62,718 nucleotides of DNA from contig DASWHD010000093.1 in NCBI GenBank assembly GCA_036393335.1, forward strand, positions 1 to 62,718, written 5' to 3'. Shown here one piece after another: positions 1 through 62,718 of the stretch (its first letter is position 1; each line of letters begins with the position of its first letter). Position numbers and translations under genes: made by a program. The notes below the pieces were generated by a model. It ran no database searches. It saw nothing but the letters and a program-made list of their open reading frames with translations, and was not told the origin of the DNA. This DNA comes from a bacterium (GTDB taxonomy: Bacteria > CG2-30-53-67 > CG2-30-70-394).

Positions 1-188
1 GCAAGCTCCTGCGCGCGCCCGCACGGCAGTGAGGATAGATGCGTGGCTGCACCTGGCAACGGGGCCACGAGCCAGGCGATCGCCGTGGCCACACCGAACA
101 GGTCTTCGCCGTCCTTATGGAGCGGTGGCGGAGTCGCGCCATCGGCTCATCGAGAGCTACACGCTCCCGTGTGGCCAAACTGGACGTC

Positions 189-394
189 TAACCCGCATTT
201 CTCACCATGAATCTGCTGCGACCGCGCAACCCCCCGCATCTCCTGGCCGGGTCCTCGTCCGGGGTAGGAGCCGAATCCCTTCGGCGATCTGCCACATGGG
301 GTCGCCGATATAATCGGCTCCTACCGCGGGCCAGCCAGGATCTACGGTCATTCGTGCGCGCTCGCGACGAATCCTGGTGAGAAACGCGGGCTAA
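189..394. mobile_element. MITE-like palindromic repeat, copy A (about 205 bp)
   Basis: Terminal inverted repeats CCCGCATTTCTCACCA / TGGTGAGAAACGCGGG. Central GTAGGAGCCG...CGGCTCCTAC hairpin. CTAA on both flanks. The same architecture recurs 7 more times in the window. Confidence 0.8.
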
Positions 395-414
395 ACCTCA
401 AGGGATTGTGATTC

Positions 415-1716
415 ATGGAGACAAATGTTCAGGAAGTGAGCCCGTGTCGCTGGCAGGTTCGGGTCACCCTGGCGGCAGAAGAAACCGTCCCGCACTTCGA
501 CAAGGCGTACCGGGCGTTGCAGCGCACCGCGCGCATCCCGGGCTTCCGGCCGGGCAAGGTGCCGCTGTCGGTGATTCGCAAGCGGTTTGGCGACGCGGTG
601 CGCGAGGACGTGGGCAACGCGTTGCTCAAGGAGACCTTTCCCCGGGCCCTCGAGGAGCACGCCTTGCGGGCGATCGGCCCGCCGGCCCTGGAGGAGATCG
701 ACCTGCAGGAGGGAAGCCCCTTCACCTATATGGCCCAGGTGGATGTGCTGCCGGAGGTCGCGTTGGGCGAGGTGACCGGGATACAGCTCACCCGCCGCGA
801 CGTGGTGGTCCCGGACGAGATGATCGAGTCCACCCTGGAGCGGATGCGCCAGGAGAACGCCCAGATCCGCACCGTGGAGGACGCAAACGCCGCGCTGGCC
901 CAGGGACAGATCGGCGTGATCGATTTCCAGGGTCGCATCGCCGGAGAGCCGTTCGACGGCGGCCGCGGCGAGCGGTATCCGGTGGAGTTGGGTGCGGGCC
1001 TGCTGTTTCGCGATTTCGAGGCGGGCATCGCAGGCATGACCCGTGGGGAGACGCGCGAGATCACCGTCACCTTCCCGGACGACTACCGTGAGGAGTACGC
1101 CGGCAAGCAGGCGGATTTCACCGTCACCCTGCACGAGATCCAGGAAAAGGTGCTGCCCGAGGTGGACGACGAGTTTGCCAAGGACTTGGACTTTGCCGAT
1201 CTCGCGGCCCTGCAGGCGGAGATCCATGCCAAGCTGACGGAACGCATCGCGGCCAGCCAGCGGCGCGCCCACCATCAAGAGATCGCCGATCGGCTCCTGG
1301 AGATGCACTCCCTGGAGGTCCCTCCGACCCTGTTCGAGGGGCAGCTCGACCTCATGGTCCGGAATCGACTCGTCGGGCTGGTGCAGCAGGGGGTGCCGAT
1401 CGAGGAGGCCGAGCAGCAGCGTGCCACCCTGCGCGAGGAGTTGCGGCCCGATGCCCGGAAACGCGCGCAGCTCACGTTGATCCTCGACAAGATTGCCGAG
1501 CTCAACGGCCTGCAGGTGGAGGACGCGGCGGTCGAGGCGCGGCTGAAGAAGGAAGCGCTGGACGCCTCGGTGGCAGCCGACGTCATGCGCCGCTATTACG
1601 AGTCGCAGTTCGGCTCGCTAGACCCGATCCACGATCAACTGCGCGAGGAGGCGGCCCTGGACTATGTCCTGGGACAAGCGGTGTTTGTTGAGCCGCAGGC
1701 CAGCGCCGGCGCATAA
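415..1716 (+). CDS. tig: Trigger factor (ribosome-associated chaperone / PPIase)
   Basis: 433-aa ORF with a trigger-factor N-terminus ([11 protein letters not shown] motif). Sits directly upstream of clpP-clpX in the classic tig-clpP-clpX order. Confidence 0.93.
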
Positions 1717-1801
1717 ACCACTACAACCTTTCATTCCAAATTTTGCCAACGGTGATCCTCCTCCTGGAGTGGCGTCCACCTTGGCCGTTCAGGAGAGCAC
1801 C

Positions 1802-2461
1802 ATGGCCCGTTCCCCCTTCGGACCGTCCCGTGACGGTATGCCGCCGCAAGTCTACAACAACCTCGTGCCGATGGTGGTCGAGCAGACCCCACGAGGCGAG
1901 CGTGCCTACGACATCTACTCTCGGCTCCTCAAGGACCGGATCGTTTTCCTCGGCACCCCGATCGACGACTACATGGCCAACGCCGTCATGGCCCAGCTCC
2001 TGTTCTTGGAGGCGGATGACCCGGCCAAGGACATCAGCCTGTACATCAACTCCCCCGGTGGGCTGGTCAGCGCAGGTTTGGCGGTCTATGACACCATGCA
2101 GTACATACAGCCGGATGTCTCGACGATCTGCATCGGCCAGGCGGCGAGCATGGGGGCCGTGCTGCTGTGCGCCGGCGCGCCGGGCAAGCGCTTCGTTCTG
2201 CCCCACTCGCGGGTGATGATCCATCAGCCCCTCGGCGGCTTTCAGGGCCAGGCGACCGACGTGGAGATCCACGCCAAGGAGATCCTCAAGACCCGCGAAA
2301 TCCTGAACGAGATCATCGCCAAGCACACCGGCCAGAAGTCCAAGACGATCGAGAAGGATACCGAGCGCGACAATTTCATGTCCGCGGAGGAGGCGGTCGC
2401 CTACGGCCTGGTCGACCACGTGGTGACGCGCAACCCGAAGGTGGAACCGTCGGAGAAGTGA
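1802..2461 (+). CDS. clpP: ATP-dependent Clp protease proteolytic subunit
   Basis: ClpP signatures ([37 protein letters not shown]). Start moved to the internal ATG at 1802 (MARSPFG...), because the upstream ORF extension overlaps the tig 3' end. Confidence 0.93.
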
Positions 2462-2549
2462 GTTCTGACTAAATTTGTGGGAGATTTTCCATTAAGGTCG
2501 CTACACTGACGCCCCGCCGTCGACAGCCCCCAGATCGGGAGTCCCCGGA

Positions 2550-3800
<1,251 letters not shown>

Positions 3801-3807
3801 GGTAGGT

Positions 3808-3849
3808 GTTAGCCATTAGCCATTAGCTATTGGCGGTCAGCGATCGGCT
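3808..3849. repeat. Heptamer repeat, (TTAGCCA)x3 followed by GGCGGTCAGCGATCGGC
   Basis: Read directly just after the clpX stop. The GGTCAGC part is complementary to the downstream (GCTGACC)n tract. Confidence 0.8.
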
Positions 3850-3972
3850 CTCTGCTTGCACCCCGCGAGCAGTCTCGCTGAGACCAGGCGATGATGGGGC
3901 GTCCACGGTTGCACGCGTAACGCCTCGGTGGGGCCCCTTGACGCACACCCACTACGCACCAACGCTTTGTTG

Positions 3973-4063
<91 letters not shown>

Positions 4064-6283
4064 ATGTCCCGTTCCTACAAGCGACCGCGCTTTTCGCCCC
4101 AGCGCATCGCGGTGCTGGTGCTCCTCGCCCTGCTCTCGGTCGGGGTGCTGGTGCTGGTCGACCAAGTGCGCCGCGGCGGTCTCGAGCTGCCGATCGCGGA
4201 CAACGTCGCCTTGGTCATCCTGATCAACCTCGACGTCCTGATCATCCTGCTGCTGCTGTTCGTCCTGCTGCGGGCCTTGATCACCTACTACTTCGAGCGC
4301 CGCCAGAGCCTCGCCGGATCGAATCTCAAGACTCGTTTTCTCCTCGCCTTTCTAGTCCTGTCGGTGCTCCCTTCCCTGGCCTTGTTCGGCGTCGGCAGCC
4401 TGCTGCTTACGCGCAGCATCGACAACTACTTCTCGTACAACATCCAGGCGCCCTACAAGACCAAGTCGCGCGACTTGAAGCGGACCCTGGAGCGGGTCCG
4501 GGTAGTGCTCGACAGTTACCTGACAACCAGTCGCGACAAGGTCGAGGCGGCGGCCCGGACCATCGCCCAGGTGCCGGATCTGCCCACCACCGTCGACGGC
4601 GTGCGTGCCCTGTTGCCGACCTGGCTCGCACAGTTCGGTCTCAGCGGCGTGCGCTTGGTGAATGGTACCGATCAGGTGGTGGGCAGGGCCACGACCGATC
4701 CGTGGTACTCGGCACGAAGCCGCCCCCTGCCGCCGGAGGCGACGCTGCAGCTCGCACGGCAGGGCCGGATCGCCGTGTGGACCATCGATGACGAGCGGAT
4801 CTGGGGCAGCGGCGCGGCCTTCGGATTGCCCCGGGTCGCCGACGAGGAATCCGTCGTGCTGCTGCTCGACCACCTCCTGCCCGGCGACCTGGTCCGGACC
4901 CACCGAGGGATCGATGACGCGGTCAGCGGCATCGCCAAGGTGGAAGGGTTTCGCGGCCTGGTACGTGGCACCTACTTGCTGAATCTCGGAGTCGCCACCC
5001 TCCTAGTGACCTTTGCCGCCGTATGGTTGGCCTTCTACCTCGCGGGCCGGATCACCAACCCGATCCTCCACCTGACGGAGGCGACCGAACGAGTCGCAGA
5101 CGGCGATCTCACCTTCGACGACGATGCCCCCGCGGGCGGCGAGATCGGGCGACTGGTGCGCTCGTTCTCCAAGATGGTGGAGGACCTGAAACGCTCCCGG
5201 GCGGCGACCCAGGCGGCCCACGCGGAGCTCGCCGAGAGCCTCCGGGCCCTCGAGCAGCGCAAGGAGTTCATCGAGACCATCCTCGCCAACATCGGCTCCG
5301 GGGTGATCTCCCTGGATGCGAACGGTGGCCTGCTCACCATGAACCCGGCGGCGCGGGAGATGCTCGGCGTGGCGCCGGAGGAGGTCCCGGAAGGGGAAGA
5401 ATGCCGCCAGGCGCTGCGTTTCCCATCGTTGGTGGAGATCGTGGCGCGGGTGAATCGTGACCACCAGCCCTCCCACGAAGGCCACGTCACCCTCGATACG
5501 GCGGCAGGCGAGCGCCGCCTGCGGGTCACTGCCCGGGCCCTACACGACGAGGACGGCAGCCACCTGGGGGCGGTGGTGGTGCTCGACGACTACACGGAGA
5601 TCGTGCGCGCGCAGAAGATGGCGGCGTGGCGCGAGGTGGCGCGGCGCATCGCCCACGAGATCAAGAACCCCCTCACGCCGATTCGCCTGGGCACCGAGCG
5701 GCTACGGCGCAAGCTGGCGCGGGGCGACGAGGATTTCCCACGGGTCTTCGATGAGGCATCGCGCATCATCCTGGAGGAGGTCACCGGCCTGGAGCGGCTA
5801 GTGAGCGAGTTCTCGGACTTCGCGCGCATGGCCGAGGCGAGCCTCGCCCCGACCAACCTGCACCGCACCATCCGCGATGCGATCAATCTCGTGAAGATCG
5901 AGCCGGGGATCCTGGTGCGTGAGGACTTCGATCCGACCATGCCCGAGGTGCGGGTCGATGCCGCTCAGCTCCGGCGGGTGGTCGTCAACTTGCTGAAGAA
6001 CGCCGTCGAGGCCATGGAGGACGGCGGCGTGGTCACCATCACGACCCGCTACGAGCCGCATGCCGACACCTTTCGCCTGGCGGTGGCCGACACCGGCCCG
6101 GGGATTCAGGCCGCCGATCGCGACGATCTCTTCCTGCCCTACTACACCACCAAGGAGAGCGGTACCGGCCTCGGCCTGGCGATCGTCAAGCACGTGGTCA
6201 CCGACCATCGCGGTTATATCCGGGTGTACGACAACCATCCCCACGGCACCATCTTCGAGTGCGAGATCCCGGCGCAGGGCTGA
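4064..6283 (+). CDS. NtrY-like membrane sensor histidine kinase (TM region, HAMP, PAS, HisKA, HATPase)
   Basis: 739 aa with N-terminal hydrophobic helices, an H-box IAHEIKNPLTPIRL typical of NtrY/NtrB-type kinases, and C-terminal N/G boxes (NLLKNAVEA, DTGPGI, GTGLGLAIV). No response-regulator gene follows it. Confidence 0.85.
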   Translation: MSRSYKRPRFSPQRIAVLVLLALLSVGVLVLVDQVRRGGLELPIADNVALVILINLDVLIILLLLFVLLRALITYYFERRQSLAGSNLKTRFLLAFLVLSVLPSLALFGVGSLLLTRSIDNYFSYNIQAPYKTKSRDLKRTLERVRVVLDSYLTTSRDKVEAAARTIAQVPDLPTTVDGVRALLPTWLAQFGLSGVRLVNGTDQVVGRATTDPWYSARSRPLPPEATLQLARQGRIAVWTIDDERIWGSGAAFGLPRVADEESVVLLLDHLLPGDLVRTHRGIDDAVSGIAKVEGFRGLVRGTYLLNLGVATLLVTFAAVWLAFYLAGRITNPILHLTEATERVADGDLTFDDDAPAGGEIGRLVRSFSKMVEDLKRSRAATQAAHAELAESLRALEQRKEFIETILANIGSGVISLDANGGLLTMNPAAREMLGVAPEEVPEGEECRQALRFPSLVEIVARVNRDHQPSHEGHVTLDTAAGERRLRVTARALHDEDGSHLGAVVVLDDYTEIVRAQKMAAWREVARRIAHEIKNPLTPIRLGTERLRRKLARGDEDFPRVFDEASRIILEEVTGLERLVSEFSDFARMAEASLAPTNLHRTIRDAINLVKIEPGILVREDFDPTMPEVRVDAAQLRRVVVNLLKNAVEAMEDGGVVTITTRYEPHADTFRLAVADTGPGIQAADRDDLFLPYYTTKESGTGLGLAIVKHVVTDHRGYIRVYDNHPHGTIFECEIPAQG

Positions 6284-6292
6284 CCGGCGGGT

Positions 6293-6523
6293 CTAGCCCG
6301 CATTTCTCACCACGACTCTGCTGCACCCGCGCCACTGCCCGCATCTCCTGGCCGGGTCCTCGTCCGGGGTAGGAGCCGGTTGCACCGGCGACCCGCGCCG
6401 CCAGGCGCGGCCGGCCCCCTCGGGCCGAAATCGCCGCAGGGATTCGGCTCCTACCGCGGGCCGGCCAGGATTTAGGCCATTTGCGCGGTCTCGCGACGAT
6501 CCGTGGTGAGAAATGCGGGCTAG
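6293..6523. mobile_element. MITE-like palindromic repeat, copy B (231 bp)
   Basis: CTAG-CCCGCATTTCTCACCA ... TGGTGAGAAATGCGGG-CTAG with a central GTAGGAGCCG/CGGCTCCTAC hairpin. Same orientation as copy A. Confidence 0.85.
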
Positions 6524-6667
6524 CGTGGGGCCGCGGCCGGTGCTCGCGGCCGAGCCGTGAACCTCCCGCGCGTAGGAGTCACGGCAGGCCGTGCCCCCCT
6601 GCCTGTCCTCACCAGCGAGCTTGTTGTGTGACAGAGCTCACCGCTGACGCGGCTCGCGCGGAGCGAT

Positions 6668-7036
6668 CTACGGGGCGATGGAATTCGCCACGTGCACGAT
6701 CATCTCGACCGTACGGATCTGCTGGACCACCTTGCGGCTCAGGGCCTCCACTTCCGCGAGGGAGGCGGCGGCGGCGGTGGGGTTGCCGGCCTCCTTGGCG
6801 CGGATTGTCGCGAGCACCGCCTCGTGCATGTCCCGATGGGTCTTGGCCAGGTCGAGCATCTCCTTGAGATGGCCGAACTGCGCCCGGCCCTCGGAGTGGA
6901 TCCACTTGCCCAGAGCGCAGTCGCGATGGGTGCCGGCCTGCTCGATGGTGAGGTTCTCCTGATTCTTCAGGAACTTGTTCAGGCGAATCCGCCACTGGGC
7001 ATGTTTGGTGCGGATCTCATTGAAGTCGACGTCCAT
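6668..7036 (-). CDS. CZB (chemoreceptor zinc-binding) domain protein
   Basis: HAQWRIRL ... HRDCALGKWIH ... H motifs typical of CZB domains. Start placed at ATG 7036, which is preceded by GAGGAG. Confidence 0.75.
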   Translation of the reverse strand: MDVDFNEIRTKHAQWRIRLNKFLKNQENLTIEQAGTHRDCALGKWIHSEGRAQFGHLKEMLDLAKTHRDMHEAVLATIRAKEAGNPTAAAASLAEVEALSRKVVQQIRTVEMIVHVANSIAP

Positions 7037-7208
7037 GGGCACTCCTCACGGGGTACGGGGTGTGTCCACCCTGTTTCGGAATGACCGGCGTGATCTTGAC
7101 CGAGTTGCGGCAGCAACGTTTTTGCCGGCGACCTACTGGCCCCATCTGAGGCAAACGCTCCGTGTCAGGCGGCCCGCCCGGGGCGGGCTAGCGACGGAGA
7201 GGGTGGGG

Positions 7209-8225
7209 TCAGAACCGATCGCCCATCACCGCGTCACCGAGGGTGCCGAGGAGCGACCCCTCGCCTTTCCGGCTCCCGCCGGTACGCGGCAGCGCCGCGA
7301 GGATCCGCCCGGCGAGGCGGCTGAAGGGCAGCGACTGGAGCCACACCCGGCCGGGGCCGGTGAGGGTCGTGAAGAACAGCCCCTCGCCGCCGAACAAGGC
7401 GGTCTTGATGCCGGCCACGAACTGGATGTCGTAGGCGATTTGGGGCTGCATCGCCACCAGACAGCCGGTGTCGATGCGCAGGGTCTCGCCCACCGCAAGC
7501 TCGCGCTCCAGCACCGTGCCGCCGGCGTGGATGAAGGCGTAGCCGTCGCCACGCAGCCGCTCGAGGATGAATCCCTCGCCAGCGAACAGCCCCACCCCGA
7601 GCCTGCGCTGGAAGGCGATGCCGATGGAGACCCCCTTGGCGGCGCACAGGAATGCCTCCTTCTGGCAGATCAGCTCGCCGCCCAGGGTGGGGAGGTCCAT
7701 GGCGAGGATCTTGCCGGGGTAGGGGGCGCTGAAGGCGACCCGCTGCTTGCCGGCACCGGCGTTGGTGAAGGCGGTCATGAACAGCGACTCGCCGGTGAGG
7801 ATGCGCTTGCCGGCGCCGAAGAGCTTGGCCATGACCCCTTCCGACTCCTGGCTGCCGTCGCCGAAGAGGGTCTCCATCTGGATGCCCGGGTCGATGTACA
7901 GCATCGCACCGGCCTCGGCGATCGCCGTCTCGCCGGGATCGAGCTCTACCTCCACGTACTGCATGTCGTCGCCGGAGATCGCGAAGTCGATCTCGTGGGC
8001 CCGGGCGAATCCGGTACCCGCCGGCGGTGCCAGGCGGAATCCCTGGCGCCTCAGGAAGGTGAGGAACTCGTCGAACTTCGCGGCCGGGATGTCGTACCGA
8101 GCGCACAGCTCCGCGCGCGCGACGCCCCGGTTATAGTCGTCGACGAATCGGCGGTACCGTTCCTTGGCCGGGCTGGGCTCCATGACGAGGCATTCGGTTG
8201 GGTAGGGAGGCGCCGGGTCGTTCAA
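7209..8225 (-). CDS. AIM24 / TIGR00266-family protein with an N-terminal extension
   Basis: The C-terminal 260 aa or so match the AIM24 pattern ([38 protein letters not shown]). The start is uncertain: TTG at 8225 overlapping the upstream stop, or ATG at 8183. Confidence 0.7.
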
Positions 8226-8908
8226 CCGTTATCGACGCCTGCTCGCCGGGGAAATAGGGCGAGCAGGTCGCCCGGCGCGGCGATCAATGCATCGGGCCCC
8301 GCGTGGCGCAGCTCTTGTTCGCTGCGGAAGCCGTACAGGCAGCCGCAGGTGCGCACCCCGGCCGCCCTGCCGGCCGTGATGTCGGTGGCACCATCGCCGA
8401 TCATCCACGTGTGCGACCGCCGCGCCCCATGAGCCGCCACGCAGTGCTGAACCGGCCCGGGATGGGGCTTGCACTCAGGGAACGAGTCGCGCGTCAGCAG
8501 CGGCCGGAAGCGCTGCGCCACCCCGAGGCCCTCGATGATCGGTCGAGTAAAGCGCATCGACTTGTTGGTGATCAGGGCGAGGGGGATGTCGCGAAAGTAA
8601 TGCAGGACCTCCGCCATGCCATCGTAGAGGCGGGTGTGCTCCAGCAATCGCCGATCGTAGACCGTCATAAAGTGGCTCAGCGCACCGTCCACGTCGCCGC
8701 CGCCAGTGGCATGCACGGCGCGTTCGATCAGGTTGTACACGCCGTTCCCAACGTAGGAGTAGATCTCCTCGCGCTCCAGCTCCTTCAGGCCGCGTTCTCG
8801 CAGGGCCTGGTTGAGGGAATTGGCGAGGTCTTCCTTGGAGTCGATGAGCGTCCCATCGAGGTCGAAGATCAGCAGGTCGGGCCAGGGGAAGGGTAGGGAG
8901 GTCATCAC
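8222..8908 (-). CDS. HAD-superfamily hydrolase, phosphoglycolate phosphatase-like
   Basis: HAD motif I ([12 protein letters not shown]), plus motifs II/III (ITNK, GDGATD). Confidence 0.8.
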
Positions 8909-9196
8909 CGAAGGGTACGCCGCCTCCGTTCCTCAGCAGAAATCGGTCGTGGGGTCATCGTTCCCCGCAGTGGCGCGCCGCATTCCTCTGGGTTTCGGCG
9001 CGCGTGAGGCCAGCAGCGGCCAGACGGCGGTGGGTCGGTCGATCATGCAGAGTGCAACCGGGGGCGGCACGCGCCGCGCAGGGTTGCTAGCCGGACGGGA
9101 GGCGTAAGGAGCGCGTGCCCCCATCCTGTCTGGGACTTGCGGGATACGACCCCGGAACCCGACCCTGCCGCCGGATTCCGGGGTTCGGTATCGGGA

Positions 9197-9679
9197 CTAC
9201 TCCCCGCGGGGCTTGTCCAGGGTGTGGGCGATCTCCGCCTGACGCTCCGCGAAGTCGAAGGGCTTGAAGGTGGGGCTCTTCTCGTTGTGGCACCCCTTGC
9301 AGGTCTCTTCGGTCGGCATGACCATGCCCGCGGCGACCGCCTTCTCGGTGGTGTACTCCTTCTTCTTCATCATCACCTTGCGGTAGTCGGAGCCGGGGCC
9401 GTGGCATGCCTCGCACTGGACGTTCTTCATCTCCTCGGCCACCGGACCGGAGCCGGGATAACCGGTGGCGTGACAGGCGATACACTCGGGGTTCTCCGCA
9501 TCGGCGCCCTGGAGCACGGAGAAGGCCTGGGCGTGTTTGGTGGTCTCCCACTTCTCATGGGCCTTCTTGTGGCACATCTTGCACTTGCCGGCGCCCACGT
9601 AGTCGGCGGCGTTCGCTTGGGTCGGAACGACCACACAGACCATCACCAGGCAGGCGGCAATCGACACGAGCAATTTCAT
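9197..9679 (-). CDS. Tetrahaem c-type cytochrome (secreted)
   Basis: 4 CXXCH motifs (CKMCH, CIACH, CEACH, CKGCH). Signal peptide MKLLVSIAACLVMVCVVVPTQANA. ATG 9679 is preceded by GGAGGAG. Confidence 0.85.
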   Translation of the reverse strand: MKLLVSIAACLVMVCVVVPTQANAADYVGAGKCKMCHKKAHEKWETTKHAQAFSVLQGADAENPECIACHATGYPGSGPVAEEMKNVQCEACHGPGSDYRKVMMKKKEYTTEKAVAAGMVMPTEETCKGCHNEKSPTFKPFDFAERQAEIAHTLDKPRGE

Positions 9680-9850
9680 ACGGGGCTCCTCCAGTGGTTG
9701 TGGCGCTGGGCGCCGAATGGGTGCATTCCCTGGGTATGGTCGGTGGTTGGGCAAGGCCACCCCGAGGAAGAAGAACGTGCCATTAAATTGGAAACGCCCT
9801 GCTCACGCAACGGGTTGCTCGTTTGCAGAGTTCCCCAATTTACTCAGGAA

Positions 9851-10333
9851 TTATCGGGGAATGGCGTCGGTGATCCGGCACACGGTGCGGTAATACGTTT
9901 CCCAGTCGAGGCCTAGGGCGGCGGCGCCGAACGCCTCCCCCACCTCGCCGGTGGCAGCCTCACCGTAGTTGACCACCACCAACGCGTAGAGGATGGCGGC
10001 CGTCGCGTCGTCGGGACGCCGCTCCAGGTGGGGGTGGACATACATGGTGAAGCCATGGGTGGGATCGCCCTCCACCGGCAGGGGGTAGGCGAGCTCCTCG
10101 CCTTGTAACGGCTGTGCGTCGAACACCACATGCACCGGAAACCGCACCACGTCCGGGTCCTCCAGCAGCGCGAGCAGGCGCGGATAATCGAGCCGCCCCC
10201 CGGCACGATCGTGGAGCGCAGTCCCGGTGGCGGCCGCGTGGGCGAGCAGCGCCTGCCGGGCAGTCTCCGCGCTGACCGGCGGTTCCTCGGGGACGGTGCC
10301 GCACGGGCAGGTGGGGCAGGGATCTTGGCTCAT
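9851..10333 (-). CDS. Hypothetical protein with a Cys/Pro-rich N-terminus (CPTCPCG)
   Basis: ORF in the same strand run, between the NrfD-like gene and the tetrahaem gene. No family recognised. Start set at MSQD to avoid overlap with the upstream gene. Confidence 0.45.
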   Translation of the reverse strand: MSQDPCPTCPCGTVPEEPPVSAETARQALLAHAAATGTALHDRAGGRLDYPRLLALLEDPDVVRFPVHVVFDAQPLQGEELAYPLPVEGDPTHGFTMYVHPHLERRPDDATAAILYALVVVNYGEAATGEVGEAFGAAALGLDWETYYRTVCRITDAIPR

Positions 10334-10367
10334 GGTGGACACGGGCGCGCTGCTCGTCGGATGGTTC

Positions 10368-11600
10368 TCAGCCGTGCGGCTTGTAGGTGACACCGCCGAC
10401 CTCGATCTGGATGGCGATCTTGGCCAGCATGGTGAAGATCAACGCGCCGAGGGCCCAGATGGCGATCGAGATCACCACCTCGGGGTTCGACGGCCAGTAC
10501 TCGAAGACCTCCCCCAGGGAACTGGGGATGAAGGCCGGAAGGACCAACCCCATGCCCTTTTCCGTCCAGATGCCGGCGAACAGCAACATGCACGCGATGT
10601 TCAGGGTCACCAGGTTTTTCCGCGTGCGCGGGATCATCAGTAGGACCGTCGCGATGACCATCGCCATCAGGGCGAGCCAGATATAGGGGCGCAGGAGGGC
10701 ATGGCCATGCAGACCGAAGTAGAGGTATTGCAGCGGCGCCTGGTGCGCCGAGGCGGAGTAGAAGACGGTAAAGATCTCCGATGCCGTGAAGAACAGGGAG
10801 ATGAGCATCGCCACCAGGATGATGTTGGCGATGCGGAACAGGGTCTCGTCCCGGATCTCAAACTCGTCGCCCGGGCTACCGTACGGGGTGTAGCGGCGTA
10901 CGATCTGCACGATGATGATGATCAGCGCCGGGCCGGCGGCGAAGGCCGTGGTGAGAAACCGCGGCGCCATCAAGGCAGTATTCCAGAACGGACGGGAGAC
11001 CATGCCGCAATAGATGAAGGCGGTCACCGTATGGATGCTCACCGCCCACGGGATCGACAGGTAAGTAAAGGGCAGCAGGACCTTCTTGTTCGGTTCTTTA
11101 TGATGGAAACGGCTGTAGAGCATGTAGCCGGGGATGAACATGTTGATGAACAGATAGCCGCTGAGCACCAGCACGTCCCAGGTGAGCAGCGACCCGGGAA
11201 AGTTCGGCCAGCCGATGACCGGCAGCAGGTGCCACACCCGATCCGGCCGGCCCATGTCCACCATGACGTAGATGATGCACATGATCAGGGCGGAGCTGGC
11301 GAGCATCTCCCCCAACAGGGTGACCGGCTTGAAGTCCTTGTACCCGTAGAGATACGCCGGGATGACGATCATCACCGCCGCGGCCGCCACACCCACCAGG
11401 AAGGTGAAGTTGGCGATGTAGGAGCCCCACACCACCTGGTCGCGCAGGCCGGTCACGATCAGGCCGTAGCGGAGCTGGTAGAGGTAGTAGTAGCCGCCTA
11501 CCATCGTGATCGAGAGCAGGGCGAGCAGCCAGGCGTAGTACCGGCGGCTGCCCGTAAGGGCGATCTTCACGGAGGCGAGGAGGAAGGTCAGTAGTTTCAT
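10368..11600 (-). CDS. NrfD/PsrC-family integral membrane quinone-interacting subunit (410 aa)
   Basis: Highly hydrophobic polytopic protein immediately downstream of a Tat-signal FeS subunit. Its size matches the DsrP/HmcC/ActC-type NrfD proteins. Confidence 0.8.
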   Translation of the reverse strand: MKLLTFLLASVKIALTGSRRYYAWLLALLSITMVGGYYYLYQLRYGLIVTGLRDQVVWGSYIANFTFLVGVAAAAVMIVIPAYLYGYKDFKPVTLLGEMLASSALIMCIIYVMVDMGRPDRVWHLLPVIGWPNFPGSLLTWDVLVLSGYLFINMFIPGYMLYSRFHHKEPNKKVLLPFTYLSIPWAVSIHTVTAFIYCGMVSRPFWNTALMAPRFLTTAFAAGPALIIIIVQIVRRYTPYGSPGDEFEIRDETLFRIANIILVAMLISLFFTASEIFTVFYSASAHQAPLQYLYFGLHGHALLRPYIWLALMAMVIATVLLMIPRTRKNLVTLNIACMLLFAGIWTEKGMGLVLPAFIPSSLGEVFEYWPSNPEVVISIAIWALGALIFTMLAKIAIQIEVGGVTYKPHG

Positions 11601-11608
11601 GGCGTCTG

Positions 11609-12577
11609 CTAGTCGATGAAGTAGAAGAACTTCGGGTGGGTCCCTAGCTCTTCCTTCAGACGGAAGACCCGTTTGGTGGCGATCAGCTTGCGGATCTCGC
11701 TCTCCGGGTCCAGGAGGTTGCCGAATTTCCGCGCCCCCACTGGACACGACTCGACGCACGCGGGGTAACGGCCGGTGCGGCTGCGTTGAATGCAGAAGGT
11801 GCACTTCTCCATGGTCCCCTTGAATCGCGGCCGGTTACCGATGTAGTGCATGTCGGGATTAATTCCTCCAGCGTGATAGGTGGGGGTGGTCCAGTTGAAG
11901 CGGCGCGCGAAGTACGGGCAGGCGGCGAGGCAGAAGCGACAGCCGATGCACCAGTTGTAGTCGACCACGACGATCCCGTCCTTTTCCTGCCAGGTGGCGT
12001 GGGTCGGACACACCTTGACGCACGGCGGGTTCTCGCATTGTTGGCACTGCACCGGCATGTAGTAGTACGCCGGGTCCGGGACCTTCTCGTGCTCGTAGTA
12101 GTGGTGGCTACCCTCGATCTCCATCGAGCCTTTCTCGATCTCCAGCACCCGAATCCACTCCATCATGGGATCGCGCGACTGGTTGTTCTCACCGACGCAC
12201 GCCTTCACGCACCTCCGGCAGCCGACACATTTACCAATGTTCAGGGCGTAGGCCCACAGCACCCCCTCCGGCGCCGGCACGGTGGAGATGGTGATGCGGT
12301 CGTCGTGGAATCGTTCGCGATAGAGCTTCTCCAGATAGGCGACGCGCTGTTCGACCTCGGCGGGGCTCATCTCCACAAAGTGGTGCAGGCAAAAGTCCTC
12401 CTTGGAGAAGATCTGCGGGACGTGCAGGAGGTCCTTGGGCAGCAAGGTCAGTGCCGCCAGGGCGGCGGTGCCCTGCCCCGTGCGGCGCAGGAAATCACGG
12501 CGCGAGACCCGCTCCTGCGGCGGCCGCAGCTCGATGGGCTGTGGCTCGGCGCAGCGGGGCTGCCTGGGCTCAGGCAT
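11609..12577 (-). CDS. Tat-exported 4Fe-4S ferredoxin-type subunit (NrfC/DsrO/HmcB-like)
   Basis: Twin-arginine signal SRRDFLRR. Multiple CxxCxxCxxxCP clusters (CVGCRRCVKAC, CQQCENPPCVKVCP, CIGCRFCLAACP, CTFC). Its ATG overlaps the upstream stop (ATGA). Confidence 0.85.
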   Translation of the reverse strand: MPEPRQPRCAEPQPIELRPPQERVSRRDFLRRTGQGTAALAALTLLPKDLLHVPQIFSKEDFCLHHFVEMSPAEVEQRVAYLEKLYRERFHDDRITISTVPAPEGVLWAYALNIGKCVGCRRCVKACVGENNQSRDPMMEWIRVLEIEKGSMEIEGSHHYYEHEKVPDPAYYYMPVQCQQCENPPCVKVCPTHATWQEKDGIVVVDYNWCIGCRFCLAACPYFARRFNWTTPTYHAGGINPDMHYIGNRPRFKGTMEKCTFCIQRSRTGRYPACVESCPVGARKFGNLLDPESEIRKLIATKRVFRLKEELGTHPKFFYFID

Positions 12578-13320
12578 CAGTCTCTCCTCCCGAAGGCCGC
12601 ATAGGCGGCGAGACCCACGAAGGCGAAGACGCCGAGGGCGACGACGAATGGCAGGTCCGGGGCCGCGGGGGGCGCGGCCGGATAATCTTCCGCCGGCTCC
12701 AGCGGCACCAGCTTGAACTGCGGATCGTGGGGGTTGTGGCAGCCGGTACAGATGCGCGCCGGTTTGGGCTCGCTCAACGTACCCACCCAGCGGCCGTGGA
12801 GACGGTTCTGCCAGTCGCGATAGATCGGCCCGTGGCATTGGCCGCACAGGCGTGGGGCCTCACCCCAAGGGATCTGTTCGCCATTGAAGAGCTGCAGCAC
12901 GTTGCGTTTGTTCGCGCTGTGGCAAGTGAGGCACCAGAAGGCGCCCTTGCCGTGCTTGAGGTCCTTGTCATCGTGCGGGTCCTCCAGCTTGCGCGGTGTC
13001 GGATCGACCTCCCACGTCTCGTCGTGGCAATCGGTGCAGGTTCCCTCTTCGAAGCGGAACGGCTCCTGGAAATCGCCCTCCAGCCACCCGTCGAGGGTGC
13101 CGTTCTCCTGGTAGTAGAGACCGGCCGGGCCCGGCACACGGATATCCTCGGGATGGCAGACCACACAGCCCTGGCCGGTCTTCTCCGCCATGGCGACGGT
13201 GGCGTGCGCCTGGCCTCCCGCCAGCAGGAGCAAGGAGATGCACAGGGTGGAGTGGAGCACGACGCGGGCACGGCGCGCTGATCGTGGAGGGAGAGGCAAG
13301 GGCGCGCGGGGCAGGTTCAT
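12577..13320 (-). CDS. Pentahaem c-type cytochrome with a C-terminal membrane anchor
   Basis: 5 CXXCH motifs (CVVCH, CTDCH, CLTCH, CGQCH, CTGCH). N-terminal signal and a C-terminal hydrophobic helix (FVVALGVFAFVGLAAYAAF). Confidence 0.85.
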   Translation of the reverse strand: MNLPRAPLPLPPRSARRARVVLHSTLCISLLLLAGGQAHATVAMAEKTGQGCVVCHPEDIRVPGPAGLYYQENGTLDGWLEGDFQEPFRFEEGTCTDCHDETWEVDPTPRKLEDPHDDKDLKHGKGAFWCLTCHSANKRNVLQLFNGEQIPWGEAPRLCGQCHGPIYRDWQNRLHGRWVGTLSEPKPARICTGCHNPHDPQFKLVPLEPAEDYPAAPPAAPDLPFVVALGVFAFVGLAAYAAFGRRD

Positions 13321-13340
13321 GGGGGAAACGGTGGCTTGGC

Positions 13341-14153
13341 TCACTCGGTCTTCTTCTGCAGGGACTCGCGATGCGCCCGTCTCTTCTCCTCCAGCTTGGC
13401 CTGCTCGATCTCCCGCTCCTTTTGCCGGAGGCGGTTGAGGATCGCGTCCGAGGTGTCCTGCGCCTGGTCGAGGTTGAAGGTGTGCCAGGCGATGCGCTGG
13501 TTCTTCACCTGCTCGTAGAAGGGCACCATCTCCTGCGGCTGGCCAATCGACTCGTAGTACGCTCCAACCCACTTCAGGTAGCTGCTGATTATCATGTTGT
13601 GGCGGCGGATCTGGCGTGCTTTCTCGGGAAAGCCGGGGTGGTTCCCGGTCTCCTCGTTGTGGCAGCGCTCACACACCGTGGCGATCTTCGACGGGGTAAG
13701 GACCGTCGTGTTGAGGGAACCGTGACAGGTGACGCAGTTCGGGCCGACGCCCTGCTCGGTGAGACGGCGGTAGTGCTTGCTCTGGGTGAAGCTATCGTAG
13801 ATCTCGGCGTGGCACCGGCCGCACACCTTGGGGATGTTCTTGTAGAAGACCTGGCTTCCGGGTAGCCCGGCTTCCAGCGCCTTACCGTGGGCCTGGTCCT
13901 TGTCGGCCGCCTGCGGGTCGCCTCCGTGGCAGTCGGAGCAGGTGACCCCATTGGCCGCGTGGCTGGAAGCGCTCCACTTCTGGAAGTAATCGAACAGCTT
14001 CTTGTTGCGTACCGCAAACGACGGGTCGCCGTGGCAGGTGACGCAACGATCCTCGGCGGCGGCCGCCACCGGGGCCGGGACTATCAGCACGGGCAAAACG
14101 ATCGCCGCCCACAGCGTCAGACCCAGGCGCGCTACTCGTCCGCTCACATCCAT
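13341..14153 (-). CDS. Pentahaem c-type cytochrome (secreted), first gene of the minus-strand operon
   Basis: 5 CXXCH motifs (CVTCH, CSDCH, CGRCH, CVTCH, CERCH). N-terminal signal-like hydrophobic segment. Confidence 0.85.
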   Translation of the reverse strand: MDVSGRVARLGLTLWAAIVLPVLIVPAPVAAAAEDRCVTCHGDPSFAVRNKKLFDYFQKWSASSHAANGVTCSDCHGGDPQAADKDQAHGKALEAGLPGSQVFYKNIPKVCGRCHAEIYDSFTQSKHYRRLTEQGVGPNCVTCHGSLNTTVLTPSKIATVCERCHNEETGNHPGFPEKARQIRRHNMIISSYLKWVGAYYESIGQPQEMVPFYEQVKNQRIAWHTFNLDQAQDTSDAILNRLRQKEREIEQAKLEEKRRAHRESLQKKTE

Positions 14154-14234
14154 AGTTGTGCCCTTTCTCCGGTCGTGCGCCGGTCTGTCCCGGGGCGCAC
14201 GCGCTCCCCTCCGAGCCGGGAATAATAAATTTCT

Positions 14235-14249
14235 GCAAATGCCTTGCCA
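14235..14249 (-). promoter_or_regulatory. Sigma-54-type -24/-12 promoter candidate (TGGCAA-N5-TTGC)
   Basis: The minus strand reads ccTGGCAAGGCATTTGCag. GG-N10-GC spacing is correct, with one mismatch to TGGCAC-N5-TTGC. It lies about 80 nt upstream of the ATG at 14153. Confidence 0.45.
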
Positions 14250-14675
14250 GGTCGGGGCGACGCGCGGCGCCTGATGTCGGTTCTGGGCAAAGACGGGCAG
14301 GCAGGTTGCGCCCCGCGCGCCGAGGGGCGAATTTGCCCGGTTGCGTTCCGTTATTGGGGCGCTATCGTGCGACGCGGGCGGGAGGGCGCAGGGGCGATGC
14401 GCGATCCCCCCGTTGGATGGCGGGCGCGGAGTACCGGTGCCGCGAGCGGGCGACCGACTCGCCTGGGGCAGAAAAGCCCATCATCTTACTAGAGGTTGGG
14501 GAATTCCGTCCCGGTTCGACTGCGTCGCCGGACGTCCCTGGCCGTGCCGCCATCGGTAGATCGCGTTGCTGATGGACCCACGACCATGATCCGCGCCCTG
14601 GTGAGGCACGGCAGCCGCCTCCGGAGCACAGGATCGGAGAGATTGCAGCCGCCACCTCCGGGGACATGACAGGGT

Positions 14676-14690
14676 TGGCACATGCTTTGC
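14676..14690 (+). promoter_or_regulatory. Sigma-54-type -24/-12 promoter candidate (TGGCAC-N5-TTGC)
   Basis: The plus strand reads gtTGGCACATGCTTTGCg, an exact match to the core consensus. It lies about 100 nt upstream of GTG 14788 and about 365 nt upstream of ATG 15056. Confidence 0.55.
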
Positions 14691-14787
14691 GTCAGCTCCT
14701 TGGTCGTCGCCGGTCGAGGGGGCCGCGCGGCGGTGCGGGGCGTTTGCGCCACGGCTCACTCAATGGCAAACGGATTGGAGGTACGCG

Positions 14788-15015
14788 GTGATTACCCTCA
14801 AGGTCGTGGTCCTCGCGCTGGTCCATATCGCGCTGCTGGTCGTCATGGGCGGGACCCTGGTGAGCATCATGAGCAGCGACGTGAGGTTCACCGACGAAGC
14901 CGGTTTGACCTGGCACAAGGGCGCGGCTAGCCGGGCAGCGGTGAAGGCGACGATCTGTTTCCTCGCCTTCTGCGCCTACCTCTTCATGATCATCAACTTC
15001 AAGTTCGTCGGGTAG
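14788..15015 (+). CDS. Possible small two-helix membrane protein (75 aa, GTG start)
   Basis: Hydrophobic ORF preceded by GGAGG, lying between the sigma-54-like element and the FeS gene. No family recognised. Confidence 0.3.
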   Translation: MITLKVVVLALVHIALLVVMGGTLVSIMSSDVRFTDEAGLTWHKGAASRAAVKATICFLAFCAYLFMIINFKFVG

Positions 15016-15055
15016 CCGCGCCCCGGTACCGGCGGCCCCACCGGGAGTCAACCGC

Positions 15056-15706
15056 ATGGCCTTTGAGGTGAACAACGGCGCGCGCAACGGCGCGCGCAAA
15101 GTCCGGTACGGGATGCTGGTGGACCTGCGTCGCTGCGTCGGCTGCCAGTCGTGCTCCGTGGCCTGCAAGAGCGAAAACGAGGTGCCGCTCGGTAAGTTCC
15201 GTACCTGGGTGAAGGTAATCGAGAAGGGCCGTTATCCGGACGTCAGCCGGCAGTTCCTGCCGATCATGTGCAACCAGTGCGAGAAGCCGATCTGCAACCG
15301 CAACTGCCCGGTCAAGGCGACCTACGTGCGCGACGACGGCATCGTCGAGGTCAACCCCCATCGCTGCATCGGCTGCATGTACTGCATGGCGTCGTGCCCG
15401 TACGACGTGCGCTACATCAACCCGCTGCGCAAGATCGTACAGAAGTGCAATTGGTGCGCGCACCGCCTCGATGCGGGGTTGTTGCCGGCCTGCGTCGAGA
15501 CCTGTCTGGGCCGTGCCCTGGTGTTCGGCGACATCAACGACCCGAACAGCGAGATCTCGCAGCTCCTGGCGACCAATCCGGTGGTTACCCTGAAGGCGGC
15601 TCTCGGGACCGAACCACACTGCTTTTACATCGGGGCGGACGCGGACGCCATGGATCCCACCAAGGGCGTGGACATCAACCACCTGCACTTCCACGAGCCG
15701 TATTAG
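15056..15706 (+). CDS. 4Fe-4S ferredoxin-type subunit (PsrB/TtrB/NrfC-like, no own signal peptide)
   Basis: CVGCQSCSVACK, CNQCEKPICNRNCP, CIGCMYCMASCP and CNWC...C cluster motifs; 216 aa. Confidence 0.9.
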   Translation: MAFEVNNGARNGARKVRYGMLVDLRRCVGCQSCSVACKSENEVPLGKFRTWVKVIEKGRYPDVSRQFLPIMCNQCEKPICNRNCPVKATYVRDDGIVEVNPHRCIGCMYCMASCPYDVRYINPLRKIVQKCNWCAHRLDAGLLPACVETCLGRALVFGDINDPNSEISQLLATNPVVTLKAALGTEPHCFYIGADADAMDPTKGVDINHLHFHEPY

Positions 15707-15707
15707 T

Positions 15708-15810
15708 GAGAGCCGTCAGCTTTCAGCGGTTAGCTGTCAGCTCGTGGAATCCCGAAATGAAAGACTTCCGATCAAGCTGACCGCTGAAGGCTGATCGCTG
15801 AGAGCTAACC
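15708..15810. repeat. Heptamer-periodic hairpin repeat ((NNTCAGC)x4 ... (GCTGANN)x5)
   Basis: Read directly. It fills the 105-nt gap between the FeS gene and the NrfD-like gene of one operon. Confidence 0.8.
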
Positions 15811-15811
15811 C

Positions 15812-16750
15812 ATGGACGTCGGAAGCCAAGTGACGGTGCTCTACAACGCGCCGTACCAGATGCCGTTTCAGCTCCCCATCGCGCAGTACTTCTACTTCAC
15901 GGGTCTGTCGGCTGGCTCGTTCGTGGTATCGGTGATCGCGGTCCTCGGCGGCAAGACCGAATACAAGCCCCTGGGCCGGATCGGCGCGATTCTCGCGCCC
16001 CTGTGCCTGATCCTGGCGCCGATGAACCTGCTGGTGGACATGACCCAGCCGCTACGGTTCTGGCACCTGATGACCTACCTGCCGGGCTACGTGAACTTCC
16101 GCTCGCCCATCACCTACGGCGTGATGCTCCTCACCTCCTATCCCATCTCGGCGATCGTCTACGCCTATTTCGTCTATTCGGACAACCTCAAGTGGTCGAA
16201 GATCATGGCGATCATCGGCATCCCGCTGGCGATCGCCGTGCACGGGTACACCGGCTTCATCCTCGCCTTGGGGAAGGGCCGCGCCCTGTGGAACACGGCG
16301 CTGATGCCGACCCTGTTCATCGTCTCCGCGATGGTGTCGGGCATCGCCTTGATGATCATCATGGCGGTGATCCGCAACCTGTGGATGATGCGCGACGAGA
16401 CGCCGGAGGCGCGGCAAAAGGACGCCCAGCTCATCTGCGGCCTGGGCAACTTCCTCGGGGCGGCGATCGTCGCCGATCTCTTCCTCCTGTTTAACGCGGT
16501 GTTGGTGATCTTGACCTCCAGCCAAGAGGCGTTCCACGCGGCGGAGCTCCTCCTCTGGGGCCACTTCGCCCCCGAATTCATCGGCGTCGAGCTGATCATC
16601 GGCGCCCTGATCCCGCTGGTCATCGTCTTCTACCCGAAGACCAAGCGCTCGTTCGCTTGGCTGAGCCTGGCCTCGGTGATGACCATGGTCGGCATCTTCG
16701 CGATGCGTTTCACGGTAGTGGTCGGGGGACAGTCAGTACCCCTTCACTGA
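15812..16750 (+). CDS. NrfD/PsrC-family membrane anchor subunit (312 aa)
   Basis: Polytopic hydrophobic protein in a PsrC-like size class, between the FeS subunit and the molybdopterin subunit. Confidence 0.82.
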   Translation: MDVGSQVTVLYNAPYQMPFQLPIAQYFYFTGLSAGSFVVSVIAVLGGKTEYKPLGRIGAILAPLCLILAPMNLLVDMTQPLRFWHLMTYLPGYVNFRSPITYGVMLLTSYPISAIVYAYFVYSDNLKWSKIMAIIGIPLAIAVHGYTGFILALGKGRALWNTALMPTLFIVSAMVSGIALMIIMAVIRNLWMMRDETPEARQKDAQLICGLGNFLGAAIVADLFLLFNAVLVILTSSQEAFHAAELLLWGHFAPEFIGVELIIGALIPLVIVFYPKTKRSFAWLSLASVMTMVGIFAMRFTVVVGGQSVPLH

Positions 16751-16811
16751 CGGCCATCACCGAAGCGACCGGCAGAACGGTGGGGCGATCGTTGTGTAAG
16801 GAAACGTGGCG

Positions 16812-19121
16812 ATGAAATTGACGCGCAGGCAGCTCTTCAAATACTCCGCCCTGGGCGGTGCGTTGCTGGGGATGGAGCGCTCCTTCGACCACATGGCACG
16901 GGCCATGGAGCTGATCGAGGGGGGCAAGGAGGTCTCGCGCACCACGGGCAAGAACCTCAAGGCGATCCCGAGCACCTGCCTGCACTGCTACGCGCGCTGC
17001 GGCAACTTCGGCTTCACCGCCTATGGCGAGCTGCTCAAGATCGGTCCCAGCACCCAGCATCCGAATAGCCGGGGTCGTCTATGCGCCAAGGGACAGGCGG
17101 GGCTGAACCGGGTCTACGACCCGGATCGCCTGATGCTGCCGTTGAAACGCACGGGGCCGCGTGGCGAGGGCAAGTGGCGGCAGATCTCGTGGGAGGCGGC
17201 GTACCAGGAGGTGGCCGACCGTCTGAAGGCCCTGCGCCAGGCGGGCACGCCGGAGCGTTTCGTCTTCCAATCCGACCGCGACATCACCACCCAGCAGATC
17301 ACTCGCCGCTTCTGCCACGCCGTCGGCTCGCCCAACGCCCTGGTCAACCATCCGGTGGGCGGCCTCAACAAGAGCGTGGCCCAGCGGCTCACCTGGGGCG
17401 CGGATTGCGAGGTGCCGGACGTCGCCAACAGCCAGTACATCCTGATCTTCGGCTCCAATCCTTACGAGGCCCACTACCTGCGCACCAGCTTCGTGCAGCG
17501 CATCGCCGAGGCGCGCGGCGTGCGCCGCGCGGGGACCCTGCTCAAGCCCAAGGCGAAGATGGTGGTGTTCGACGTGCGCGTCACCCAGACTTCGGGGCGT
17601 GCCGACGAGTGGCACCCGATCCAGCCCGGCACCGACGGGGCCGTGGCCCTGGCGATGGCCCACGTGATCGTCGAGGAGGGGCTCTACGACGTGGAGTTCA
17701 TGGAGAACTGGACCAACTACCCGATCCGTTCCCTGCGTAACCACCTCCGCCAGTACACTCCCGAGTGGGCCGAGGGGATCAGCGGCGTGAAGGCCTCCGA
17801 TATCAAGCGCCTGGCGCGGGAGTTCGCCACGACCAAGCCGGCGACCACCGTCTCCACCGGGGGGGTGACCAAGCACGCCAATGGCGTCTATACCGAGCGC
17901 GCCGTGGCGCTGCTCAACGCCCTGACCGGGAATGTCGACGTGGAGGGTGGCTACTGTCTGCCGCGCAGCTTCGCACTAGCGGATCCGGAGCCGGTACCGC
18001 TGGTGCCGCGGGTGGCGAGCGAGCTCCTGCACCCGTCCGATTACCCCCTCGCCATGCACGAGGTGCCGTCGCGGGTGCTGCCCATGATCAAGGAAGGCCG
18101 GGCCAAGGTCGGCGTGTACATGACCTATCAGCACAACCCCGTGTACTCCCAGGCCGAGGGGCCGTCGTTGGCAAAGATCTTGGAGGACGAGGAGCTGATT
18201 CCGTACTTCGTCTGCCTCGACTCGGTGTACACCGAGACCGCCGCATACGCGGACCTGCTGCTGCCCGCCGCGACGTTCGCTGAACGCTGGGAGTTGGAGA
18301 GCCCGCCCGCCTTCGAGATGGTGCCGTTCGTCTCGTTACGCCAACCCCTCATCTTCCCCCTCGGCGAGGCGGTGGCAGTCACCGACGTGCTGATCAATCT
18401 CGCCGCGCGCCTCGGGGACGATGTGCACCGCTACTTCGACTTCACCACCCGCGAGTATCTGGAGGCACAGCTTGCCGGCGTGCCCGGCATCGAGCAGGCG
18501 GGGGGGCTGCACCACCTGATCGAGAAGGGGTTCTGGTTCGACCAGGCCGCCCAGCCGGAGTACCGCAGCTATCAGAGGCGCGGTTTCGCCACCCCCTCCG
18601 GCAAGTTCGAGATCTATTCCGGACGGATGGAGGAGGCCGGTTACTCGCCCCTGCCGGTCTATCAGCAGCTCCCGGTGGTGGAGAACCTGGAGGAAGAGGA
18701 GTTCACCCTCGTCACCTACCAGAGTCGGGTGCACACCCATGATCGCACCGCCAACTGCATGTGGCTCTCGGAGATCGACCATAACAACCCGGCGTTCATC
18801 AACACCGCCACCCTGGAGCGGCTGGGGATCGCCGATGGCAGCGAGGTGGTGCTCGCGTCCCGCGTCGGGCGGGTCCGGACCAAGGTCAAGGCGATCCAGG
18901 GGATCCACCCCAAGGTGATCGCCGTTAGCGACAACATGGGTCACTGGGAGCTTGGCCGTGTCGCCCAGGCCGTGCGCTTCGAGAGCGACGTGAAGACCAC
19001 CAAGTTGCTGTGGTGGGAGGAGCACGGGATACACCCCATGCCGATCATCGCCCTCAAGCAGGACCCGATCGGCGGCGGCGAGGCGTTGATGGATACCAAG
19101 GTCTGGATTCGCCGGGCATAA
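16812..19121 (+). CDS. Tat-exported molybdopterin (bis-MGD) oxidoreductase catalytic subunit, PsrA/PhsA/TtrA-like
   Basis: Twin-arginine signal MKLTRRQLFKYSALGG. N-terminal FeS motif CLHCYARCG...CAKG. About 770 aa with a molybdopterin-oxidoreductase layout. ATG 16812 is preceded by AAGGAA. Confidence 0.88.
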   Translation: MKLTRRQLFKYSALGGALLGMERSFDHMARAMELIEGGKEVSRTTGKNLKAIPSTCLHCYARCGNFGFTAYGELLKIGPSTQHPNSRGRLCAKGQAGLNRVYDPDRLMLPLKRTGPRGEGKWRQISWEAAYQEVADRLKALRQAGTPERFVFQSDRDITTQQITRRFCHAVGSPNALVNHPVGGLNKSVAQRLTWGADCEVPDVANSQYILIFGSNPYEAHYLRTSFVQRIAEARGVRRAGTLLKPKAKMVVFDVRVTQTSGRADEWHPIQPGTDGAVALAMAHVIVEEGLYDVEFMENWTNYPIRSLRNHLRQYTPEWAEGISGVKASDIKRLAREFATTKPATTVSTGGVTKHANGVYTERAVALLNALTGNVDVEGGYCLPRSFALADPEPVPLVPRVASELLHPSDYPLAMHEVPSRVLPMIKEGRAKVGVYMTYQHNPVYSQAEGPSLAKILEDEELIPYFVCLDSVYTETAAYADLLLPAATFAERWELESPPAFEMVPFVSLRQPLIFPLGEAVAVTDVLINLAARLGDDVHRYFDFTTREYLEAQLAGVPGIEQAGGLHHLIEKGFWFDQAAQPEYRSYQRRGFATPSGKFEIYSGRMEEAGYSPLPVYQQLPVVENLEEEEFTLVTYQSRVHTHDRTANCMWLSEIDHNNPAFINTATLERLGIADGSEVVLASRVGRVRTKVKAIQGIHPKVIAVSDNMGHWELGRVAQAVRFESDVKTTKLLWWEEHGIHPMPIIALKQDPIGGGEALMDTKVWIRRA

Positions 19122-19130
19122 GGTGGCGAT

Positions 19131-20309
19131 ATGATCCGCATCCCCAAGATACGGCTGAAGTACTTCCTGATCGCGCTGCCCTTCATCGTGTCGATTCCGA
19201 GCGTCTTCGTGTTGGCGCTGGAGCGCTTCACCACCTCCGACCAGCGCTTCTGCCTCACCTGCCATTACCAGATGTGGGGCAAGGACTTTCTCGTCGACTC
19301 GAAGGTCCACCCGCCGGAGGTACGGTGTCCCGAGTGCCACGCGACGGAGCACGTCCCGTTCTTACCACCCAAGGATTTCGCCTCCGACCCGAGTCGGGTC
19401 AACGTCAACTGCATGCGCTGCCACGGGGAGATGGTCGAGCGGTCAGACGTGGAGGGCTTCAAGTACAACGTGATGAAGATCCAGTTCCCCCACAAGCTAC
19501 ACCTCCAGGAGGTGGGGGCCCTGTGTACCGACTGCCACTACAACGTGAAGCACGACAAGCACATCCCCCAGACCAACCGGCCGCGGATGGTGGCGTGCTT
19601 CGAGTGCCACGATCAGGAGACGACGAGCTGCCTGAAGTGCCATCCCAAGGGCGAGCACCTGCTGCTCAGCCTGCTACCGCGCCACGAAACGATCGCCAAG
19701 CCGGTGTGCGAACAGTGTCACGAGGGTTTCGAGGACCGTGTGCAGGTGGAGTACGGCATCCGTTTCAAGCATGCCAAGCACCTGGAAAACGGCATCGCCT
19801 GCGGGACCTGTCACGAGAACAAGAACCAGCATGGGGTCATCACCAAGCAACGCAGCGAGTGTATGGCCTGCCATCACGGCGATGAGGCCCGCGCCTGCAC
19901 TGACTGCCACGCCACGCAGGTGGCGATGCGCTCCGGCAAGCTCCTGGGCATCCCCGGCGAACCTGACGTCATGGCGGCCGATGTCGAGTGCGACGTATGC
20001 CACGCGGAAGTGCGTGAGGGACACGACCCGCAGGCGATCCGCCAGACTTGCGCCGATTGCCACGAGGATGCCGTTCTCGCCAAGCTGGACGAGATCCAAC
20101 GGCGGGTGAGCGCCGAGCTGGCACGGATCGGCGGCCGGTTCGACGTCCTCCAGGATGGCCATTCGGCCGGCGTGGTGGTGGCCGGGGAGATCCTCGATGA
20201 CCTGCGCGGCGATGGCAGCCGTGGCTTCCACAACGCCAAGTACGCCGACATCCTGTTGCAGCGCGCGGATGAGCTGATCTCGGCGGAGGGGCGCGCCGAG
20301 GTCAAGTGA
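19131..20309 (+). CDS. Membrane-anchored dodecahaem c-type cytochrome with a NapC/NirT-like N-terminus
   Basis: 12 CXXCH motifs. N-terminal TM helix followed by FCLTCH...VH...CPECH, as in NapC/NirT/CymA-type quinol dehydrogenases. Confidence 0.85.
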   Translation: MIRIPKIRLKYFLIALPFIVSIPSVFVLALERFTTSDQRFCLTCHYQMWGKDFLVDSKVHPPEVRCPECHATEHVPFLPPKDFASDPSRVNVNCMRCHGEMVERSDVEGFKYNVMKIQFPHKLHLQEVGALCTDCHYNVKHDKHIPQTNRPRMVACFECHDQETTSCLKCHPKGEHLLLSLLPRHETIAKPVCEQCHEGFEDRVQVEYGIRFKHAKHLENGIACGTCHENKNQHGVITKQRSECMACHHGDEARACTDCHATQVAMRSGKLLGIPGEPDVMAADVECDVCHAEVREGHDPQAIRQTCADCHEDAVLAKLDEIQRRVSAELARIGGRFDVLQDGHSAGVVVAGEILDDLRGDGSRGFHNAKYADILLQRADELISAEGRAEVK

Positions 20310-20347
20310 GGGTGACCTTTCCCCAGTCTCTACCCAGGGTCTCCGCC

Positions 20348-20767
20348 ATGAACCGACACCTCCTACGGGCTGCATGCCTTGCGTTCCTCCTCCTCGGTGC
20401 CTGCTCGTCGCCGAGCCCCGAGGGGCCGCCCAACACCGACTTCGGGGGCAAGTGGAGTGGCGCCGCGTACAAGACCGGCAGTGCCAATCCGAGCTTCACC
20501 CTTGATTTGGAGCAGTCCGCCGACGCCGTGAGCGGGACGATCAGCTCCGGGGACGGAACCTTTCAGGCGGTAGCGTTAGAGGACGTGCACATCGAGGAGG
20601 ATGGCGGCCTGATCTTCCGCGCCCGGGCCAACGGCGGCTCACAGTTCAAGGACCACCTCTTTCTGTTCGACGCCCACCGCAAGGGCAACACCCTGGAGGG
20701 CACCTGGACCGACATCCTCCAGGGGGCCCAGGGGCCGTTCACCCTGTACGCCGGCGAGGGGCACTAG
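20348..20767 (+). CDS. Putative lipoprotein, unknown function
   Basis: Signal peptide with lipobox LLGAC. Last gene of the plus-strand run. Its TAG stop is the flank of MITE copy C. Confidence 0.5.
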   Translation: MNRHLLRAACLAFLLLGACSSPSPEGPPNTDFGGKWSGAAYKTGSANPSFTLDLEQSADAVSGTISSGDGTFQAVALEDVHIEEDGGLIFRARANGGSQFKDHLFLFDAHRKGNTLEGTWTDILQGAQGPFTLYAGEGH

Positions 20768-20970
20768 CCCGCATTTCTCACCACGGGTCGTCGCGAGACC
20801 GCGCAAATGGCCGTAGATCCTGGCCGGCCCGCGGTAGGAGCCGATTCTATCGGCGACCCCATGTGGCAGGTCGCCGAAGGGATTCGGCTCCTACCCCGGA
20901 CGAGGACCCGGCCAGGAGATGCGGGCAGTTGCGCGGGCGCAGCAGAGTCGTGGTGAGAAATGCGGGCTAG
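20764..20970. mobile_element. MITE-like palindromic repeat, copy C (207 bp, inverted orientation)
   Basis: CTAG-CCCGCATTTCTCACCA ... TGGTGAGAAATGCGGG-CTAG. The internal sequence is the reverse complement of copies A/B/E. Confidence 0.85.
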
Positions 20971-21222
20971 CCGCCAAGTCGACTCACCCGAGTCGACCCA
21001 CGCGGACAGAGACCAGCCACGTAGGGCGGATGCCCGCAGGGCGATCCGCCACCGTGGAATGACGATGCCGGCGGAACCGCCTGCGGCGTTTCGCCTTGAT
21101 ATGGAGGGGGACGCCACGCGCACCCCTCGCCACCCGGCGCAGGTCCGGGTGGCTTCATCCCCCGTGGAGGGCGGGCTCGTCGCCCGCCATCAGACCGTAG
21201 GTCGCGGGACGCGACCTGCGGT

Positions 21223-22392
21223 CTACGGCGTGTGGCACTTGCGACAGACGCGCTCGTTGGTGCGGTTGAAGGTGGAGTCAAACCCCGGTGGGTGGGGGTT
21301 GATGCCAAGCCCGCCGGCACCCGCATCGGCGTGACAGTTAATGCACACCGGCCGGCTGCCCTCGTGACAGCCGGCGCATTGCACGATGTTGCGGCGGATG
21401 GCGGCGATGCCCGCGGGCGAGGTGTCGTGGAAGCCCCCGGTGACCGACACCAGCGGATGATTACCACCCCACGGGTCCGGCCCTCCTTGCACCCAGCGCA
21501 CGCCAGACCGGCCGTGGCAGTCGGTGCAGGTGTTGACGCGGTGGCAGCCCAGACATTGCTGCACGTCGCGACTGGCATCGATGGGGTGGTGGCTGACGTA
21601 GTCTCCGCGGTGAATGAAGTGACGATCGGTGCGCCGGGGCCACTTGACCTCCGGCTTCACCTGATTGTCCACGCCGTTATGACAGTCGGCACAGAAGTCT
21701 TCCTGGTGGCATTGGGCGCAGGCGGTGGGATCTTGCTGCTCGGAGTGGAGCTGGTGGTTGCGCAGCCAGTCGCCGCGATGGGAGAAGTGGGCGAGCTCGG
21801 GTCTATAGCGCGGATCGCTGAGGTCGGAGTGGCACTTGGCGCAGTGCAGTTGGTCGTAATCCTCCTGATGGCAGGTCATGCACGGCGCCATCGTGGGCAG
21901 CTTCTCATCGTGGACGTGCGCCGCCTTGAGGACCCGGTCGTGGCAGACGTGGCAGTCCTCGTCCACCCGTGGCACGTGATCTTGGTGGGAGAAGATCAGC
22001 GGGTGGTCGTAGCGCACCGGCTTGGGCGGTGCTTCCTTGCGCTTGGCTTCCTCCAGGGTCTCCGCATCTCGGTGACACACCCCGCAATCCTTGTCGGCGA
22101 TCTGCTGCTCATGACACTGCTCGCACACCTCCATGGTCGGCAGGTCGCGGGTGTGCTCGTCGGCGCTGCTCTCGATCCCGCCGTGGCACTCACGGCACGG
22201 GATCTCGTTGTCCACCGCGTGGAGCTTGTGGCTAAAGTTGAAGTGCTCGGGGGGCTGGCGAAAGATGTGCAGGCAGGCGGCGAGGCCGGCGAGCAACGCT
22301 ACCGCGACAAACACTTGCAGGGCACGCACCGTCGGCGAGGAGATCGACATCTCCCGGGCCCCCGGGGGGGAGGTGGTATGTGGGGCGTTCAT
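21223..22392 (-). CDS. 13-haem c-type cytochrome, probable lipoprotein
   Basis: 13 CXXCH motifs. Hydrophobic N-terminus ending in the lipobox-like LAAC. ATG 22392 is preceded by AGGAG. Starts 31 nt after the barrel gene's stop. Confidence 0.85.
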   Translation of the reverse strand: MNAPHTTSPPGAREMSISSPTVRALQVFVAVALLAGLAACLHIFRQPPEHFNFSHKLHAVDNEIPCRECHGGIESSADEHTRDLPTMEVCEQCHEQQIADKDCGVCHRDAETLEEAKRKEAPPKPVRYDHPLIFSHQDHVPRVDEDCHVCHDRVLKAAHVHDEKLPTMAPCMTCHQEDYDQLHCAKCHSDLSDPRYRPELAHFSHRGDWLRNHQLHSEQQDPTACAQCHQEDFCADCHNGVDNQVKPEVKWPRRTDRHFIHRGDYVSHHPIDASRDVQQCLGCHRVNTCTDCHGRSGVRWVQGGPDPWGGNHPLVSVTGGFHDTSPAGIAAIRRNIVQCAGCHEGSRPVCINCHADAGAGGLGINPHPPGFDSTFNRTNERVCRKCHTP

Positions 22393-22423
22393 CTCCGTGA
22401 CTCCTGTGACCGGGAGGGGGGGG

Positions 22424-23746
22424 CTAGAAGTTGTACACCAGCTTGACGGTGGCATCGACGTCTTGGCGGAAGCCGAGATCCGACTCCCGCGTGCTCGGTA
22501 CCCGGATCTCGCTGCCGCCGGCGGTAACCGTGGTGTAGTCCCGATAGTCGGGGCGCGTGCCGTAGTCGAGGCTGCCGGTGAGCTGCCAGTGATCGCCGAT
22601 GTCCGCCCCTAGGGTGGCCGTCGTGCTGTACGTGTAGTGCTGACGGTCCCCGGGGAAGATCGGGTCGTCGAAGTGGTAGAGGATGAAGTCGAGGCCGTAG
22701 AACAGCCTGGTGAGGTCCGAGCGGCTGGTGACCCATGGGTTATCGAAGGTGTAGCGCCCGTAGAGGTGGGTCCGCTTCGACTCCGGCCAATTCTCGAAGG
22801 CGGCGCCGACCTCGTTGCGCAACCCCTTGCCCCACCGGTAGTGGCCCTCGGCCCCTTCGGTCCAGTCGTCGTCGCCGTCGCTGTAGTCGTAGCGGCGCGC
22901 GTCGGCGGACAGGGTCCAGTGTCTGTCGACCCGGTAGTCGGCGCGCAGGCCGAGCTCCCGCTGCTTGTCGTCGGAGAAGATCAGATTACCGAAGATCGAC
23001 GTGTGGCTCAGGAAGAGGTTGGGGATCACCTGACCGTAGTCGGCCGAGAACAGCAGTTTGGCGGTCGCCTCCCAGGTAAGGAGGAACTGGTAGTCGAACC
23101 ACTCCTCCGAGATACGGTCCCAGAAGCCGTGGGCGTTGACCGCGACCTTGTCGATGACCTGGGCCCAGCCGTCCAGCCCGAGGCGTGCGAAGCCGGTCTG
23201 ATCGTCGTCCCGCGTCTCCATCGCGGAGGCGCCCACCTCGAAGCGCGGCTGGCGGGTGTAGAGCCGGCCGCCCCACTCCAGGTCCCCGGACCGGCCCCCG
23301 ATGTCGTCATTCACCTGCCGGCCGGCATACGCCTGGAAGCCGATGCGGTACTGGCTCAGCCAGTCACCATACACGCCGTCGAGGTACTCGCTGGCGACGC
23401 CGGCGCGGACGAATTGCCGCCCCGCGCGCACGAAGAGGTTCCGCTCCCGGTCCCGCCACTGGAGGTAGGCGTAGGTCAGCTCCCCGTCGACGTTGTGGTC
23501 GTAGGTCTGGTCACGCAGGTCGACCTTGCCGAAGCCGTCGAGATGAAAGCTCAGCGCTTCATTTCCCAGGTCGTAGGCATTCAGCGAGACAAACTGGAAG
23601 AGTGGGATCTGCTCCGTGTTGCCGTCGACGTCGAACCGCTCCTGGGTGTAGGCCAGGGTGGTAAGCCGCCCCCGTAGCTCGGCGGAGTGGGCCGAGCCGC
23701 CGATGAGGACCGCGCAGCAAGCCACGACCAAGGCACGCGTCGCCAT
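22424..23746 (-). CDS. Outer-membrane beta-barrel (porin-like) protein, 440 aa
   Basis: Cleavable signal (MATRALVVACCAVLIGGSAHSA). Alternating hydrophobic/aromatic strand pattern rich in Y, G, D and R. C-terminal ...VKLVYNF ending in Phe. No CXXCH motif. Confidence 0.65.
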   Translation of the reverse strand: MATRALVVACCAVLIGGSAHSAELRGRLTTLAYTQERFDVDGNTEQIPLFQFVSLNAYDLGNEALSFHLDGFGKVDLRDQTYDHNVDGELTYAYLQWRDRERNLFVRAGRQFVRAGVASEYLDGVYGDWLSQYRIGFQAYAGRQVNDDIGGRSGDLEWGGRLYTRQPRFEVGASAMETRDDDQTGFARLGLDGWAQVIDKVAVNAHGFWDRISEEWFDYQFLLTWEATAKLLFSADYGQVIPNLFLSHTSIFGNLIFSDDKQRELGLRADYRVDRHWTLSADARRYDYSDGDDDWTEGAEGHYRWGKGLRNEVGAAFENWPESKRTHLYGRYTFDNPWVTSRSDLTRLFYGLDFILYHFDDPIFPGDRQHYTYSTTATLGADIGDHWQLTGSLDYGTRPDYRDYTTVTAGGSEIRVPSTRESDLGFRQDVDATVKLVYNF

Positions 23747-24080
23747 GGGGAACTCCTTGAGGGATGGGGTCGGTTAACGTGGGACGGAGCGGTGGCTGGG
23801 GACACCGAGGTAGGAAACTTCGCACCTCCCAAAGCGAAGGCCGCTCCGCCAACCTGGAGCAATAGCCCACGACAATCTCGCGCCACACTTAACCCGATCC
23901 TCAGTGGCGAGGTCAAGGTCGTGACCGTACTTCGGAGCTCGGCCCCCCTGCGGGCACCTCATCACCGTGAGGCCGCCGATGGCACTGGGCCGGCAACACT
24001 GGACGCCGGCCGCAACGACGTGGCTATAAGGCGCGACAACTCTCCCCAAGCGGTATTCCCGTGCCAGGACCGGGGAGGTT

Positions 24081-25031
24081 CTACTGCGCCAGTGAGACCT
24101 TCAGGTGGGGTAGGTAGAAGGGCTCGGGTGAGAGCGGCTCGTGACAGTTGCCGCAGGTCTCCTCGATCTCCGCAACGGTGAACCGCCAGTGGTGGGCCCT
24201 GTGGCAGTCAGTGCAATTTCCCACCGCATCCAGGTGGAGGGCATGGACCTCGTGCTCGCCGATCGGCTTGTGGCAGCCCAGACAAACCTCCGGCTTGGGC
24301 TTGGTGAGTTCCGGATCGTGCGGCTTGTGACAGACCGTGCATTGCAGGTGCATCAACTCTTGTTGTTCGTCCGGGTCTGGCCCGAACTGCTGGTGGCAGG
24401 CGAGGCAGGTGCGGCGGTCCGGTTTGATGTCGCGGGTCTTGTCCGTGTGGCAGCTCAGACAGCGCACCACCGGCTCACCCGCGACGCTGCCGTGTAGATA
24501 GTCGACCTGCCCTTCGTGGCAATTCAGGCACAGGTCCATGGCCGGTGGAAATACATGGAGGCTCTGGCCGGCGTGGCACTGGGCACACTCGATCTCCTGG
24601 ACATACACGTGCAACGCGTGCCCCATGGATTGGTTGATCTTCGGGGCGTTGGGGTAGTCGGGATTCTTGCGCCAGTGGCACTTGACGCAGTACTCGAAGG
24701 GTACATTCACCGTCCCCTTGGTCTTTACGTAGGGATCGGTGACCTTCTCCGGTGCGAGGAAGATGGTCTGGAGCAGCATCTTGTTTTTTGCGGCGGTGGT
24801 GGCGTGGTGGCACTCGTGGCAGTTGATCCCCCGGTGCACGCTCTGCTTCCACGCCTCGAATGCACTCTCCATCACGTGGCACTGATTGCAGAAGGTCGGA
24901 TCGTTCTCCATGTAGTCCTGCGCGAAGTAGTTGGCCGTGAGACCCACCCCACCCGAGGCGAGCAAGATGACCACCAGGAGCAGCGGGCGGCGGGCGAGAA
25001 ACAGCCACGCATACCGCACGAATCTCAGCAT
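24081..25031 (-). CDS. Membrane-anchored undecahaem c-type cytochrome with a NapC/NirT-like N-terminus
   Basis: 11 CXXCH motifs. N-terminal TM helix followed by FCNQCH...SVH...CHECH. Confidence 0.85.
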   Translation of the reverse strand: MLRFVRYAWLFLARRPLLLVVILLASGGVGLTANYFAQDYMENDPTFCNQCHVMESAFEAWKQSVHRGINCHECHHATTAAKNKMLLQTIFLAPEKVTDPYVKTKGTVNVPFEYCVKCHWRKNPDYPNAPKINQSMGHALHVYVQEIECAQCHAGQSLHVFPPAMDLCLNCHEGQVDYLHGSVAGEPVVRCLSCHTDKTRDIKPDRRTCLACHQQFGPDPDEQQELMHLQCTVCHKPHDPELTKPKPEVCLGCHKPIGEHEVHALHLDAVGNCTDCHRAHHWRFTVAEIEETCGNCHEPLSPEPFYLPHLKVSLAQ

Positions 25032-25270
25032 GGTGCACTACCTCCTGGTGGCGCGGTGATCGGTACGGGATAAGGTGATCCCGCTGGTGTTGCCTTCGGT
25101 AGATAAGGGGACGGCCATGATGCACCCGAGGACCCTCGTCCTTGCGTGTCGGCCCGTGACTGGAGCCGTGACGGTAACGCAAGATTTCATAGTCAGGAAC
25201 GGCGCGATGGGCGCACGCCGTGTATAGCACACAGGATATCCATCCCGAAGCGTGTAGGAATTCCTCCGCG

Positions 25271-25312
25271 GGGAAGAGAAAATGGCCGCCCGGTCATGAT
25301 CGGGCGGCCATT
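25271..25312 (-). terminator. Rho-independent terminator candidate
   Basis: Perfect 12-bp stem AATGGCCGCCCG / CGGGCGGCCATT with an 8-nt loop. On the minus strand it is followed by a U-rich tail (TTTTCTCTT). About 100 nt downstream of the stop at 25415. Confidence 0.5.
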
Positions 25313-25414
25313 GGTATGGCGATGTGTGTCGGGGCCGGTGGTCGCCGGCCGTGCTGGACGGGGATGGGCGAGTCGCCCAACGGTCCGAGCATACGCCAAC
25401 GTCGGACGGCTGGC

Positions 25415-25954
25415 CTATTGCGCGCGACCGCTCAATAGGCTCCCGGCGAGCACCAGCAGCTCTTCGGATGACGATCGCATCTGTATGTCGATCCAGAGAT
25501 CTCCCTCCATGAAGGTGATTTTGCTGCACGGCTCGCCATCGTCGCAGAATCCGCTCTCGACGACCGATTCCCGCCCCTTCAGGTTGACCGACGAAGCCTG
25601 CCTGACGCGCTTGAGGCGGATCTGTGGCCGCTGCTGCAACCGTCGAGACGACGTCTGGGTGATAACCAGCGCGACCTCCTGAGAATCCACGCGATGGAAC
25701 TCCATGACCACCGCAGCAAAGGGTTTGCTCTGCGCCAGCACGCGTGATGGAGGCCACACGAGCGTCTTCGGGAAATAGGCCGGCACGTAGATCTTTGCGA
25801 TCCCGAGCGTTGCCTGAGCCTCGGCGATGCTGGCATAGCGACGGACTGTCCCCGGTTGAAAAGCGCCCGGAAGCCAGTCGATGAGCTTCAGGGCGACGAT
25901 CAGCACAACGGTAAAAAAAAGGAAGGTCGGAAGCGAAATGGCATGCCGGCGCAT
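25415..25954 (-). CDS. Hypothetical membrane-anchored protein (179 aa)
   Basis: N-terminal TM helix. Starts 22 nt downstream of the M56-like peptidase gene. Lies in the lower-GC patch. No family recognised. Confidence 0.5.
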   Translation of the reverse strand: MRRHAISLPTFLFFTVVLIVALKLIDWLPGAFQPGTVRRYASIAEAQATLGIAKIYVPAYFPKTLVWPPSRVLAQSKPFAAVVMEFHRVDSQEVALVITQTSSRRLQQRPQIRLKRVRQASSVNLKGRESVVESGFCDDGEPCSKITFMEGDLWIDIQMRSSSEELLVLAGSLLSGRAQ

Positions 25955-25975
25955 GACACCTCCAAGCAGGCGGTT

Positions 25976-27007
25976 TCACATCACGTAATAGTTGATAGCA
26001 AGGATCACCACCACCACGATGACCCAGACCAATGGCCATTCTCCTTCACGTTCGTTATCGACGTGCCGGAGGCGCCTGATCCTTTCCGCAATGTGTAGCC
26101 TATGGCTGTGTGCTTCGAGTGCCGATCGTAGATCGGAAAGTCGTTCTACGTGAAATGATTCGGGCACTTCGTGCTCCTGAAGGAGCCTCTGTAACGCCAC
26201 GGCGAGGGCCTCGGGCTTCTTGGTCCACGAGACCGCGACATCGTCGCAGATATCCTCCTCCGCATGGACAATCTTGCGAAACTCGATCAGAGTGATCGGA
26301 TTGAAGAACATAAGGACTCGGAGAAGAAATAGCATCACCAGCGCAGAGCTCTGGCTCCTCCTGATATGTGCTAGCTCGTGCGTGATGGCCGCTTGCAGCT
26401 CGTCGTGAGTCAGCAGTGCTTGGATCCCTCGGGATACGTAGATCGTTGCTCCCGATCCCGTCGTGGAAAAGATCAATGGCTCGTCGGCCTCGAGCAGTGC
26501 GATGTGTGGTTTCTCACCAGGTATCCCCTGTAACACATCGCTCATGACGCTGCCTTCCACTGGGGAAATCCGTCGGTATCCGGCCGTGGCCGATCCGAGC
26601 AGGTGGCGCACGATCGGAATCAGCTCCTGGACAAAAAAAATCACTGCCGTGAAGGCCAGCAGTAGGAAAAACAACGCATAGAGTGGGACGCCCTGACAGA
26701 GATCGAGGTATAGCCAGTCGTCGGTATTCAAGAGGGCGTCGAGGCGGGATGACATCGTTCCGCGGTGGGGGTCGATGAGCTGGTAGGCTGGGAAGGCAAG
26801 AACCGGGAGGAGGATCACGAGCGTCCGGAGTCGCTGCTGAACGATGGGCTGGTCGATCCCCCACGCCCGCAGGGCGCTCTCCACCACGATCGCGGCGGTC
26901 AAGGAGTGACACACCGACTGAATCAGGTATCTTCCGGGCAGGGTGAGGAGGAGATCGGAGAGGGACATTTTCTTTTCCGGATTCTCAGGAGGCCGCTGGG
27001 TTGCCAT
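25976..27007 (-). CDS. M56/M48-type (BlaR1-like) membrane zinc metallopeptidase
   Basis: Several TM helices and a HELAH (HEXXH) zinc motif in the BlaR1-like context ...LQAAITHELAHIRR. Confidence 0.72.
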   Translation of the reverse strand: MATQRPPENPEKKMSLSDLLLTLPGRYLIQSVCHSLTAAIVVESALRAWGIDQPIVQQRLRTLVILLPVLAFPAYQLIDPHRGTMSSRLDALLNTDDWLYLDLCQGVPLYALFFLLLAFTAVIFFVQELIPIVRHLLGSATAGYRRISPVEGSVMSDVLQGIPGEKPHIALLEADEPLIFSTTGSGATIYVSRGIQALLTHDELQAAITHELAHIRRSQSSALVMLFLLRVLMFFNPITLIEFRKIVHAEEDICDDVAVSWTKKPEALAVALQRLLQEHEVPESFHVERLSDLRSALEAHSHRLHIAERIRRLRHVDNEREGEWPLVWVIVVVVILAINYYVM

Positions 27008-27096
27008 GCCATGCGCGACCGCGCCGGTGATGTTTCCGCCAGAAATGTCCAGTAAACTCCGACTCGCTCTCCGTGTGCTAAGGGATGTTGTGGCGG

Positions 27097-27216
27097 CTTA
27101 TTAACGGGAGCGGAAAATGTTTGAAGCCTTCATAGAGGGAATTGCTGACAATCTCGCCGCTCCAGTGTCTCTCTTGGCGATGGCGCCATAAAACATTTTC
27201 CGCTCGGGTTAATAAG
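27097..27216. repeat. 26-bp inverted repeat (2 mismatches) flanking 68 bp
   Basis: CTTATTAACGGGAGCGGAAAATGTTT at 27097-27122 and its near reverse complement at 27191-27216. Lies in the divergent region between the peptidase gene and the kinase gene. Confidence 0.7.
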
Positions 27217-27357
27217 AAGAGTACGACGGATATGGAGTTCGGATTCCCGAAACTCGATGATGCCCGTGATGCCTCAATAGTTGTGAACCGAACCATGACC
27301 CACGCTGACGACCTTCGCGGATACCGGAAGACGCGCTAGCAGTCGGGCCGCTAAGCC

Positions 27358-29193
27358 ATGCAAAAACGGATCATGCTCATCGTCGTCATGAGCATGCTTA
27401 TCATATTTGTCGGCCTCGGTGTGGTCAGCTATCTCAGCGTACGCCTCAGTATCAAGAGCTCGTTAGATGCGCGTCTAACCCTCGCAGAAATCATCAGCGA
27501 ATATTTCGATCATGTGGTCGAAAGCAACCTTACCAGGCTCTACGACATGTCGATCACTGGTAAGTTCGATCTGCGAGACAACGACTCGGATCCAGAGTTG
27601 AGCGCTGTTAGAACGGCATACGAGTACTCCATATTCACCGATGGAATCTTTGTGCTCGATCGTCGCGGTACGCTGATTCTCGGCTATCCCTATCGGGAGG
27701 AGCCAGGGCTCAGCTTCCTGAGCATGCCGTACGTGAGCCGGGCCATCGCGGAGGGGAAGCCGGTCATCTCGGACGTCTACACGGAGGAAATGACGCGGAA
27801 AAAGTTGATCTATGCGTTGGTTCCTTTGCGGGACAAGGACGGGGAGACCATCGGACTCGCAGGGGGCGAGATCAGTCCGACCAACTATGCGTTTTCCCGG
27901 GTCATCCAGGCGATACCTCTGCAGCCGTCGCGCCTCATCGAACTGATCGACAGTCACGGCATCGTCATCGCGTCGAGTGATGCCCGCCGGGTCCTTACCC
28001 GCACGGATCACAACGAGTTCCTCGGCAATCTGATCCATCAGAAGAAGAGTATCGTTGGTACGTGCCATCGCTGTCACGAGGAGGAAGCGACGGGAGCGCA
28101 TCGGACGGAAGATACGCTCGCCTTCGCGCCCCTGTCTTTAGCGCCGTGGGGAGTTGCAGTCCGCGAGCGACGGGCGATCGTCTTCGCGCCATCGACCGAC
28201 CTGAAGATGTGGTTCGCCATCCTCGGTCTCATATCGCTGGCCACGGCGTTGTTGCTGTCCATCGGGCTGAGCCGCAGCATCGTACGTCCCGTACGGGAGC
28301 TCGCCTGGGCGACCAAGAGGATCGGGGAGGGCAATCTTTCGCAGCCAGTCGCGGTGGAGAGCACGGACGAACTCGGATCGCTTGCGCGTAGCGTCGACGA
28401 GATGAGGGTCAGACTGGCCGACTCCCTGCAGAGTATCCAGCGCCAGAACTTGGTGCTCGAACAGCGGGTCGCCGAGCGGACACGGGACTTGGCAGCGAGC
28501 CGCGAGAAGCTTTGCCAGTTGCTCAAGAGGGTATTCACGGCGGAGGAAGAGGAGCGAAAGCGGGTCGCCAGGGAGCTCCACGACGACACGAGTCAGGCGC
28601 TGAACGGCATCCTGATGTCACTCGATGCGGTGCGGTTCGCCGTCTCTCCGGACGACCCAGTGCAGGTGCGCCTCGCCACGATCCGGGAACACAGTCTGGC
28701 GACCCTGCAGGGACTCCATCGGTTGATTCGGGACCTTCGTCCGCCGGTGCTCGACGATCTCGGGCTCGAGTCGGCGATCCGCTGGGTTCTGGAGAGCCGC
28801 CTCCGGGACCGGGGTATCGACTACGGCCTGGAGGTGGATGCCAGCTGGCAAGAACACGCGGCCCGCTCGGACCTGGGCCTGGGGCGCGCAGAGCTCGAGG
28901 TACTGCTGTTCCGTGTCATTCAGGAAGCGGTTACCAACATCGTCAAACACGCGCACGCGACGCACGTGCGGGTGACCCTTCGTCTGGAGGGTGCTCTCTG
29001 GGTACTGCGAATCCAGGATGACGGTGTTGGATTTGATACGGATAGCCTGGCCCGCGATGCCGGCGACGGCGCGGACCTGGCCGGTTACGGAATCCTTGGT
29101 ATGCAGGAGCGCGTGGCACTCGTCGATGGCGAGATGACCATCCGATCGGGCCCCGGAGCGGGGACAGAGATCACGGTCGTGGTGCCGGTTTAG
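27358..29193 (+). CDS. Sensor histidine kinase (periplasmic Cache-like domain with a CXXCH motif, HAMP, HisKA_3, HATPase)
   Basis: Two TM helices bracket a domain of about 255 aa that contains CHRCH (nt 28063-28077). H-box ELHDDTSQAL is typical of NarX/DegS-type HisKA_3 kinases. C-terminal ATPase boxes are present. Confidence 0.85.
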   Translation: MQKRIMLIVVMSMLIIFVGLGVVSYLSVRLSIKSSLDARLTLAEIISEYFDHVVESNLTRLYDMSITGKFDLRDNDSDPELSAVRTAYEYSIFTDGIFVLDRRGTLILGYPYREEPGLSFLSMPYVSRAIAEGKPVISDVYTEEMTRKKLIYALVPLRDKDGETIGLAGGEISPTNYAFSRVIQAIPLQPSRLIELIDSHGIVIASSDARRVLTRTDHNEFLGNLIHQKKSIVGTCHRCHEEEATGAHRTEDTLAFAPLSLAPWGVAVRERRAIVFAPSTDLKMWFAILGLISLATALLLSIGLSRSIVRPVRELAWATKRIGEGNLSQPVAVESTDELGSLARSVDEMRVRLADSLQSIQRQNLVLEQRVAERTRDLAASREKLCQLLKRVFTAEEEERKRVARELHDDTSQALNGILMSLDAVRFAVSPDDPVQVRLATIREHSLATLQGLHRLIRDLRPPVLDDLGLESAIRWVLESRLRDRGIDYGLEVDASWQEHAARSDLGLGRAELEVLLFRVIQEAVTNIVKHAHATHVRVTLRLEGALWVLRIQDDGVGFDTDSLARDAGDGADLAGYGILGMQERVALVDGEMTIRSGPGAGTEITVVVPV

Positions 29194-29469
29194 CCCGAAT
29201 CGATTCCCGTCCCTCGGCTGCGCTCGCGCCATCGGCGCACGTCTGATGGACCTGTCCTCGACGCGGGCCAGCAGCGAGAGGCCGGGGACGAGGAGTGACC
29301 GTCAGCCCGTGGGCTGGTCTCTGCAGCGCTTCCTTACCATGGCGCGACCCGTCCCTCTCCCCTGCCCAGTGTGCCTGCGGGCATGGCCTTACGAGCCGGC
29401 CATGGCGGCCGGCTGGTGCTCACGGCGAGTCGCGGTCACGATGCGGGCGACTGTGAAGCGGGAGCCGCA

Positions 29470-30111
29470 ATGATCAAGATCCTTATCGCGGACGACCACG
29501 CCCTGGTCAGGGAGGGCATCATCGCCCTGTTGAGTCCCCATAATCAGATTCAGATCGTCGGCACCGCCGCCAGCGGGCAGGAGGCAATCGAAAAGGCGGG
29601 CAAGCTCCACCCGGACATCATCCTGATGGACATCGCCATGCCCGGACTGGGGGGGCTCGAGGCGACGCTCGAGATCCGCAAGACACACCCAGAAATCAAG
29701 ATCCTGGTCCTCAGCCAGTACGACGACAAAGAGTACGTCAGTCGTCTGTTCAAGGCGGGGGTCTCAGGTTACATCCTGAAACATGCGGTAGGCACCGATC
29801 TAGTCTCCGCCATCCGCGCCGTATACCGCGGGGAGTGTTACCTCTATCCGGCGATCGCCGCGGGGGTCGTCGATGGCTACCTCGGCCGCAGCACGATCGA
29901 CGTCGACGACCCTTACGAGAGCCTGAGCGACCGCGAAAAACAGGTGCTCAAGCTGATCGCGGAGGGGTGCAGCCATAAGGAGATCGCGACATTGCTCGAT
30001 ATCAGCGCCAAAACCGTAATGGCGCACCAGACCAATCTCTCCGAGAAGCTGGGCCTCCGATCGCGTGCGGCGCTCATCCGATTCGCCATCCACAAGGGCA
30101 TCGTCAAATAG
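29470..30111 (+). CDS. NarL/FixJ-family response regulator (REC + LuxR-type HTH)
   Basis: MIKILIADDH...DIILMDIAMPG receiver motifs and a C-terminal LSDREKQVLKLIAEGCSHKEIA HTH. Start moved to ATG 29470. Confidence 0.9.
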   Translation: MIKILIADDHALVREGIIALLSPHNQIQIVGTAASGQEAIEKAGKLHPDIILMDIAMPGLGGLEATLEIRKTHPEIKILVLSQYDDKEYVSRLFKAGVSGYILKHAVGTDLVSAIRAVYRGECYLYPAIAAGVVDGYLGRSTIDVDDPYESLSDREKQVLKLIAEGCSHKEIATLLDISAKTVMAHQTNLSEKLGLRSRAALIRFAIHKGIVK

Positions 30112-30123
30112 ACGGTGCTCCTG

Positions 30124-30888
30124 TCAACCCTGCGGAAGGTGCGGCGGCTCGTCATCCACGGTGGCGTGACCGCTGTCGTGGTGGGCGCCGAGGAGCTCTG
30201 TGAGGGATTTCCCTTCGATCCGTGCGAGCTCGACGGGGTGCTCGTGGAGCATCCGCTTGCGGGAAATCTTGCCGGTGAAGATCACCGTGTCGATCGGGAA
30301 GACCTCGGGACTGAAGACGGCGTTGTAGATGTGCCAGACGACGATGACCAGCAACGCGAGGAGTGCCTCGTTGGTGTGAAGGGCCTTGGCGATCGGGATG
30401 ACCTCGCCGGGCAGGAAGCGGACGACGAGGGTCGGAAACCACAGGGACAGGCCGGTTCCCGCCATCAGCATGCTGCCGATCACCACCCCCCAGTACTCGA
30501 ACTTCTGCTTGTAGTCATAACGGTCGCACAGGGCCGCATGGTTGGTAAGACCAAGGTAGTACTCGAGGTTGTCAATGACGTCCGCGAAGTCCTTCTTGTG
30601 GATGATCATGGTCGGCTGCCACCGCCGGACCAGGACGCCGTATACGGCGGTCAAGACGTGCACCGAGGTCAAGATGATGAGGGCGAAACCGGTGATACGG
30701 TGGATGATCCGAACGGAGTCGATTCCTCCGAGAATCTCGATCAGCCACTGGGATGTCGCGGCGTCATGGAACTTCTGCGATAGGCCGGTCACGACCAACA
30801 CCACGAACACCGTGGCGTTCAACCAATGCTCGGTGATGCGCAGCGGCCCGAGCCGCCGGAGATAGGTGGTGTTGTTTGTCCGGTTCAC
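30124..30888 (-). CDS. Dihaem b-type cytochrome, FdnI/HydC/PhsC family membrane subunit
   Basis: Four or more TM helices with conserved His positions (ITEHWLNA, IHRITGF, HTNEALLAL, WHIYNAVF). Immediately downstream of a 13-haem cytochrome gene. Confidence 0.78.
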   Translation of the reverse strand: MNRTNNTTYLRRLGPLRITEHWLNATVFVVLVVTGLSQKFHDAATSQWLIEILGGIDSVRIIHRITGFALIILTSVHVLTAVYGVLVRRWQPTMIIHKKDFADVIDNLEYYLGLTNHAALCDRYDYKQKFEYWGVVIGSMLMAGTGLSLWFPTLVVRFLPGEVIPIAKALHTNEALLALLVIVVWHIYNAVFSPEVFPIDTVIFTGKISRKRMLHEHPVELARIEGKSLTELLGAHHDSGHATVDDEPPHLPQG

Positions 30889-30901
30889 GGTTCCTCCCCG
30901 G

Positions 30902-32281
30902 TCATCTGTTGATGGCGTACCGCCAGATGTGGAGCAGAATCTGAAGCCCCAGCCCGATGACCATGAACGGAATGAAGATCTTGTAGGCCAGGTTTACCAG
31001 GAACACGCCCGGTGCCTTGTCGAAGCTCGCCTCGTAGTGAGAGACCCAGCTATCGGGGAAGTTGGCCGTGGCATCGGGATGGCATTTCTGGCAACGCTTG
31101 ACAAGGTTCGCCTTGACTGCCGGTGATCCGGGAGCGGTGATCTTTGCGATGTCGTGGATGCCGTGGCAGTCGGTGCAGGTCGCGATCGGACGCAGGTCCC
31201 CCTCTTTCTTGTAGAAGCGGAGGGTGACGCCGTGGAAGTCCTGGACATAGCTCTCCACCACTTGTGTGGAGAGGCCGTACTTTCCGGCGATGCGGCTATT
31301 GGAGTGACAGTTCCCGCAGATCTCCGGGATCGTGAGGTGGAACTCGGCGGTTGTCGGGTCCGGGATGTCGTGAGCGCGATGGCAGTCGGAACACACCGGC
31401 ACATCCTCGTTGTGCTCCGAGAGCATTGCGGCGCCATGGACACTCTCTTTGTACACCACGTAGATGTCCTCATGGCATTGCGCGCAACGCCGGGCGTTCA
31501 CCACCTTCTCCAGGCGTCCCGTCGCGATGGCATGGGCACCGTGGCAATCCACGCACACGGGGGCATCCTGGCGCCCCGAAGAGAGCAGCTCGTAATGGAT
31601 ACTCTCTAGAGTGCGGGTGTATTTGTCGAAGTGGCATCGCCGGCACGTCTCCGCTGACGCCAACGTATGGTCCCGCGGCGAGCGAAAGCTCCGCTCCGGG
31701 TGTTCCTTGGCGGTGAAGCCGAAGTGACAATCGCGACAGCTCAGACGTTGATGGACGGAGTTGGCGAGATCCGCGGGGTTCATCTGCAGGGAGATCCGGC
31801 TGCCATCCCGCGTCGCCAGGTGCAGGGGTTGGCCGTGGCAACCGATACAGTAGAGCGTGTCGTGGAATGCGACGGCGACCGGTTGCACGGCGTGCGCGGT
31901 GTGGCAGTCAGTGCACACCACACGCCTACCCTCCTGTTCCAACAGGGTCCGGTGGATGCCCTGGAATTCGGAGTGGCAGCTTTCGCAAACCCGTGACCAG
32001 AACTGCGAGTGCGCGCTCCGGTCGGGGAACACCTGCGTGGGATGGTCGTCCCCGGTGAAGGACGTATGGCAATCCTGACAGTCCAGGGTGGCGTGGACCG
32101 ACCCTTCAAGCTGGTGGCGATCGACAAAGAGGGAGAGTGTCGCGCCGTTCGCGAACGCGGTGCTCAGGTCGTCGCTGCCATGGCAATCGAGGCACTGATC
32201 CGCCGCGGATGCATATCCGCCGCTGACCAACGCCCAGAGGCTGAGACTCAGTGCCGTGAGGATGATCTTGGGATGCTTCAC
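30902..32281 (-). CDS. 13-haem c-type cytochrome with a C-terminal membrane helix
   Basis: 13 CXXCH motifs. Signal peptide after GTG 32281, which is preceded by GGGAGGG. C-terminal helix FIPFMVIGLGLQILLHIW. The longer ORF to 32368 starts inside MITE copy D. Confidence 0.85.
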   Translation of the reverse strand: MKHPKIILTALSLSLWALVSGGYASAADQCLDCHGSDDLSTAFANGATLSLFVDRHQLEGSVHATLDCQDCHTSFTGDDHPTQVFPDRSAHSQFWSRVCESCHSEFQGIHRTLLEQEGRRVVCTDCHTAHAVQPVAVAFHDTLYCIGCHGQPLHLATRDGSRISLQMNPADLANSVHQRLSCRDCHFGFTAKEHPERSFRSPRDHTLASAETCRRCHFDKYTRTLESIHYELLSSGRQDAPVCVDCHGAHAIATGRLEKVVNARRCAQCHEDIYVVYKESVHGAAMLSEHNEDVPVCSDCHRAHDIPDPTTAEFHLTIPEICGNCHSNSRIAGKYGLSTQVVESYVQDFHGVTLRFYKKEGDLRPIATCTDCHGIHDIAKITAPGSPAVKANLVKRCQKCHPDATANFPDSWVSHYEASFDKAPGVFLVNLAYKIFIPFMVIGLGLQILLHIWRYAINR

Positions 32282-32357
32282 GGAGCTCCCTCCCTGTCGT
32301 TTCCGGCCGCGAGGAGGCTCGCGCACCGCGGCTTCGGGTCTGACACCGCGGTGCGCC

Positions 32358-32619
32358 TTAGCCCGCATTTCTCCCCCGGGATCGTCGCGAGCCCGCGCCC
32401 GGGCATGGGGCCAGGTGAAGCTGGCCGCCCATGGCCTGGCCGTAGATTCTGGCCGGCACTTGGTAGGAGCCGAATCCCTTCGGCGACCCGGCCCGCAGGG
32501 CCTGCCGCGCGGATGGTGCGGGTCGCCGCTGCCACCGGCTCCTACCCTCGACGAGGTGGGCCAGGAGATGCGGGCAGTTGCGCGGGCGCGGCAGAGTCAT
32601 GGTGAGAAATGCGAGCTAG
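32358..32619. mobile_element. MITE-like palindromic repeat, copy D (262 bp, inverted orientation)
   Basis: TTAG-CCCGCATTTCTC ... TGGTGAGAAATGCGAG-CTAG with an enlarged central GTAGGAGCCG/CGGCTCCTAC hairpin. Confidence 0.85.
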
Positions 32620-32644
32620 CTCCCGCTGTCTGGCGCGGTCGCCG

Positions 32645-32986
32645 TCAATTCCGTTTCCCCGTGGGCTTCTTGCCGGTGAGATAGGCCATGCTCGGGTGCC
32701 ATCGGAAGCCGGCCTCCCTGGCGAGATGTGCGCCCAGGGCGGTCAGCAGCTTAGAGGTGATCGTATGGGCGATCATGGCGAACCCGATGAAGGGAAGGAA
32801 GAGGACAAAAGCCAGGCCGAGGATCGGTCCCAGGAGGAGGAGGGCGGCAGGATGGACCTTAAGATAGGTCATCCGCTCGCCGGGGAGTATTTCGGTCGCT
32901 GCGTCGCAGTGGACCAACTCGCCGGTGGCGACGTTCCAATAGGCCCCTCGGGTTACGGCTTCGCCATTCTGGTAGATGAGCTTCAT
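32645..32986 (-). CDS. Small membrane protein, paralogue 1 (113 aa), unknown family
   Basis: ATG 32986 is preceded by GAGGGAGAA. Shares G.YW, LPG, YL.VHP, a central TM stretch and W.P..AYL.GK with the adjacent ORF. Confidence 0.6.
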   Translation of the reverse strand: MKLIYQNGEAVTRGAYWNVATGELVHCDAATEILPGERMTYLKVHPAALLLLGPILGLAFVLFLPFIGFAMIAHTITSKLLTALGAHLAREAGFRWHPSMAYLTGKKPTGKRN

Positions 32987-33045
32987 GATGGTTCTCCCTC
33001 TGTCGTGGTACGACACGGTGCTGGAAATGCGCGGAACCCGCGCGG

Positions 33046-33408
33046 TCAGTGTGATTCCTTGGGATTGGTGCCTTGCCCCTTGTCCTTCCGGCCTTTGCCG
33101 GCCAGGTACGCCTCATTGGGCCGCCACTCGAAGTAGGCGAGGGCGCCGAGCGAGTGGGCCAGCTCCCGCGCAATCCGCGTGAGGACGGCGGCGGCGGCAA
33201 AGACGATGGCGATCAGCGGCAAGGTCAGGAAATAGGCCAGGCCGATTGCCGGCGCGAGGAGGAACATCGCAACCGGGTGGACCCGTAGATACACCGTATC
33301 GTGAGCCCCGGGGAGGAGGTGCTCCCGACCGCCGTCGACCCACGACCCGTTTGCCGGAGCCCAGTAATGGCCCTTAGCGACGTGATTCCCACCTCTGAAG
33401 AACAACAT
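33046..33408 (-). CDS. Small membrane protein, paralogue 2 (120 aa), unknown family
   Basis: ATG 33408 is preceded by AAGGAGA. Collinear similarity to 32645..32986, roughly one third identical by eye. Confidence 0.6.
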   Translation of the reverse strand: MLFFRGGNHVAKGHYWAPANGSWVDGGREHLLPGAHDTVYLRVHPVAMFLLAPAIGLAYFLTLPLIAIVFAAAAVLTRIARELAHSLGALAYFEWRPNEAYLAGKGRKDKGQGTNPKESH

Positions 33409-33775
33409 GTCCGCTCTCCTTTTCATGGGGTACCCATTGCACCCCTGCTCTTACGGTTAAGTATCGCGGGGATCGCAAGGGCGACAATTGGGAGAAAGTC
33501 GTAATTGTGAGGGAAAAATGCCGTAAAGATGTCGGGTACACGGACGAACGCCGTGGGGGACGCCGGGCCATTCCCTGCGGATGGGTGCGCGGCCTGCCGG
33601 CGTTGGCCGGACAACGTTTCCGGCGCTACTCCACCGGGGGAACCGAACCTCCCGCAGCGCACCAGGCCGCGGCTTTTGCCCGGGTCTCCCGCCCCAGACG
33701 TAGTTGTTTCACCGCGCGTCGCGGCCGGCGGATCTCGTCACGCTCCACGCTCGGACGGCAACGTCCGACGGACTG

Positions 33776-34651
33776 CTAATCCCGGAATCGCCGGACGAGA
33801 TCGGTATAGGCGTCGATGCGGCGGTCGCGGAGGAAGGGCCAGAGGCGCCGCACCTCCTCGCCGCGCCGGCGATCGACGTCGACCACCAAGATCTGCGCGG
33901 TGTCCGGACCAGCCAGGCCGAGGACCTCGCCCTGGGGACCGGCGACGAAGCTCGACCCCCAGAAGTGGATGCCGCCGGTGGTACCCGAGGGATCGCCCTC
34001 GTGGCCGGTGCGGTTGCACGCCACGACCGGGACGCCGTTGGCCACGGCGTGGGCGCGCTGGACGGTGAGCCATGCCTCGCGCTGGCGCGCCTGCTCGGCT
34101 GGGTCGTCCGCTTCGCACCAGCCGATGGCGGTGGGATAGAGCAACAGCTCGGCGCCGGCGAGGGCCATGAGGCGCGCGGCCTCCGGGTACCATTGGTCCC
34201 AGCACACCAGCACGCCGAGCCGTCCCACCGCCGTGTTGATCGGCTGGAAGCCGAGGTCGCCAGGGGTGAAATAAAATTTTTCGTAGTACCCCGGATCGTC
34301 GGGAATGTGCATCTTGCGGTAGCGCCCGGCGATCGAGCCGTCCGCGTCGAGGACCACGGCGGTGTTGTGGTAGAGGCCCGCGGCGCGGCGCTCGAAGATC
34401 GACGCGACCACCACGACGCCCAGCTCCCCGGCCAGCGCACCAATCTGCTCGCTGGTAGGGCCGGGGATCGGCTCGGCGAGATCGAATGCGCCGGGATCCT
34501 CCCTCTGGCAGAAGTACAGACCCGCGTGCAGCTCGGGAAGACAGACGAGGTCGGCGCCGCGGGCCACGGCGGTGCGGATCCCGTCGAGGCTCGCGGCGAC
34601 GTTACGATCACGGTCCGCTGTGCAGCCTTGCTGCACGAGCCCAACCTTCAT
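33776..34651 (-). CDS. aguB: N-carbamoylputrescine amidase (carbon-nitrogen hydrolase family)
   Basis: Nitrilase-superfamily layout (LPELH, WDQWYPE, catalytic-Cys region). Directly downstream of agmatine deiminase. Confidence 0.88.
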   Translation of the reverse strand: MKVGLVQQGCTADRDRNVAASLDGIRTAVARGADLVCLPELHAGLYFCQREDPGAFDLAEPIPGPTSEQIGALAGELGVVVVASIFERRAAGLYHNTAVVLDADGSIAGRYRKMHIPDDPGYYEKFYFTPGDLGFQPINTAVGRLGVLVCWDQWYPEAARLMALAGAELLLYPTAIGWCEADDPAEQARQREAWLTVQRAHAVANGVPVVACNRTGHEGDPSGTTGGIHFWGSSFVAGPQGEVLGLAGPDTAQILVVDVDRRRGEEVRRLWPFLRDRRIDAYTDLVRRFRD

Positions 34652-34676
34652 GTGCCGACCTCGTGCTGACGTACGC

Positions 34677-35738
34677 TCAATGCCCGTGCTCCGGCGCCGT
34701 CACGGCGCCGGCGGGGAGCTGCATGGTGACACAGTGGAGACTGCCGAAACCACGGATCAGGGGCCGACAGTCGATGGAGACGACCTCGCGGCCGGGAAAG
34801 CAGCGGCCAAGCACCCGCCGCGCCTCCGCGTCCGCGGGGTCACCATACGCCGGCACCAGGACCGCGCCATTGACGATCAGGAAGTTCGCATAGGTCGCGG
34901 GCAGGCGCCGGCCCGTCACCGGGTCGTAGGCGGGTCGCGGCCACGGCAGGGCGACGAGCCGATAGGGGTGGCCATCGACGTCGCGCAGTTCCGCCAGCTC
35001 CGCGCCCATCGTGCGCAGGACCGCGAAGTGAGAATCGCCCCGATCGTCGCACGCCTGGTAGAGGATGGTGTGGCCATCGCAGAACCGCGCCAGGGTGTCC
35101 ACGTGGCCGTCGGTATCGTCGCCTTCCAGGGCGCCGTGCTCCAGCCATAGCACCCGCTCGACCCCCAGGTGGGTGCGCAGGGCGACCTCCATCGCGGCCC
35201 GGTCGTGGCCCGGATTGCGCGTCGGCGCGAGCAGACAGCTCGCCGTCGTGAGCAGCGCGCCGCGGCCGTCCACGTCGAGGCTCCCGCCCTCGAGGACCAG
35301 GTCGATGGACTCGAGGGGGACGCCGGCGAAGGCGCCGCCCGCGTGAATGGTGCGAGTGATCCGGTCGTCGAGGTCGGCGGGGTACTTGCCACCCCAGCCG
35401 TTGAAGCGGAAGTCGAGGAGCCGCAGCGTGCCGCTGCGCCGCACGGCGATCGGCCCGTGATCCCGCGCCCACGTGTCGTTGGACGGTGCGACTGCGCACG
35501 CCAGGCGACCGGGGTCGCCGCCCGCCGCGACGACCCGCCCGCGCACGTGCTCGACGTGCGCCGCGTCGCGGCACACGGCCAGGAGGGTCTCGCGCCGCGT
35601 TACCTCGGCGGCGATGTGGGCGAAGCAGGCGTCGACCTGCGGGAGGTCATCGCGCCAGTCCGTCTGGTCGTGCGGCCAGGTGACCATCACGCCTTCCTGG
35701 GGCGCCCACTCGGGGATCATGCCATCGCGTTCGCTCAC
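34677..35738 (-). CDS. aguA: Agmatine deiminase
   Basis: PAD_porph-type signatures (WPH...DW, DTWARD, GSLHCVTMQ catalytic-Cys motif). Confidence 0.9.
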   Translation of the reverse strand: MSERDGMIPEWAPQEGVMVTWPHDQTDWRDDLPQVDACFAHIAAEVTRRETLLAVCRDAAHVEHVRGRVVAAGGDPGRLACAVAPSNDTWARDHGPIAVRRSGTLRLLDFRFNGWGGKYPADLDDRITRTIHAGGAFAGVPLESIDLVLEGGSLDVDGRGALLTTASCLLAPTRNPGHDRAAMEVALRTHLGVERVLWLEHGALEGDDTDGHVDTLARFCDGHTILYQACDDRGDSHFAVLRTMGAELAELRDVDGHPYRLVALPWPRPAYDPVTGRRLPATYANFLIVNGAVLVPAYGDPADAEARRVLGRCFPGREVVSIDCRPLIRGFGSLHCVTMQLPAGAVTAPEHGH

Positions 35739-35840
35739 CAGATTCCCGTCGTAGAAAAACGGGCGGTAGGCTGGCGCGGTCGTTCCCGTCGCGCAAGGCC
35801 GCGGCCCCGTCGATAATCCTAGGCTGACGGAAAGTAGATC

Positions 35841-35914
35841 AACGCGGGAAGCCAGGAAGCCAGAAGAACAACTCCTCTGACATCTCTCTTCTTGGCTTCC
35901 TGGCTTCCCGCGTT
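35841..35914. repeat. Long near-perfect hairpin (AACGCGGGAAGCCAGGAAGCCA... stem)
   Basis: A stem of about 23 bp read directly. A related hairpin with the same ACGCGGGAAGCC start is at 45742..45813. Confidence 0.85.
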
Positions 35915-35975
35915 CTACAAACTACAAAAGGAGGTGTCCCATGTTGGATCACAAAACTACAAAAGGAGGTGTCCC

Positions 35976-36083
35976 ATGTTGGATCACATCGGTCTCACAG
36001 TCCGCGACGGGGCGTTCGTCTTCGATCCGGACGGCAACAACATCGAAGCCGTGTGTCACGCGGCGGAGGGAGCGGATCATTGA
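35976..36083 (+). pseudogene. Remnant of a VOC/glyoxalase-family gene (35 codons)
   Basis: MLDHIGLTV.D (N-terminal VOC motif) is fused directly to FVFDPDGNNIEA (C-terminal VOC motif). It is preceded by a 34/35-bp tandem duplication of the RBS plus ATG. Confidence 0.45.
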
Positions 36084-36103
36084 CTTCTGAGAACGGATGA
36101 CCC

Positions 36104-36991
36104 TTACGACAACAGCGTCAGCGGCGAGGCGGTGAGGGTGCGGCTGAGGAAGACGGCGCCCCAGCCCTTTTCCTCCAGTAGGGTCTCCTCCGCCTGCTGG
36201 GCGATCTGTGCGCTGGCAAAGAGGCCAAAGACCGCCGAGCCGCTCCCCGACATCAGGGCGCCCACCGCTCCCAGGGCGAGGAGTCGCTCTTTCACCTCGC
36301 GGATGCGGGGGTGGACGGGCAGTGCCACCGATTCGAGGTCGTTGTCCAGGTGGGCGCCGATCGCCGCCACGTCGCGTTCGTGCAGGGCGTGCAGCAGCTC
36401 CTTGTTGTAGGTGCACGACGAGCCCGGCTGATCCGGGAAGTTCTCGTATGCCCAGTGGGTGGAAATCGCGATCTCGGGGAAGACCACCACCAGGGGGATC
36501 GGCTCCAGCGCGGGCAGGGGGGTGAGATCGTCGCCGGTGCCTTCGCCGCGGCACAGAGGGGCGGTGAAAAAGAACGGCACGTCGGCACCCAGGGCGCGAC
36601 CGTGCTCGATCAACTCGGCGTCGGACACCGGCAGGGCGAAATAGTGGCGCAGCCCGGCCAGGGCTGCGGCCGAGTCGCTGGAGCCGCCGCCAAGCCCGGC
36701 CGCGATCGGGATGTGCTTCTCCAGGTGGATGCGCAGGCCGACCTGGTCGCCGATCACGGGCCGCAGGCGCACGAACGCCTTCACCACCAGGTTGTCGATG
36801 CCGGTGGGGAGGGTGGCGTCGCTGCACGTAAAGAGGAGGCCGGGGCTGCGCGCCGGCTCGAAGCGCAGGGTGTCACACAGGTCGATCATCGCCAGCACCG
36901 TGCGTAGGCGATGCAGGCCGTCCCGGCGGCGACTGTGGACGCGCAGCGACAGGTTGATCTTCGCAGGGGCCTGGACGGTGAGGGTCTTCAT
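36104..36991 (-). CDS. ispE: 4-diphosphocytidyl-2-C-methyl-D-erythritol kinase
   Basis: GHMP-kinase signatures (APAKINLSL, PIAAGLGGGSSDAAA). Confidence 0.92.
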   Translation of the reverse strand: MKTLTVQAPAKINLSLRVHSRRRDGLHRLRTVLAMIDLCDTLRFEPARSPGLLFTCSDATLPTGIDNLVVKAFVRLRPVIGDQVGLRIHLEKHIPIAAGLGGGSSDSAAALAGLRHYFALPVSDAELIEHGRALGADVPFFFTAPLCRGEGTGDDLTPLPALEPIPLVVVFPEIAISTHWAYENFPDQPGSSCTYNKELLHALHERDVAAIGAHLDNDLESVALPVHPRIREVKERLLALGAVGALMSGSGSAVFGLFASAQIAQQAEETLLEEKGWGAVFLSRTLTASPLTLLS

Positions 36992-37791
36992 GGACGCTCC
37001 ATGGAGGGGCCGGTGGCCGGGGCGGTCTCTGGCTGCCGGAGGCGAAAGAGGTCGGGCGGAAACTCACGATCGAAGCGGAACTGCTGCCAGCGCACGGAGA
37101 GGCTACGCCCCTCTCCCAGGTCTACATCGAGGTCGCGGGGGTGTAGCCCGTTTCCCCGGTCCGCGTCCAGGTAAGAGATCCGCAACGGTGGCAGGCGTGC
37201 GCCCGCCACCTGCTGGCGCTGCGGGTCCCATTGCCATTCGGGCGTGCCATGGCCACAGCGTAACAAAACCATCGGTTTGCCGGTGTTCTTCGACGATGAA
37301 GCGCACTCGGGAGCGGCGCACGGCAGGGCCAGGAGCAAACGCGGCAGGTGCGGCCAGGTAGCTGCAGGGAGGGGCAGGGCGGCGAGCACCGGGACGCCGT
37401 TCAACCAGCCGTCGCGCACCGTCCAGAAGGCAAGCGCATCGCCGCTCACCAGGGCGAGGAGCTGAGTCTGGCCGAGGTCGTCGCTCACCTCGATGCGCAG
37501 TCGATTCGGCGGCACGGTGGCGATGGTGGCGATTGCCCGATCTCGCAACAGACCATCACGCGCGGTGATCTGCACGATCCCCGCCAGCCGCCGCCCCTCC
37601 CAGATGGCAGACAGGCGCGCCGCCTCGGCCTGGGCTGCCGCACAGTCTGCGGGGCTCACCAGGGCCGGGCGGTGGGCGCAGGCCAGAGCGAGGCCGGCCG
37701 GCAACACGAGCCGCAGGACGACGGCAGAGAGGCTACGCCATTTTTCAGGCCCACCCGTCACCCCCACACCATCTGTGCTGCGACCACGCAT
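36988..37791 (-). CDS. Outer-membrane lipoprotein, LolB/DUF4292-like (by position and lipobox)
   Basis: Lipobox LALAC. Sits between a TPR lipoprotein gene and ispE, as lolB does in many proteobacteria. Start set at ATG 37791, outside MITE copy E. Sequence similarity was not verified. Confidence 0.5.
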   Translation of the reverse strand: MRGRSTDGVGVTGGPEKWRSLSAVVLRLVLPAGLALACAHRPALVSPADCAAAQAEAARLSAIWEGRRLAGIVQITARDGLLRDRAIATIATVPPNRLRIEVSDDLGQTQLLALVSGDALAFWTVRDGWLNGVPVLAALPLPAATWPHLPRLLLALPCAAPECASSSKNTGKPMVLLRCGHGTPEWQWDPQRQQVAGARLPPLRISYLDADRGNGLHPRDLDVDLGEGRSLSVRWQQFRFDREFPPDLFRLRQPETAPATGPSMERP

Positions 37792-37808
37792 CTGCCTCCA
37801 CCTTGCCG

Positions 37809-38017
37809 CTAGCCTGCATTTCTCACCATGACTCTGCTGCGCCCGCGCAACTGCCCGCATCTCCTGGCCCTGTCCTCGTCCGTGGTAGGAGCCGATTCTA
37901 TTCGGCGACCCCAATGTGGCAGATCGCCGAAGGGATTCGGCTCCTACCGCGGGCCAGACAGGATCTACGGCCATTGGCACGGGCTCGCAACGATTTCTGG
38001 TGAGAAATGCGGGCTAG
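37809..38017. mobile_element. MITE-like palindromic repeat, copy E (209 bp)
   Basis: CTAG-CCTGCATTTCTCACCA ... TGGTGAGAAATGCGGG-CTAG with the central hairpin. Confidence 0.85.
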
Positions 38018-38154
38018 CCGTCCACCGCCCCGATGCCGCGCGGCCGCACACCATCCCTTTTCGACCCCGCGCCTGCCATGATCTGCGACGAGCCACTTGG
38101 CGCGATGCGGTCGCAGGACGACATGCCGATGCGCCGCGGCAACGGGCGTGAACA

Positions 38155-39909
38155 CTACGGCTGCGCAGGCTTTCCGCCGTGCTCCTGCCGGTGGCGGGTG
38201 ATCTTCTCCGCCAGGCCCGGCACGGTGTCCCCATCCAGCTCCAGGGCGCGGTTCCATTGCTGGAACGAGTCCTCGGTGCGCCCCAGTGCCCAGTACACGT
38301 CACCCAGGTGGTCGCGGATGATCGCGTCGTCCGGGACCAGTTGGATCGCCCGCTCCAGGGCGGCTCGTGCCTCGTTCAGCTCACCGCGCCGGAAATGGAC
38401 CCAGCCGAGGGAGTCGACGATGTAGCCGTCGTCCGGGCGGATCTTCACCGCGCGGTTGATGAGATCGAGGCTTTCGTCGAGGTGGATGTTCTGCTCGGCG
38501 TACATGTAGCCGAGGTAGTTGAGGGCGTGGGCCTGGTCCGGGTCGAGCTCGATGGACCGTTCCAGGGCATCGTAAGCCTCTGGATAGCGCTTCATCTTCT
38601 CGTACAAGGCGCCGAGCTGAAAGTAGAGGCGGGCGTCCTCGGGGTAGAGCCGCACCCCCTCGCGGAACACCTCCTCCGCCTGGGTGAGTCCCTCCATGCG
38701 CACCAGCGCCCCGCCCAGATAGGCGATCAGGTCGGGGGACATCGGATCGGCGGCGATGCGTGCCTGGGCGAAGATCTCCATTAGCGGCGCCGGATCGCCG
38801 AGGGACTCCAGGTTTACGATCAGGTGTTGCGCCACCTCCGGGTTGGTCGGCTCCGCCGCGTAGAGCTGCTGGAAGTGTTGCGCGGCCTCGGCGTGCTGGT
38901 CGGTCTGCTCGTAGGCGAGGGCGAGGAAGAACTCCACCCGGTCGTTGTTCGGCCAGCGCTGGTGAATGCGCTGCAGGCGGTCGAGGGCGCGCGCCAGCTC
39001 CTTTTGGTCGAAGAGCAGGAGGGCGAGGCGCAGCTGCGAGTGCAGGTCCTCCGGATTGTCCGCGATGAGCTTCTCGTACGCGGTGATCGCCTGGGTCAGC
39101 TTGTCGGTGGTGACCAGGAGTTGGGCGACCCGCTTCGACAGGGCGCGGTTGTAGGGATTGAGGTCCAGGGCGCGCTGGTACGCCTCGATCGCGCCGTCGA
39201 GGTCGCTGCCCTGCTCCAGGGCCGCACCCAGGTTGACCCAGCCCCGCTCCACGTCCGGTCGCTCCTCCGTGCAGCGGCGGAAGTGCTCCGCCGCCTTGTC
39301 GAACTGTTCGATGGCGCCGTAGATCCGGCCGAGGTGGAAGTGCGCGACCACCGAAGCGGGGTGGTCCTTAAGATACCCCTCCAGGACCGCGATCGCATCG
39401 TCGCTGCGGCCGGTCTCCAGGTAGAGCTGGGCCAGTTGTGCCAGGCGCTGGGTGTCTTCCGGGTCCAGCTCGTAGAGGTGCTCGAGATACGGCAGGGCCT
39501 TGTCGTACTCCTGGGCATGGGTGTGGACCTCATACAGGATCTGCAACGCCTCCACCTGGTCCGGCGCATGCTTCAGGGCGTCCCGTGCCGCCACCTGGGC
39601 CATCTCCATCTGTCCCGTACGGCGATAGGCGGTGGCCAGGGCGGTGAGCAGATCCGGTGCAGCGGGGTCGAGGCGCAAGGCGGCCTTGAAGCTGTCGATG
39701 GCGCCGGGGTCGCCGTGGCGGCTCTGGTAGTCGCCGATCAGGAAGAGCTCGCTCGCCGAGGGCGCGCCAGCGGGGCGTGGCGCGCGATGTGCGGTCGAGA
39801 CCGCCTCCGGCCCGGGCAGGGTCGCGCAAGCGAGGTGACTCAGGGCCGCTGCCAGGCACAGGGTGAGGAAGCGGAGGGCGTGTCGTGTCGGGGCAAGAGA
39901 ACGTAGCAT
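38155..39909 (-). CDS. TPR-repeat protein (probable lipoprotein), 584 aa
   Basis: Repeated TPR-like A/L/Y-rich 34-mers. Signal or lipobox-like N-terminus (LTLCLAAALSHLAC). The ORF-track extension to 40986 is antisense to rluD and is rejected. Confidence 0.8.
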   Translation of the reverse strand: MLRSLAPTRHALRFLTLCLAAALSHLACATLPGPEAVSTAHRAPRPAGAPSASELFLIGDYQSRHGDPGAIDSFKAALRLDPAAPDLLTALATAYRRTGQMEMAQVAARDALKHAPDQVEALQILYEVHTHAQEYDKALPYLEHLYELDPEDTQRLAQLAQLYLETGRSDDAIAVLEGYLKDHPASVVAHFHLGRIYGAIEQFDKAAEHFRRCTEERPDVERGWVNLGAALEQGSDLDGAIEAYQRALDLNPYNRALSKRVAQLLVTTDKLTQAITAYEKLIADNPEDLHSQLRLALLLFDQKELARALDRLQRIHQRWPNNDRVEFFLALAYEQTDQHAEAAQHFQQLYAAEPTNPEVAQHLIVNLESLGDPAPLMEIFAQARIAADPMSPDLIAYLGGALVRMEGLTQAEEVFREGVRLYPEDARLYFQLGALYEKMKRYPEAYDALERSIELDPDQAHALNYLGYMYAEQNIHLDESLDLINRAVKIRPDDGYIVDSLGWVHFRRGELNEARAALERAIQLVPDDAIIRDHLGDVYWALGRTEDSFQQWNRALELDGDTVPGLAEKITRHRQEHGGKPAQP

Positions 39910-39963
39910 CGGTCGGGGAAAAAGATGATCCAGGGTAGTAAAAACCATAACTAAGACAGGAAG

Positions 39964-41019
39964 ATGCAGCAATCCAGGGGTTGCTCTCTCTTCGGCACGG
40001 GCGGGGATGGCACTATGGGCGAGCCGCAGGGACGCGGGGTCGAGGCTGGCGAGACGACGGTGACGGAGCTGCCGGTGCCCGTGGGGGTGGCACCGCAGCG
40101 CATCGACCGTTGGCTGGCCACCACCCGCCTCGGGTTGACCCGCAGTCAGATCGGGCGCTTGTGCACCAACGGGGCGGTGTTGGTGGACGGCCGGCCGGTG
40201 CGGGCGTCGGCACGGGTGATGCCCGGCCAACGTGTGCAAGTGCGGGTCCCTCCGCCGGCCCTGGCGCGTCATGAGCCCGAGTCCCTGCCCCTCACCGTGG
40301 TCTACGAGGACGACGATCTCTTGGTCCTCGACAAGGCGGCGGGCATGGTCGTCCATCCGGCGCCGGGACATGCCCGGGGCACCCTGGTCAACGCCCTGCT
40401 CGCCCGCTGTCCCGACCTGGTCAACGTGGGCGGCGAGACGCGGCCCGGCCTGGTCCACCGACTCGACAAGGAGACCAGCGGCCTGATGGTGGTGGCGAAG
40501 AACGACCGCGCCCATGCGAGGCTCGCGGCGGCGTGGCTGGTGCACGATATCGAGCGTCGTTACCTCGCCCTCGCCAAGGGTTGTCTTGGCGAGGCGCTGC
40601 GGATCGACGTGGCGATCGGCCGCGACCGCCGCGATCGCAAGCGGATCTCGCCGCGGACCGACCACCCCCGGGCGGCATGCACCGCGTTGCAGCCAGTGCG
40701 CTGGTTCGGCGCGGAGGCAACCCTTGTCGCGGCACGCTTGGAGACCGGGCGCACCCACCAGGTGCGGGTCCACCTCGCCCAGATCGGCCATCCGGTGCTC
40801 GGCGACGCCCTCTACGGGAGGGGTGTGCGCAGCCTGCGCGTAGGCAACCTGGTACACCGGTTTTCCCGCCAGATGCTGCACGCCGCGGTGCTCGGTTTTC
40901 GCCACCCGGTGAGCGGCGCGGCCTTGCACTTCGAGAGCCCGCTTCCGGAGGACATGGCCGCGGCGGTGCGGTTTCTGACTGACCAACTGGGCGCCGTGGA
41001 GGCCGGAAATGAAGGGTAG
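39964..41019 (+). CDS. rluD: RluA-family 23S rRNA pseudouridine synthase (RluD-like, S4 domain + catalytic domain)
   Basis: RIDRWL S4-like N-terminus and HRLDKETSGLMVVAKN catalytic motif. The start could instead be ATG 40015. The TAG stop lies inside the GTAGGAGCC repeat core. Confidence 0.85.
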   Translation: MQQSRGCSLFGTGGDGTMGEPQGRGVEAGETTVTELPVPVGVAPQRIDRWLATTRLGLTRSQIGRLCTNGAVLVDGRPVRASARVMPGQRVQVRVPPPALARHEPESLPLTVVYEDDDLLVLDKAAGMVVHPAPGHARGTLVNALLARCPDLVNVGGETRPGLVHRLDKETSGLMVVAKNDRAHARLAAAWLVHDIERRYLALAKGCLGEALRIDVAIGRDRRDRKRISPRTDHPRAACTALQPVRWFGAEATLVAARLETGRTHQVRVHLAQIGHPVLGDALYGRGVRSLRVGNLVHRFSRQMLHAAVLGFRHPVSGAALHFESPLPEDMAAAVRFLTDQLGAVEAGNEG

Positions 41020-41105
41020 GAGCCGGTTGTACCGGCGATCTGGGCCTGGGGAGCAGCCGGCTTTACGGGCCAGGTCGCCGAAGGGATTCGGCTCCTACCG
41101 CGGGG
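41016..41105. repeat. Solo central hairpin of the MITE family (GTAGGAGCCG ... CGGCTCCTAC)
   Basis: Only the inner palindrome is present; the CCCGCATTTCTCACCA termini are absent. Confidence 0.75.
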
Positions 41106-41116
41106 CCGGGTTCCAG

Positions 41117-41686
41117 CTACAACAGCGCCTCGACGTCCCGTGCGATCACCTTGGCATCGACATAGCCGATGTACCGCTGGGCGATGTTGCCGTTGCGGTC
41201 GACGATGAAGGTGGTCGGCAGGCCATAGATGCCGCCGAAGGCGCTCGACACCTCGGCGTTGGCCACCACCACCGGATAGTTGATGCCATAGTGCTCCACG
41301 AACGGCGGAACGACCCGGGCCGGGTTCTCGTCCATGGAGATGCCGACGATGTCGAAGCCCTGGGGTCCGTACTTCTTCTTCATGGCGATCAGCTCCGGGA
41401 TCGCCTCGCGGCACGGCGGGCACCAGGTCGCCCAGAAATCGATCACCAGCACCTTGCCCTTGAACTGGGCGAGCTCGACCCGGTTGCCCGCCAGATCGGG
41501 CAGGGAGAAGGAGGGCGCGGGGATGGTTGTGGTGGTCGAGCCGCTGGCCGCATCCGCGGCGAGCGGGGTGCCCCCTTTCTCTGCCGTGTCCTTGGCCGAC
41601 TTACACGCCGGCGCCATGGCTACCGCGAGTACCACGGTGAGGGGAAGGGTCACGGCGGCGATCAGGCCGCGGGTCTTCGGGGACAT
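41117..41686 (-). CDS. TlpA/ResA-like periplasmic thiol:disulfide oxidoreductase
   Basis: Thioredoxin-fold motif WATWCPPC and a signal or lipoprotein-like N-terminus. Confidence 0.85.
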   Translation of the reverse strand: MSPKTRGLIAAVTLPLTVVLAVAMAPACKSAKDTAEKGGTPLAADAASGSTTTTIPAPSFSLPDLAGNRVELAQFKGKVLVIDFWATWCPPCREAIPELIAMKKKYGPQGFDIVGISMDENPARVVPPFVEHYGINYPVVVANAEVSSAFGGIYGLPTTFIVDRNGNIAQRYIGYVDAKVIARDVEALL

Positions 41687-41700
41687 CGAATCTCCTTTGG

Positions 41701-41786
41701 TAGCGGTCAGCAATCGGCTGTCAGCGATCTGCTTGATTTGGATTTGAACACCGGTCCTTTGGTCACGAGCTGAAGGCTGACCGCTT
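41701..41786. repeat. Heptamer-periodic hairpin repeat
   Basis: GCGGTCAGC AATCGGC TGTCAGC GATCTGC ... GAGCTGA AGGCTGA CCGCTTC, read directly between two same-strand genes. Confidence 0.7.
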
Positions 41787-42422
41787 CTACACGCCGGTGC
41801 GAGCCGGGTCCCACACGTATTTGTGGAGCTGGAGCTGGAGGCGGAGGGGCAGGCCGCTCGCCAGGATCCACGCGGCCGTGTCCTCAGGGGAGAGGACGTC
41901 GTGGACCGGCGAGATCAACACCGGCCAGCGCTCGATCAGGTGGTGCTTGCGGATCACGTCGATCCCCCACTCGAAGTCGTGGTGGTCGCCGATCACCAAC
42001 TTGATCTGGCCGCGGTCGTCGAGGCGGGCGAGGTTTGCCCAGCGATTGGCGTCTGCCTCCCCGGAGGAGGGGGTCTTGATGTCGAGAATGACGTGCACCC
42101 CCGCCGGGACCGCGTCGATGGGCAGGGAGCCGCCGGTCTCCAGGAGCACGGTGTGGCCCCGTGCCAGCAGCGCCGCCATCAGGTCTATCGACTCCGCCTG
42201 CAGCAGGGGCTCGCCGCCGGTGACCTCGACCAGCCTCGTGCCCAGGGCCACGACCTCGGCCAGCACCTCGTCCACCGACATCTCGCTGCCGCCGTGGAAG
42301 GCGTAGGCCGTATCACAGTACCCGCACCGCAGGTTGCAGCCGGTGGTGCGCACTAAGATGCACGGCAGGCCGGCGAAGGTCGACTCCCCCTGCAGGGAGC
42401 GGAAGATCTCGGTGATGCGCAT
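41787..42422 (-). CDS. queE: 7-carboxy-7-deazaguanine synthase (radical SAM)
   Basis: MRITEIFRSLQGES... and the CNLRCGYCDT radical-SAM cluster motif. Confidence 0.9.
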   Translation of the reverse strand: MRITEIFRSLQGESTFAGLPCILVRTTGCNLRCGYCDTAYAFHGGSEMSVDEVLAEVVALGTRLVEVTGGEPLLQAESIDLMAALLARGHTVLLETGGSLPIDAVPAGVHVILDIKTPSSGEADANRWANLARLDDRGQIKLVIGDHHDFEWGIDVIRKHHLIERWPVLISPVHDVLSPEDTAAWILASGLPLRLQLQLHKYVWDPARTGV

Positions 42423-42546
42423 CGGGGAAGTGTACGGTCCGCGCGGGGGTTGCTCAAACGGCGGTGGGGCGTTCGTGACAGGGTGCCGTGGAGTCGTGGC
42501 TTGCTCCGTGGCCCGCCGCTAGACTGCCGAAAAAGGAGCCCGTTTC

Positions 42547-42852
42547 ATGCCTCACATCACCTTCTTGCCCTGTGGATTGGAGGGCAACGTTCCGCTGGGC
42601 ACCTCGATCATCGACGCCTCCGAAGAGCTCGGCCTGCTCGAGCATGCGGGTCTGGAGATTCCGGATGGCTGTACGCGGCAATGCGAATGCTGCACTTGCA
42701 AGGTCCTCATCAAAGAGGGGTGGGAGAACCTCTCGGAGATGAGCGACGAGGAGAACGATTTGCTGGCCGACAACGGCGCCGACGACGACGAGCGCCTGTC
42801 GTGCCAGACCCAGATTCTGGGTGACGTGGTGGTCTGGTTCGACGGTTCCTAG
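42547..42852 (+). CDS. Small Cys-rich ferredoxin-like protein (probably 2Fe-2S)
   Basis: 101 aa with a beta-grasp-like N-terminus (ITFLP), the cysteine cluster CTRQCECCTC and a distal C (LSCQT). Confidence 0.6.
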   Translation: MPHITFLPCGLEGNVPLGTSIIDASEELGLLEHAGLEIPDGCTRQCECCTCKVLIKEGWENLSEMSDEENDLLADNGADDDERLSCQTQILGDVVVWFDGS

Positions 42853-43034
42853 GCGGAGAGGGTGGCACGGGCGTGCGGTAGACACATTCATGACCGCTCC
42901 GCCCGGGGGAACCGAGGCTGGGGTGAGTCGTCTCGAATTGATATTCAGGCGGCCGGTCGGTAGTGTAAAAATCCTGAGTATTCACAGGATTATAAGCTGT
43001 TGCGTCAGGAACCTTGCCCCCGCCACCCCCCTCC

Positions 43035-44210
43035 GTGATCCAGCCCGTCTACATTCAGTCGATCGCGGCCCTGCTGCCCGGACCACCGATCTCCAACGCC
43101 CGGATCGAGGGAGTCATGGGCCAGATCGGAGAGCAGCGCTCCCGGGCGCGGCCCATCGTCCTGCGCAGCAACCGGATCAAGTCGCGCCACTACTGCTTCG
43201 ATCCCGAGACCCGAGCGTGGCATTACACCGGCGCGAGCCTCGCCGCCGCCTGTGGCCGGGAGGCGGTGGCGAGGGCGGGGCTCACCCTCGATCAGGTTGC
43301 CTTTCTGTGCTGCGCCACGACCACTCCCGACCAGGTCCTGCCGCCCCACGCGGCCATGGTGCAAGGCGAGTTGGGGATCGCACGCACGGCGATCGGCACG
43401 GTCCACGGGGTGTGTAGCTCGTCTGCCGGCGCCTTTGACTGGGCCTATCTCCAGGTTGCCAGCGGCCGCTACCCCAACGCCCTGGTGATCGCCAGCGAGC
43501 GCGCCTCTCAGGGGCTGCGCCGCGAGCACTACGAGTTCGGCCCGCGTTTCAAGGCGTTCTTGGGCGAGCTGTGCGAGCAACTCGGGCGGGAGGTGAGCCC
43601 AGCGGAGATCGACGCGGTGCTGGCGGCGCGACAGCGGCCCCTGGAGTTCGACGAGGACTTCCTGCGCTGGATGCTCTCCGACGGCGCCGGCGCCGTGGTC
43701 CTGGGTCCGGAGCGACGCCCGGGTGCACTGGAGGTGGTGCACGTCGAAATGGAGTCGCGCGCCGGGGAGCTGCCGTCGTGCATGACCGGCGGTATCGAGT
43801 GGTGTGACAACGTCCTCGATGCGGCGATCTCGGGGGGCCTCAACCTGCGCCAGGACATCGACCTCCTCAACGAGCACATCGTCGCGGTGACCATCGACTG
43901 CGTGCGTCATTGCTTTGCCAACGCCGGCCTCGATCCGGCCGAGGTGGACGTGGTCATCCCCCATCTCTCCAGCGAGTACTTCATCGACGGCACCGTCGCC
44001 CACCTCGCGGCGGTGGGTCTGGAGCTGCCGCGGGAGCGATGGTTCACCAACTTGACGCGGGTGGGCAACGTCGGCACCGCCTCGATCTGGATCGCCCTGG
44101 AGGAGGCGATCCGCAGCGGGGTGATCCGGCCCGGCCAGACGGTGTTGCTGGTGGTGCCGGAGTCGTCGCGGTTCAACACGGTGTGTGTGATGTTGCGCAT
44201 GGTGGAGTGA
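43035..44210 (+). CDS. Beta-ketoacyl-ACP synthase III (FabH)-family condensing enzyme
   Basis: Active-site Cys context HGVCSSSAGAF and a C-terminal GNVGTASIWIAL motif. Start uncertain: GTG 43035 or TTG 43014. Confidence 0.72.
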   Translation: MIQPVYIQSIAALLPGPPISNARIEGVMGQIGEQRSRARPIVLRSNRIKSRHYCFDPETRAWHYTGASLAAACGREAVARAGLTLDQVAFLCCATTTPDQVLPPHAAMVQGELGIARTAIGTVHGVCSSSAGAFDWAYLQVASGRYPNALVIASERASQGLRREHYEFGPRFKAFLGELCEQLGREVSPAEIDAVLAARQRPLEFDEDFLRWMLSDGAGAVVLGPERRPGALEVVHVEMESRAGELPSCMTGGIEWCDNVLDAAISGGLNLRQDIDLLNEHIVAVTIDCVRHCFANAGLDPAEVDVVIPHLSSEYFIDGTVAHLAAVGLELPRERWFTNLTRVGNVGTASIWIALEEAIRSGVIRPGQTVLLVVPESSRFNTVCVMLRMVE

Positions 44211-44294
44211 CGCGCCGTAGGCGCCTCGCCGCAGCCGTTGCGCAGCGGAGCGGGGGACAGGTCAACGGGGGAGGCCAAAGAGAAAATCCCGTGC

Positions 44295-44322
44295 GTAGGG
44301 GCACGGCATGCCGTGCCCCTAC
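44295..44322. repeat. Perfect 28-bp palindrome GTAGGGGCACGGCATGCCGTGCCCCTAC
   Basis: Read directly in the 278-bp intergenic region. Confidence 0.9.
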
Positions 44323-44488
44323 TGCATTCATGTGGCTGCGTCAGACTTCCCTGGGTTCTCGCGTCGATCCACTGCCGGTGTGCCATTGCTGTCGGGTGAC
44401 GGCCAGTGGCCTGGGAGGGAGACAACCCTTTTGCTACCATCCGCCCCCCTTTCCGGAGGGGCGGGGTCTCTCGGCGTGGGAGTAAGCG

Positions 44489-45607
44489 ATGGAAATTTAT
44501 CTGGAGGACAACTTCGATCTCAGCCGCACCGGTGAGGTGTGTGACCAGATCGAGGCGGTGGCCAAGGAGTGTGGGGTCAAGATCGACTCGATGAACCTGG
44601 ACCGGGGTTCCACCGGCCTGGCGAAGATCGAGATCAAGGCGCGGGACACCCACCGCATCCCCATCGACCGGGTGGAGAACCTGCCGTTCGTGGCGCGGGT
44701 GGCGCGGCTGCTGCCGTCGTACAAGCTGATCAGCCGCAAATTCAACCCCGACCCGCTGGAGATCCACATCCACGGCGACTCGCGCATCGGTGCCGGCCAC
44801 TTCCTGTGGACGGTCGGGCCGTGTGCGGTGGAGGAGGAGGGCCTCTACCACGAGATCATCGACGCGATCATGGGGGTGCCCTTCCCGGCGGAGGCCAACA
44901 TGCACGTGGCCTTCCGCGGCTTCGTAGACAAGAACCGCACCTCGGTCTACTCCTGGGAGGGGATTCGTGACGCCGGCATCCCGTGGGTCCGGGCGATGAA
45001 GGACAAGTACCACTGTGCGGCGGCCAACGAGATCATGTCGATCGTGGATATCGACAAGTACCGGCAAGACGGCACCTTCGACATCCTCCAGGTCGGCACC
45101 CGTTCCGCCGAGTTCGCGCGCCTCTTCGACGCCCTCGGCAGGACCGAGTTTACGATCTATCTCAAGAACGGCCGCGGCAACACCATCGACGAGTTCCTCA
45201 ACTATGCGGAGCGCATCGTCGCCGGCGGCAATCCCAAGGTGGTGCTGGTGGTGCGCGGTACCCAGACCACTAATCCCAAGTATCTGCGCAACGCGGCGGC
45301 CTTGGAGTGGGGACCGGTGTTGCGCGGCCTGACTCGCCAGCCGGTGGTCTTCGACTGCTCCCACTCGGTGGGCCAGCGCGAGCTGGTGGTCGACGCCATG
45401 ATGGCGGCGGTCGCAGCCGGCTTCGATGGGCTGGAGACCGACGTGCACGCGGCGCCGGAGCGGGCCAAGGTGGACGGCCGCCAGGCCCTGCTCCCGGAGA
45501 TCTACGAGACTATGGCCAAGTACGTGATGGAGGCGCGTCTCGCCTATCTGGAGCGCCACCGCGCGTTTACGGAACGCGGTTACATGGGCCACTTCATGAA
45601 TCCGTAA
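44489..45607 (+). CDS. DAHP synthase family protein (type I-beta with an N-terminal ferredoxin-like regulatory domain), divergent
   Basis: Collinear with Thermotoga-type DAHPS motifs: YKLISR.F, GPCAVE, K.RTS (here KNRTS), QVGTR, DCSHS, DVH..PE.A..DG.Q. Confidence 0.68.
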   Translation: MEIYLEDNFDLSRTGEVCDQIEAVAKECGVKIDSMNLDRGSTGLAKIEIKARDTHRIPIDRVENLPFVARVARLLPSYKLISRKFNPDPLEIHIHGDSRIGAGHFLWTVGPCAVEEEGLYHEIIDAIMGVPFPAEANMHVAFRGFVDKNRTSVYSWEGIRDAGIPWVRAMKDKYHCAAANEIMSIVDIDKYRQDGTFDILQVGTRSAEFARLFDALGRTEFTIYLKNGRGNTIDEFLNYAERIVAGGNPKVVLVVRGTQTTNPKYLRNAAALEWGPVLRGLTRQPVVFDCSHSVGQRELVVDAMMAAVAAGFDGLETDVHAAPERAKVDGRQALLPEIYETMAKYVMEARLAYLERHRAFTERGYMGHFMNP

Positions 45608-45655
45608 ATCTGGTCGTTAGCGCTGAGCCTGGGTGGCGCCCCGGCGGGGATCCAT

Positions 45656-45960
45656 CTAAGGAAGGCAGGAGAGGGGGCAGGAAGGGCGAATGCTCGGGCA
45701 GATCGGCGCAACACGGGCTTTGCGGCGAACCTTAGATTTTGACGCGGGAAGCCCGGAAACCAGGAAAGACGCCTGCCGCAAGTCTCCCCTCCTGGTTTCT
45801 TGGCTTCCCGCGTTCCGAATCTTACTGGGTGAGTAGGCCGGGCTTGGCCAGGCATGGGGGCATGCCTCTAAGGAAGGCAGGAAATACAGGAAGGGGAGGA
45901 GAGCACCGTAGCTGCGGCATGACGTTTCTGCCTTCCTGCCCCCTTTCCTGCATTCCTTAG
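45656..45960. repeat. Nested inverted-repeat element (about 305 bp)
   Basis: 35-bp terminal inverted repeats, CTAAGGAAGGCAGGAGAGGGGGCAGGAAGG.. at 45656-45690 and its complement at 45926-45960. There is an extra direct partial copy at 45868. The ACGCGGGAAGCC hairpin lies inside it at 45742-45813. Confidence 0.75.
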
Positions 45961-45983
45961 AGGTGTTGTTGGTCCGGGTGCCC

Positions 45984-46760
45984 CTATGCCTGGGGCTGGC
46001 CGGTGTCGCCGCCGCCGCCGAGCCTCTCGAGGAGGTTCAGGGGGATGGGCAGGACCACGGAGGTGCGCTCGCCGGTGATATCGACCAGGGTCTGGAGGTA
46101 GCGCAGCTGCAACGCCGCCGGTTCCTGCATGATGATCGCGGCGGCCTGCGCCAGGCGAGTCGCGGCCTGGAACTCACCCTCGGCGTTGATCACCTTGGCG
46201 CGCCGCTCGCGCTCCGCCTCGGCCTGCTTGGCGATCGCGCGCTGCATCTCCTGGGGTAGGTCGACGTGCTTGATCTCCACCAGGGACACCTTGATGCCCC
46301 AGGCGTCGGATTGCGCGTCGAGGATCGTCTGGAGCTTCTCGTTGATCTGTTCGCGCTCCGACAGGAGCTGGTCGAGCTCCACCTCGCCGAGCACCGAGCG
46401 CAGGGTGGTCTGGGCGAGCTGGCTGGTGGCGTAGAGGAAGTCCTCCACCTCGACGATCGCTCGCTCCGGGTCCATGACGCGGAAGTAGAGCACCGCGTTG
46501 ACCTTCACCGAGACGTTGTCGCGAGTGATCACGTCCTGCGGCGGCACGTCCATGGCGATGGTGCGCAGGGAGACCTTCACCATCTTGTCGACTACCGGGA
46601 TGAGGATGATCAGGCCCGGCCCCTTGGCGCGCAGCAGGCGACCGAGGCGGAACACCACGCCACGCTCGTACTCGCGCAGGATCTTGATCGCCGAGGCGAG
46701 GATGGCCAGCAGGGCGCCGAACAGCAGGACGTAGGGGACCACATCGATCTCAGGAATCAT
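45984..46760 (-). CDS. SPFH/band-7 (stomatin-like) membrane protein
   Basis: [12 protein letters not shown]...[20 protein letters not shown] motifs. Start overlaps the nfeD stop. Confidence 0.9.
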
Positions 46761-48114
46761 GGGGGCCACTCCTTTCAGGCACGACAGGTTCGACACTGAG
46801 CTCCATGCCACGGACGGCCACCACCCGTACCGGCTCGCCGACCGCGATGGGCCCACTGGCGCGGGCGTTCCAGATCTCGCCGTGCAGAAAGACCTTGCCC
46901 GCGGGGGCGAGCTCGGTGCGCGCCCGCCCGACCTCCCCCACCAATCCCCCTTGCCCGGTGACGGCGCGGCGTCGTTGCGCCTTCAGGCCCAGCCCCACGG
47001 CGAAGATGAAGAACGCCGCGGTCGTTGCTGTGGCGGGGATCAGGACCTGCCAGGCGATGCCGAAGTCCATCGCCTCCGGGACGTCGAACAGCATGATCGA
47101 GCCGATGGTGAACGCGATGATGCCACCGGTCGTCAGGATCCCGTGAGTGGGCACGAAGAGGTCGATGACGAACAGGGCGATGGCGAGGACGATCAGGGCG
47201 ACGCCCGCGGCGTTGAATGGCAGCATGCCGAGGGCGAAGGCGGCCAGGACGAGGGAGATGGCACCCGCGACGCCGGGGAAGATGGCGCCCGGGTTGGACA
47301 GCTCGAAGATCAGGCCGTACACCCCGAGGAGCATCAACAGGTAGGCGGTGTTGGGATTGGCCAACCAGCCGAGGAAGCGGTACTTGAAGGGCGTGGCCAG
47401 GGGAATCACCGCCGCGCCTTTGGTGTGCAGGATCGTGGGACCGGACGGCAGGTCGACGGTGCGGCCGTCGCAGGCGTCCAGCAGCGCCGGTAGGTCGGCG
47501 GCGATCAGGTCGATCACCCCTTCCTTCAGGGCCTCGTTCTCGGTGATCGAGAGTGACTCCCGCACCGCGCCCTCGGCCCACGTCGCATTGCGGCCGCGTC
47601 GCTCGGCGATGGAGCGGGCGAAGGCGGCGGCATCGTTGGTCACCTTCGCCTCCATCGTCTCACCCATCCCCTCACCGCCGCCGGGGGTGGAGATGGCCAC
47701 CGGGTGGGCGGCACCGATGTTGGTCCCGGGTGCCATCGCGGCCACGTGCGATGCGAGGGTGATGAACACCCCCGCAGAGCCGGCCCGTGCGCCACTGGGT
47801 GCGACGTAGATGATCACCGGCACCGGACTGGCGAAGATCGCCTGGACGATCTCGCGGGTCGAGGTGAGCAATCCGCCAGGGGTATCCATCTCGACCACCA
47901 GTGCCGCCGCGCGGCGCTGGCCCGCCTCCTCGATCGCTTCCTGGATGCGACGGCTCGCCACCGGGTCGATCGCGGCGGCCAGCGACAGGTGGAGCACGGT
48001 GCGTGGTTCCGTCGTTTCCCCTTCTTGACCCTTGGCACCACTAGGCGCCAGGAGGCTGAAGAGCAGCAGCGTGACGATCCGGGCTCGGCTCACACGGCTC
48101 ACAATGGTTCCCAT
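46750..48114 (-). CDS. NfeD-family membrane-bound ClpP-class serine protease
   Basis: ClpP-like N-terminal domain, TM block and C-terminal NfeD OB-fold (GEIWNARA). Canonical pairing with the SPFH gene. Confidence 0.85.
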
Positions 48115-48266
48115 GTCGCCAAGTCTAACCGGTATTGCTCGGGATGACCCCACAGCGATCGCCCGCCGCGCTGGCACGGGGAGCCGCCGCTCCACTTGAC
48201 CGCGTCGCAGGCCACAGGGAAACTACGTTGAGTCGTTATCACAGTTTTTTGAGGGAGGTTGCCGCG

Positions 48267-48668
48267 ATGACTGATCTATTTTCCCCTGATTGGATGAAGG
48301 CCTTTGGTGAGGAGTGGAACAAGGAGCCCGCTCTCAGCGACGCCCTGAGCAAGATCGGGTTCAACTCCAAGATTGCCTATGGGTTCGACGACGAGATCGA
48401 GCCCGCCGGCGAGCTCGTGATCGAGAACGGCAAGGTCGTGTATGCGGGCCCGGTCCGTGATGGCGACGAGCTCAACTGGGACCTGCGCGCCAAGAAGAAG
48501 AACTGGGAGAAGTGGTGTGAGAAGCCGCCGGGAATGGCCGGCCTGGGCATGGCCTACACCACGCGCAAGCTCAAGTTCGAGATCGGCGATTACGGCGCGA
48601 TGATCAAGGATCCCCGCATGGCGCCGCCGTTCATCAAGAGCTTCGAGGTGATGGGGCGGGTGTCGTAG
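48267..48668 (+). CDS. SCP2 (sterol-carrier)-like domain protein
   Basis: 133 aa with an SCP2-like pattern (W...F...N.......G....F; KLKFEIGD). ATG is preceded by GAGGGAGG. Confidence 0.55.
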   Translation: MTDLFSPDWMKAFGEEWNKEPALSDALSKIGFNSKIAYGFDDEIEPAGELVIENGKVVYAGPVRDGDELNWDLRAKKKNWEKWCEKPPGMAGLGMAYTTRKLKFEIGDYGAMIKDPRMAPPFIKSFEVMGRVS

Positions 48669-48700
48669 AGAGCTGTCAGCTTTTAGCGGTCAGCGATTCG
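48669..48700. repeat. Heptamer repeat (TGTCAGC TTTTAGC GGTCAGC GATTCGC)
   Basis: Read directly after the stop at 48668. Confidence 0.7.
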
Positions 48701-48762
48701 CTTCGGGTCGGGAGGGGGGCGTGGGTTGCCCCTCCCCGTTTTTTGTGCCGGGAACTGATCGG

Positions 48763-49614
48763 ATGGATCTCGCCGCGGCCCTCGGCAAGGCGGCCCGCGA
48801 GCGAGTGGGGCGGGTGAGCCCGCCGGAGGGTGCGGAGCGCGTCTTTCACGGCGACAGTGAGGGAGCGCCGGGTGTGCGCCTCGATCGCTACGGGCCGCAC
48901 CTGCGGCTAGAGCTGTTCGAGCCCCTGCCCGCTGCCCAGCGGGAGGCGGTGTTGGACGGAGTCGCAGGGCAGCTACCCGACGATGGCACCCTATTCCTCG
49001 TGGAGCGGTTCGCAAGCCACGGGGGCGCCATGGCCGTGCGCGGTCCGGCCAGCGACGGCGTGGTAGAGGTGCGTGAGGGGCGCGTGCGGTTTCGGGTGGA
49101 GCTGTGCCGCGGTCGCAACACCGGCCTGTTTCTCGACGGCCGCGCCGCGCGGCGCTGGGTGGCGGAGCTGGCGATCGCCGGCCCGGTGCTCAACCTCTTC
49201 GCCTATACCTGTGCCTTTGGGGTGGTCGCCGCGCTGGCCGGGGCGGCGACCACGGTCAACGTCGACATTGCCCCCGCCACCCTGGAGCGAGGGCGGGTCA
49301 ACTATCGGCTCAACGGCCTCACCACCCCGAGCCGCACCTTTCTGCGTGGCGATATCCGCAAGCGGCTGCAGTGGTTGGCCAGGCGCGGCGAGCGGTTTGA
49401 CCTGATCGTCGTCGACCCGCCACCGACCGCACCGCGACCGGCCGCCGATCGCCTGCGCGCAATCCTCGCACCGGGGGGGCGCCTGCTGTGGCTGCATCAC
49501 GGGGCCGGAGAGCCGGTCCTGGCCGGCGGCTTCGCGGTGCTGGAGGAGCGACCACCGGATCCAGACTTCCCTGGCCCGCCCTCCACCCGCGCCTTTCTCC
49601 TCGCCGCTCGCTAA
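48763..49614 (+). CDS. Class I SAM-dependent methyltransferase (RlmI/RlmK-like core)
   Basis: Motif I-like VLNLFAYTCAFGV and motif IV-like FDLIVVDPP. Start uncertain: ATG 48763 or GTG 48721. Confidence 0.68.
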   Translation: MDLAAALGKAARERVGRVSPPEGAERVFHGDSEGAPGVRLDRYGPHLRLELFEPLPAAQREAVLDGVAGQLPDDGTLFLVERFASHGGAMAVRGPASDGVVEVREGRVRFRVELCRGRNTGLFLDGRAARRWVAELAIAGPVLNLFAYTCAFGVVAALAGAATTVNVDIAPATLERGRVNYRLNGLTTPSRTFLRGDIRKRLQWLARRGERFDLIVVDPPPTAPRPAADRLRAILAPGGRLLWLHHGAGEPVLAGGFAVLEERPPDPDFPGPPSTRAFLLAAR

Positions 49615-49645
49615 CTGTGCCCGGCGGCGCCCCGCGGCGTGGCGG

Positions 49646-51025
49646 CTATCCGCCGCCGACCCGCGGCAGGAGGGTGGAGAGCAGGCCGACCGCGCCGCAG
49701 GCGCCGATCACCGGCACGATGCCGACCTTGAACCGGGTCAGGGCGAGGAAGGCGGCGACCGTCATCACGGCCGAGGGCCATTGGAAGCCATGCAGGACAC
49801 GGTGTGGGTCGAGGCCGCCGGGCCACAGGACGTGGTAGGCGAAGAACAGCGCCAGGTTCAGGACGACTCCCACGACGGCGGCGGTGATACCGGTGAGGGG
49901 CGCGGTGAACTTCACCTCGTGGCGGGTCGCCTCCACCGCCGGCGCCCCCAGGAGGATGAAGAGAAATGAGGGCAGGAACGTGAACAAGGTCGCCACCGCC
50001 GCCCCGCCGGCGCCGGCCGCTGCCAGGGCGTGGGTGCCGAAGACCGCATGGCTCCAGCCACCGACGAAACCGACAAACGCGACCACCATGATCAGCGGCC
50101 CCGGCGTCGTCTCCCCCAGCGCCAGGCCGTCGATCATCTGCAGGGCGGTGAGCCAGTGATACTGCTCGACGCCGCCCTGGTAGACGTACGGCAGCACCGC
50201 GTAGGCACCGCCGAAGGTGACCAGCGCCGCCTTGGTGAAGAACCATGCCATGCGCGTCAGGGTGCCTTGCCAACCGAACAGGGCGGCGAGCAGGCCCATC
50301 GCCACCAGCCAGAGGGCGATGCCTGTGGCGGCATAGCTCATCACCCTTCCCCAGGAGAAGCGAGCGTGGACCGGCAGGGGGGTGTCGTCGTCGATGAGCG
50401 CCGGCCCGAAGCTCCCTCTACCATCGCCGTGGTGGCCTCCGATCTGGAACGTCTCCGGGGCGAGGCGACCGCCCACAGCGCCCACCAGGCCGGCACCGAG
50501 GACGATGTAAGGGAACGGGACGTGGAGGGCGAAGATGGCGACGAAGGCCACCGCCGCCATCGTCCACAAGACGCGGTTCTGCAACGCCCGCGAGCCGATG
50601 CGGTAGGCGGCGAAGACCACGATCGCCGTCACCGCCGGTTTGATCCCGTACAGCACCCCGGCCACCGCCGGCACGTTGCCGTGGACGAGGTAGATCCAGG
50701 TGAGGGCGATCAGGATGAACAGCGACGGCAGGACAAAGAGGGTGCCGGCGATCAGGCCGCCGGCCGTGCCGTGCAGCAGCCAGCCGATATACGTGGCAAG
50801 CTGCTGCGCCTCCGGTCCAGGGAGAACCATGGTGTAGTTGAGGGCATGCAGGAAGCGCTGCTCCGAGATCCAGCGGCGCCGCTCCACCAGCTCCTGGTGC
50901 ATCATGCTGATTTGTCCCGCAGGGCCACCGAAGCCGATAAATCCCAGCTTCAGCCAGTAGCGCACCGCCTCGCGCAGGGTGATGGGGGACGGCGGTCCCT
51001 GGGGTGGGGAGGGGCTAGCCCGCAT
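49646..51025 (-). CDS. chrA: Chromate ion transporter (CHR family, two-domain ChrA)
   Basis: Duplicated CHR domains (GFGGPAGQI..., TFGGAYAVLPY...) and a polytopic topology. The only upstream in-frame ATG lies inside MITE copy G. Confidence 0.88.
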   Translation of the reverse strand: MRASPSPPQGPPSPITLREAVRYWLKLGFIGFGGPAGQISMMHQELVERRRWISEQRFLHALNYTMVLPGPEAQQLATYIGWLLHGTAGGLIAGTLFVLPSLFILIALTWIYLVHGNVPAVAGVLYGIKPAVTAIVVFAAYRIGSRALQNRVLWTMAAVAFVAIFALHVPFPYIVLGAGLVGAVGGRLAPETFQIGGHHGDGRGSFGPALIDDDTPLPVHARFSWGRVMSYAATGIALWLVAMGLLAALFGWQGTLTRMAWFFTKAALVTFGGAYAVLPYVYQGGVEQYHWLTALQMIDGLALGETTPGPLIMVVAFVGFVGGWSHAVFGTHALAAAGAGGAAVATLFTFLPSFLFILLGAPAVEATRHEVKFTAPLTGITAAVVGVVLNLALFFAYHVLWPGGLDPHRVLHGFQWPSAVMTVAAFLALTRFKVGIVPVIGACGAVGLLSTLLPRVGGG

Positions 51026-51245
51026 TTCTCACCAGGGATCGAGGCGAGACCGTGCAAACGCGCGGAGATCCTGGCTGGCCCGCGGTAGGAGCCGAATCCC
51101 TGCGGCGACCCAGGCCCGCAGGGCCTGGTGCGCGGATCGCCGGTGAAACCGGCTCCTACCCCTGGCGCGGACTCGTACGAGGTGGGCCAGGAGATGCGAG
51201 CGGTTGCGCGGTCGCAGCAGATTCATGGTGAAAAATGCGGGCTAG
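51015..51245. mobile_element. MITE-like palindromic repeat, copy G (231 bp, inverted orientation)
   Basis: CTAG-CCCGCATTTCTCACCA ... TGGTGAAAAATGCGGG-CTAG. Sits exactly between the chrB stop and the chrA start. Confidence 0.85.
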
Positions 51246-51864
51246 CCACCGGATGAGGTCCCAGGGGGCGGAGCGTCGGTATAGGCGCGGTAGAGGTGGT
51301 CGAGGATCGGCCCGGCCTGCGCGAGCAGCGCGTCGTCGTCCGTGGCAGCGGCCTTCAGCCCGGTGAGGATTGCGCCGAGGCCGGCGGCCTCCGCCACCGG
51401 GATCCCCCCGGCGTCCAGGTAGTGGACCAGGGCCCCGAGGCGCACCAGGGCCGGGTCCGACTCCAGGCCGAAGCTTGCCCGGAGGACCTCGAAGGTGACC
51501 CGCGGGCCGACATGGGTGAAGGTGGCGCCGTCGAAGTCGAACCCCAGGGCGTCGCTCGGACAGGCGCCGGGATCCGCCAGCCAGAGGAAGGTGGCGCGGG
51601 GATCGATGTGGCGGTGGATCAGCCAGGCAGAGGCGATCCGATCAACCCACAAGCCACGGCGGGTCGCCCACCGCCGGCCTCGGTCACCTCGTCGGCCTGA
51701 TGGCGCAGGGCATCGGTCGTCGCCGTGCTGCGTGGCAGGAGGTAGACCCCGTCCCGCAGGACCACCGCGCCCAGGGCCTTGACGGCGCGCCACACCCGCA
51801 TCCGCGGGGTGGCACTCTGAGCCGGAAGGGTGAGGATAAAGAGGAGCCACGGCTTGGCGCTCAT
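51242..51864 (-). pseudogene. chrB: chrB (chromate resistance regulator) with an internal deletion and frameshift
   Basis: The ChrB N-terminal motif (WLLFILTLPAQSATPRMRVWRAVKALGAVVLRDGVYLLP...EVTEAGG) is in one frame. The ChrB C-terminal domain (WVDRIASAWLIHRHIDPRATFLW...) is in another frame. The total is only about 207 codons, against my recollection of about 300+ for typical ChrB. Confidence 0.6.
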
Positions 51865-51965
51865 GAAGCATATGCTACATACATACAAGTAACACATCCT
51901 ACAAAAGAGCCGGTCTCGGGGGTGCAACGCCGGCGCCGAGCTTCTGCACTGCGCGAGCGGGCCCT

Positions 51966-52757
51966 ATGGTCTACCATCGTTTACTAGTGCCGCCGGTGAC
52001 GGGTCTGTCACCGGTGGCTGCTGCACCATCTCCCGTGCTGGATCACGTTCTCGACCTCTACCTCACCACGCCGTCGCCGTGCGGCTATGTGCCGGGCCGG
52101 GAGAGCGCCGCCGTGGTCGCCGACCCGGGGCGGATGATCGATTCGCCACTCTACGGGGTGCTCCTCGATCGCGGATTTCGCCGCAGTGGGCGGGCGTTCT
52201 ACCGGCCGCAATGCCCGGGATGCATGGCGTGTGTGCCGGTGCGGGTGCCGGTCGACCAGTTCGCTCCGTCACGTTCGCAGCGCCGGGTATGGCGCGCCAA
52301 CGAGGCGCTCCACGTGGTGGCCCGGGAGCCCGCATTCGACGAGGTCCACTACCAGCTCTTTCGCCGCTACCAGCGGGACCACCACGGAGACACCATGCAG
52401 CTCGTCCACGAGGGGGAGGACCTCCGGACGGGTTACTCCCGCTTCCTGGTGGAGTCGCCGGTGGCCACCCGGTTCTACGAATACCACCTAGGTGAGCGGC
52501 TCGTGGGCGTCGGCGTGGTGGACCACCTGCCCCAGGGCCTGTCCACGGTCTACTTCTTCTTCGATCCCGCGGAACGGAGGCGGAGCCTCGGTACCTACTC
52601 GGTCCTGTGGGAGATCGCGGAGACCCGTCACCTGGGGCTGCCCTACTACTACCTCGGGTATTGGATCCACGAGTGCCGCAAGATGGCGTACAAGGCGACC
52701 TTCCGACCACTGGAGTACCTGGTCGACGGCCAGTGGCAGGCGGAGCCACCGGGGTAG
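51966..52757 (+). CDS. bpt: Arginyl/leucyl-tRNA--protein transferase (Ate/Bpt family)
   Basis: CGYVPGRE, GFRRSG..FYRP.C..C..C and YYYLGYWI motifs. Confidence 0.85.
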   Translation: MVYHRLLVPPVTGLSPVAAAPSPVLDHVLDLYLTTPSPCGYVPGRESAAVVADPGRMIDSPLYGVLLDRGFRRSGRAFYRPQCPGCMACVPVRVPVDQFAPSRSQRRVWRANEALHVVAREPAFDEVHYQLFRRYQRDHHGDTMQLVHEGEDLRTGYSRFLVESPVATRFYEYHLGERLVGVGVVDHLPQGLSTVYFFFDPAERRRSLGTYSVLWEIAETRHLGLPYYYLGYWIHECRKMAYKATFRPLEYLVDGQWQAEPPG

Positions 52758-52838
52758 CTGTCAGCTCTCAGCGCTCAGCTTTCAGCTTGCGACAACCTCC
52801 TCGCTGGCCCTTCTTCTTGTAAGCTGACCGCTGACCGC
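52757..52838. repeat. Heptamer-periodic hairpin repeat
   Basis: TGTCAGC TCTCAGC GCTCAGC TTTCAGC ... AGCTGAC CGCTGAC CGC, filling the bpt-cobW gap. Confidence 0.75.
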
Positions 52839-52842
52839 CCCC

Positions 52843-53751
52843 ATGGAACCCATTCCCGCCACCGTCATCTCCGGCTTCCTCGGGAGCGGCAAGACGACCC
52901 TGCTCAACCGGTTGCTCGCGGCGCCGCACGGGCGGCGGATGGCGGTGATCGTCAACGAGTTCGGGGAGATTGGCATTGACGGGTCGCTGGTGGCCGGCGG
53001 AGAGCGCTTCGTGGAGCTCGACAACGGTTGTCTGTGCTGTGTGCTGAATGCAGATCTCGTGGAGCTGCTCGGGCAGTTGGGCAGCCGGACCGACATCGAC
53101 CAGGTGCTGGTGGAGACCACCGGGGTGGCGGATCCGCTGCCGGTAGGTTGGGCCTTTAGCCGGCCGCAACTCGCGGGGCGCTTTCGCCTCGACGCCCTGG
53201 TGACCGTGGCCGACTGCCTCAACCTGGAGGCCGCGGCGGACGGCTCACCCGAGGGACGGAGGCAGTTGCAGCGAGCCGATCTCCTGCTGATGAGCAAGGC
53301 CGACTTGGCGGACCCGGCGAGGGAGGCCACGGTGCGGGATCGGCTAGCCGCGCTCAATCCGCAGGCCAAGGTCTTCCGTACCACTGATCCGGCCGGCCTG
53401 GACCTTCTGCTGGAGACCGAGCTACGCGGTGAGTTTGCGGCGGCAGCGGCCGCCAGCGGCCAGATCCACAACCATCACGGCTTCGAGAGCGTCGCGGTCG
53501 AAGTGGGGAAACGGCGCGCCGACCGGGATGCCCTGGAGGACTTCCTGGAGACGTTGCCGGCTGCCGTGTACCGGTCCAAGGGGATCGTCCGGGTGGCGGG
53601 GGAGGAAGAGTGGCTCGTCTTCCACTCCGTGGCGTCCCGCCTCGATATCGATTTTCTCCCCCGCCATGACGGCGCCGGCGCCTTGGTCTTCATCGGCCAA
53701 GGGCTCGACCGGAAGGCCCTGCGAGAGCAGGTGGAGAGGTTGTTCCCCTAG
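52843..53751 (+). CDS. CobW/G3E-family GTPase (metallochaperone-type)
   Basis: P-loop [16 protein letters not shown] motif (GCLCC), and a C-terminal CobW_C-like domain. The TAG stop is the flank of MITE copy H. Confidence 0.85.
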
Positions 53752-53831
53752 CCCGCATTTCTCACCATGAATCTGCTACGCCCTCGCCACCCGGCCGGCC
53801 AGCAGGGATCCGTGGTGAGAAATGCGGGCTA
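53748..53831. mobile_element. Internally deleted MITE-like repeat, copy H (84 bp)
   Basis: Both termini are present (CTAG-CCCGCATTTCTCACCA ... TGGTGAGAAATGCGGG-CTAc) but the central GTAGGAGCC hairpin is missing. Confidence 0.8.
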
Positions 53832-53896
53832 CGGGAGAAGACCCGGCCGTATCCCCGCGCCCTGCGCAGAGTGGAGGTCGGGGACCGCCCCGGGGC

Positions 53897-56515
53897 ATGA
53901 TCGCCGCCATGGACGAGCCCCTCTTTCGCCAGATCGAGGCGGGTGCGGTGGTGGTCACCGCCACCCGCCGCCTCGCCCGGGAGATCGGCGCTGCCTACGA
54001 TGCGTGGCAGCGTGGCCGGGGCCGGGAGGCGTGGGCCGCAGGCGACGTGCTGCCCCTGGGGGCGTGGCTGCGCCGGGCGTGGCAGCAGAGCTGGCCCGAG
54101 ATCACCCTCCCCGCCGACACCCAGGCCGACGCCCTGTGGCAGACGGTGATCGAGGATGACCTCGGGGGCCGCCAGGGAACCGCGCTGCTGGAGGCCGCGC
54201 GCCTCGCCCCGGTGGCGGCGGAGGCGGGGCGGCTGGTGGCCGCCTACCGTATGCCCGCGGAGGGTTGGACCGAGGAGGAGCGCGCCTTCCTCCGCTGGCA
54301 TGGGCGCTTCCGGCGGCGCTGCGCGGAGCTCGGCTGGGTCGATCCCGCGACCCTCGCCGACCGGGTGGCGGAGACCCTCGCCGGGCAGGCCTGGCGGCCG
54401 CCGGTGACGGTGGTGGTCGCGGGTTTCGATCGCCTCACCCCGGCAGAGCAGGCCCTCCTGTCGGCCCTGGCGGAGGCGGGGACCTCGATCGACACGTGGG
54501 CGCCGCGGCGCCGCCCGGGCCGGGCGGTGCGGGTGGCCGCCCCCGACCCGGAGGGGGAGTTGGTGGCGTGCGCCCGCTGGCTGCGCCAGCAATGGCGTCC
54601 CGGCGTGCGCCTGGCCGTGGTGGTCCCCGACCTGGGCGAGCGCCGCACGGCGATCGAGCGCCTGTTCACCGCGGAGCTTGCCCCGGCGGCGGTCCTCCCC
54701 GGGGCGCCACGCCAGCGCGCCTTCGACCTCTCCCTCGGGCCACCGCTCGCCCACCATCCCCTGGTGGCCGCGGCCCTCGCGGCCCTGCACGCCACCACGG
54801 GCCCCCAGCCCTTCGCCAGGGCCGCCGCGCTCCTCACCAGCCCCTTCCTGGGGGAAGACGAGGCGGTGGCCCGCGCCCGGGGTGAGCTGGCCCTGCGGCG
54901 CCGTGGCACCGCGGCGACGCTCACGGACGTGGCGGCGTGCGCCGCCGCCGGCGGGGCCGCGGCCACCGCCGCGCGACTGCGCCGTCTCGCCCGGGCATTG
55001 CCGGCACCCGCCGCCGCGCCGCCAGGCCACTGGGCGGCCGCCTTCATCACCGCCCTGGAGGCGGCCGGCTGGCCGGGAGCGCGTACCCTGGACGGTGCGG
55101 AGGTCCAGGCCCGCGCCGCGTTCTACGAGGCCGTGGCCGCCTTCGCCGCCCTCGCCCCGGCGGTGCCGCGCCTCTCCCTGGCGGCGGCCATCGACCGCCT
55201 GGCTGGCCTGTGCGCGCACCCCTTCCAGCCGGAGGGGGGTGAGGCACCGGTCCAGGTGCTCGGCCCGCTGGAGGCGGCCGGCCTCGCCTTCGACGGGGCA
55301 TGGCTCATGGGGATGGACTCCCACACCCTCCCCGCGCCGCCGCGCCTCCACCCCCTCCTCCCGGCCAGCCTGCAGCAACGCCTCGATCTCCCCCACGCCA
55401 CCGCGCACGGGGAGCTGGCCTTCGCCCGCCACCTGATGGAGCGCCTCCTCGCCCTGGCCCCGGAGGTCGTGGCCAGCCATCCCTGCCGCGTGGGCGACGC
55501 GCCCCGCGCCGCCTCGCCCTTGATCCTGCCCCTGCCGGTCGGGACCCTGCCAGACGGCCCCGGCGCCTCCCTGTTGGTCGCCACCCTGGGACGGGGCGCG
55601 GTGGAGGAAGTGGCGGAGGTCACGCCCCCGCCGCTCGCGGCCGGGACGGCCGTGCGGGGCGGCGCCCGGGTCCTGGAGGATCAGGCCCTCTGTCCGTTCC
55701 GGGCGTGTGCTGCCCACCGCCTCGCCGCGCAGGTACTGGAGGCCGTGGAGGAGGAGCCGTCGCCGCGGACCCGTGGCACCCTGGTCCACCGCTGCCTGGA
55801 GCGGCTGTGGGCGGAGTGGGCCGACCAGGCGGGCCTCCTCCCCCTGACGGCGGAGCAGCGCGGCGAGCTGTGCCGGGCGATCGCCCGGGACGAGGTCGGG
55901 GGCAGTCGCCTGCCCCGCGCCCGTCGTCCGGTGGCCGTGGCCCGCCTCGCCACCCTCCTGGAGGAGTGGCTCGTGGTCGAGACCCACCGTTCCCCGTTCA
56001 CGGTGATCGCTCACGAGCGTGAGGTGGTCGCCGACATCGGGGGGTTGCACCTCGACCTGCGGGTCGACCGCCTCGACCGGCTACCCGACGGCCGCCTGGT
56101 GGTGATCGACTACAAGACCGGTGAGGTGCGCCGCGGCGACTGGTGGGGTGAGCGGCCCGCGGGACCGCAGCTCCCGCTCTACGCCGCCACCGTCGGCCCG
56201 GCCGTGGCGGCAGTGGCCTTCGGCCGCCTGCGGCCCGGAAAGTGCGCCCTGGTGGGGGTGGGCGAGGGGGAGGTCGGCCCCGACGTGGTGGCGCTGGACA
56301 AGGCGAGCGGCTGCCCGGCGGGGAGCTGGGCCGAGCTCCTCGGCCAGTGGCGCGCGGCGGTGGAGGGCCTCGCCGCCGCCTTCGCCCGCGGCGTCGCGGC
56401 GGTGGACCCCCTGCGCGACGCGGGCGGCCGGCCCGTGGCGTGCCGCCACTGCGATCTGCCCCTCCTGTGCCGCATCCACGAGACGGCGCCGGCCACCGAC
56501 CCGGAGGCCGGATGA
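53897..56515 (+). CDS. AddB-like PD-(D/E)XK nuclease / probable DNA repair protein with a C-terminal Fe-S cysteine motif
   Basis: About 870 aa with an inactivated-helicase-like N-terminal part. The C-terminal nuclease region (DLRVDRLD, VIDYKTG) ends in C-x2-C-x5-C (CRHCDLPLLC), with an upstream Cys. The ORF-track start at 53822 is inside MITE copy H. Confidence 0.72.
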   Translation: MIAAMDEPLFRQIEAGAVVVTATRRLAREIGAAYDAWQRGRGREAWAAGDVLPLGAWLRRAWQQSWPEITLPADTQADALWQTVIEDDLGGRQGTALLEAARLAPVAAEAGRLVAAYRMPAEGWTEEERAFLRWHGRFRRRCAELGWVDPATLADRVAETLAGQAWRPPVTVVVAGFDRLTPAEQALLSALAEAGTSIDTWAPRRRPGRAVRVAAPDPEGELVACARWLRQQWRPGVRLAVVVPDLGERRTAIERLFTAELAPAAVLPGAPRQRAFDLSLGPPLAHHPLVAAALAALHATTGPQPFARAAALLTSPFLGEDEAVARARGELALRRRGTAATLTDVAACAAAGGAAATAARLRRLARALPAPAAAPPGHWAAAFITALEAAGWPGARTLDGAEVQARAAFYEAVAAFAALAPAVPRLSLAAAIDRLAGLCAHPFQPEGGEAPVQVLGPLEAAGLAFDGAWLMGMDSHTLPAPPRLHPLLPASLQQRLDLPHATAHGELAFARHLMERLLALAPEVVASHPCRVGDAPRAASPLILPLPVGTLPDGPGASLLVATLGRGAVEEVAEVTPPPLAAGTAVRGGARVLEDQALCPFRACAAHRLAAQVLEAVEEEPSPRTRGTLVHRCLERLWAEWADQAGLLPLTAEQRGELCRAIARDEVGGSRLPRARRPVAVARLATLLEEWLVVETHRSPFTVIAHEREVVADIGGLHLDLRVDRLDRLPDGRLVVIDYKTGEVRRGDWWGERPAGPQLPLYAATVGPAVAAVAFGRLRPGKCALVGVGEGEVGPDVVALDKASGCPAGSWAELLGQWRAAVEGLAAAFARGVAAVDPLRDAGGRPVACRHCDLPLLCRIHETAPATDPEAG

Positions 56516-56626
56516 CTTGGCCTTATTTCTGACACCGCTCGATCGGCGGGTGGCGACCCGATGAACAACCGTGCGGTAGGTGCGAATTCATTCGCACGAC
56601 GCCGGAAGGTCCGGGGACACGGCGGC

Positions 56627-56644
56627 GGCCGAAAAAATTCGGCC
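56627..56644. terminator. Short hairpin between convergent genes (GGCCGAA-AAAA-TTCGGCC)
   Basis: 7-bp stem with A/T-rich surroundings in the 203-bp convergent gap. Possible bidirectional terminator. Confidence 0.35.
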
Positions 56645-56718
56645 CTACGACTGGGCTGCCTCGCCTCCCGCCAATGTGCCAGATTCATGGTCAGCATTCG
56701 GGCCAGCGGCGCACCGCC

Positions 56719-57957
56719 TCACACCCAGCGCCGCACCGGGTAGACGGCGAGCCGCTTGACCTTCAGGGCGAGCGGCAGCGACGGGAGGAGGGTACGGTCC
56801 ACGGGGCGGTTTGCCGGATCGGCCGCGAGACCCTCCACGACTGCGACGAGCTCCGCCACGATCGCCGGCTCGTCGGTGATGACCATGACCTCGGCCAGGC
56901 GGTCGTGGGCCGCGTGCTCCAGGTTGTAGGTGCCGACCGCCGCCCACCGCTCGTCGGCGACGACGATCTTCGAGTGCTCGCCACGCAGGTTCTCAAACAC
57001 CCGGATGCCGAGATCCAGGCAGCGCCGGTAGTAGAAGGTGGCCGCCAGCCACGGTGCCACCGACTCCGGCAAGGCGTCGCGATGGGAGTGGTAGATCTCG
57101 ACCTGCACCCCGCGCCGCGCCGCCCGCTCCAGGGCGTCGAAGAGCTCCGGCACCGGCTTGAAGTAAAAGCTGGTGATGCGCAGCGTGCGCTGGGCGGCGT
57201 CGATGAGTCGCACCAGCTCCCGGGTCACAGGGTTCGGCCGGGCCTGCACGATCGGGCTGAGCGGCGAGGGGTCGGCCGCCGGGTGGCCGGCGACACAATA
57301 GGTGGTGGGCGACGGCGGGGGTCCCGCCGCCGGGTACGCCCGGGCACGCAACCGGGTGAGGTGGGAGCGCACCGGCCGCTCGATGAACGCCATCAGGAGG
57401 TCGAGCAATTGCGCCGCGATCGGCCCGCGCAGCGCCACGGCGTACTCGTTCCACCGCGCGAACGAGGTGGCGGAGATGTTGCCGCTGGACAGGATCGTCT
57501 CCCCCGCCTCGGAGACCTGTACCTTGATGTGCAGGCCGCCGCCCATGAGCCGTTGCAGCCGGGTCGGGGCGCGGTAGAGGACCAGGTGCACGCCGGCGGC
57601 GCGCAGGGTGGTGAACAGCGCGCCGAGGCGTTGCCACTCCGCCGTGCTCATCAGGGCGCGGGCGATGCGCTGGCCGAAACCATCGATGATCAGCCACGTG
57701 TCCACGCCGCGGCGCGCCGCCGCGATCAGCTCGCCGGCGTATTCCCGGCCGTAGCGATCGTAATGGTAGAAGTAGCTGGAGGTGTAGAGGAACTCCCGGG
57801 CGCACCGCACCATGGCGATGCGCCGCTGCCACTCGGCGCGCCGGCGGACGAGGGAGGTGAAGGGGGTGGCCGGTAGCGCCAGGCGCGAGGGCCGTGCCGC
57901 ATCCCGCAGTCGTGGCGGCGAGTCGCTGGCGAGGATCGGGGCCGGAGCGGGGGGCAT
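56719..57957 (-). CDS. Phospholipase D-superfamily protein with two HKD motifs
   Basis: LHIKVQVSEAGETILSSGNIS and HSKIVVADERWAAVGTYNLE. The start is uncertain; the ORF is open up to 58347. Confidence 0.72.
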   Translation of the reverse strand: MPPAPAPILASDSPPRLRDAARPSRLALPATPFTSLVRRRAEWQRRIAMVRCAREFLYTSSYFYHYDRYGREYAGELIAAARRGVDTWLIIDGFGQRIARALMSTAEWQRLGALFTTLRAAGVHLVLYRAPTRLQRLMGGGLHIKVQVSEAGETILSSGNISATSFARWNEYAVALRGPIAAQLLDLLMAFIERPVRSHLTRLRARAYPAAGPPPSPTTYCVAGHPAADPSPLSPIVQARPNPVTRELVRLIDAAQRTLRITSFYFKPVPELFDALERAARRGVQVEIYHSHRDALPESVAPWLAATFYYRRCLDLGIRVFENLRGEHSKIVVADERWAAVGTYNLEHAAHDRLAEVMVITDEPAIVAELVAVVEGLAADPANRPVDRTLLPSLPLALKVKRLAVYPVRRWV

Positions 57958-58425
57958 GGGTTCGCAGGCTCGGTCGCCGCGGCGCGTCACCGCCGTCGGC
58001 TCCTCTCCTCCAGCATAGTAGGCCCCGGCAAGATGGGCAGCGTGCGATCCGATCGTCGTCGGCTCACCAGAGGTCGGTCCACGCGGGTGCGTCGAGAACG
58101 CCATCGTGTAGTCGCATCGTCCACTCTCGTTTGTGGCCTGCATGAACGACGGTGCCCGGCCCGGTGCAGGTGGCCGGGGGTTCCCTGCCGGTCGTGAGCC
58201 GAACAGGTAGGCACCGGATCGTGGCGGTGGCGGGTGCAGCGGGTGGCCAGAGATCCGGCTACAGCAGTCAGCAGGGGCTACCTCGATGGTCCAATCAGGG
58301 CCATGATCCTCTCGACTGAACAACGCCGCGCCAAGCAATACGGTCAACTCCGTTGATGGCGGGTGGGCACGAAGTTCAAGGCGTGGCGGGATCCGCGGCC
58401 GTGTGGGGGAGGAGGGTAGTCAGGC

Positions 58426-61400
58426 GTGGCCAATCCATTCTTCGACCATCCCATCCTCAACTCGCCTTACGCGTACCCGGCGCGCCACTGGGAGCTGGAT
58501 GAGACCGGCCAGCCGACCCAGCGGATCATCGACCGCCGCCGCCGCGCCGAGTTCATCTCTCCGATCCCGAAACCGCGCAAGCGCCGCGGAGTGGCCACTC
58601 AGGAGCGACTGGTCCTCGACGAGGGCGAGGGCCTCTCCACCCAGGCGCAGCAGTACGACACGACGGCGGTCATCAACGCCGTTCGCCAGCAGGTCGACCG
58701 CTGGCGCGCGCTGCCCAACCCCAGCGACTGGCACGTCACCCCCGAGACCGCCCGTCTCCTCACCCACTGGCGCCACCATCGGTTCAGCTCCATCCGCCCC
58801 TTCTTCTGCCAGGTCGAGGCGGTGGAGACCGCCATCTGGCTCACCGAGGTCGCCCCGGAAGCGGGCAAGGCGGGCAAGGAGATCCTCGCGCACCTAGCCA
58901 ACGCCAACCACGACGCCAACCCGGAGATCCTGCGCCTCGCCCTGAAGCTCGCGACCGGCGCCGGCAAGACCACGGTGATGGCGATGCTGATCGCTTGGCA
59001 GACCGTCAACGCGGTCCGCCGGCCCGGCAGCAAGAAATTCACCTGCGGCTTCCTGGTCGTCACCCCCGGCCTGACCATCAAGGACCGACTGCGGGTGCTC
59101 CAGCCCAACGACCCGGACAGCTACTACGCCCGCCGCGAGCTGATCCCCGCCGACATGGTCGGCGACCTGAACGAGCGCGCCAAGATCGTCATCACCAACT
59201 ACCACGCCTTCAAGCTGCGTGAGCGGATGGCGCTGTCCAAGGGGGGCCGCTCCCTCCTCCAGGGCCGTGGCGAGCCCCTCACCACCGTGGAGAGCGAGGG
59301 GCAGATGCTCCAGCGGGTGATGCCCAGCCTCATGGGGATGAAGCACATCCTGGTCCTCAACGACGAGGCCCACCACTGCTACCGCGAAAAGCCGGGCGAA
59401 GCAGACGAGGGCGACCTCAAGGGCGACGATCGCAAGGAGGCCGAGCACAACCGCGAGGCCGCCCGTCTCTGGATCTCCGGCATCGAGGCGGTCAACCGCA
59501 AGCTCGGCGTGGCGCGGGTCCTCGACCTCTCGGCGACGCCGTTCTTCCTGCGCGGCTCCGGCTACGCGGAGGGCACCCTCTTCCCCTGGACCCTGAGCGA
59601 CTTCTCGCTCATGGACGCCATCGAGTGCGGCATCGTCAAACTGCCGCGGGTGCCGGTGGCCGACAACGTCCCGGGCGAGGAGATGCCCAAGTTCCGCAAC
59701 CTCTGGGAGCACATCCGCACGCGGATGCCCAAGAAGGGCCGCGGCAAGGCCAAGACCCTCGATCCCCTCGCCATCCCCGTCGAGCTACAGACCGCCCTCG
59801 AAGCCCTCTATGGCCACTACGCGAAGACCTTCCACCTCTGGGACAAGGCGGGGATCCGCGTACCCCCCTGCTTCATCATCGTCTGCAACAACACCTCCAC
59901 CTCCAAGCTCGTGTACGACTACCTCTCGGGCTTCCACCGCGAGAACGACGACGGCACCACCACCTTCGAAAACGGCCGCCTCGCCCTGTTCCGCAACTTC
60001 GACGACCACGGCAACCCGCTCGCCCGCCCCCGCACCCTGCTCATCGACAGCGAGCAGCTCGAATCCGGCGACGCCCTGGACCAGAACTTCCGCGCCATGG
60101 CCGCCGACGAGATCGACCGCTTCCGCCGCGAGATCGTCGAGCGTACCGGCGATATTCGCCAGGCCGAGAACCTCACCGACCAGGACCTCCTGCGGGAGGT
60201 CATGAACACCGTCGGCAAGGAGGGCCGCCTGGGCGACTCCATCCGCTGCGTCGTCTCCGTCTCCATGCTCACCGAGGGATGGGACGCCAACACCGTCACC
60301 CACGTCCTCGGCGTGCGCGCCTTCGGCACCCAGCTCCTCTGCGAGCAGGTGATCGGCCGCGCCCTGCGCCGCCAGTCCTACGACCTCAACGACGACGGCC
60401 CGGACCAGGGCCTATTCGGCGTCGAGTACGCCGACGTCCTCGGCATCCCCTTCGACTTCACCGCCAAGCCCGTCGTCGCGCCGCCGCAGCCCCCGCGCGA
60501 GACCGTCCAGGTCAAGGCGATCCGCCCCGAGCGCGACGCCCTCGAGATCCGCTTCCCCCGCGTCGCCGGCTACCGCGTCGAGCTGCCGGAAGAGCGCCTC
60601 ACTGCCGAGTTCAATGAAGACTCGGTTCTGGAACTGACCCCCGACCTGGTCGGCCCCTCCATCACCCACAACCAGGGCATCATCGGCGAGGGCGTCGACC
60701 TCACGCTGGTACATACGGGTGATCTGCGTCGTTCAACGCTGCTGTTCCACCTCACCCAGCGCCTGATCTACACCCAGTGGCGCGACCCCGGCGAGGAGCC
60801 CAAGCTCTATCTCTTCGGCCAGCTCAAACGCATCACCCGCCAGTGGCTCGACACCTGCCTGGCGTGCAAGGGCGGGACCTTCCCGGCCCAGCTCATGTAC
60901 CTTTCCCTGGCCGACATGGCCTGCGGCCGCATCACCGCCGCCATCACCCGCGCCGAGGAGGGCAAGCGCCCCATCCAGGCCCTTCTCGACCCCTACAACC
61001 CCACCGGCTCCACCGCCCACGTCAACTTCACCACCGCGAAGACCGACCGCTACGAGACCGACGCCCGGCGCTGCCACATCAACTGGGTGATCCTCGACTC
61101 CGACTGGGAGGCCGAGTTCTGCCGCGTCGCCGAGGCCCATCCCCGGGTCCGGGCCTACGTGAAGAACCACAGCCTGGGCTTCGAGGTCCCGTACCGCTAC
61201 GGCTCCGAGAGCCGCATGTACCGCCCCGACTTCATCGTCATGGTGGACGACGGCCACGGCCTCGACGACCCCCTCCACCTGATCGTCGAGATCAAGGGCT
61301 ACCGCCGCGAGGACGCCAAGGAAAAGAAGGCCACCATGGAGACCTACTGGGTGCCCGGCGTGAACCACCTCAAACAATACGGCCGCTGGGCCTTCGCCGA

Positions 61401-61509
61401 GTTCACCGATGTCTACGCCATGGAGGCGGACTTCGCGGCCAAGGTCGAGACGGCGTTCAACGCGATGATCGACGGTGCGCTGGGCAAGCGGCCGGAATCT
61501 GCGCCATGA
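58426..61509 (+). CDS. Type III restriction-like Res subunit (SF2 DEAD/DEAH helicase-nuclease), 1027 aa
   Basis: Walker A LATGAGKTTVM, DEAH box (LNDEAHHC), helicase motif VI-like QVIGRALRR. The N-terminus MANPFFDHPILNSPY is typical of a widespread Res-like family. A Mod methylase gene follows. Confidence 0.85.
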   Translation: MANPFFDHPILNSPYAYPARHWELDETGQPTQRIIDRRRRAEFISPIPKPRKRRGVATQERLVLDEGEGLSTQAQQYDTTAVINAVRQQVDRWRALPNPSDWHVTPETARLLTHWRHHRFSSIRPFFCQVEAVETAIWLTEVAPEAGKAGKEILAHLANANHDANPEILRLALKLATGAGKTTVMAMLIAWQTVNAVRRPGSKKFTCGFLVVTPGLTIKDRLRVLQPNDPDSYYARRELIPADMVGDLNERAKIVITNYHAFKLRERMALSKGGRSLLQGRGEPLTTVESEGQMLQRVMPSLMGMKHILVLNDEAHHCYREKPGEADEGDLKGDDRKEAEHNREAARLWISGIEAVNRKLGVARVLDLSATPFFLRGSGYAEGTLFPWTLSDFSLMDAIECGIVKLPRVPVADNVPGEEMPKFRNLWEHIRTRMPKKGRGKAKTLDPLAIPVELQTALEALYGHYAKTFHLWDKAGIRVPPCFIIVCNNTSTSKLVYDYLSGFHRENDDGTTTFENGRLALFRNFDDHGNPLARPRTLLIDSEQLESGDALDQNFRAMAADEIDRFRREIVERTGDIRQAENLTDQDLLREVMNTVGKEGRLGDSIRCVVSVSMLTEGWDANTVTHVLGVRAFGTQLLCEQVIGRALRRQSYDLNDDGPDQGLFGVEYADVLGIPFDFTAKPVVAPPQPPRETVQVKAIRPERDALEIRFPRVAGYRVELPEERLTAEFNEDSVLELTPDLVGPSITHNQGIIGEGVDLTLVHTGDLRRSTLLFHLTQRLIYTQWRDPGEEPKLYLFGQLKRITRQWLDTCLACKGGTFPAQLMYLSLADMACGRITAAITRAEEGKRPIQALLDPYNPTGSTAHVNFTTAKTDRYETDARRCHINWVILDSDWEAEFCRVAEAHPRVRAYVKNHSLGFEVPYRYGSESRMYRPDFIVMVDDGHGLDDPLHLIVEIKGYRREDAKEKKATMETYWVPGVNHLKQYGRWAFAEFTDVYAMEADFAAKVETAFNAMIDGALGKRPESAP

Positions 61510-61570
61510 TGGAACGACGCTGTCAGGTGAAGCGGATTACGCGCCATCGATCAGCCATTGAGGTGACACC

Positions 61571-61789
61571 ATGCCGATTTCGCTCCCGCTGAAAGAGATG
61601 ACCCTCGAGGAAAAACTCCAGGCCATGGAGTCGATCTGGGATGACCTCTGCGCCCACGCGGAGCGGATGCCGTCCCCCGACTGGCACGGTGAAGTCCTGG
61701 CCGGGCGGGAGGCCGCGATCGAACGCGGCGAAGAGCGATTCGAGGACTGGGACACGGCCAGGCGGAAGATCGACCAAGACCTCCAGTGA
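61571..61789 (+). CDS. Type II antitoxin (putative addiction-module component family)
   Basis: 72 aa; acidic helical protein with ...EKLQAMESIWDDL...SPDWH...L..R motifs. Has a 4-nt GTGA overlap with the downstream toxin gene. Confidence 0.72.
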   Translation: MPISLPLKEMTLEEKLQAMESIWDDLCAHAERMPSPDWHGEVLAGREAAIERGEERFEDWDTARRKIDQDLQ

Positions 61790-62082
61790 AGATCCGGCTC
61801 CTGACCGCGGCGCGCCGTGACCTGTTCGACGGCTTCCGGTTCTATGAAAAACAGGCCGAGGGAATTGGCCGCTACTTTCTGGACTCCCTGTACTCGGACA
61901 TCGAGTCCCTGCTGATCGACGCCGGCGTCCATCCCCTGCACTTCGGCAAATATCACCGGCTGTTATCCAAGCGCTTTCCCTTCGCGGTCTACTACCGCGT
62001 GGAGAATGACACCATCCTGGTGTACGCCGTACTGGACTGCCGGCGCAATCCGGCCTGGATCCGAGACCGTCTGGGCCGCTGA
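61786..62082 (+). CDS. RelE/ParE-family type II toxin
   Basis: 98 aa with DL...F.FY, FPFAVYYRVENDTILVYAVLDCRRNP, typical of ParE/RelE-fold toxins. Confidence 0.8.
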   Translation: MKIRLLTAARRDLFDGFRFYEKQAEGIGRYFLDSLYSDIESLLIDAGVHPLHFGKYHRLLSKRFPFAVYYRVENDTILVYAVLDCRRNPAWIRDRLGR

Positions 62083-62130
62083 CAGGCAAGGCAACGCCGC
62101 CAGCACGCACACTGGAAGAATCAGGAACGC

Positions 62131-62718
62131 ATGGCCAAGAAGAAGACCGCGAAATCCGTCGAGGCATTGACCCACGACGAGGCCACGCGCAAGAACATCC
62201 CCACCGCCGAGTACCAGGCGGTGATGCGCCAGGAGGAGCAGAGCCCGGTCCGGGTCGCCTACGCGCGCCGCAACCGCGACCTCGATCCGCAACTGGTCTG
62301 GCGCGGCAAGGACGAGCAGGACGGGTCCGACCTCGTGGTCCACGCCCCGCCCCTCTACATCCAGGAGAAGGTCCACCCCAAGGTGTTGATTGACGACTTG
62401 CGTCGTCAATCAGTGGCTAGTGATCAGTGGTTAGTGGCTAGTGAAAGGAAGGGCGAGCGCAGCGAGCACAACCCACTAGCCACTGATCACAACCCACTAG
62501 CCACTGATCACAAACCACTAGCCACTCAACTCGACCTCTTCGCCGACTTCAACGGCATCCCCGAGGGCGTGGACAGGACCGAGTTCTACCAGCACGACGC
62601 CAACTGGTCGAACCGCATGATCCTCGGCGACAGCCTACAGGTGATGGCCTCCCTCGCCGAGCGCGAAGGCCTGCGCGGTCAGGTCCAGTGCATCTACCTC
62701 GACCCGCCCTACGGCATC
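62131..62718 (+). CDS. Type III-like Mod DNA methyltransferase, 5' partial (runs off the window)
   Basis: Own translation from ATG 62131: MAKKKTAKSVEALTHDEATRKNIPTAEY...LVWRGKDEQ...MILGDSLQVM...IYLDPPYGI. The DPPY motif IV sits at the last codons. The ORF is not in the track because it has no stop within the window. Confidence 0.85.
   Translation, partial: MAKKKTAKSVEALTHDEATRKNIPTAEYQAVMRQEEQSPVRVAYARRNRDLDPQLVWRGKDEQDGSDLVVHAPPLYIQEKVHPKVLIDDLRRQSVASDQWLVASERKGERSEHNPLATDHNPLATDHKPLATQLDLFADFNGIPEGVDRTEFYQHDANWSNRMILGDSLQVMASLAEREGLRGQVQCIYLDPPYGI
62411..62527 (+). repeat. In-frame heptamer/21-bp repeat hairpin inside the mod coding sequence
   Basis: Left arm CAGTGGCTAGTGATCAGTGGTTAGTGGCTAGTGA. 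The right arm is three tandem 21-bp units, CACAACCCACTAGCCACTGAT x2 plus a variant, encoding HNPLATD HNPLATD HKPLATQ. The arms are largely complementary. Confidence 0.85.

Follow-up and report, generated by a model that had tools for sequence, protein, structure and literature searches.

The question raised by this locus is whether a histidine kinase encoded beside cytochrome genes carries a covalently bound haem in its periplasmic sensor domain. No class of bacterial extracellular sensors is larger than the Cache domains, which were long held to be cofactor-free. A first exception was reported in a 2026 preprint, a single-Cache family that carries haem c and acts as a nitric oxide sensor when fused to signalling modules (bioRxiv 10.64898/2026.05.25.727664). 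The gene considered here lies in a contig of 62,718 nucleotides (DASWHD010000093.1, assembly GCA_036393335.1), which was analysed as a whole and is referred to as the window. A preliminary description had proposed a periplasmic haem-c kinase that controls neighbouring cytochrome genes through a NarL-type regulator. Of this proposal, the topology, the conservation of the CXXCH motif, and the synteny held up, whereas a chimeric origin of the kinase gene and one of the suggested target regions did not. Judged from its sequence and gene neighbourhood, the protein is probably a haem-c sensor kinase that responds to redox state or to a gas, a type of sensor for which no double-Cache example has yet been described.

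The kinase gene (27358 to 29193, forward strand) encodes 611 amino acids with the order TM1-dCache_1-TM2-HAMP-HisKA_3-HATPase_c, as derived from the open reading frame list and Pfam. A Kyte-Doolittle scan gave hydrophobic segments at approximately residues 4 to 30 and 282 to 305, matching AlphaFold helices 2-66 and 277-309. Both transmembrane helices are thus where they had been placed before, with TM1 at about residues 5 to 28 (27370 to 27441), preceded by MQKR, and TM2 at about residues 284 to 304 (28207 to 28269). Pfam also recovered all three of the cytoplasmic domains that had been claimed: HAMP (residues 304 to 354, 28267 to 28419, 60.9 bits), the dimerization and phospho-acceptor domain HisKA_3 (residues 399 to 465, 28552 to 28752, 51 bits), and HATPase_c (residues 514 to 610, 28897 to 29187, 59 bits). 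The transmitter belongs to the HisKA_3 class, with an H-box histidine (His408 in ELHDD, 28579 to 28581) and a HATPase_c domain containing the N box NIVKHA and the G1 and G2 boxes DDGVGF and GYGILGM. An NCBIfam search of the kinase returned no equivalog at its cut-off. Since the HAMP domain and the ATP-dependent kinase core that follow TM2 must be cytoplasmic, the segment between TM1 and TM2 is periplasmic.

This segment is a double-Cache domain. Residues 41 to 268 (27478 to 28161, forward strand) matched Pfam dCache_1 over profile positions 13 to 239 of 240, with a score of 54.0 bits against a gathering cut-off of 45, and the same profile matched 59 of 64 family members. The AlphaFold model (pLDDT, 85.3) shows the dCache layout of a long N-terminal helix (residues 2 to 66) and two PAS-like α/β modules, the whole being flanked by the two transmembrane helices, with helix 277-309 at the C-terminal end. 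Strands of the membrane-distal module run from approximately residue 96 to 172. The fold of this module is well defined, with conservation at G104, P111, P156, G162, and G166. The membrane-proximal module consists of strands 193-198, 202-206, 232-237, 251-258, and 264-271. The best Foldseek matches were Mlp24, PctA, KinD, Tlp3, and rpHK1S-Z16 (E of about 1e-12), and nearly all of the top 50 were dCache structures. The dCache_1 domains of PctA, Mlp24/Mlp37, Tlp3, KinD, and rpHK1S-Z16 share the fold, with a target-normalised TM-score of up to 0.77, and KinD was the best PDB match by sequence (E = 3e-6). These domains use no cofactor, and their small-molecule ligands sit mostly in the distal module; none of the structural matches listed is described as containing haem.

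What sets the protein apart from them is a single CXXCH, CHRCH at residues 236 to 240 (28063 to 28077, forward strand), which the translation of the open reading frame confirmed and which we consider a candidate haem c attachment site. In the membrane-proximal module it spans the last residues of β3 and the first of the loop that leads to β4, and its cysteines, C236 and C239, are the only ones in the periplasmic stretch from residue 29 to 283. Pfam, hydropathy, and the AlphaFold model agree in placing it between TM1 and TM2 and, hence, on the periplasmic side. Loop 241-247 was of low confidence in the model, which was built without a cofactor.

The size of the family became apparent only from an exhaustive profile search, which yielded at least 290 clusters at 50% identity; a word-indexed homologue search returned only 23 fragmentary matches. 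Its members come from Nitrospirota, Ca. Deferrimicrobia, Chloroflexota, and other groups, and the domains of the window protein recur in 48 to 63 of the 64 members tested, depending on the domain. Of the 139 members that allowed a call at the alignment column of the motif, 116 had C-H-x-C-H there. Among these 116, C236, C239, and H240 were invariant and H237 was 98% conserved. The motif persisted in homologues of only 26 to 31% identity and, in the form C..CH, in 60 of 82 genomic loci. By a rough estimate, a single CXXCH would arise by chance in a 255-residue domain with a probability below 1e-3. On the evidence of these alignments, the conservation of the motif is beyond chance.

Fifteen further loci, all of the Ca. 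Deferrimicrobia type, have CHRCK at this position. CXXCK is, to our knowledge, the sole alternative motif for haem c, and its terminal lysine would still be a possible iron ligand. In known systems, haem attachment to CXXCK needs a dedicated lyase. The CXXCK haem site of cytochrome c nitrite reductase NrfA (PMC12285233) belongs to an enzyme, whereas the CHRCK orthologues from Ca. Deferrimicrobia-type metagenome-assembled genomes are sensor kinases. Relatives that lack the motif (the haem-less members) have a loop about four residues shorter than that of motif-bearing members, and some proteins inside the motif-bearing clade retain degenerate remnants such as CSHGY or CRHGL. Residues D217, I226, H237, and R269 co-vary with the motif, D217 and R269 being conserved only where it is present. 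His218 (28009 to 28011, forward strand), in a D-H motif ahead of helix 219-228, is a candidate distal haem ligand. It was kept in about 89% of motif-bearing members, but it was kept equally well in haem-less members (about 91%), and several clades that have the motif carry R, Y, or Q instead.

Haem c in periplasmic sensors had previously been taken to be known from a few Geobacter proteins. The precedent is real, with 12 signal transducers carrying haem c motifs in Geobacter (PMC8396549), but this statement is out of date, as sCache_heme is now a defined haem-c Cache family of approximately 20,000 sequences (PMC12889525). The family (sCache_heme/Cache_heme, DUF3365, Tll0287-like, PF11845) includes GSU0582, GSU0935, Tll0287, and the P. 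azotoformans Cache_heme-HAMP receptor (PMC12889525; bioRxiv 10.64898/2026.05.25.727664). As in the protein described here, sCache_heme has an extracytoplasmic Cache fold with a strictly conserved CXXCH between β3 and β4, is fused via a transmembrane helix and HAMP to signalling outputs that include histidine kinases, and is enriched in Nitrospirota and Desulfobacterota-like anaerobes. The window protein carries its motif between β3 (232-237) and β4 (251-258), a likeness of position and not of sequence. In contrast to the single module of sCache_heme, it has a double Cache with the motif in the membrane-proximal module. Its motif derives from the loop change of about four residues relative to haem-less relatives rather than from a helical insert, the first X is almost always histidine, and the top family members are all histidine kinases, none being a stand-alone domain. 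Neither the window periplasmic domain nor its proximal module alone matched PF11845 at E ≤ 10, nor did any of the 64 family members at E ≤ 1e-5, and a profile of the proximal module searched against the PDB at E ≤ 10 did not match 3B47, 3B42, or 5B82. Membership of sCache_heme was ruled out by the Pfam and PDB profile searches. The only weak PDB matches of the proximal-module profile were ordinary c-type cytochromes, which were not significant (E = 0.46 and 1.4).

The kinase gene is followed by that of a NarL/FixJ-type response regulator (29470 to 30111, forward strand) with Response_reg (95 bits) and GerE (70 bits) domains and the phospho-acceptor Asp54 (29629 to 29631) in LMDIAMP. The regulator is 61 to 89% identical in syntenic loci, and it reached no NCBIfam equivalog cut-off (MctR, 189 versus 300; NarL, 147 versus 250). 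The pair shares its transmitter and regulator classes (HisKA_3 and GerE) with NarX-NarL, UhpB-UhpA, LiaS-LiaR, and MctS-MctR, but the corresponding NCBIfam equivalogs scored far below their cut-offs, the kinase reaching, for example, 131 versus 408 for UhpB. The sensor of NarX is a four-helix bundle, and the sensor domains of these systems are unrelated to the dCache_1 domain found here.

As had been reported, 276 nucleotides (29194 to 29469, forward strand) separate the kinase stop codon, which ends at 29193, from the regulator ATG at 29470. Most orthologues have approximately 28 to 35 nucleotides between the aligned kinase and regulator segments; a spacer of about 280 nucleotides was seen only here and in one other locus (L003), with which its last 60 or so nucleotides are conserved. 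Because of this spacer, kinase and regulator may not be cotranscribed in this organism. An alternative GTG start of the regulator at 29371 was ruled out, given that homologues align from the ATG at 29470, which is preceded by a GGGAG Shine-Dalgarno sequence. Rfam gave no family match in the spacer or anywhere else in the window, and scans for promoters and terminators returned consensus-level matches only.

Downstream of the regulator and on the reverse strand are genes for a dihaem cytochrome b of the FdnI/HydC type (30124 to 30888; Pfam and NCBIfam; Ni_hydr_CYTB, 56 bits), a cytochrome c with 13 CXXCH motifs and a hydrophobic C-terminal tail as membrane anchor (30902 to 32368; Pfam), and two paralogous small membrane proteins of 123 and 126 amino acids (32645 to 33426). 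The latter are conserved in the cluster and end in F-x-W-R-P-x-E-A-Y-L-x-G-K, and neither has a match in Pfam or NCBIfam. Divergent from the kinase gene, the reverse strand at 25415 to 27007 encodes an M56/M48-type membrane metalloprotease (343 amino acids) and a 179-residue protein (p179) whose family is unassigned. Among 52 related loci, cytochrome b was present in 45, the 13-haem cytochrome c in 41, p179 in 35, and the M56 protease in 30. The kinase-regulator pair is syntenic with the cytochrome b and 13-haem cytochrome c pair across phyla, and in five distant loci (Chloroflexota and Anaeromyxobacteraceae) the two cytochrome genes lie directly upstream. In one homologue (P0100), a cytochrome b and the sensor are predicted to form a single protein, with 51% identity to the cytochrome b of the window. 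Since the window encodes proteins with 13, 13, and 11 CXXCH motifs, c-type cytochromes are very probably matured in this organism. Indirect support also comes from two further products of the window, a TPR protein with CcmH/CycH-type TPR matches and a thioredoxin-like protein, although its genes included no recognisable ccm or ccs gene. The sequence occurs in soil and sediment metagenomes.

With regard to regulation, the most likely targets are the co-conserved respiratory genes, as suggested by gene order. Inverted repeats sought in five intergenic regions of the window yielded no operator motif, and a rough enumeration of intergenic inverted repeats and 7-mers across 37 syntenic loci gave no motif above shuffled controls apart from a few 7-mers common to about six probably related loci. 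It is synteny that points to control of the neighbouring genes. The region at 14.2 to 14.7 kb, previously listed as a possible target, is not among the conserved neighbours, and no finding of this analysis links it to the regulator; the conserved partners are encoded at 30124 to 33426 and 25415 to 27007.

The arrangement resembles the CbcBA/CbcL systems of Geobacter, in which a dihaem b-type membrane cytochrome and a C-terminally anchored multihaem c-type cytochrome are likewise encoded beside a two-component regulator, BccR (bioRxiv 10.1101/2021.04.15.440034; PMC9129911). The likeness is one of architecture, taken from published descriptions, and the cytochrome c described here has 13 haem motifs compared to 7 haems in CbcA and 9 in CbcL. 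The Geobacter cbcBA operon is under response-regulator control that depends on redox potential, and the sensor acting through BccR is not named in that report (bioRxiv 10.1101/2021.04.15.440034). BccR is σ54-dependent, in contrast to the NarL-type regulator of the window.

Taken with its proposed mechanism and targets, we consider it likely that the gene encodes a membrane HisKA_3 kinase whose transmitter is of the NarX/LiaS type and whose membrane-proximal Cache module holds a single covalently attached c-type haem. The haem would be tethered by thioether bonds to C236 and C239, with H240 as the proximal ligand of its iron. For this protein the likely sixth ligand would be H218, which stands where the pocket helix starts, and probable haem contacts would be R269 and D217. 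A change of the haem, either of its oxidation state, for example by electron exchange with periplasmic cytochromes, or by binding of a small ligand such as nitric oxide, would alter the proximal module, which runs directly into TM2. HAMP would then relay the signal to the transmitter and so set autophosphorylation of H408 and transfer of the phosphoryl group to D54 in the neighbouring NarL-type regulator. The predicted targets of this regulator are the M56 protease operon, the genes of the two small membrane proteins, and those of the cytochrome b and the 13-haem cytochrome c, which together would make up a quinol oxidoreductase of the CbcBA/CbcL kind.

The motif itself can be read in another way. 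C-H-x-C-H could form a Cys2His2-type site for Zn, Cu, or Fe, or CXXC could act as a thiol-disulfide switch, such that the kinase senses metal availability or periplasmic thiol redox. The near-invariant histidine at the first X (approximately 98% of members) is not general in haem c sites and could point to a metal site. Having the only two cysteines of the periplasmic domain in the motif would suit such a site or switch, as would the presence of a metalloprotease in the cluster. There is, moreover, no similarity to known haem Cache domains, the analogy to sCache_heme being topological and without sequence similarity. Histidine also occupies the first X of the DcrA motif, CHHCH. DcrA of Desulfovibrio vulgaris is cited in PMC8396549 as a chemoreceptor with a periplasmic haem c and a proposed sensor of redox potential or oxygen; it is likened here by description and not by sequence, and its output is a methyl-accepting chemoreceptor rather than a kinase. 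We regard a metal site or thiol switch as unlikely. The terminal histidine is as conserved as the cysteines, which would favour haem, and a disulfide switch would not constrain this residue. Its replacement by lysine throughout one clade gives the alternative haem c motif CXXCK, a swap that we would not expect at a Cys2His2 metal site. By analogy, the motif stands at the topological site, β3-β4 of a Cache module, where the haem c of sCache_heme has been demonstrated experimentally, and its gene has cytochrome c genes for neighbours, in an organism that very probably matures many such proteins.

Alternatively, the protein might be an ordinary dCache sensor whose real signal is a small molecule bound in the distal module, the haem, if present, being structural or modulatory. 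According to PMC9303924, characterised dCache_1 receptors usually bind their ligand in the distal module, and here that module is well folded, with conserved positions; haem-less relatives of the same architecture also exist. However, the conserved distal positions are mostly structural glycine and proline residues common to haem-less members, no known ligand motif was recognised, and the features that define the motif-bearing clade are all in the proximal module. The synteny, moreover, is with redox proteins and not with transporters or catabolic genes. We consider a distal small molecule improbable as the true signal.

That the gene is a recent chimera, with a low-GC sensor part recombined onto a resident high-GC transmitter, can be dismissed as very improbable from the GC12 and GC3 profiles of the gene and four orthologues and from the parallel identities of its two halves. 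The dip that had suggested it is real: GC content was 46.7% at 27361 to 27420, as had been estimated (about 47%), 48 to 49% in the first 100 codons compared to 59 to 67% thereafter, and 56.9% in the sensor half compared to 65.0% in the catalytic half and 66.4% in the whole window, with GC3 at 0.65 versus 0.78 (Fisher P = 0.01). However, the dip resides mostly in codon positions 1 and 2 (0.39 to 0.42 versus 0.51 to 0.63) and, thus, reflects the amino acid composition of the transmembrane helix and of an N-terminal helix rich in Ile, Leu, Lys, and Ser. It recurs in GC12 of orthologues from genomes of 50%, 52%, and 63% GC, and it stops near codon 100, a point within the sensor domain that coincides with no domain boundary. 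Across all homologues, sequence identity runs in parallel for the sensor and catalytic halves (78 and 81%, respectively, in L003), the architecture is shared by 48 to 63 of the 64 family members, by domain, and the M56, p179, regulator, and cytochrome genes nearby likewise have a lower GC3 (0.70 to 0.82). Any acquisition would have involved the cluster as a whole.

Returning to the haem-c reading, we see an even chance that the family represents a second, independent origin of a covalent-haem Cache sensor ("dCache_haem"), which would have arisen by a short change of the β3-β4 loop in a cofactor-free dCache_1 kinase and would set expression of a CbcBA/CbcL-like oxidoreductase according to periplasmic redox potential. 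Under such an origin, sister clades and degenerate remnants would represent the haem-less states, and CHRCK a natural switch of the proximal ligand from histidine to lysine. If the family binds haem, Cache domains have acquired covalent haem on two or more occasions, each time in the same place in the structure, and a haem in the proximal module next to a transmembrane helix bears on how proximal modules signal. The haem-less relatives, the position 218 variants (His, Arg, or Tyr), and the CXXCK clade would then provide natural comparison sets, and the tight linkage to the cytochrome b and 13-haem cytochrome c genes would offer a sensor-regulator-target candidate for redox-dependent control of electron transfer, in the periplasm or outside the cell, among uncultured bacteria of soils and sediments. 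Should the proposed dCache_haem origin and role be true, they would be a candidate answer to how uncultured bacteria that respire metals or sulfur choose between inner-membrane electron-transfer routes.

The sensor kinase was recovered as claimed in the preliminary description, as a 611-amino-acid open reading frame at positions 27358 to 29193 of the forward strand. Pfam profiles assigned a double-Cache sensor domain, dCache_1, to aa 41 to 268 (54 bits against a cutoff of 45), followed by HAMP (aa 304 to 354), HisKA_3 (aa 399 to 465) and HATPase_c (aa 514 to 610). A hydropathy scan returned the two transmembrane (TM) segments that had been noticed, at approximately aa 4 to 30 and 282 to 305. 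Since the HAMP domain and the ATP-dependent kinase core come after the second segment, the stretch between the two is periplasmic. It holds the protein's one CXXCH motif, CHRCH at aa 236 to 240 (nt 28063 to 28077), whose two cysteines are the only ones in this stretch. H408, in the sequence ELHDD, is the phospho-acceptor, and none of the N, G1, and G2 boxes is disrupted. The regulator (29470 to 30111, forward strand) has the expected REC and GerE domains, with D54. It starts exactly 276 nt after the kinase, and its ATG is preceded by a GGGAG ribosome-binding site. None of the NCBIfam equivalogs covers either protein.

To locate the motif within the fold, an AlphaFold model was built on 13 family sequences (mean pLDDT, 85.3). 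It comprises a long N-terminal helix (aa 2 to 66), a membrane-distal module with strands between approximately aa 96 and 172, and a membrane-proximal module (β1, 193 to 198; β2, 202 to 206; helix, 219 to 228; β3, 232 to 237; β4, 251 to 258; β5, 264 to 271) that continues directly into the second TM helix (277 to 309). The CHRCH site lies in the proximal module, where β3 ends and the β3-β4 loop begins. The sole stretch of very low confidence, aa 241 to 247, is in the same loop, as would be expected if the model misses a cofactor. Searching the PDB with Foldseek matched the dCache sensors Mlp24, PctA/B/C, KinD, Tlp3, and rpHK1S-Z16 at E values of approximately 1e-12; haem is described in none of these structures.

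The first, word-indexed homologue search with the sensor part yielded 23 metagenomic fragments, and CHRCH is kept in nearly all of them. When 1.84 billion representative proteins were searched exhaustively with a profile, 290 clusters passed E ≤ 1e-30 and 1,258 passed E ≤ 1e-10; the best 150 sequences were aligned to the family profile together with the first 23. CXXCH proved to be conserved in these relatives: C-x-x-C-H occupies the motif column in 116 of 139 classifiable members, most commonly as CHRCH (56), CHSCH (22), or CHGCH (11). At the level of genomic loci, 60 of 82 carry C..CH. Fifteen more (L012 to L016, L020, L022 to L024, L026 to L028, L031, L032, and L034; sensor at approximately 8700 to 8715, gene start at 8001) carry CHRCK, all of them from "Deltaproteobacteria" or Ca. 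Deferrimicrobia metagenome-assembled genomes (MAGs) with unchanged gene order. Only one alternative haem c motif is established, CXXCK, in which lysine is the iron ligand, as in NrfA. Its occurrence in a sensor domain would be out of the ordinary, and haem attachment there may depend on a dedicated lyase.

Covalent attachment of haem at CHRCH is predicted from the sequences, and we consider it very probable. The main rival, that C-H-x-C-H forms a Cys/His metal site or a thiol switch, draws on the first X position, which is His in 98% of the motif-bearing members; we regard this rival as improbable. The last motif residue is His or Lys save in a few single sequences (CHRCR, CHGCR, and CRGCY), which argues for an iron ligand and against a disulfide switch.

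Approximately 23 members are without the cysteines, and their loop is about four residues shorter. They form two haem-less clades. In addition, scattered members inside the motif-bearing clade have degenerate remnants (CSHGY, CRHGL, CHLAH, CHHSF, and CMYNS) that look like secondary losses. Residues D217, I226, H237, and R269 track the motif, with Glu at position 269 in haem-less members. His218 is conserved at about 90% in motif-bearing and haem-less groups alike. Several motif-bearing clades have Arg, Tyr, or Gln instead; all those with CHRCK are among them and read ER, DR, QQ, EQ, or KQ there. His218 is a candidate sixth haem ligand in the window kinase and no family-wide requirement. When 64 motif-bearing members were scanned, a kinase ATPase domain was found in 61, a phospho-acceptor domain of the HisKA_3 type in 48 and of the HisKA type in 13, and an extra GAF domain in 37.

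The nearest described family is sCache_heme (DUF3365/Tll0287-like, PF11845), which was defined in a 2026 preprint. It comprises approximately 20,000 sequences, including GSU0582, GSU0935, and Tll0287, with a single Cache and CXXCH in an insertion between β3 and β4. It was presented by its authors as the first Cache domain to carry a covalent cofactor, and NO-sensor behavior was shown for a member fused to signaling modules (PMC12889525). A follow-up preprint describes a Cache_heme-HAMP receptor (bioRxiv 10.64898/2026.05.25.727664). The present family resembles sCache_heme in the position of the motif but differs from it in sequence. PF11845 did not match the window kinase even at E ≤ 10 or any of 64 family members at E ≤ 1e-5, and a profile of the proximal module matched none of the sCache_heme structures. 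Membership in sCache_heme is ruled out by the missing profile match and by the presence of two modules instead of one; the kinase is a dCache_1 member. A double-Cache haem domain is mentioned neither in PMC12889525 nor in its follow-up, and further literature searches returned none.

Scanning one genome per GTDB species gave 80 loci, all from MAGs, distributed over Nitrospirota (Thermodesulfovibrionales, Ca. Sulfobium), Ca. Deferrimicrobia, Chloroflexota, one Anaeromyxobacteraceae, and one Armatimonadota. The best match, L003 from a Nitrospirota MAG, has a 78% identical sensor and the gene order of the window. Conservation of the neighbors was determined by tblastn with the window's neighboring proteins and counted over 52 closer loci. 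An FdnI/HydC-type cytochrome b (window 30124 to 30888, reverse strand) is present in 45 of these, and in 43 it immediately precedes the kinase on the same strand. The regulator likewise occurs in 45 loci, the 13-haem cytochrome c (30902 to 32368, reverse strand) in 41, p179, a 179-aa protein, in 35, and the M56 protease in 30; loci without these neighbors are short contigs or permuted arrangements. Five distant loci (Chloroflexota, Anaeromyxobacteraceae) also have cytochromes c and b directly upstream. The canonical order, as in locus L009, is M56 protease, p179, two small membrane proteins, a small cytochrome c3-like protein, NrfC-like Fe-S protein, NrfD-like membrane protein, 13-haem cytochrome c with a C-terminal anchor, FdnI/HydC-like cytochrome b, kinase, and regulator. 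The window, L003, and L053 differ in having the cytochrome pair inverted downstream of the regulator. The NrfC/NrfD pair, which is inside the kinase-linked cluster in canonical clusters, is missing in the window between the small-protein genes and the 13-haem cytochrome gene. In two Nitrospirae MAGs (L008 and L017, 10544 to 12777), the M56, p179, and small-protein genes come after the regulator and not ahead of the cytochromes. A 910-aa library protein, P0100, has a predicted Ni_hydr_CYTB cytochrome b, 51% identical to the window's, at the N terminus of a haem-motif dCache kinase. Whether this is a genuine fusion or a gene-calling read-through, it reflects the adjacency of cytochrome b and sensor.

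The remaining conserved cluster members in the window are an M56/M48-type membrane metalloprotease with a HELAH zinc motif and its 179-aa partner (25415 to 27007, reverse strand), with no gene for a BlaI-type repressor seen beside them here or in locus L002. Two paralogous small membrane proteins (32645 to 33016 and 33046 to 33426, reverse strand; L009, 1908 to 2258 and 2302 to 2694) of 116 to 130 aa share the C-terminal motif F-x-W-R-P-x-E-A-Y-L-x-G-K-K, are encoded in most syntenic clusters, and match no assigned family. Three reverse-strand genes at 21223 to 25031 resemble a porin-cytochrome conduit: a 410-aa cytochrome with 13 CXXCH motifs, a 440-aa candidate outer-membrane β-barrel that ends in VKLVYNF and has no Pfam or NCBIfam match, and a 316-aa NrfH/NapC-like cytochrome with 11 CXXCH motifs. 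The trio is 87 to 90% identical in L003 and absent from other related loci. Between the p179 gene and the 11-haem cytochrome gene, a 32-nt near-perfect palindrome without a loop (25281 to 25312; AATGGCCGCCCGGTCA / TGATCGGGCGGCCATT; 94% complementary) may serve as a terminator or be bound by a protein. Two complexes of the molybdopterin-oxidoreductase family type lie at 10368 to 20309, one with an NrfD-like protein, a 4Fe-4S protein, and a multihaem cytochrome (10368 to 14153, reverse strand) and one with a 4Fe-4S protein, NrfD, a molybdopterin oxidoreductase, and a multihaem cytochrome (15056 to 20309, forward strand).

The aligned distance between kinase and regulator is approximately 28 to 35 nt in most orthologues and approximately 280 nt only in the window and L003. 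Between these two, conservation is confined to roughly the final 60 nt ahead of the regulator ATG (window 29410 to 29469, L003 10050 to 10111), which read …CTCACGGCGA..CGCGGTCACGATGCGGG.GAC…, and the rest has diverged. No Rfam family matched the spacer. This pattern would fit a promoter or operator of the regulator's own.

A low GC content at the 5' end of the kinase gene had been taken as a hint of chimeric origin. The hand-counted value for 27361 to 27420 was correct (46.7%), and the first 100 codons have a GC content of 0.48 to 0.49. The drop is chiefly at codon positions 1 and 2 (0.39 to 0.42 versus 0.51 to 0.63) and is due to the TM helix and to an N-terminal helix rich in Ile, Leu, Lys, and Ser. 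In these codons, GC3 is modestly reduced (0.65 versus 0.78; P = 0.01), likewise in L003. A chimeric origin is not supported, because the same dip at positions 1 and 2 recurs in orthologues from genomes of 50%, 52%, and 63% GC, it stops within the sensor domain, away from any domain boundary, and in every homologue the identities of the sensor half and the catalytic half run in parallel. At most, an atypical composition can be claimed for the cluster as a whole: GC3 is 0.70 to 0.82 in the kinase, M56, p179, regulator, 13-haem cytochrome, and two small-protein genes (25.4 to 33.4 kb) and 0.83 to 0.94 in most of the window, with the cytochrome b gene (0.86) not sharing the lowered value. Such values are compatible with horizontal transfer of the entire cluster or with a difference in expression.

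The proposal of a haem-based sensor kinase that controls the flanking cytochrome genes was sound in its observation and main interpretation, given motif conservation, periplasmic topology, and synteny. In Geobacter sulfurreducens, eight of twelve signal transducers with haem c motifs are two-component proteins (PMC8396549). The cytochrome b/c pair beside the kinase is designed like Geobacter CbcBA and CbcL, quinol oxidoreductases of the inner membrane that are used or expressed according to redox potential (bioRxiv 10.1101/2021.04.15.440034; PMC9129911); cbcBA is under response-regulator control (bioRxiv 10.1101/2021.04.15.440034). Haem is predicted to be the primary signal input, which appears likely, and control of the co-conserved cytochrome b/c module by the regulator is somewhat less so, though still rather probable. 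The favored signal would be periplasmic redox state, to which we give about an even chance because of the electron-transfer neighbors, the CbcBA precedent, and the likely bis-His haem in the window kinase. NO or another small ligand, on the precedent of sCache_heme, whose receptor releases NO slowly, is a less likely signal. Judged by its sequence, the kinase would best be filed in a double-Cache kinase family whose membrane-proximal module bears a haem c motif and whose genes lie in close linkage with a CbcBA/CbcL-like cytochrome module in uncultured soil and sediment bacteria.
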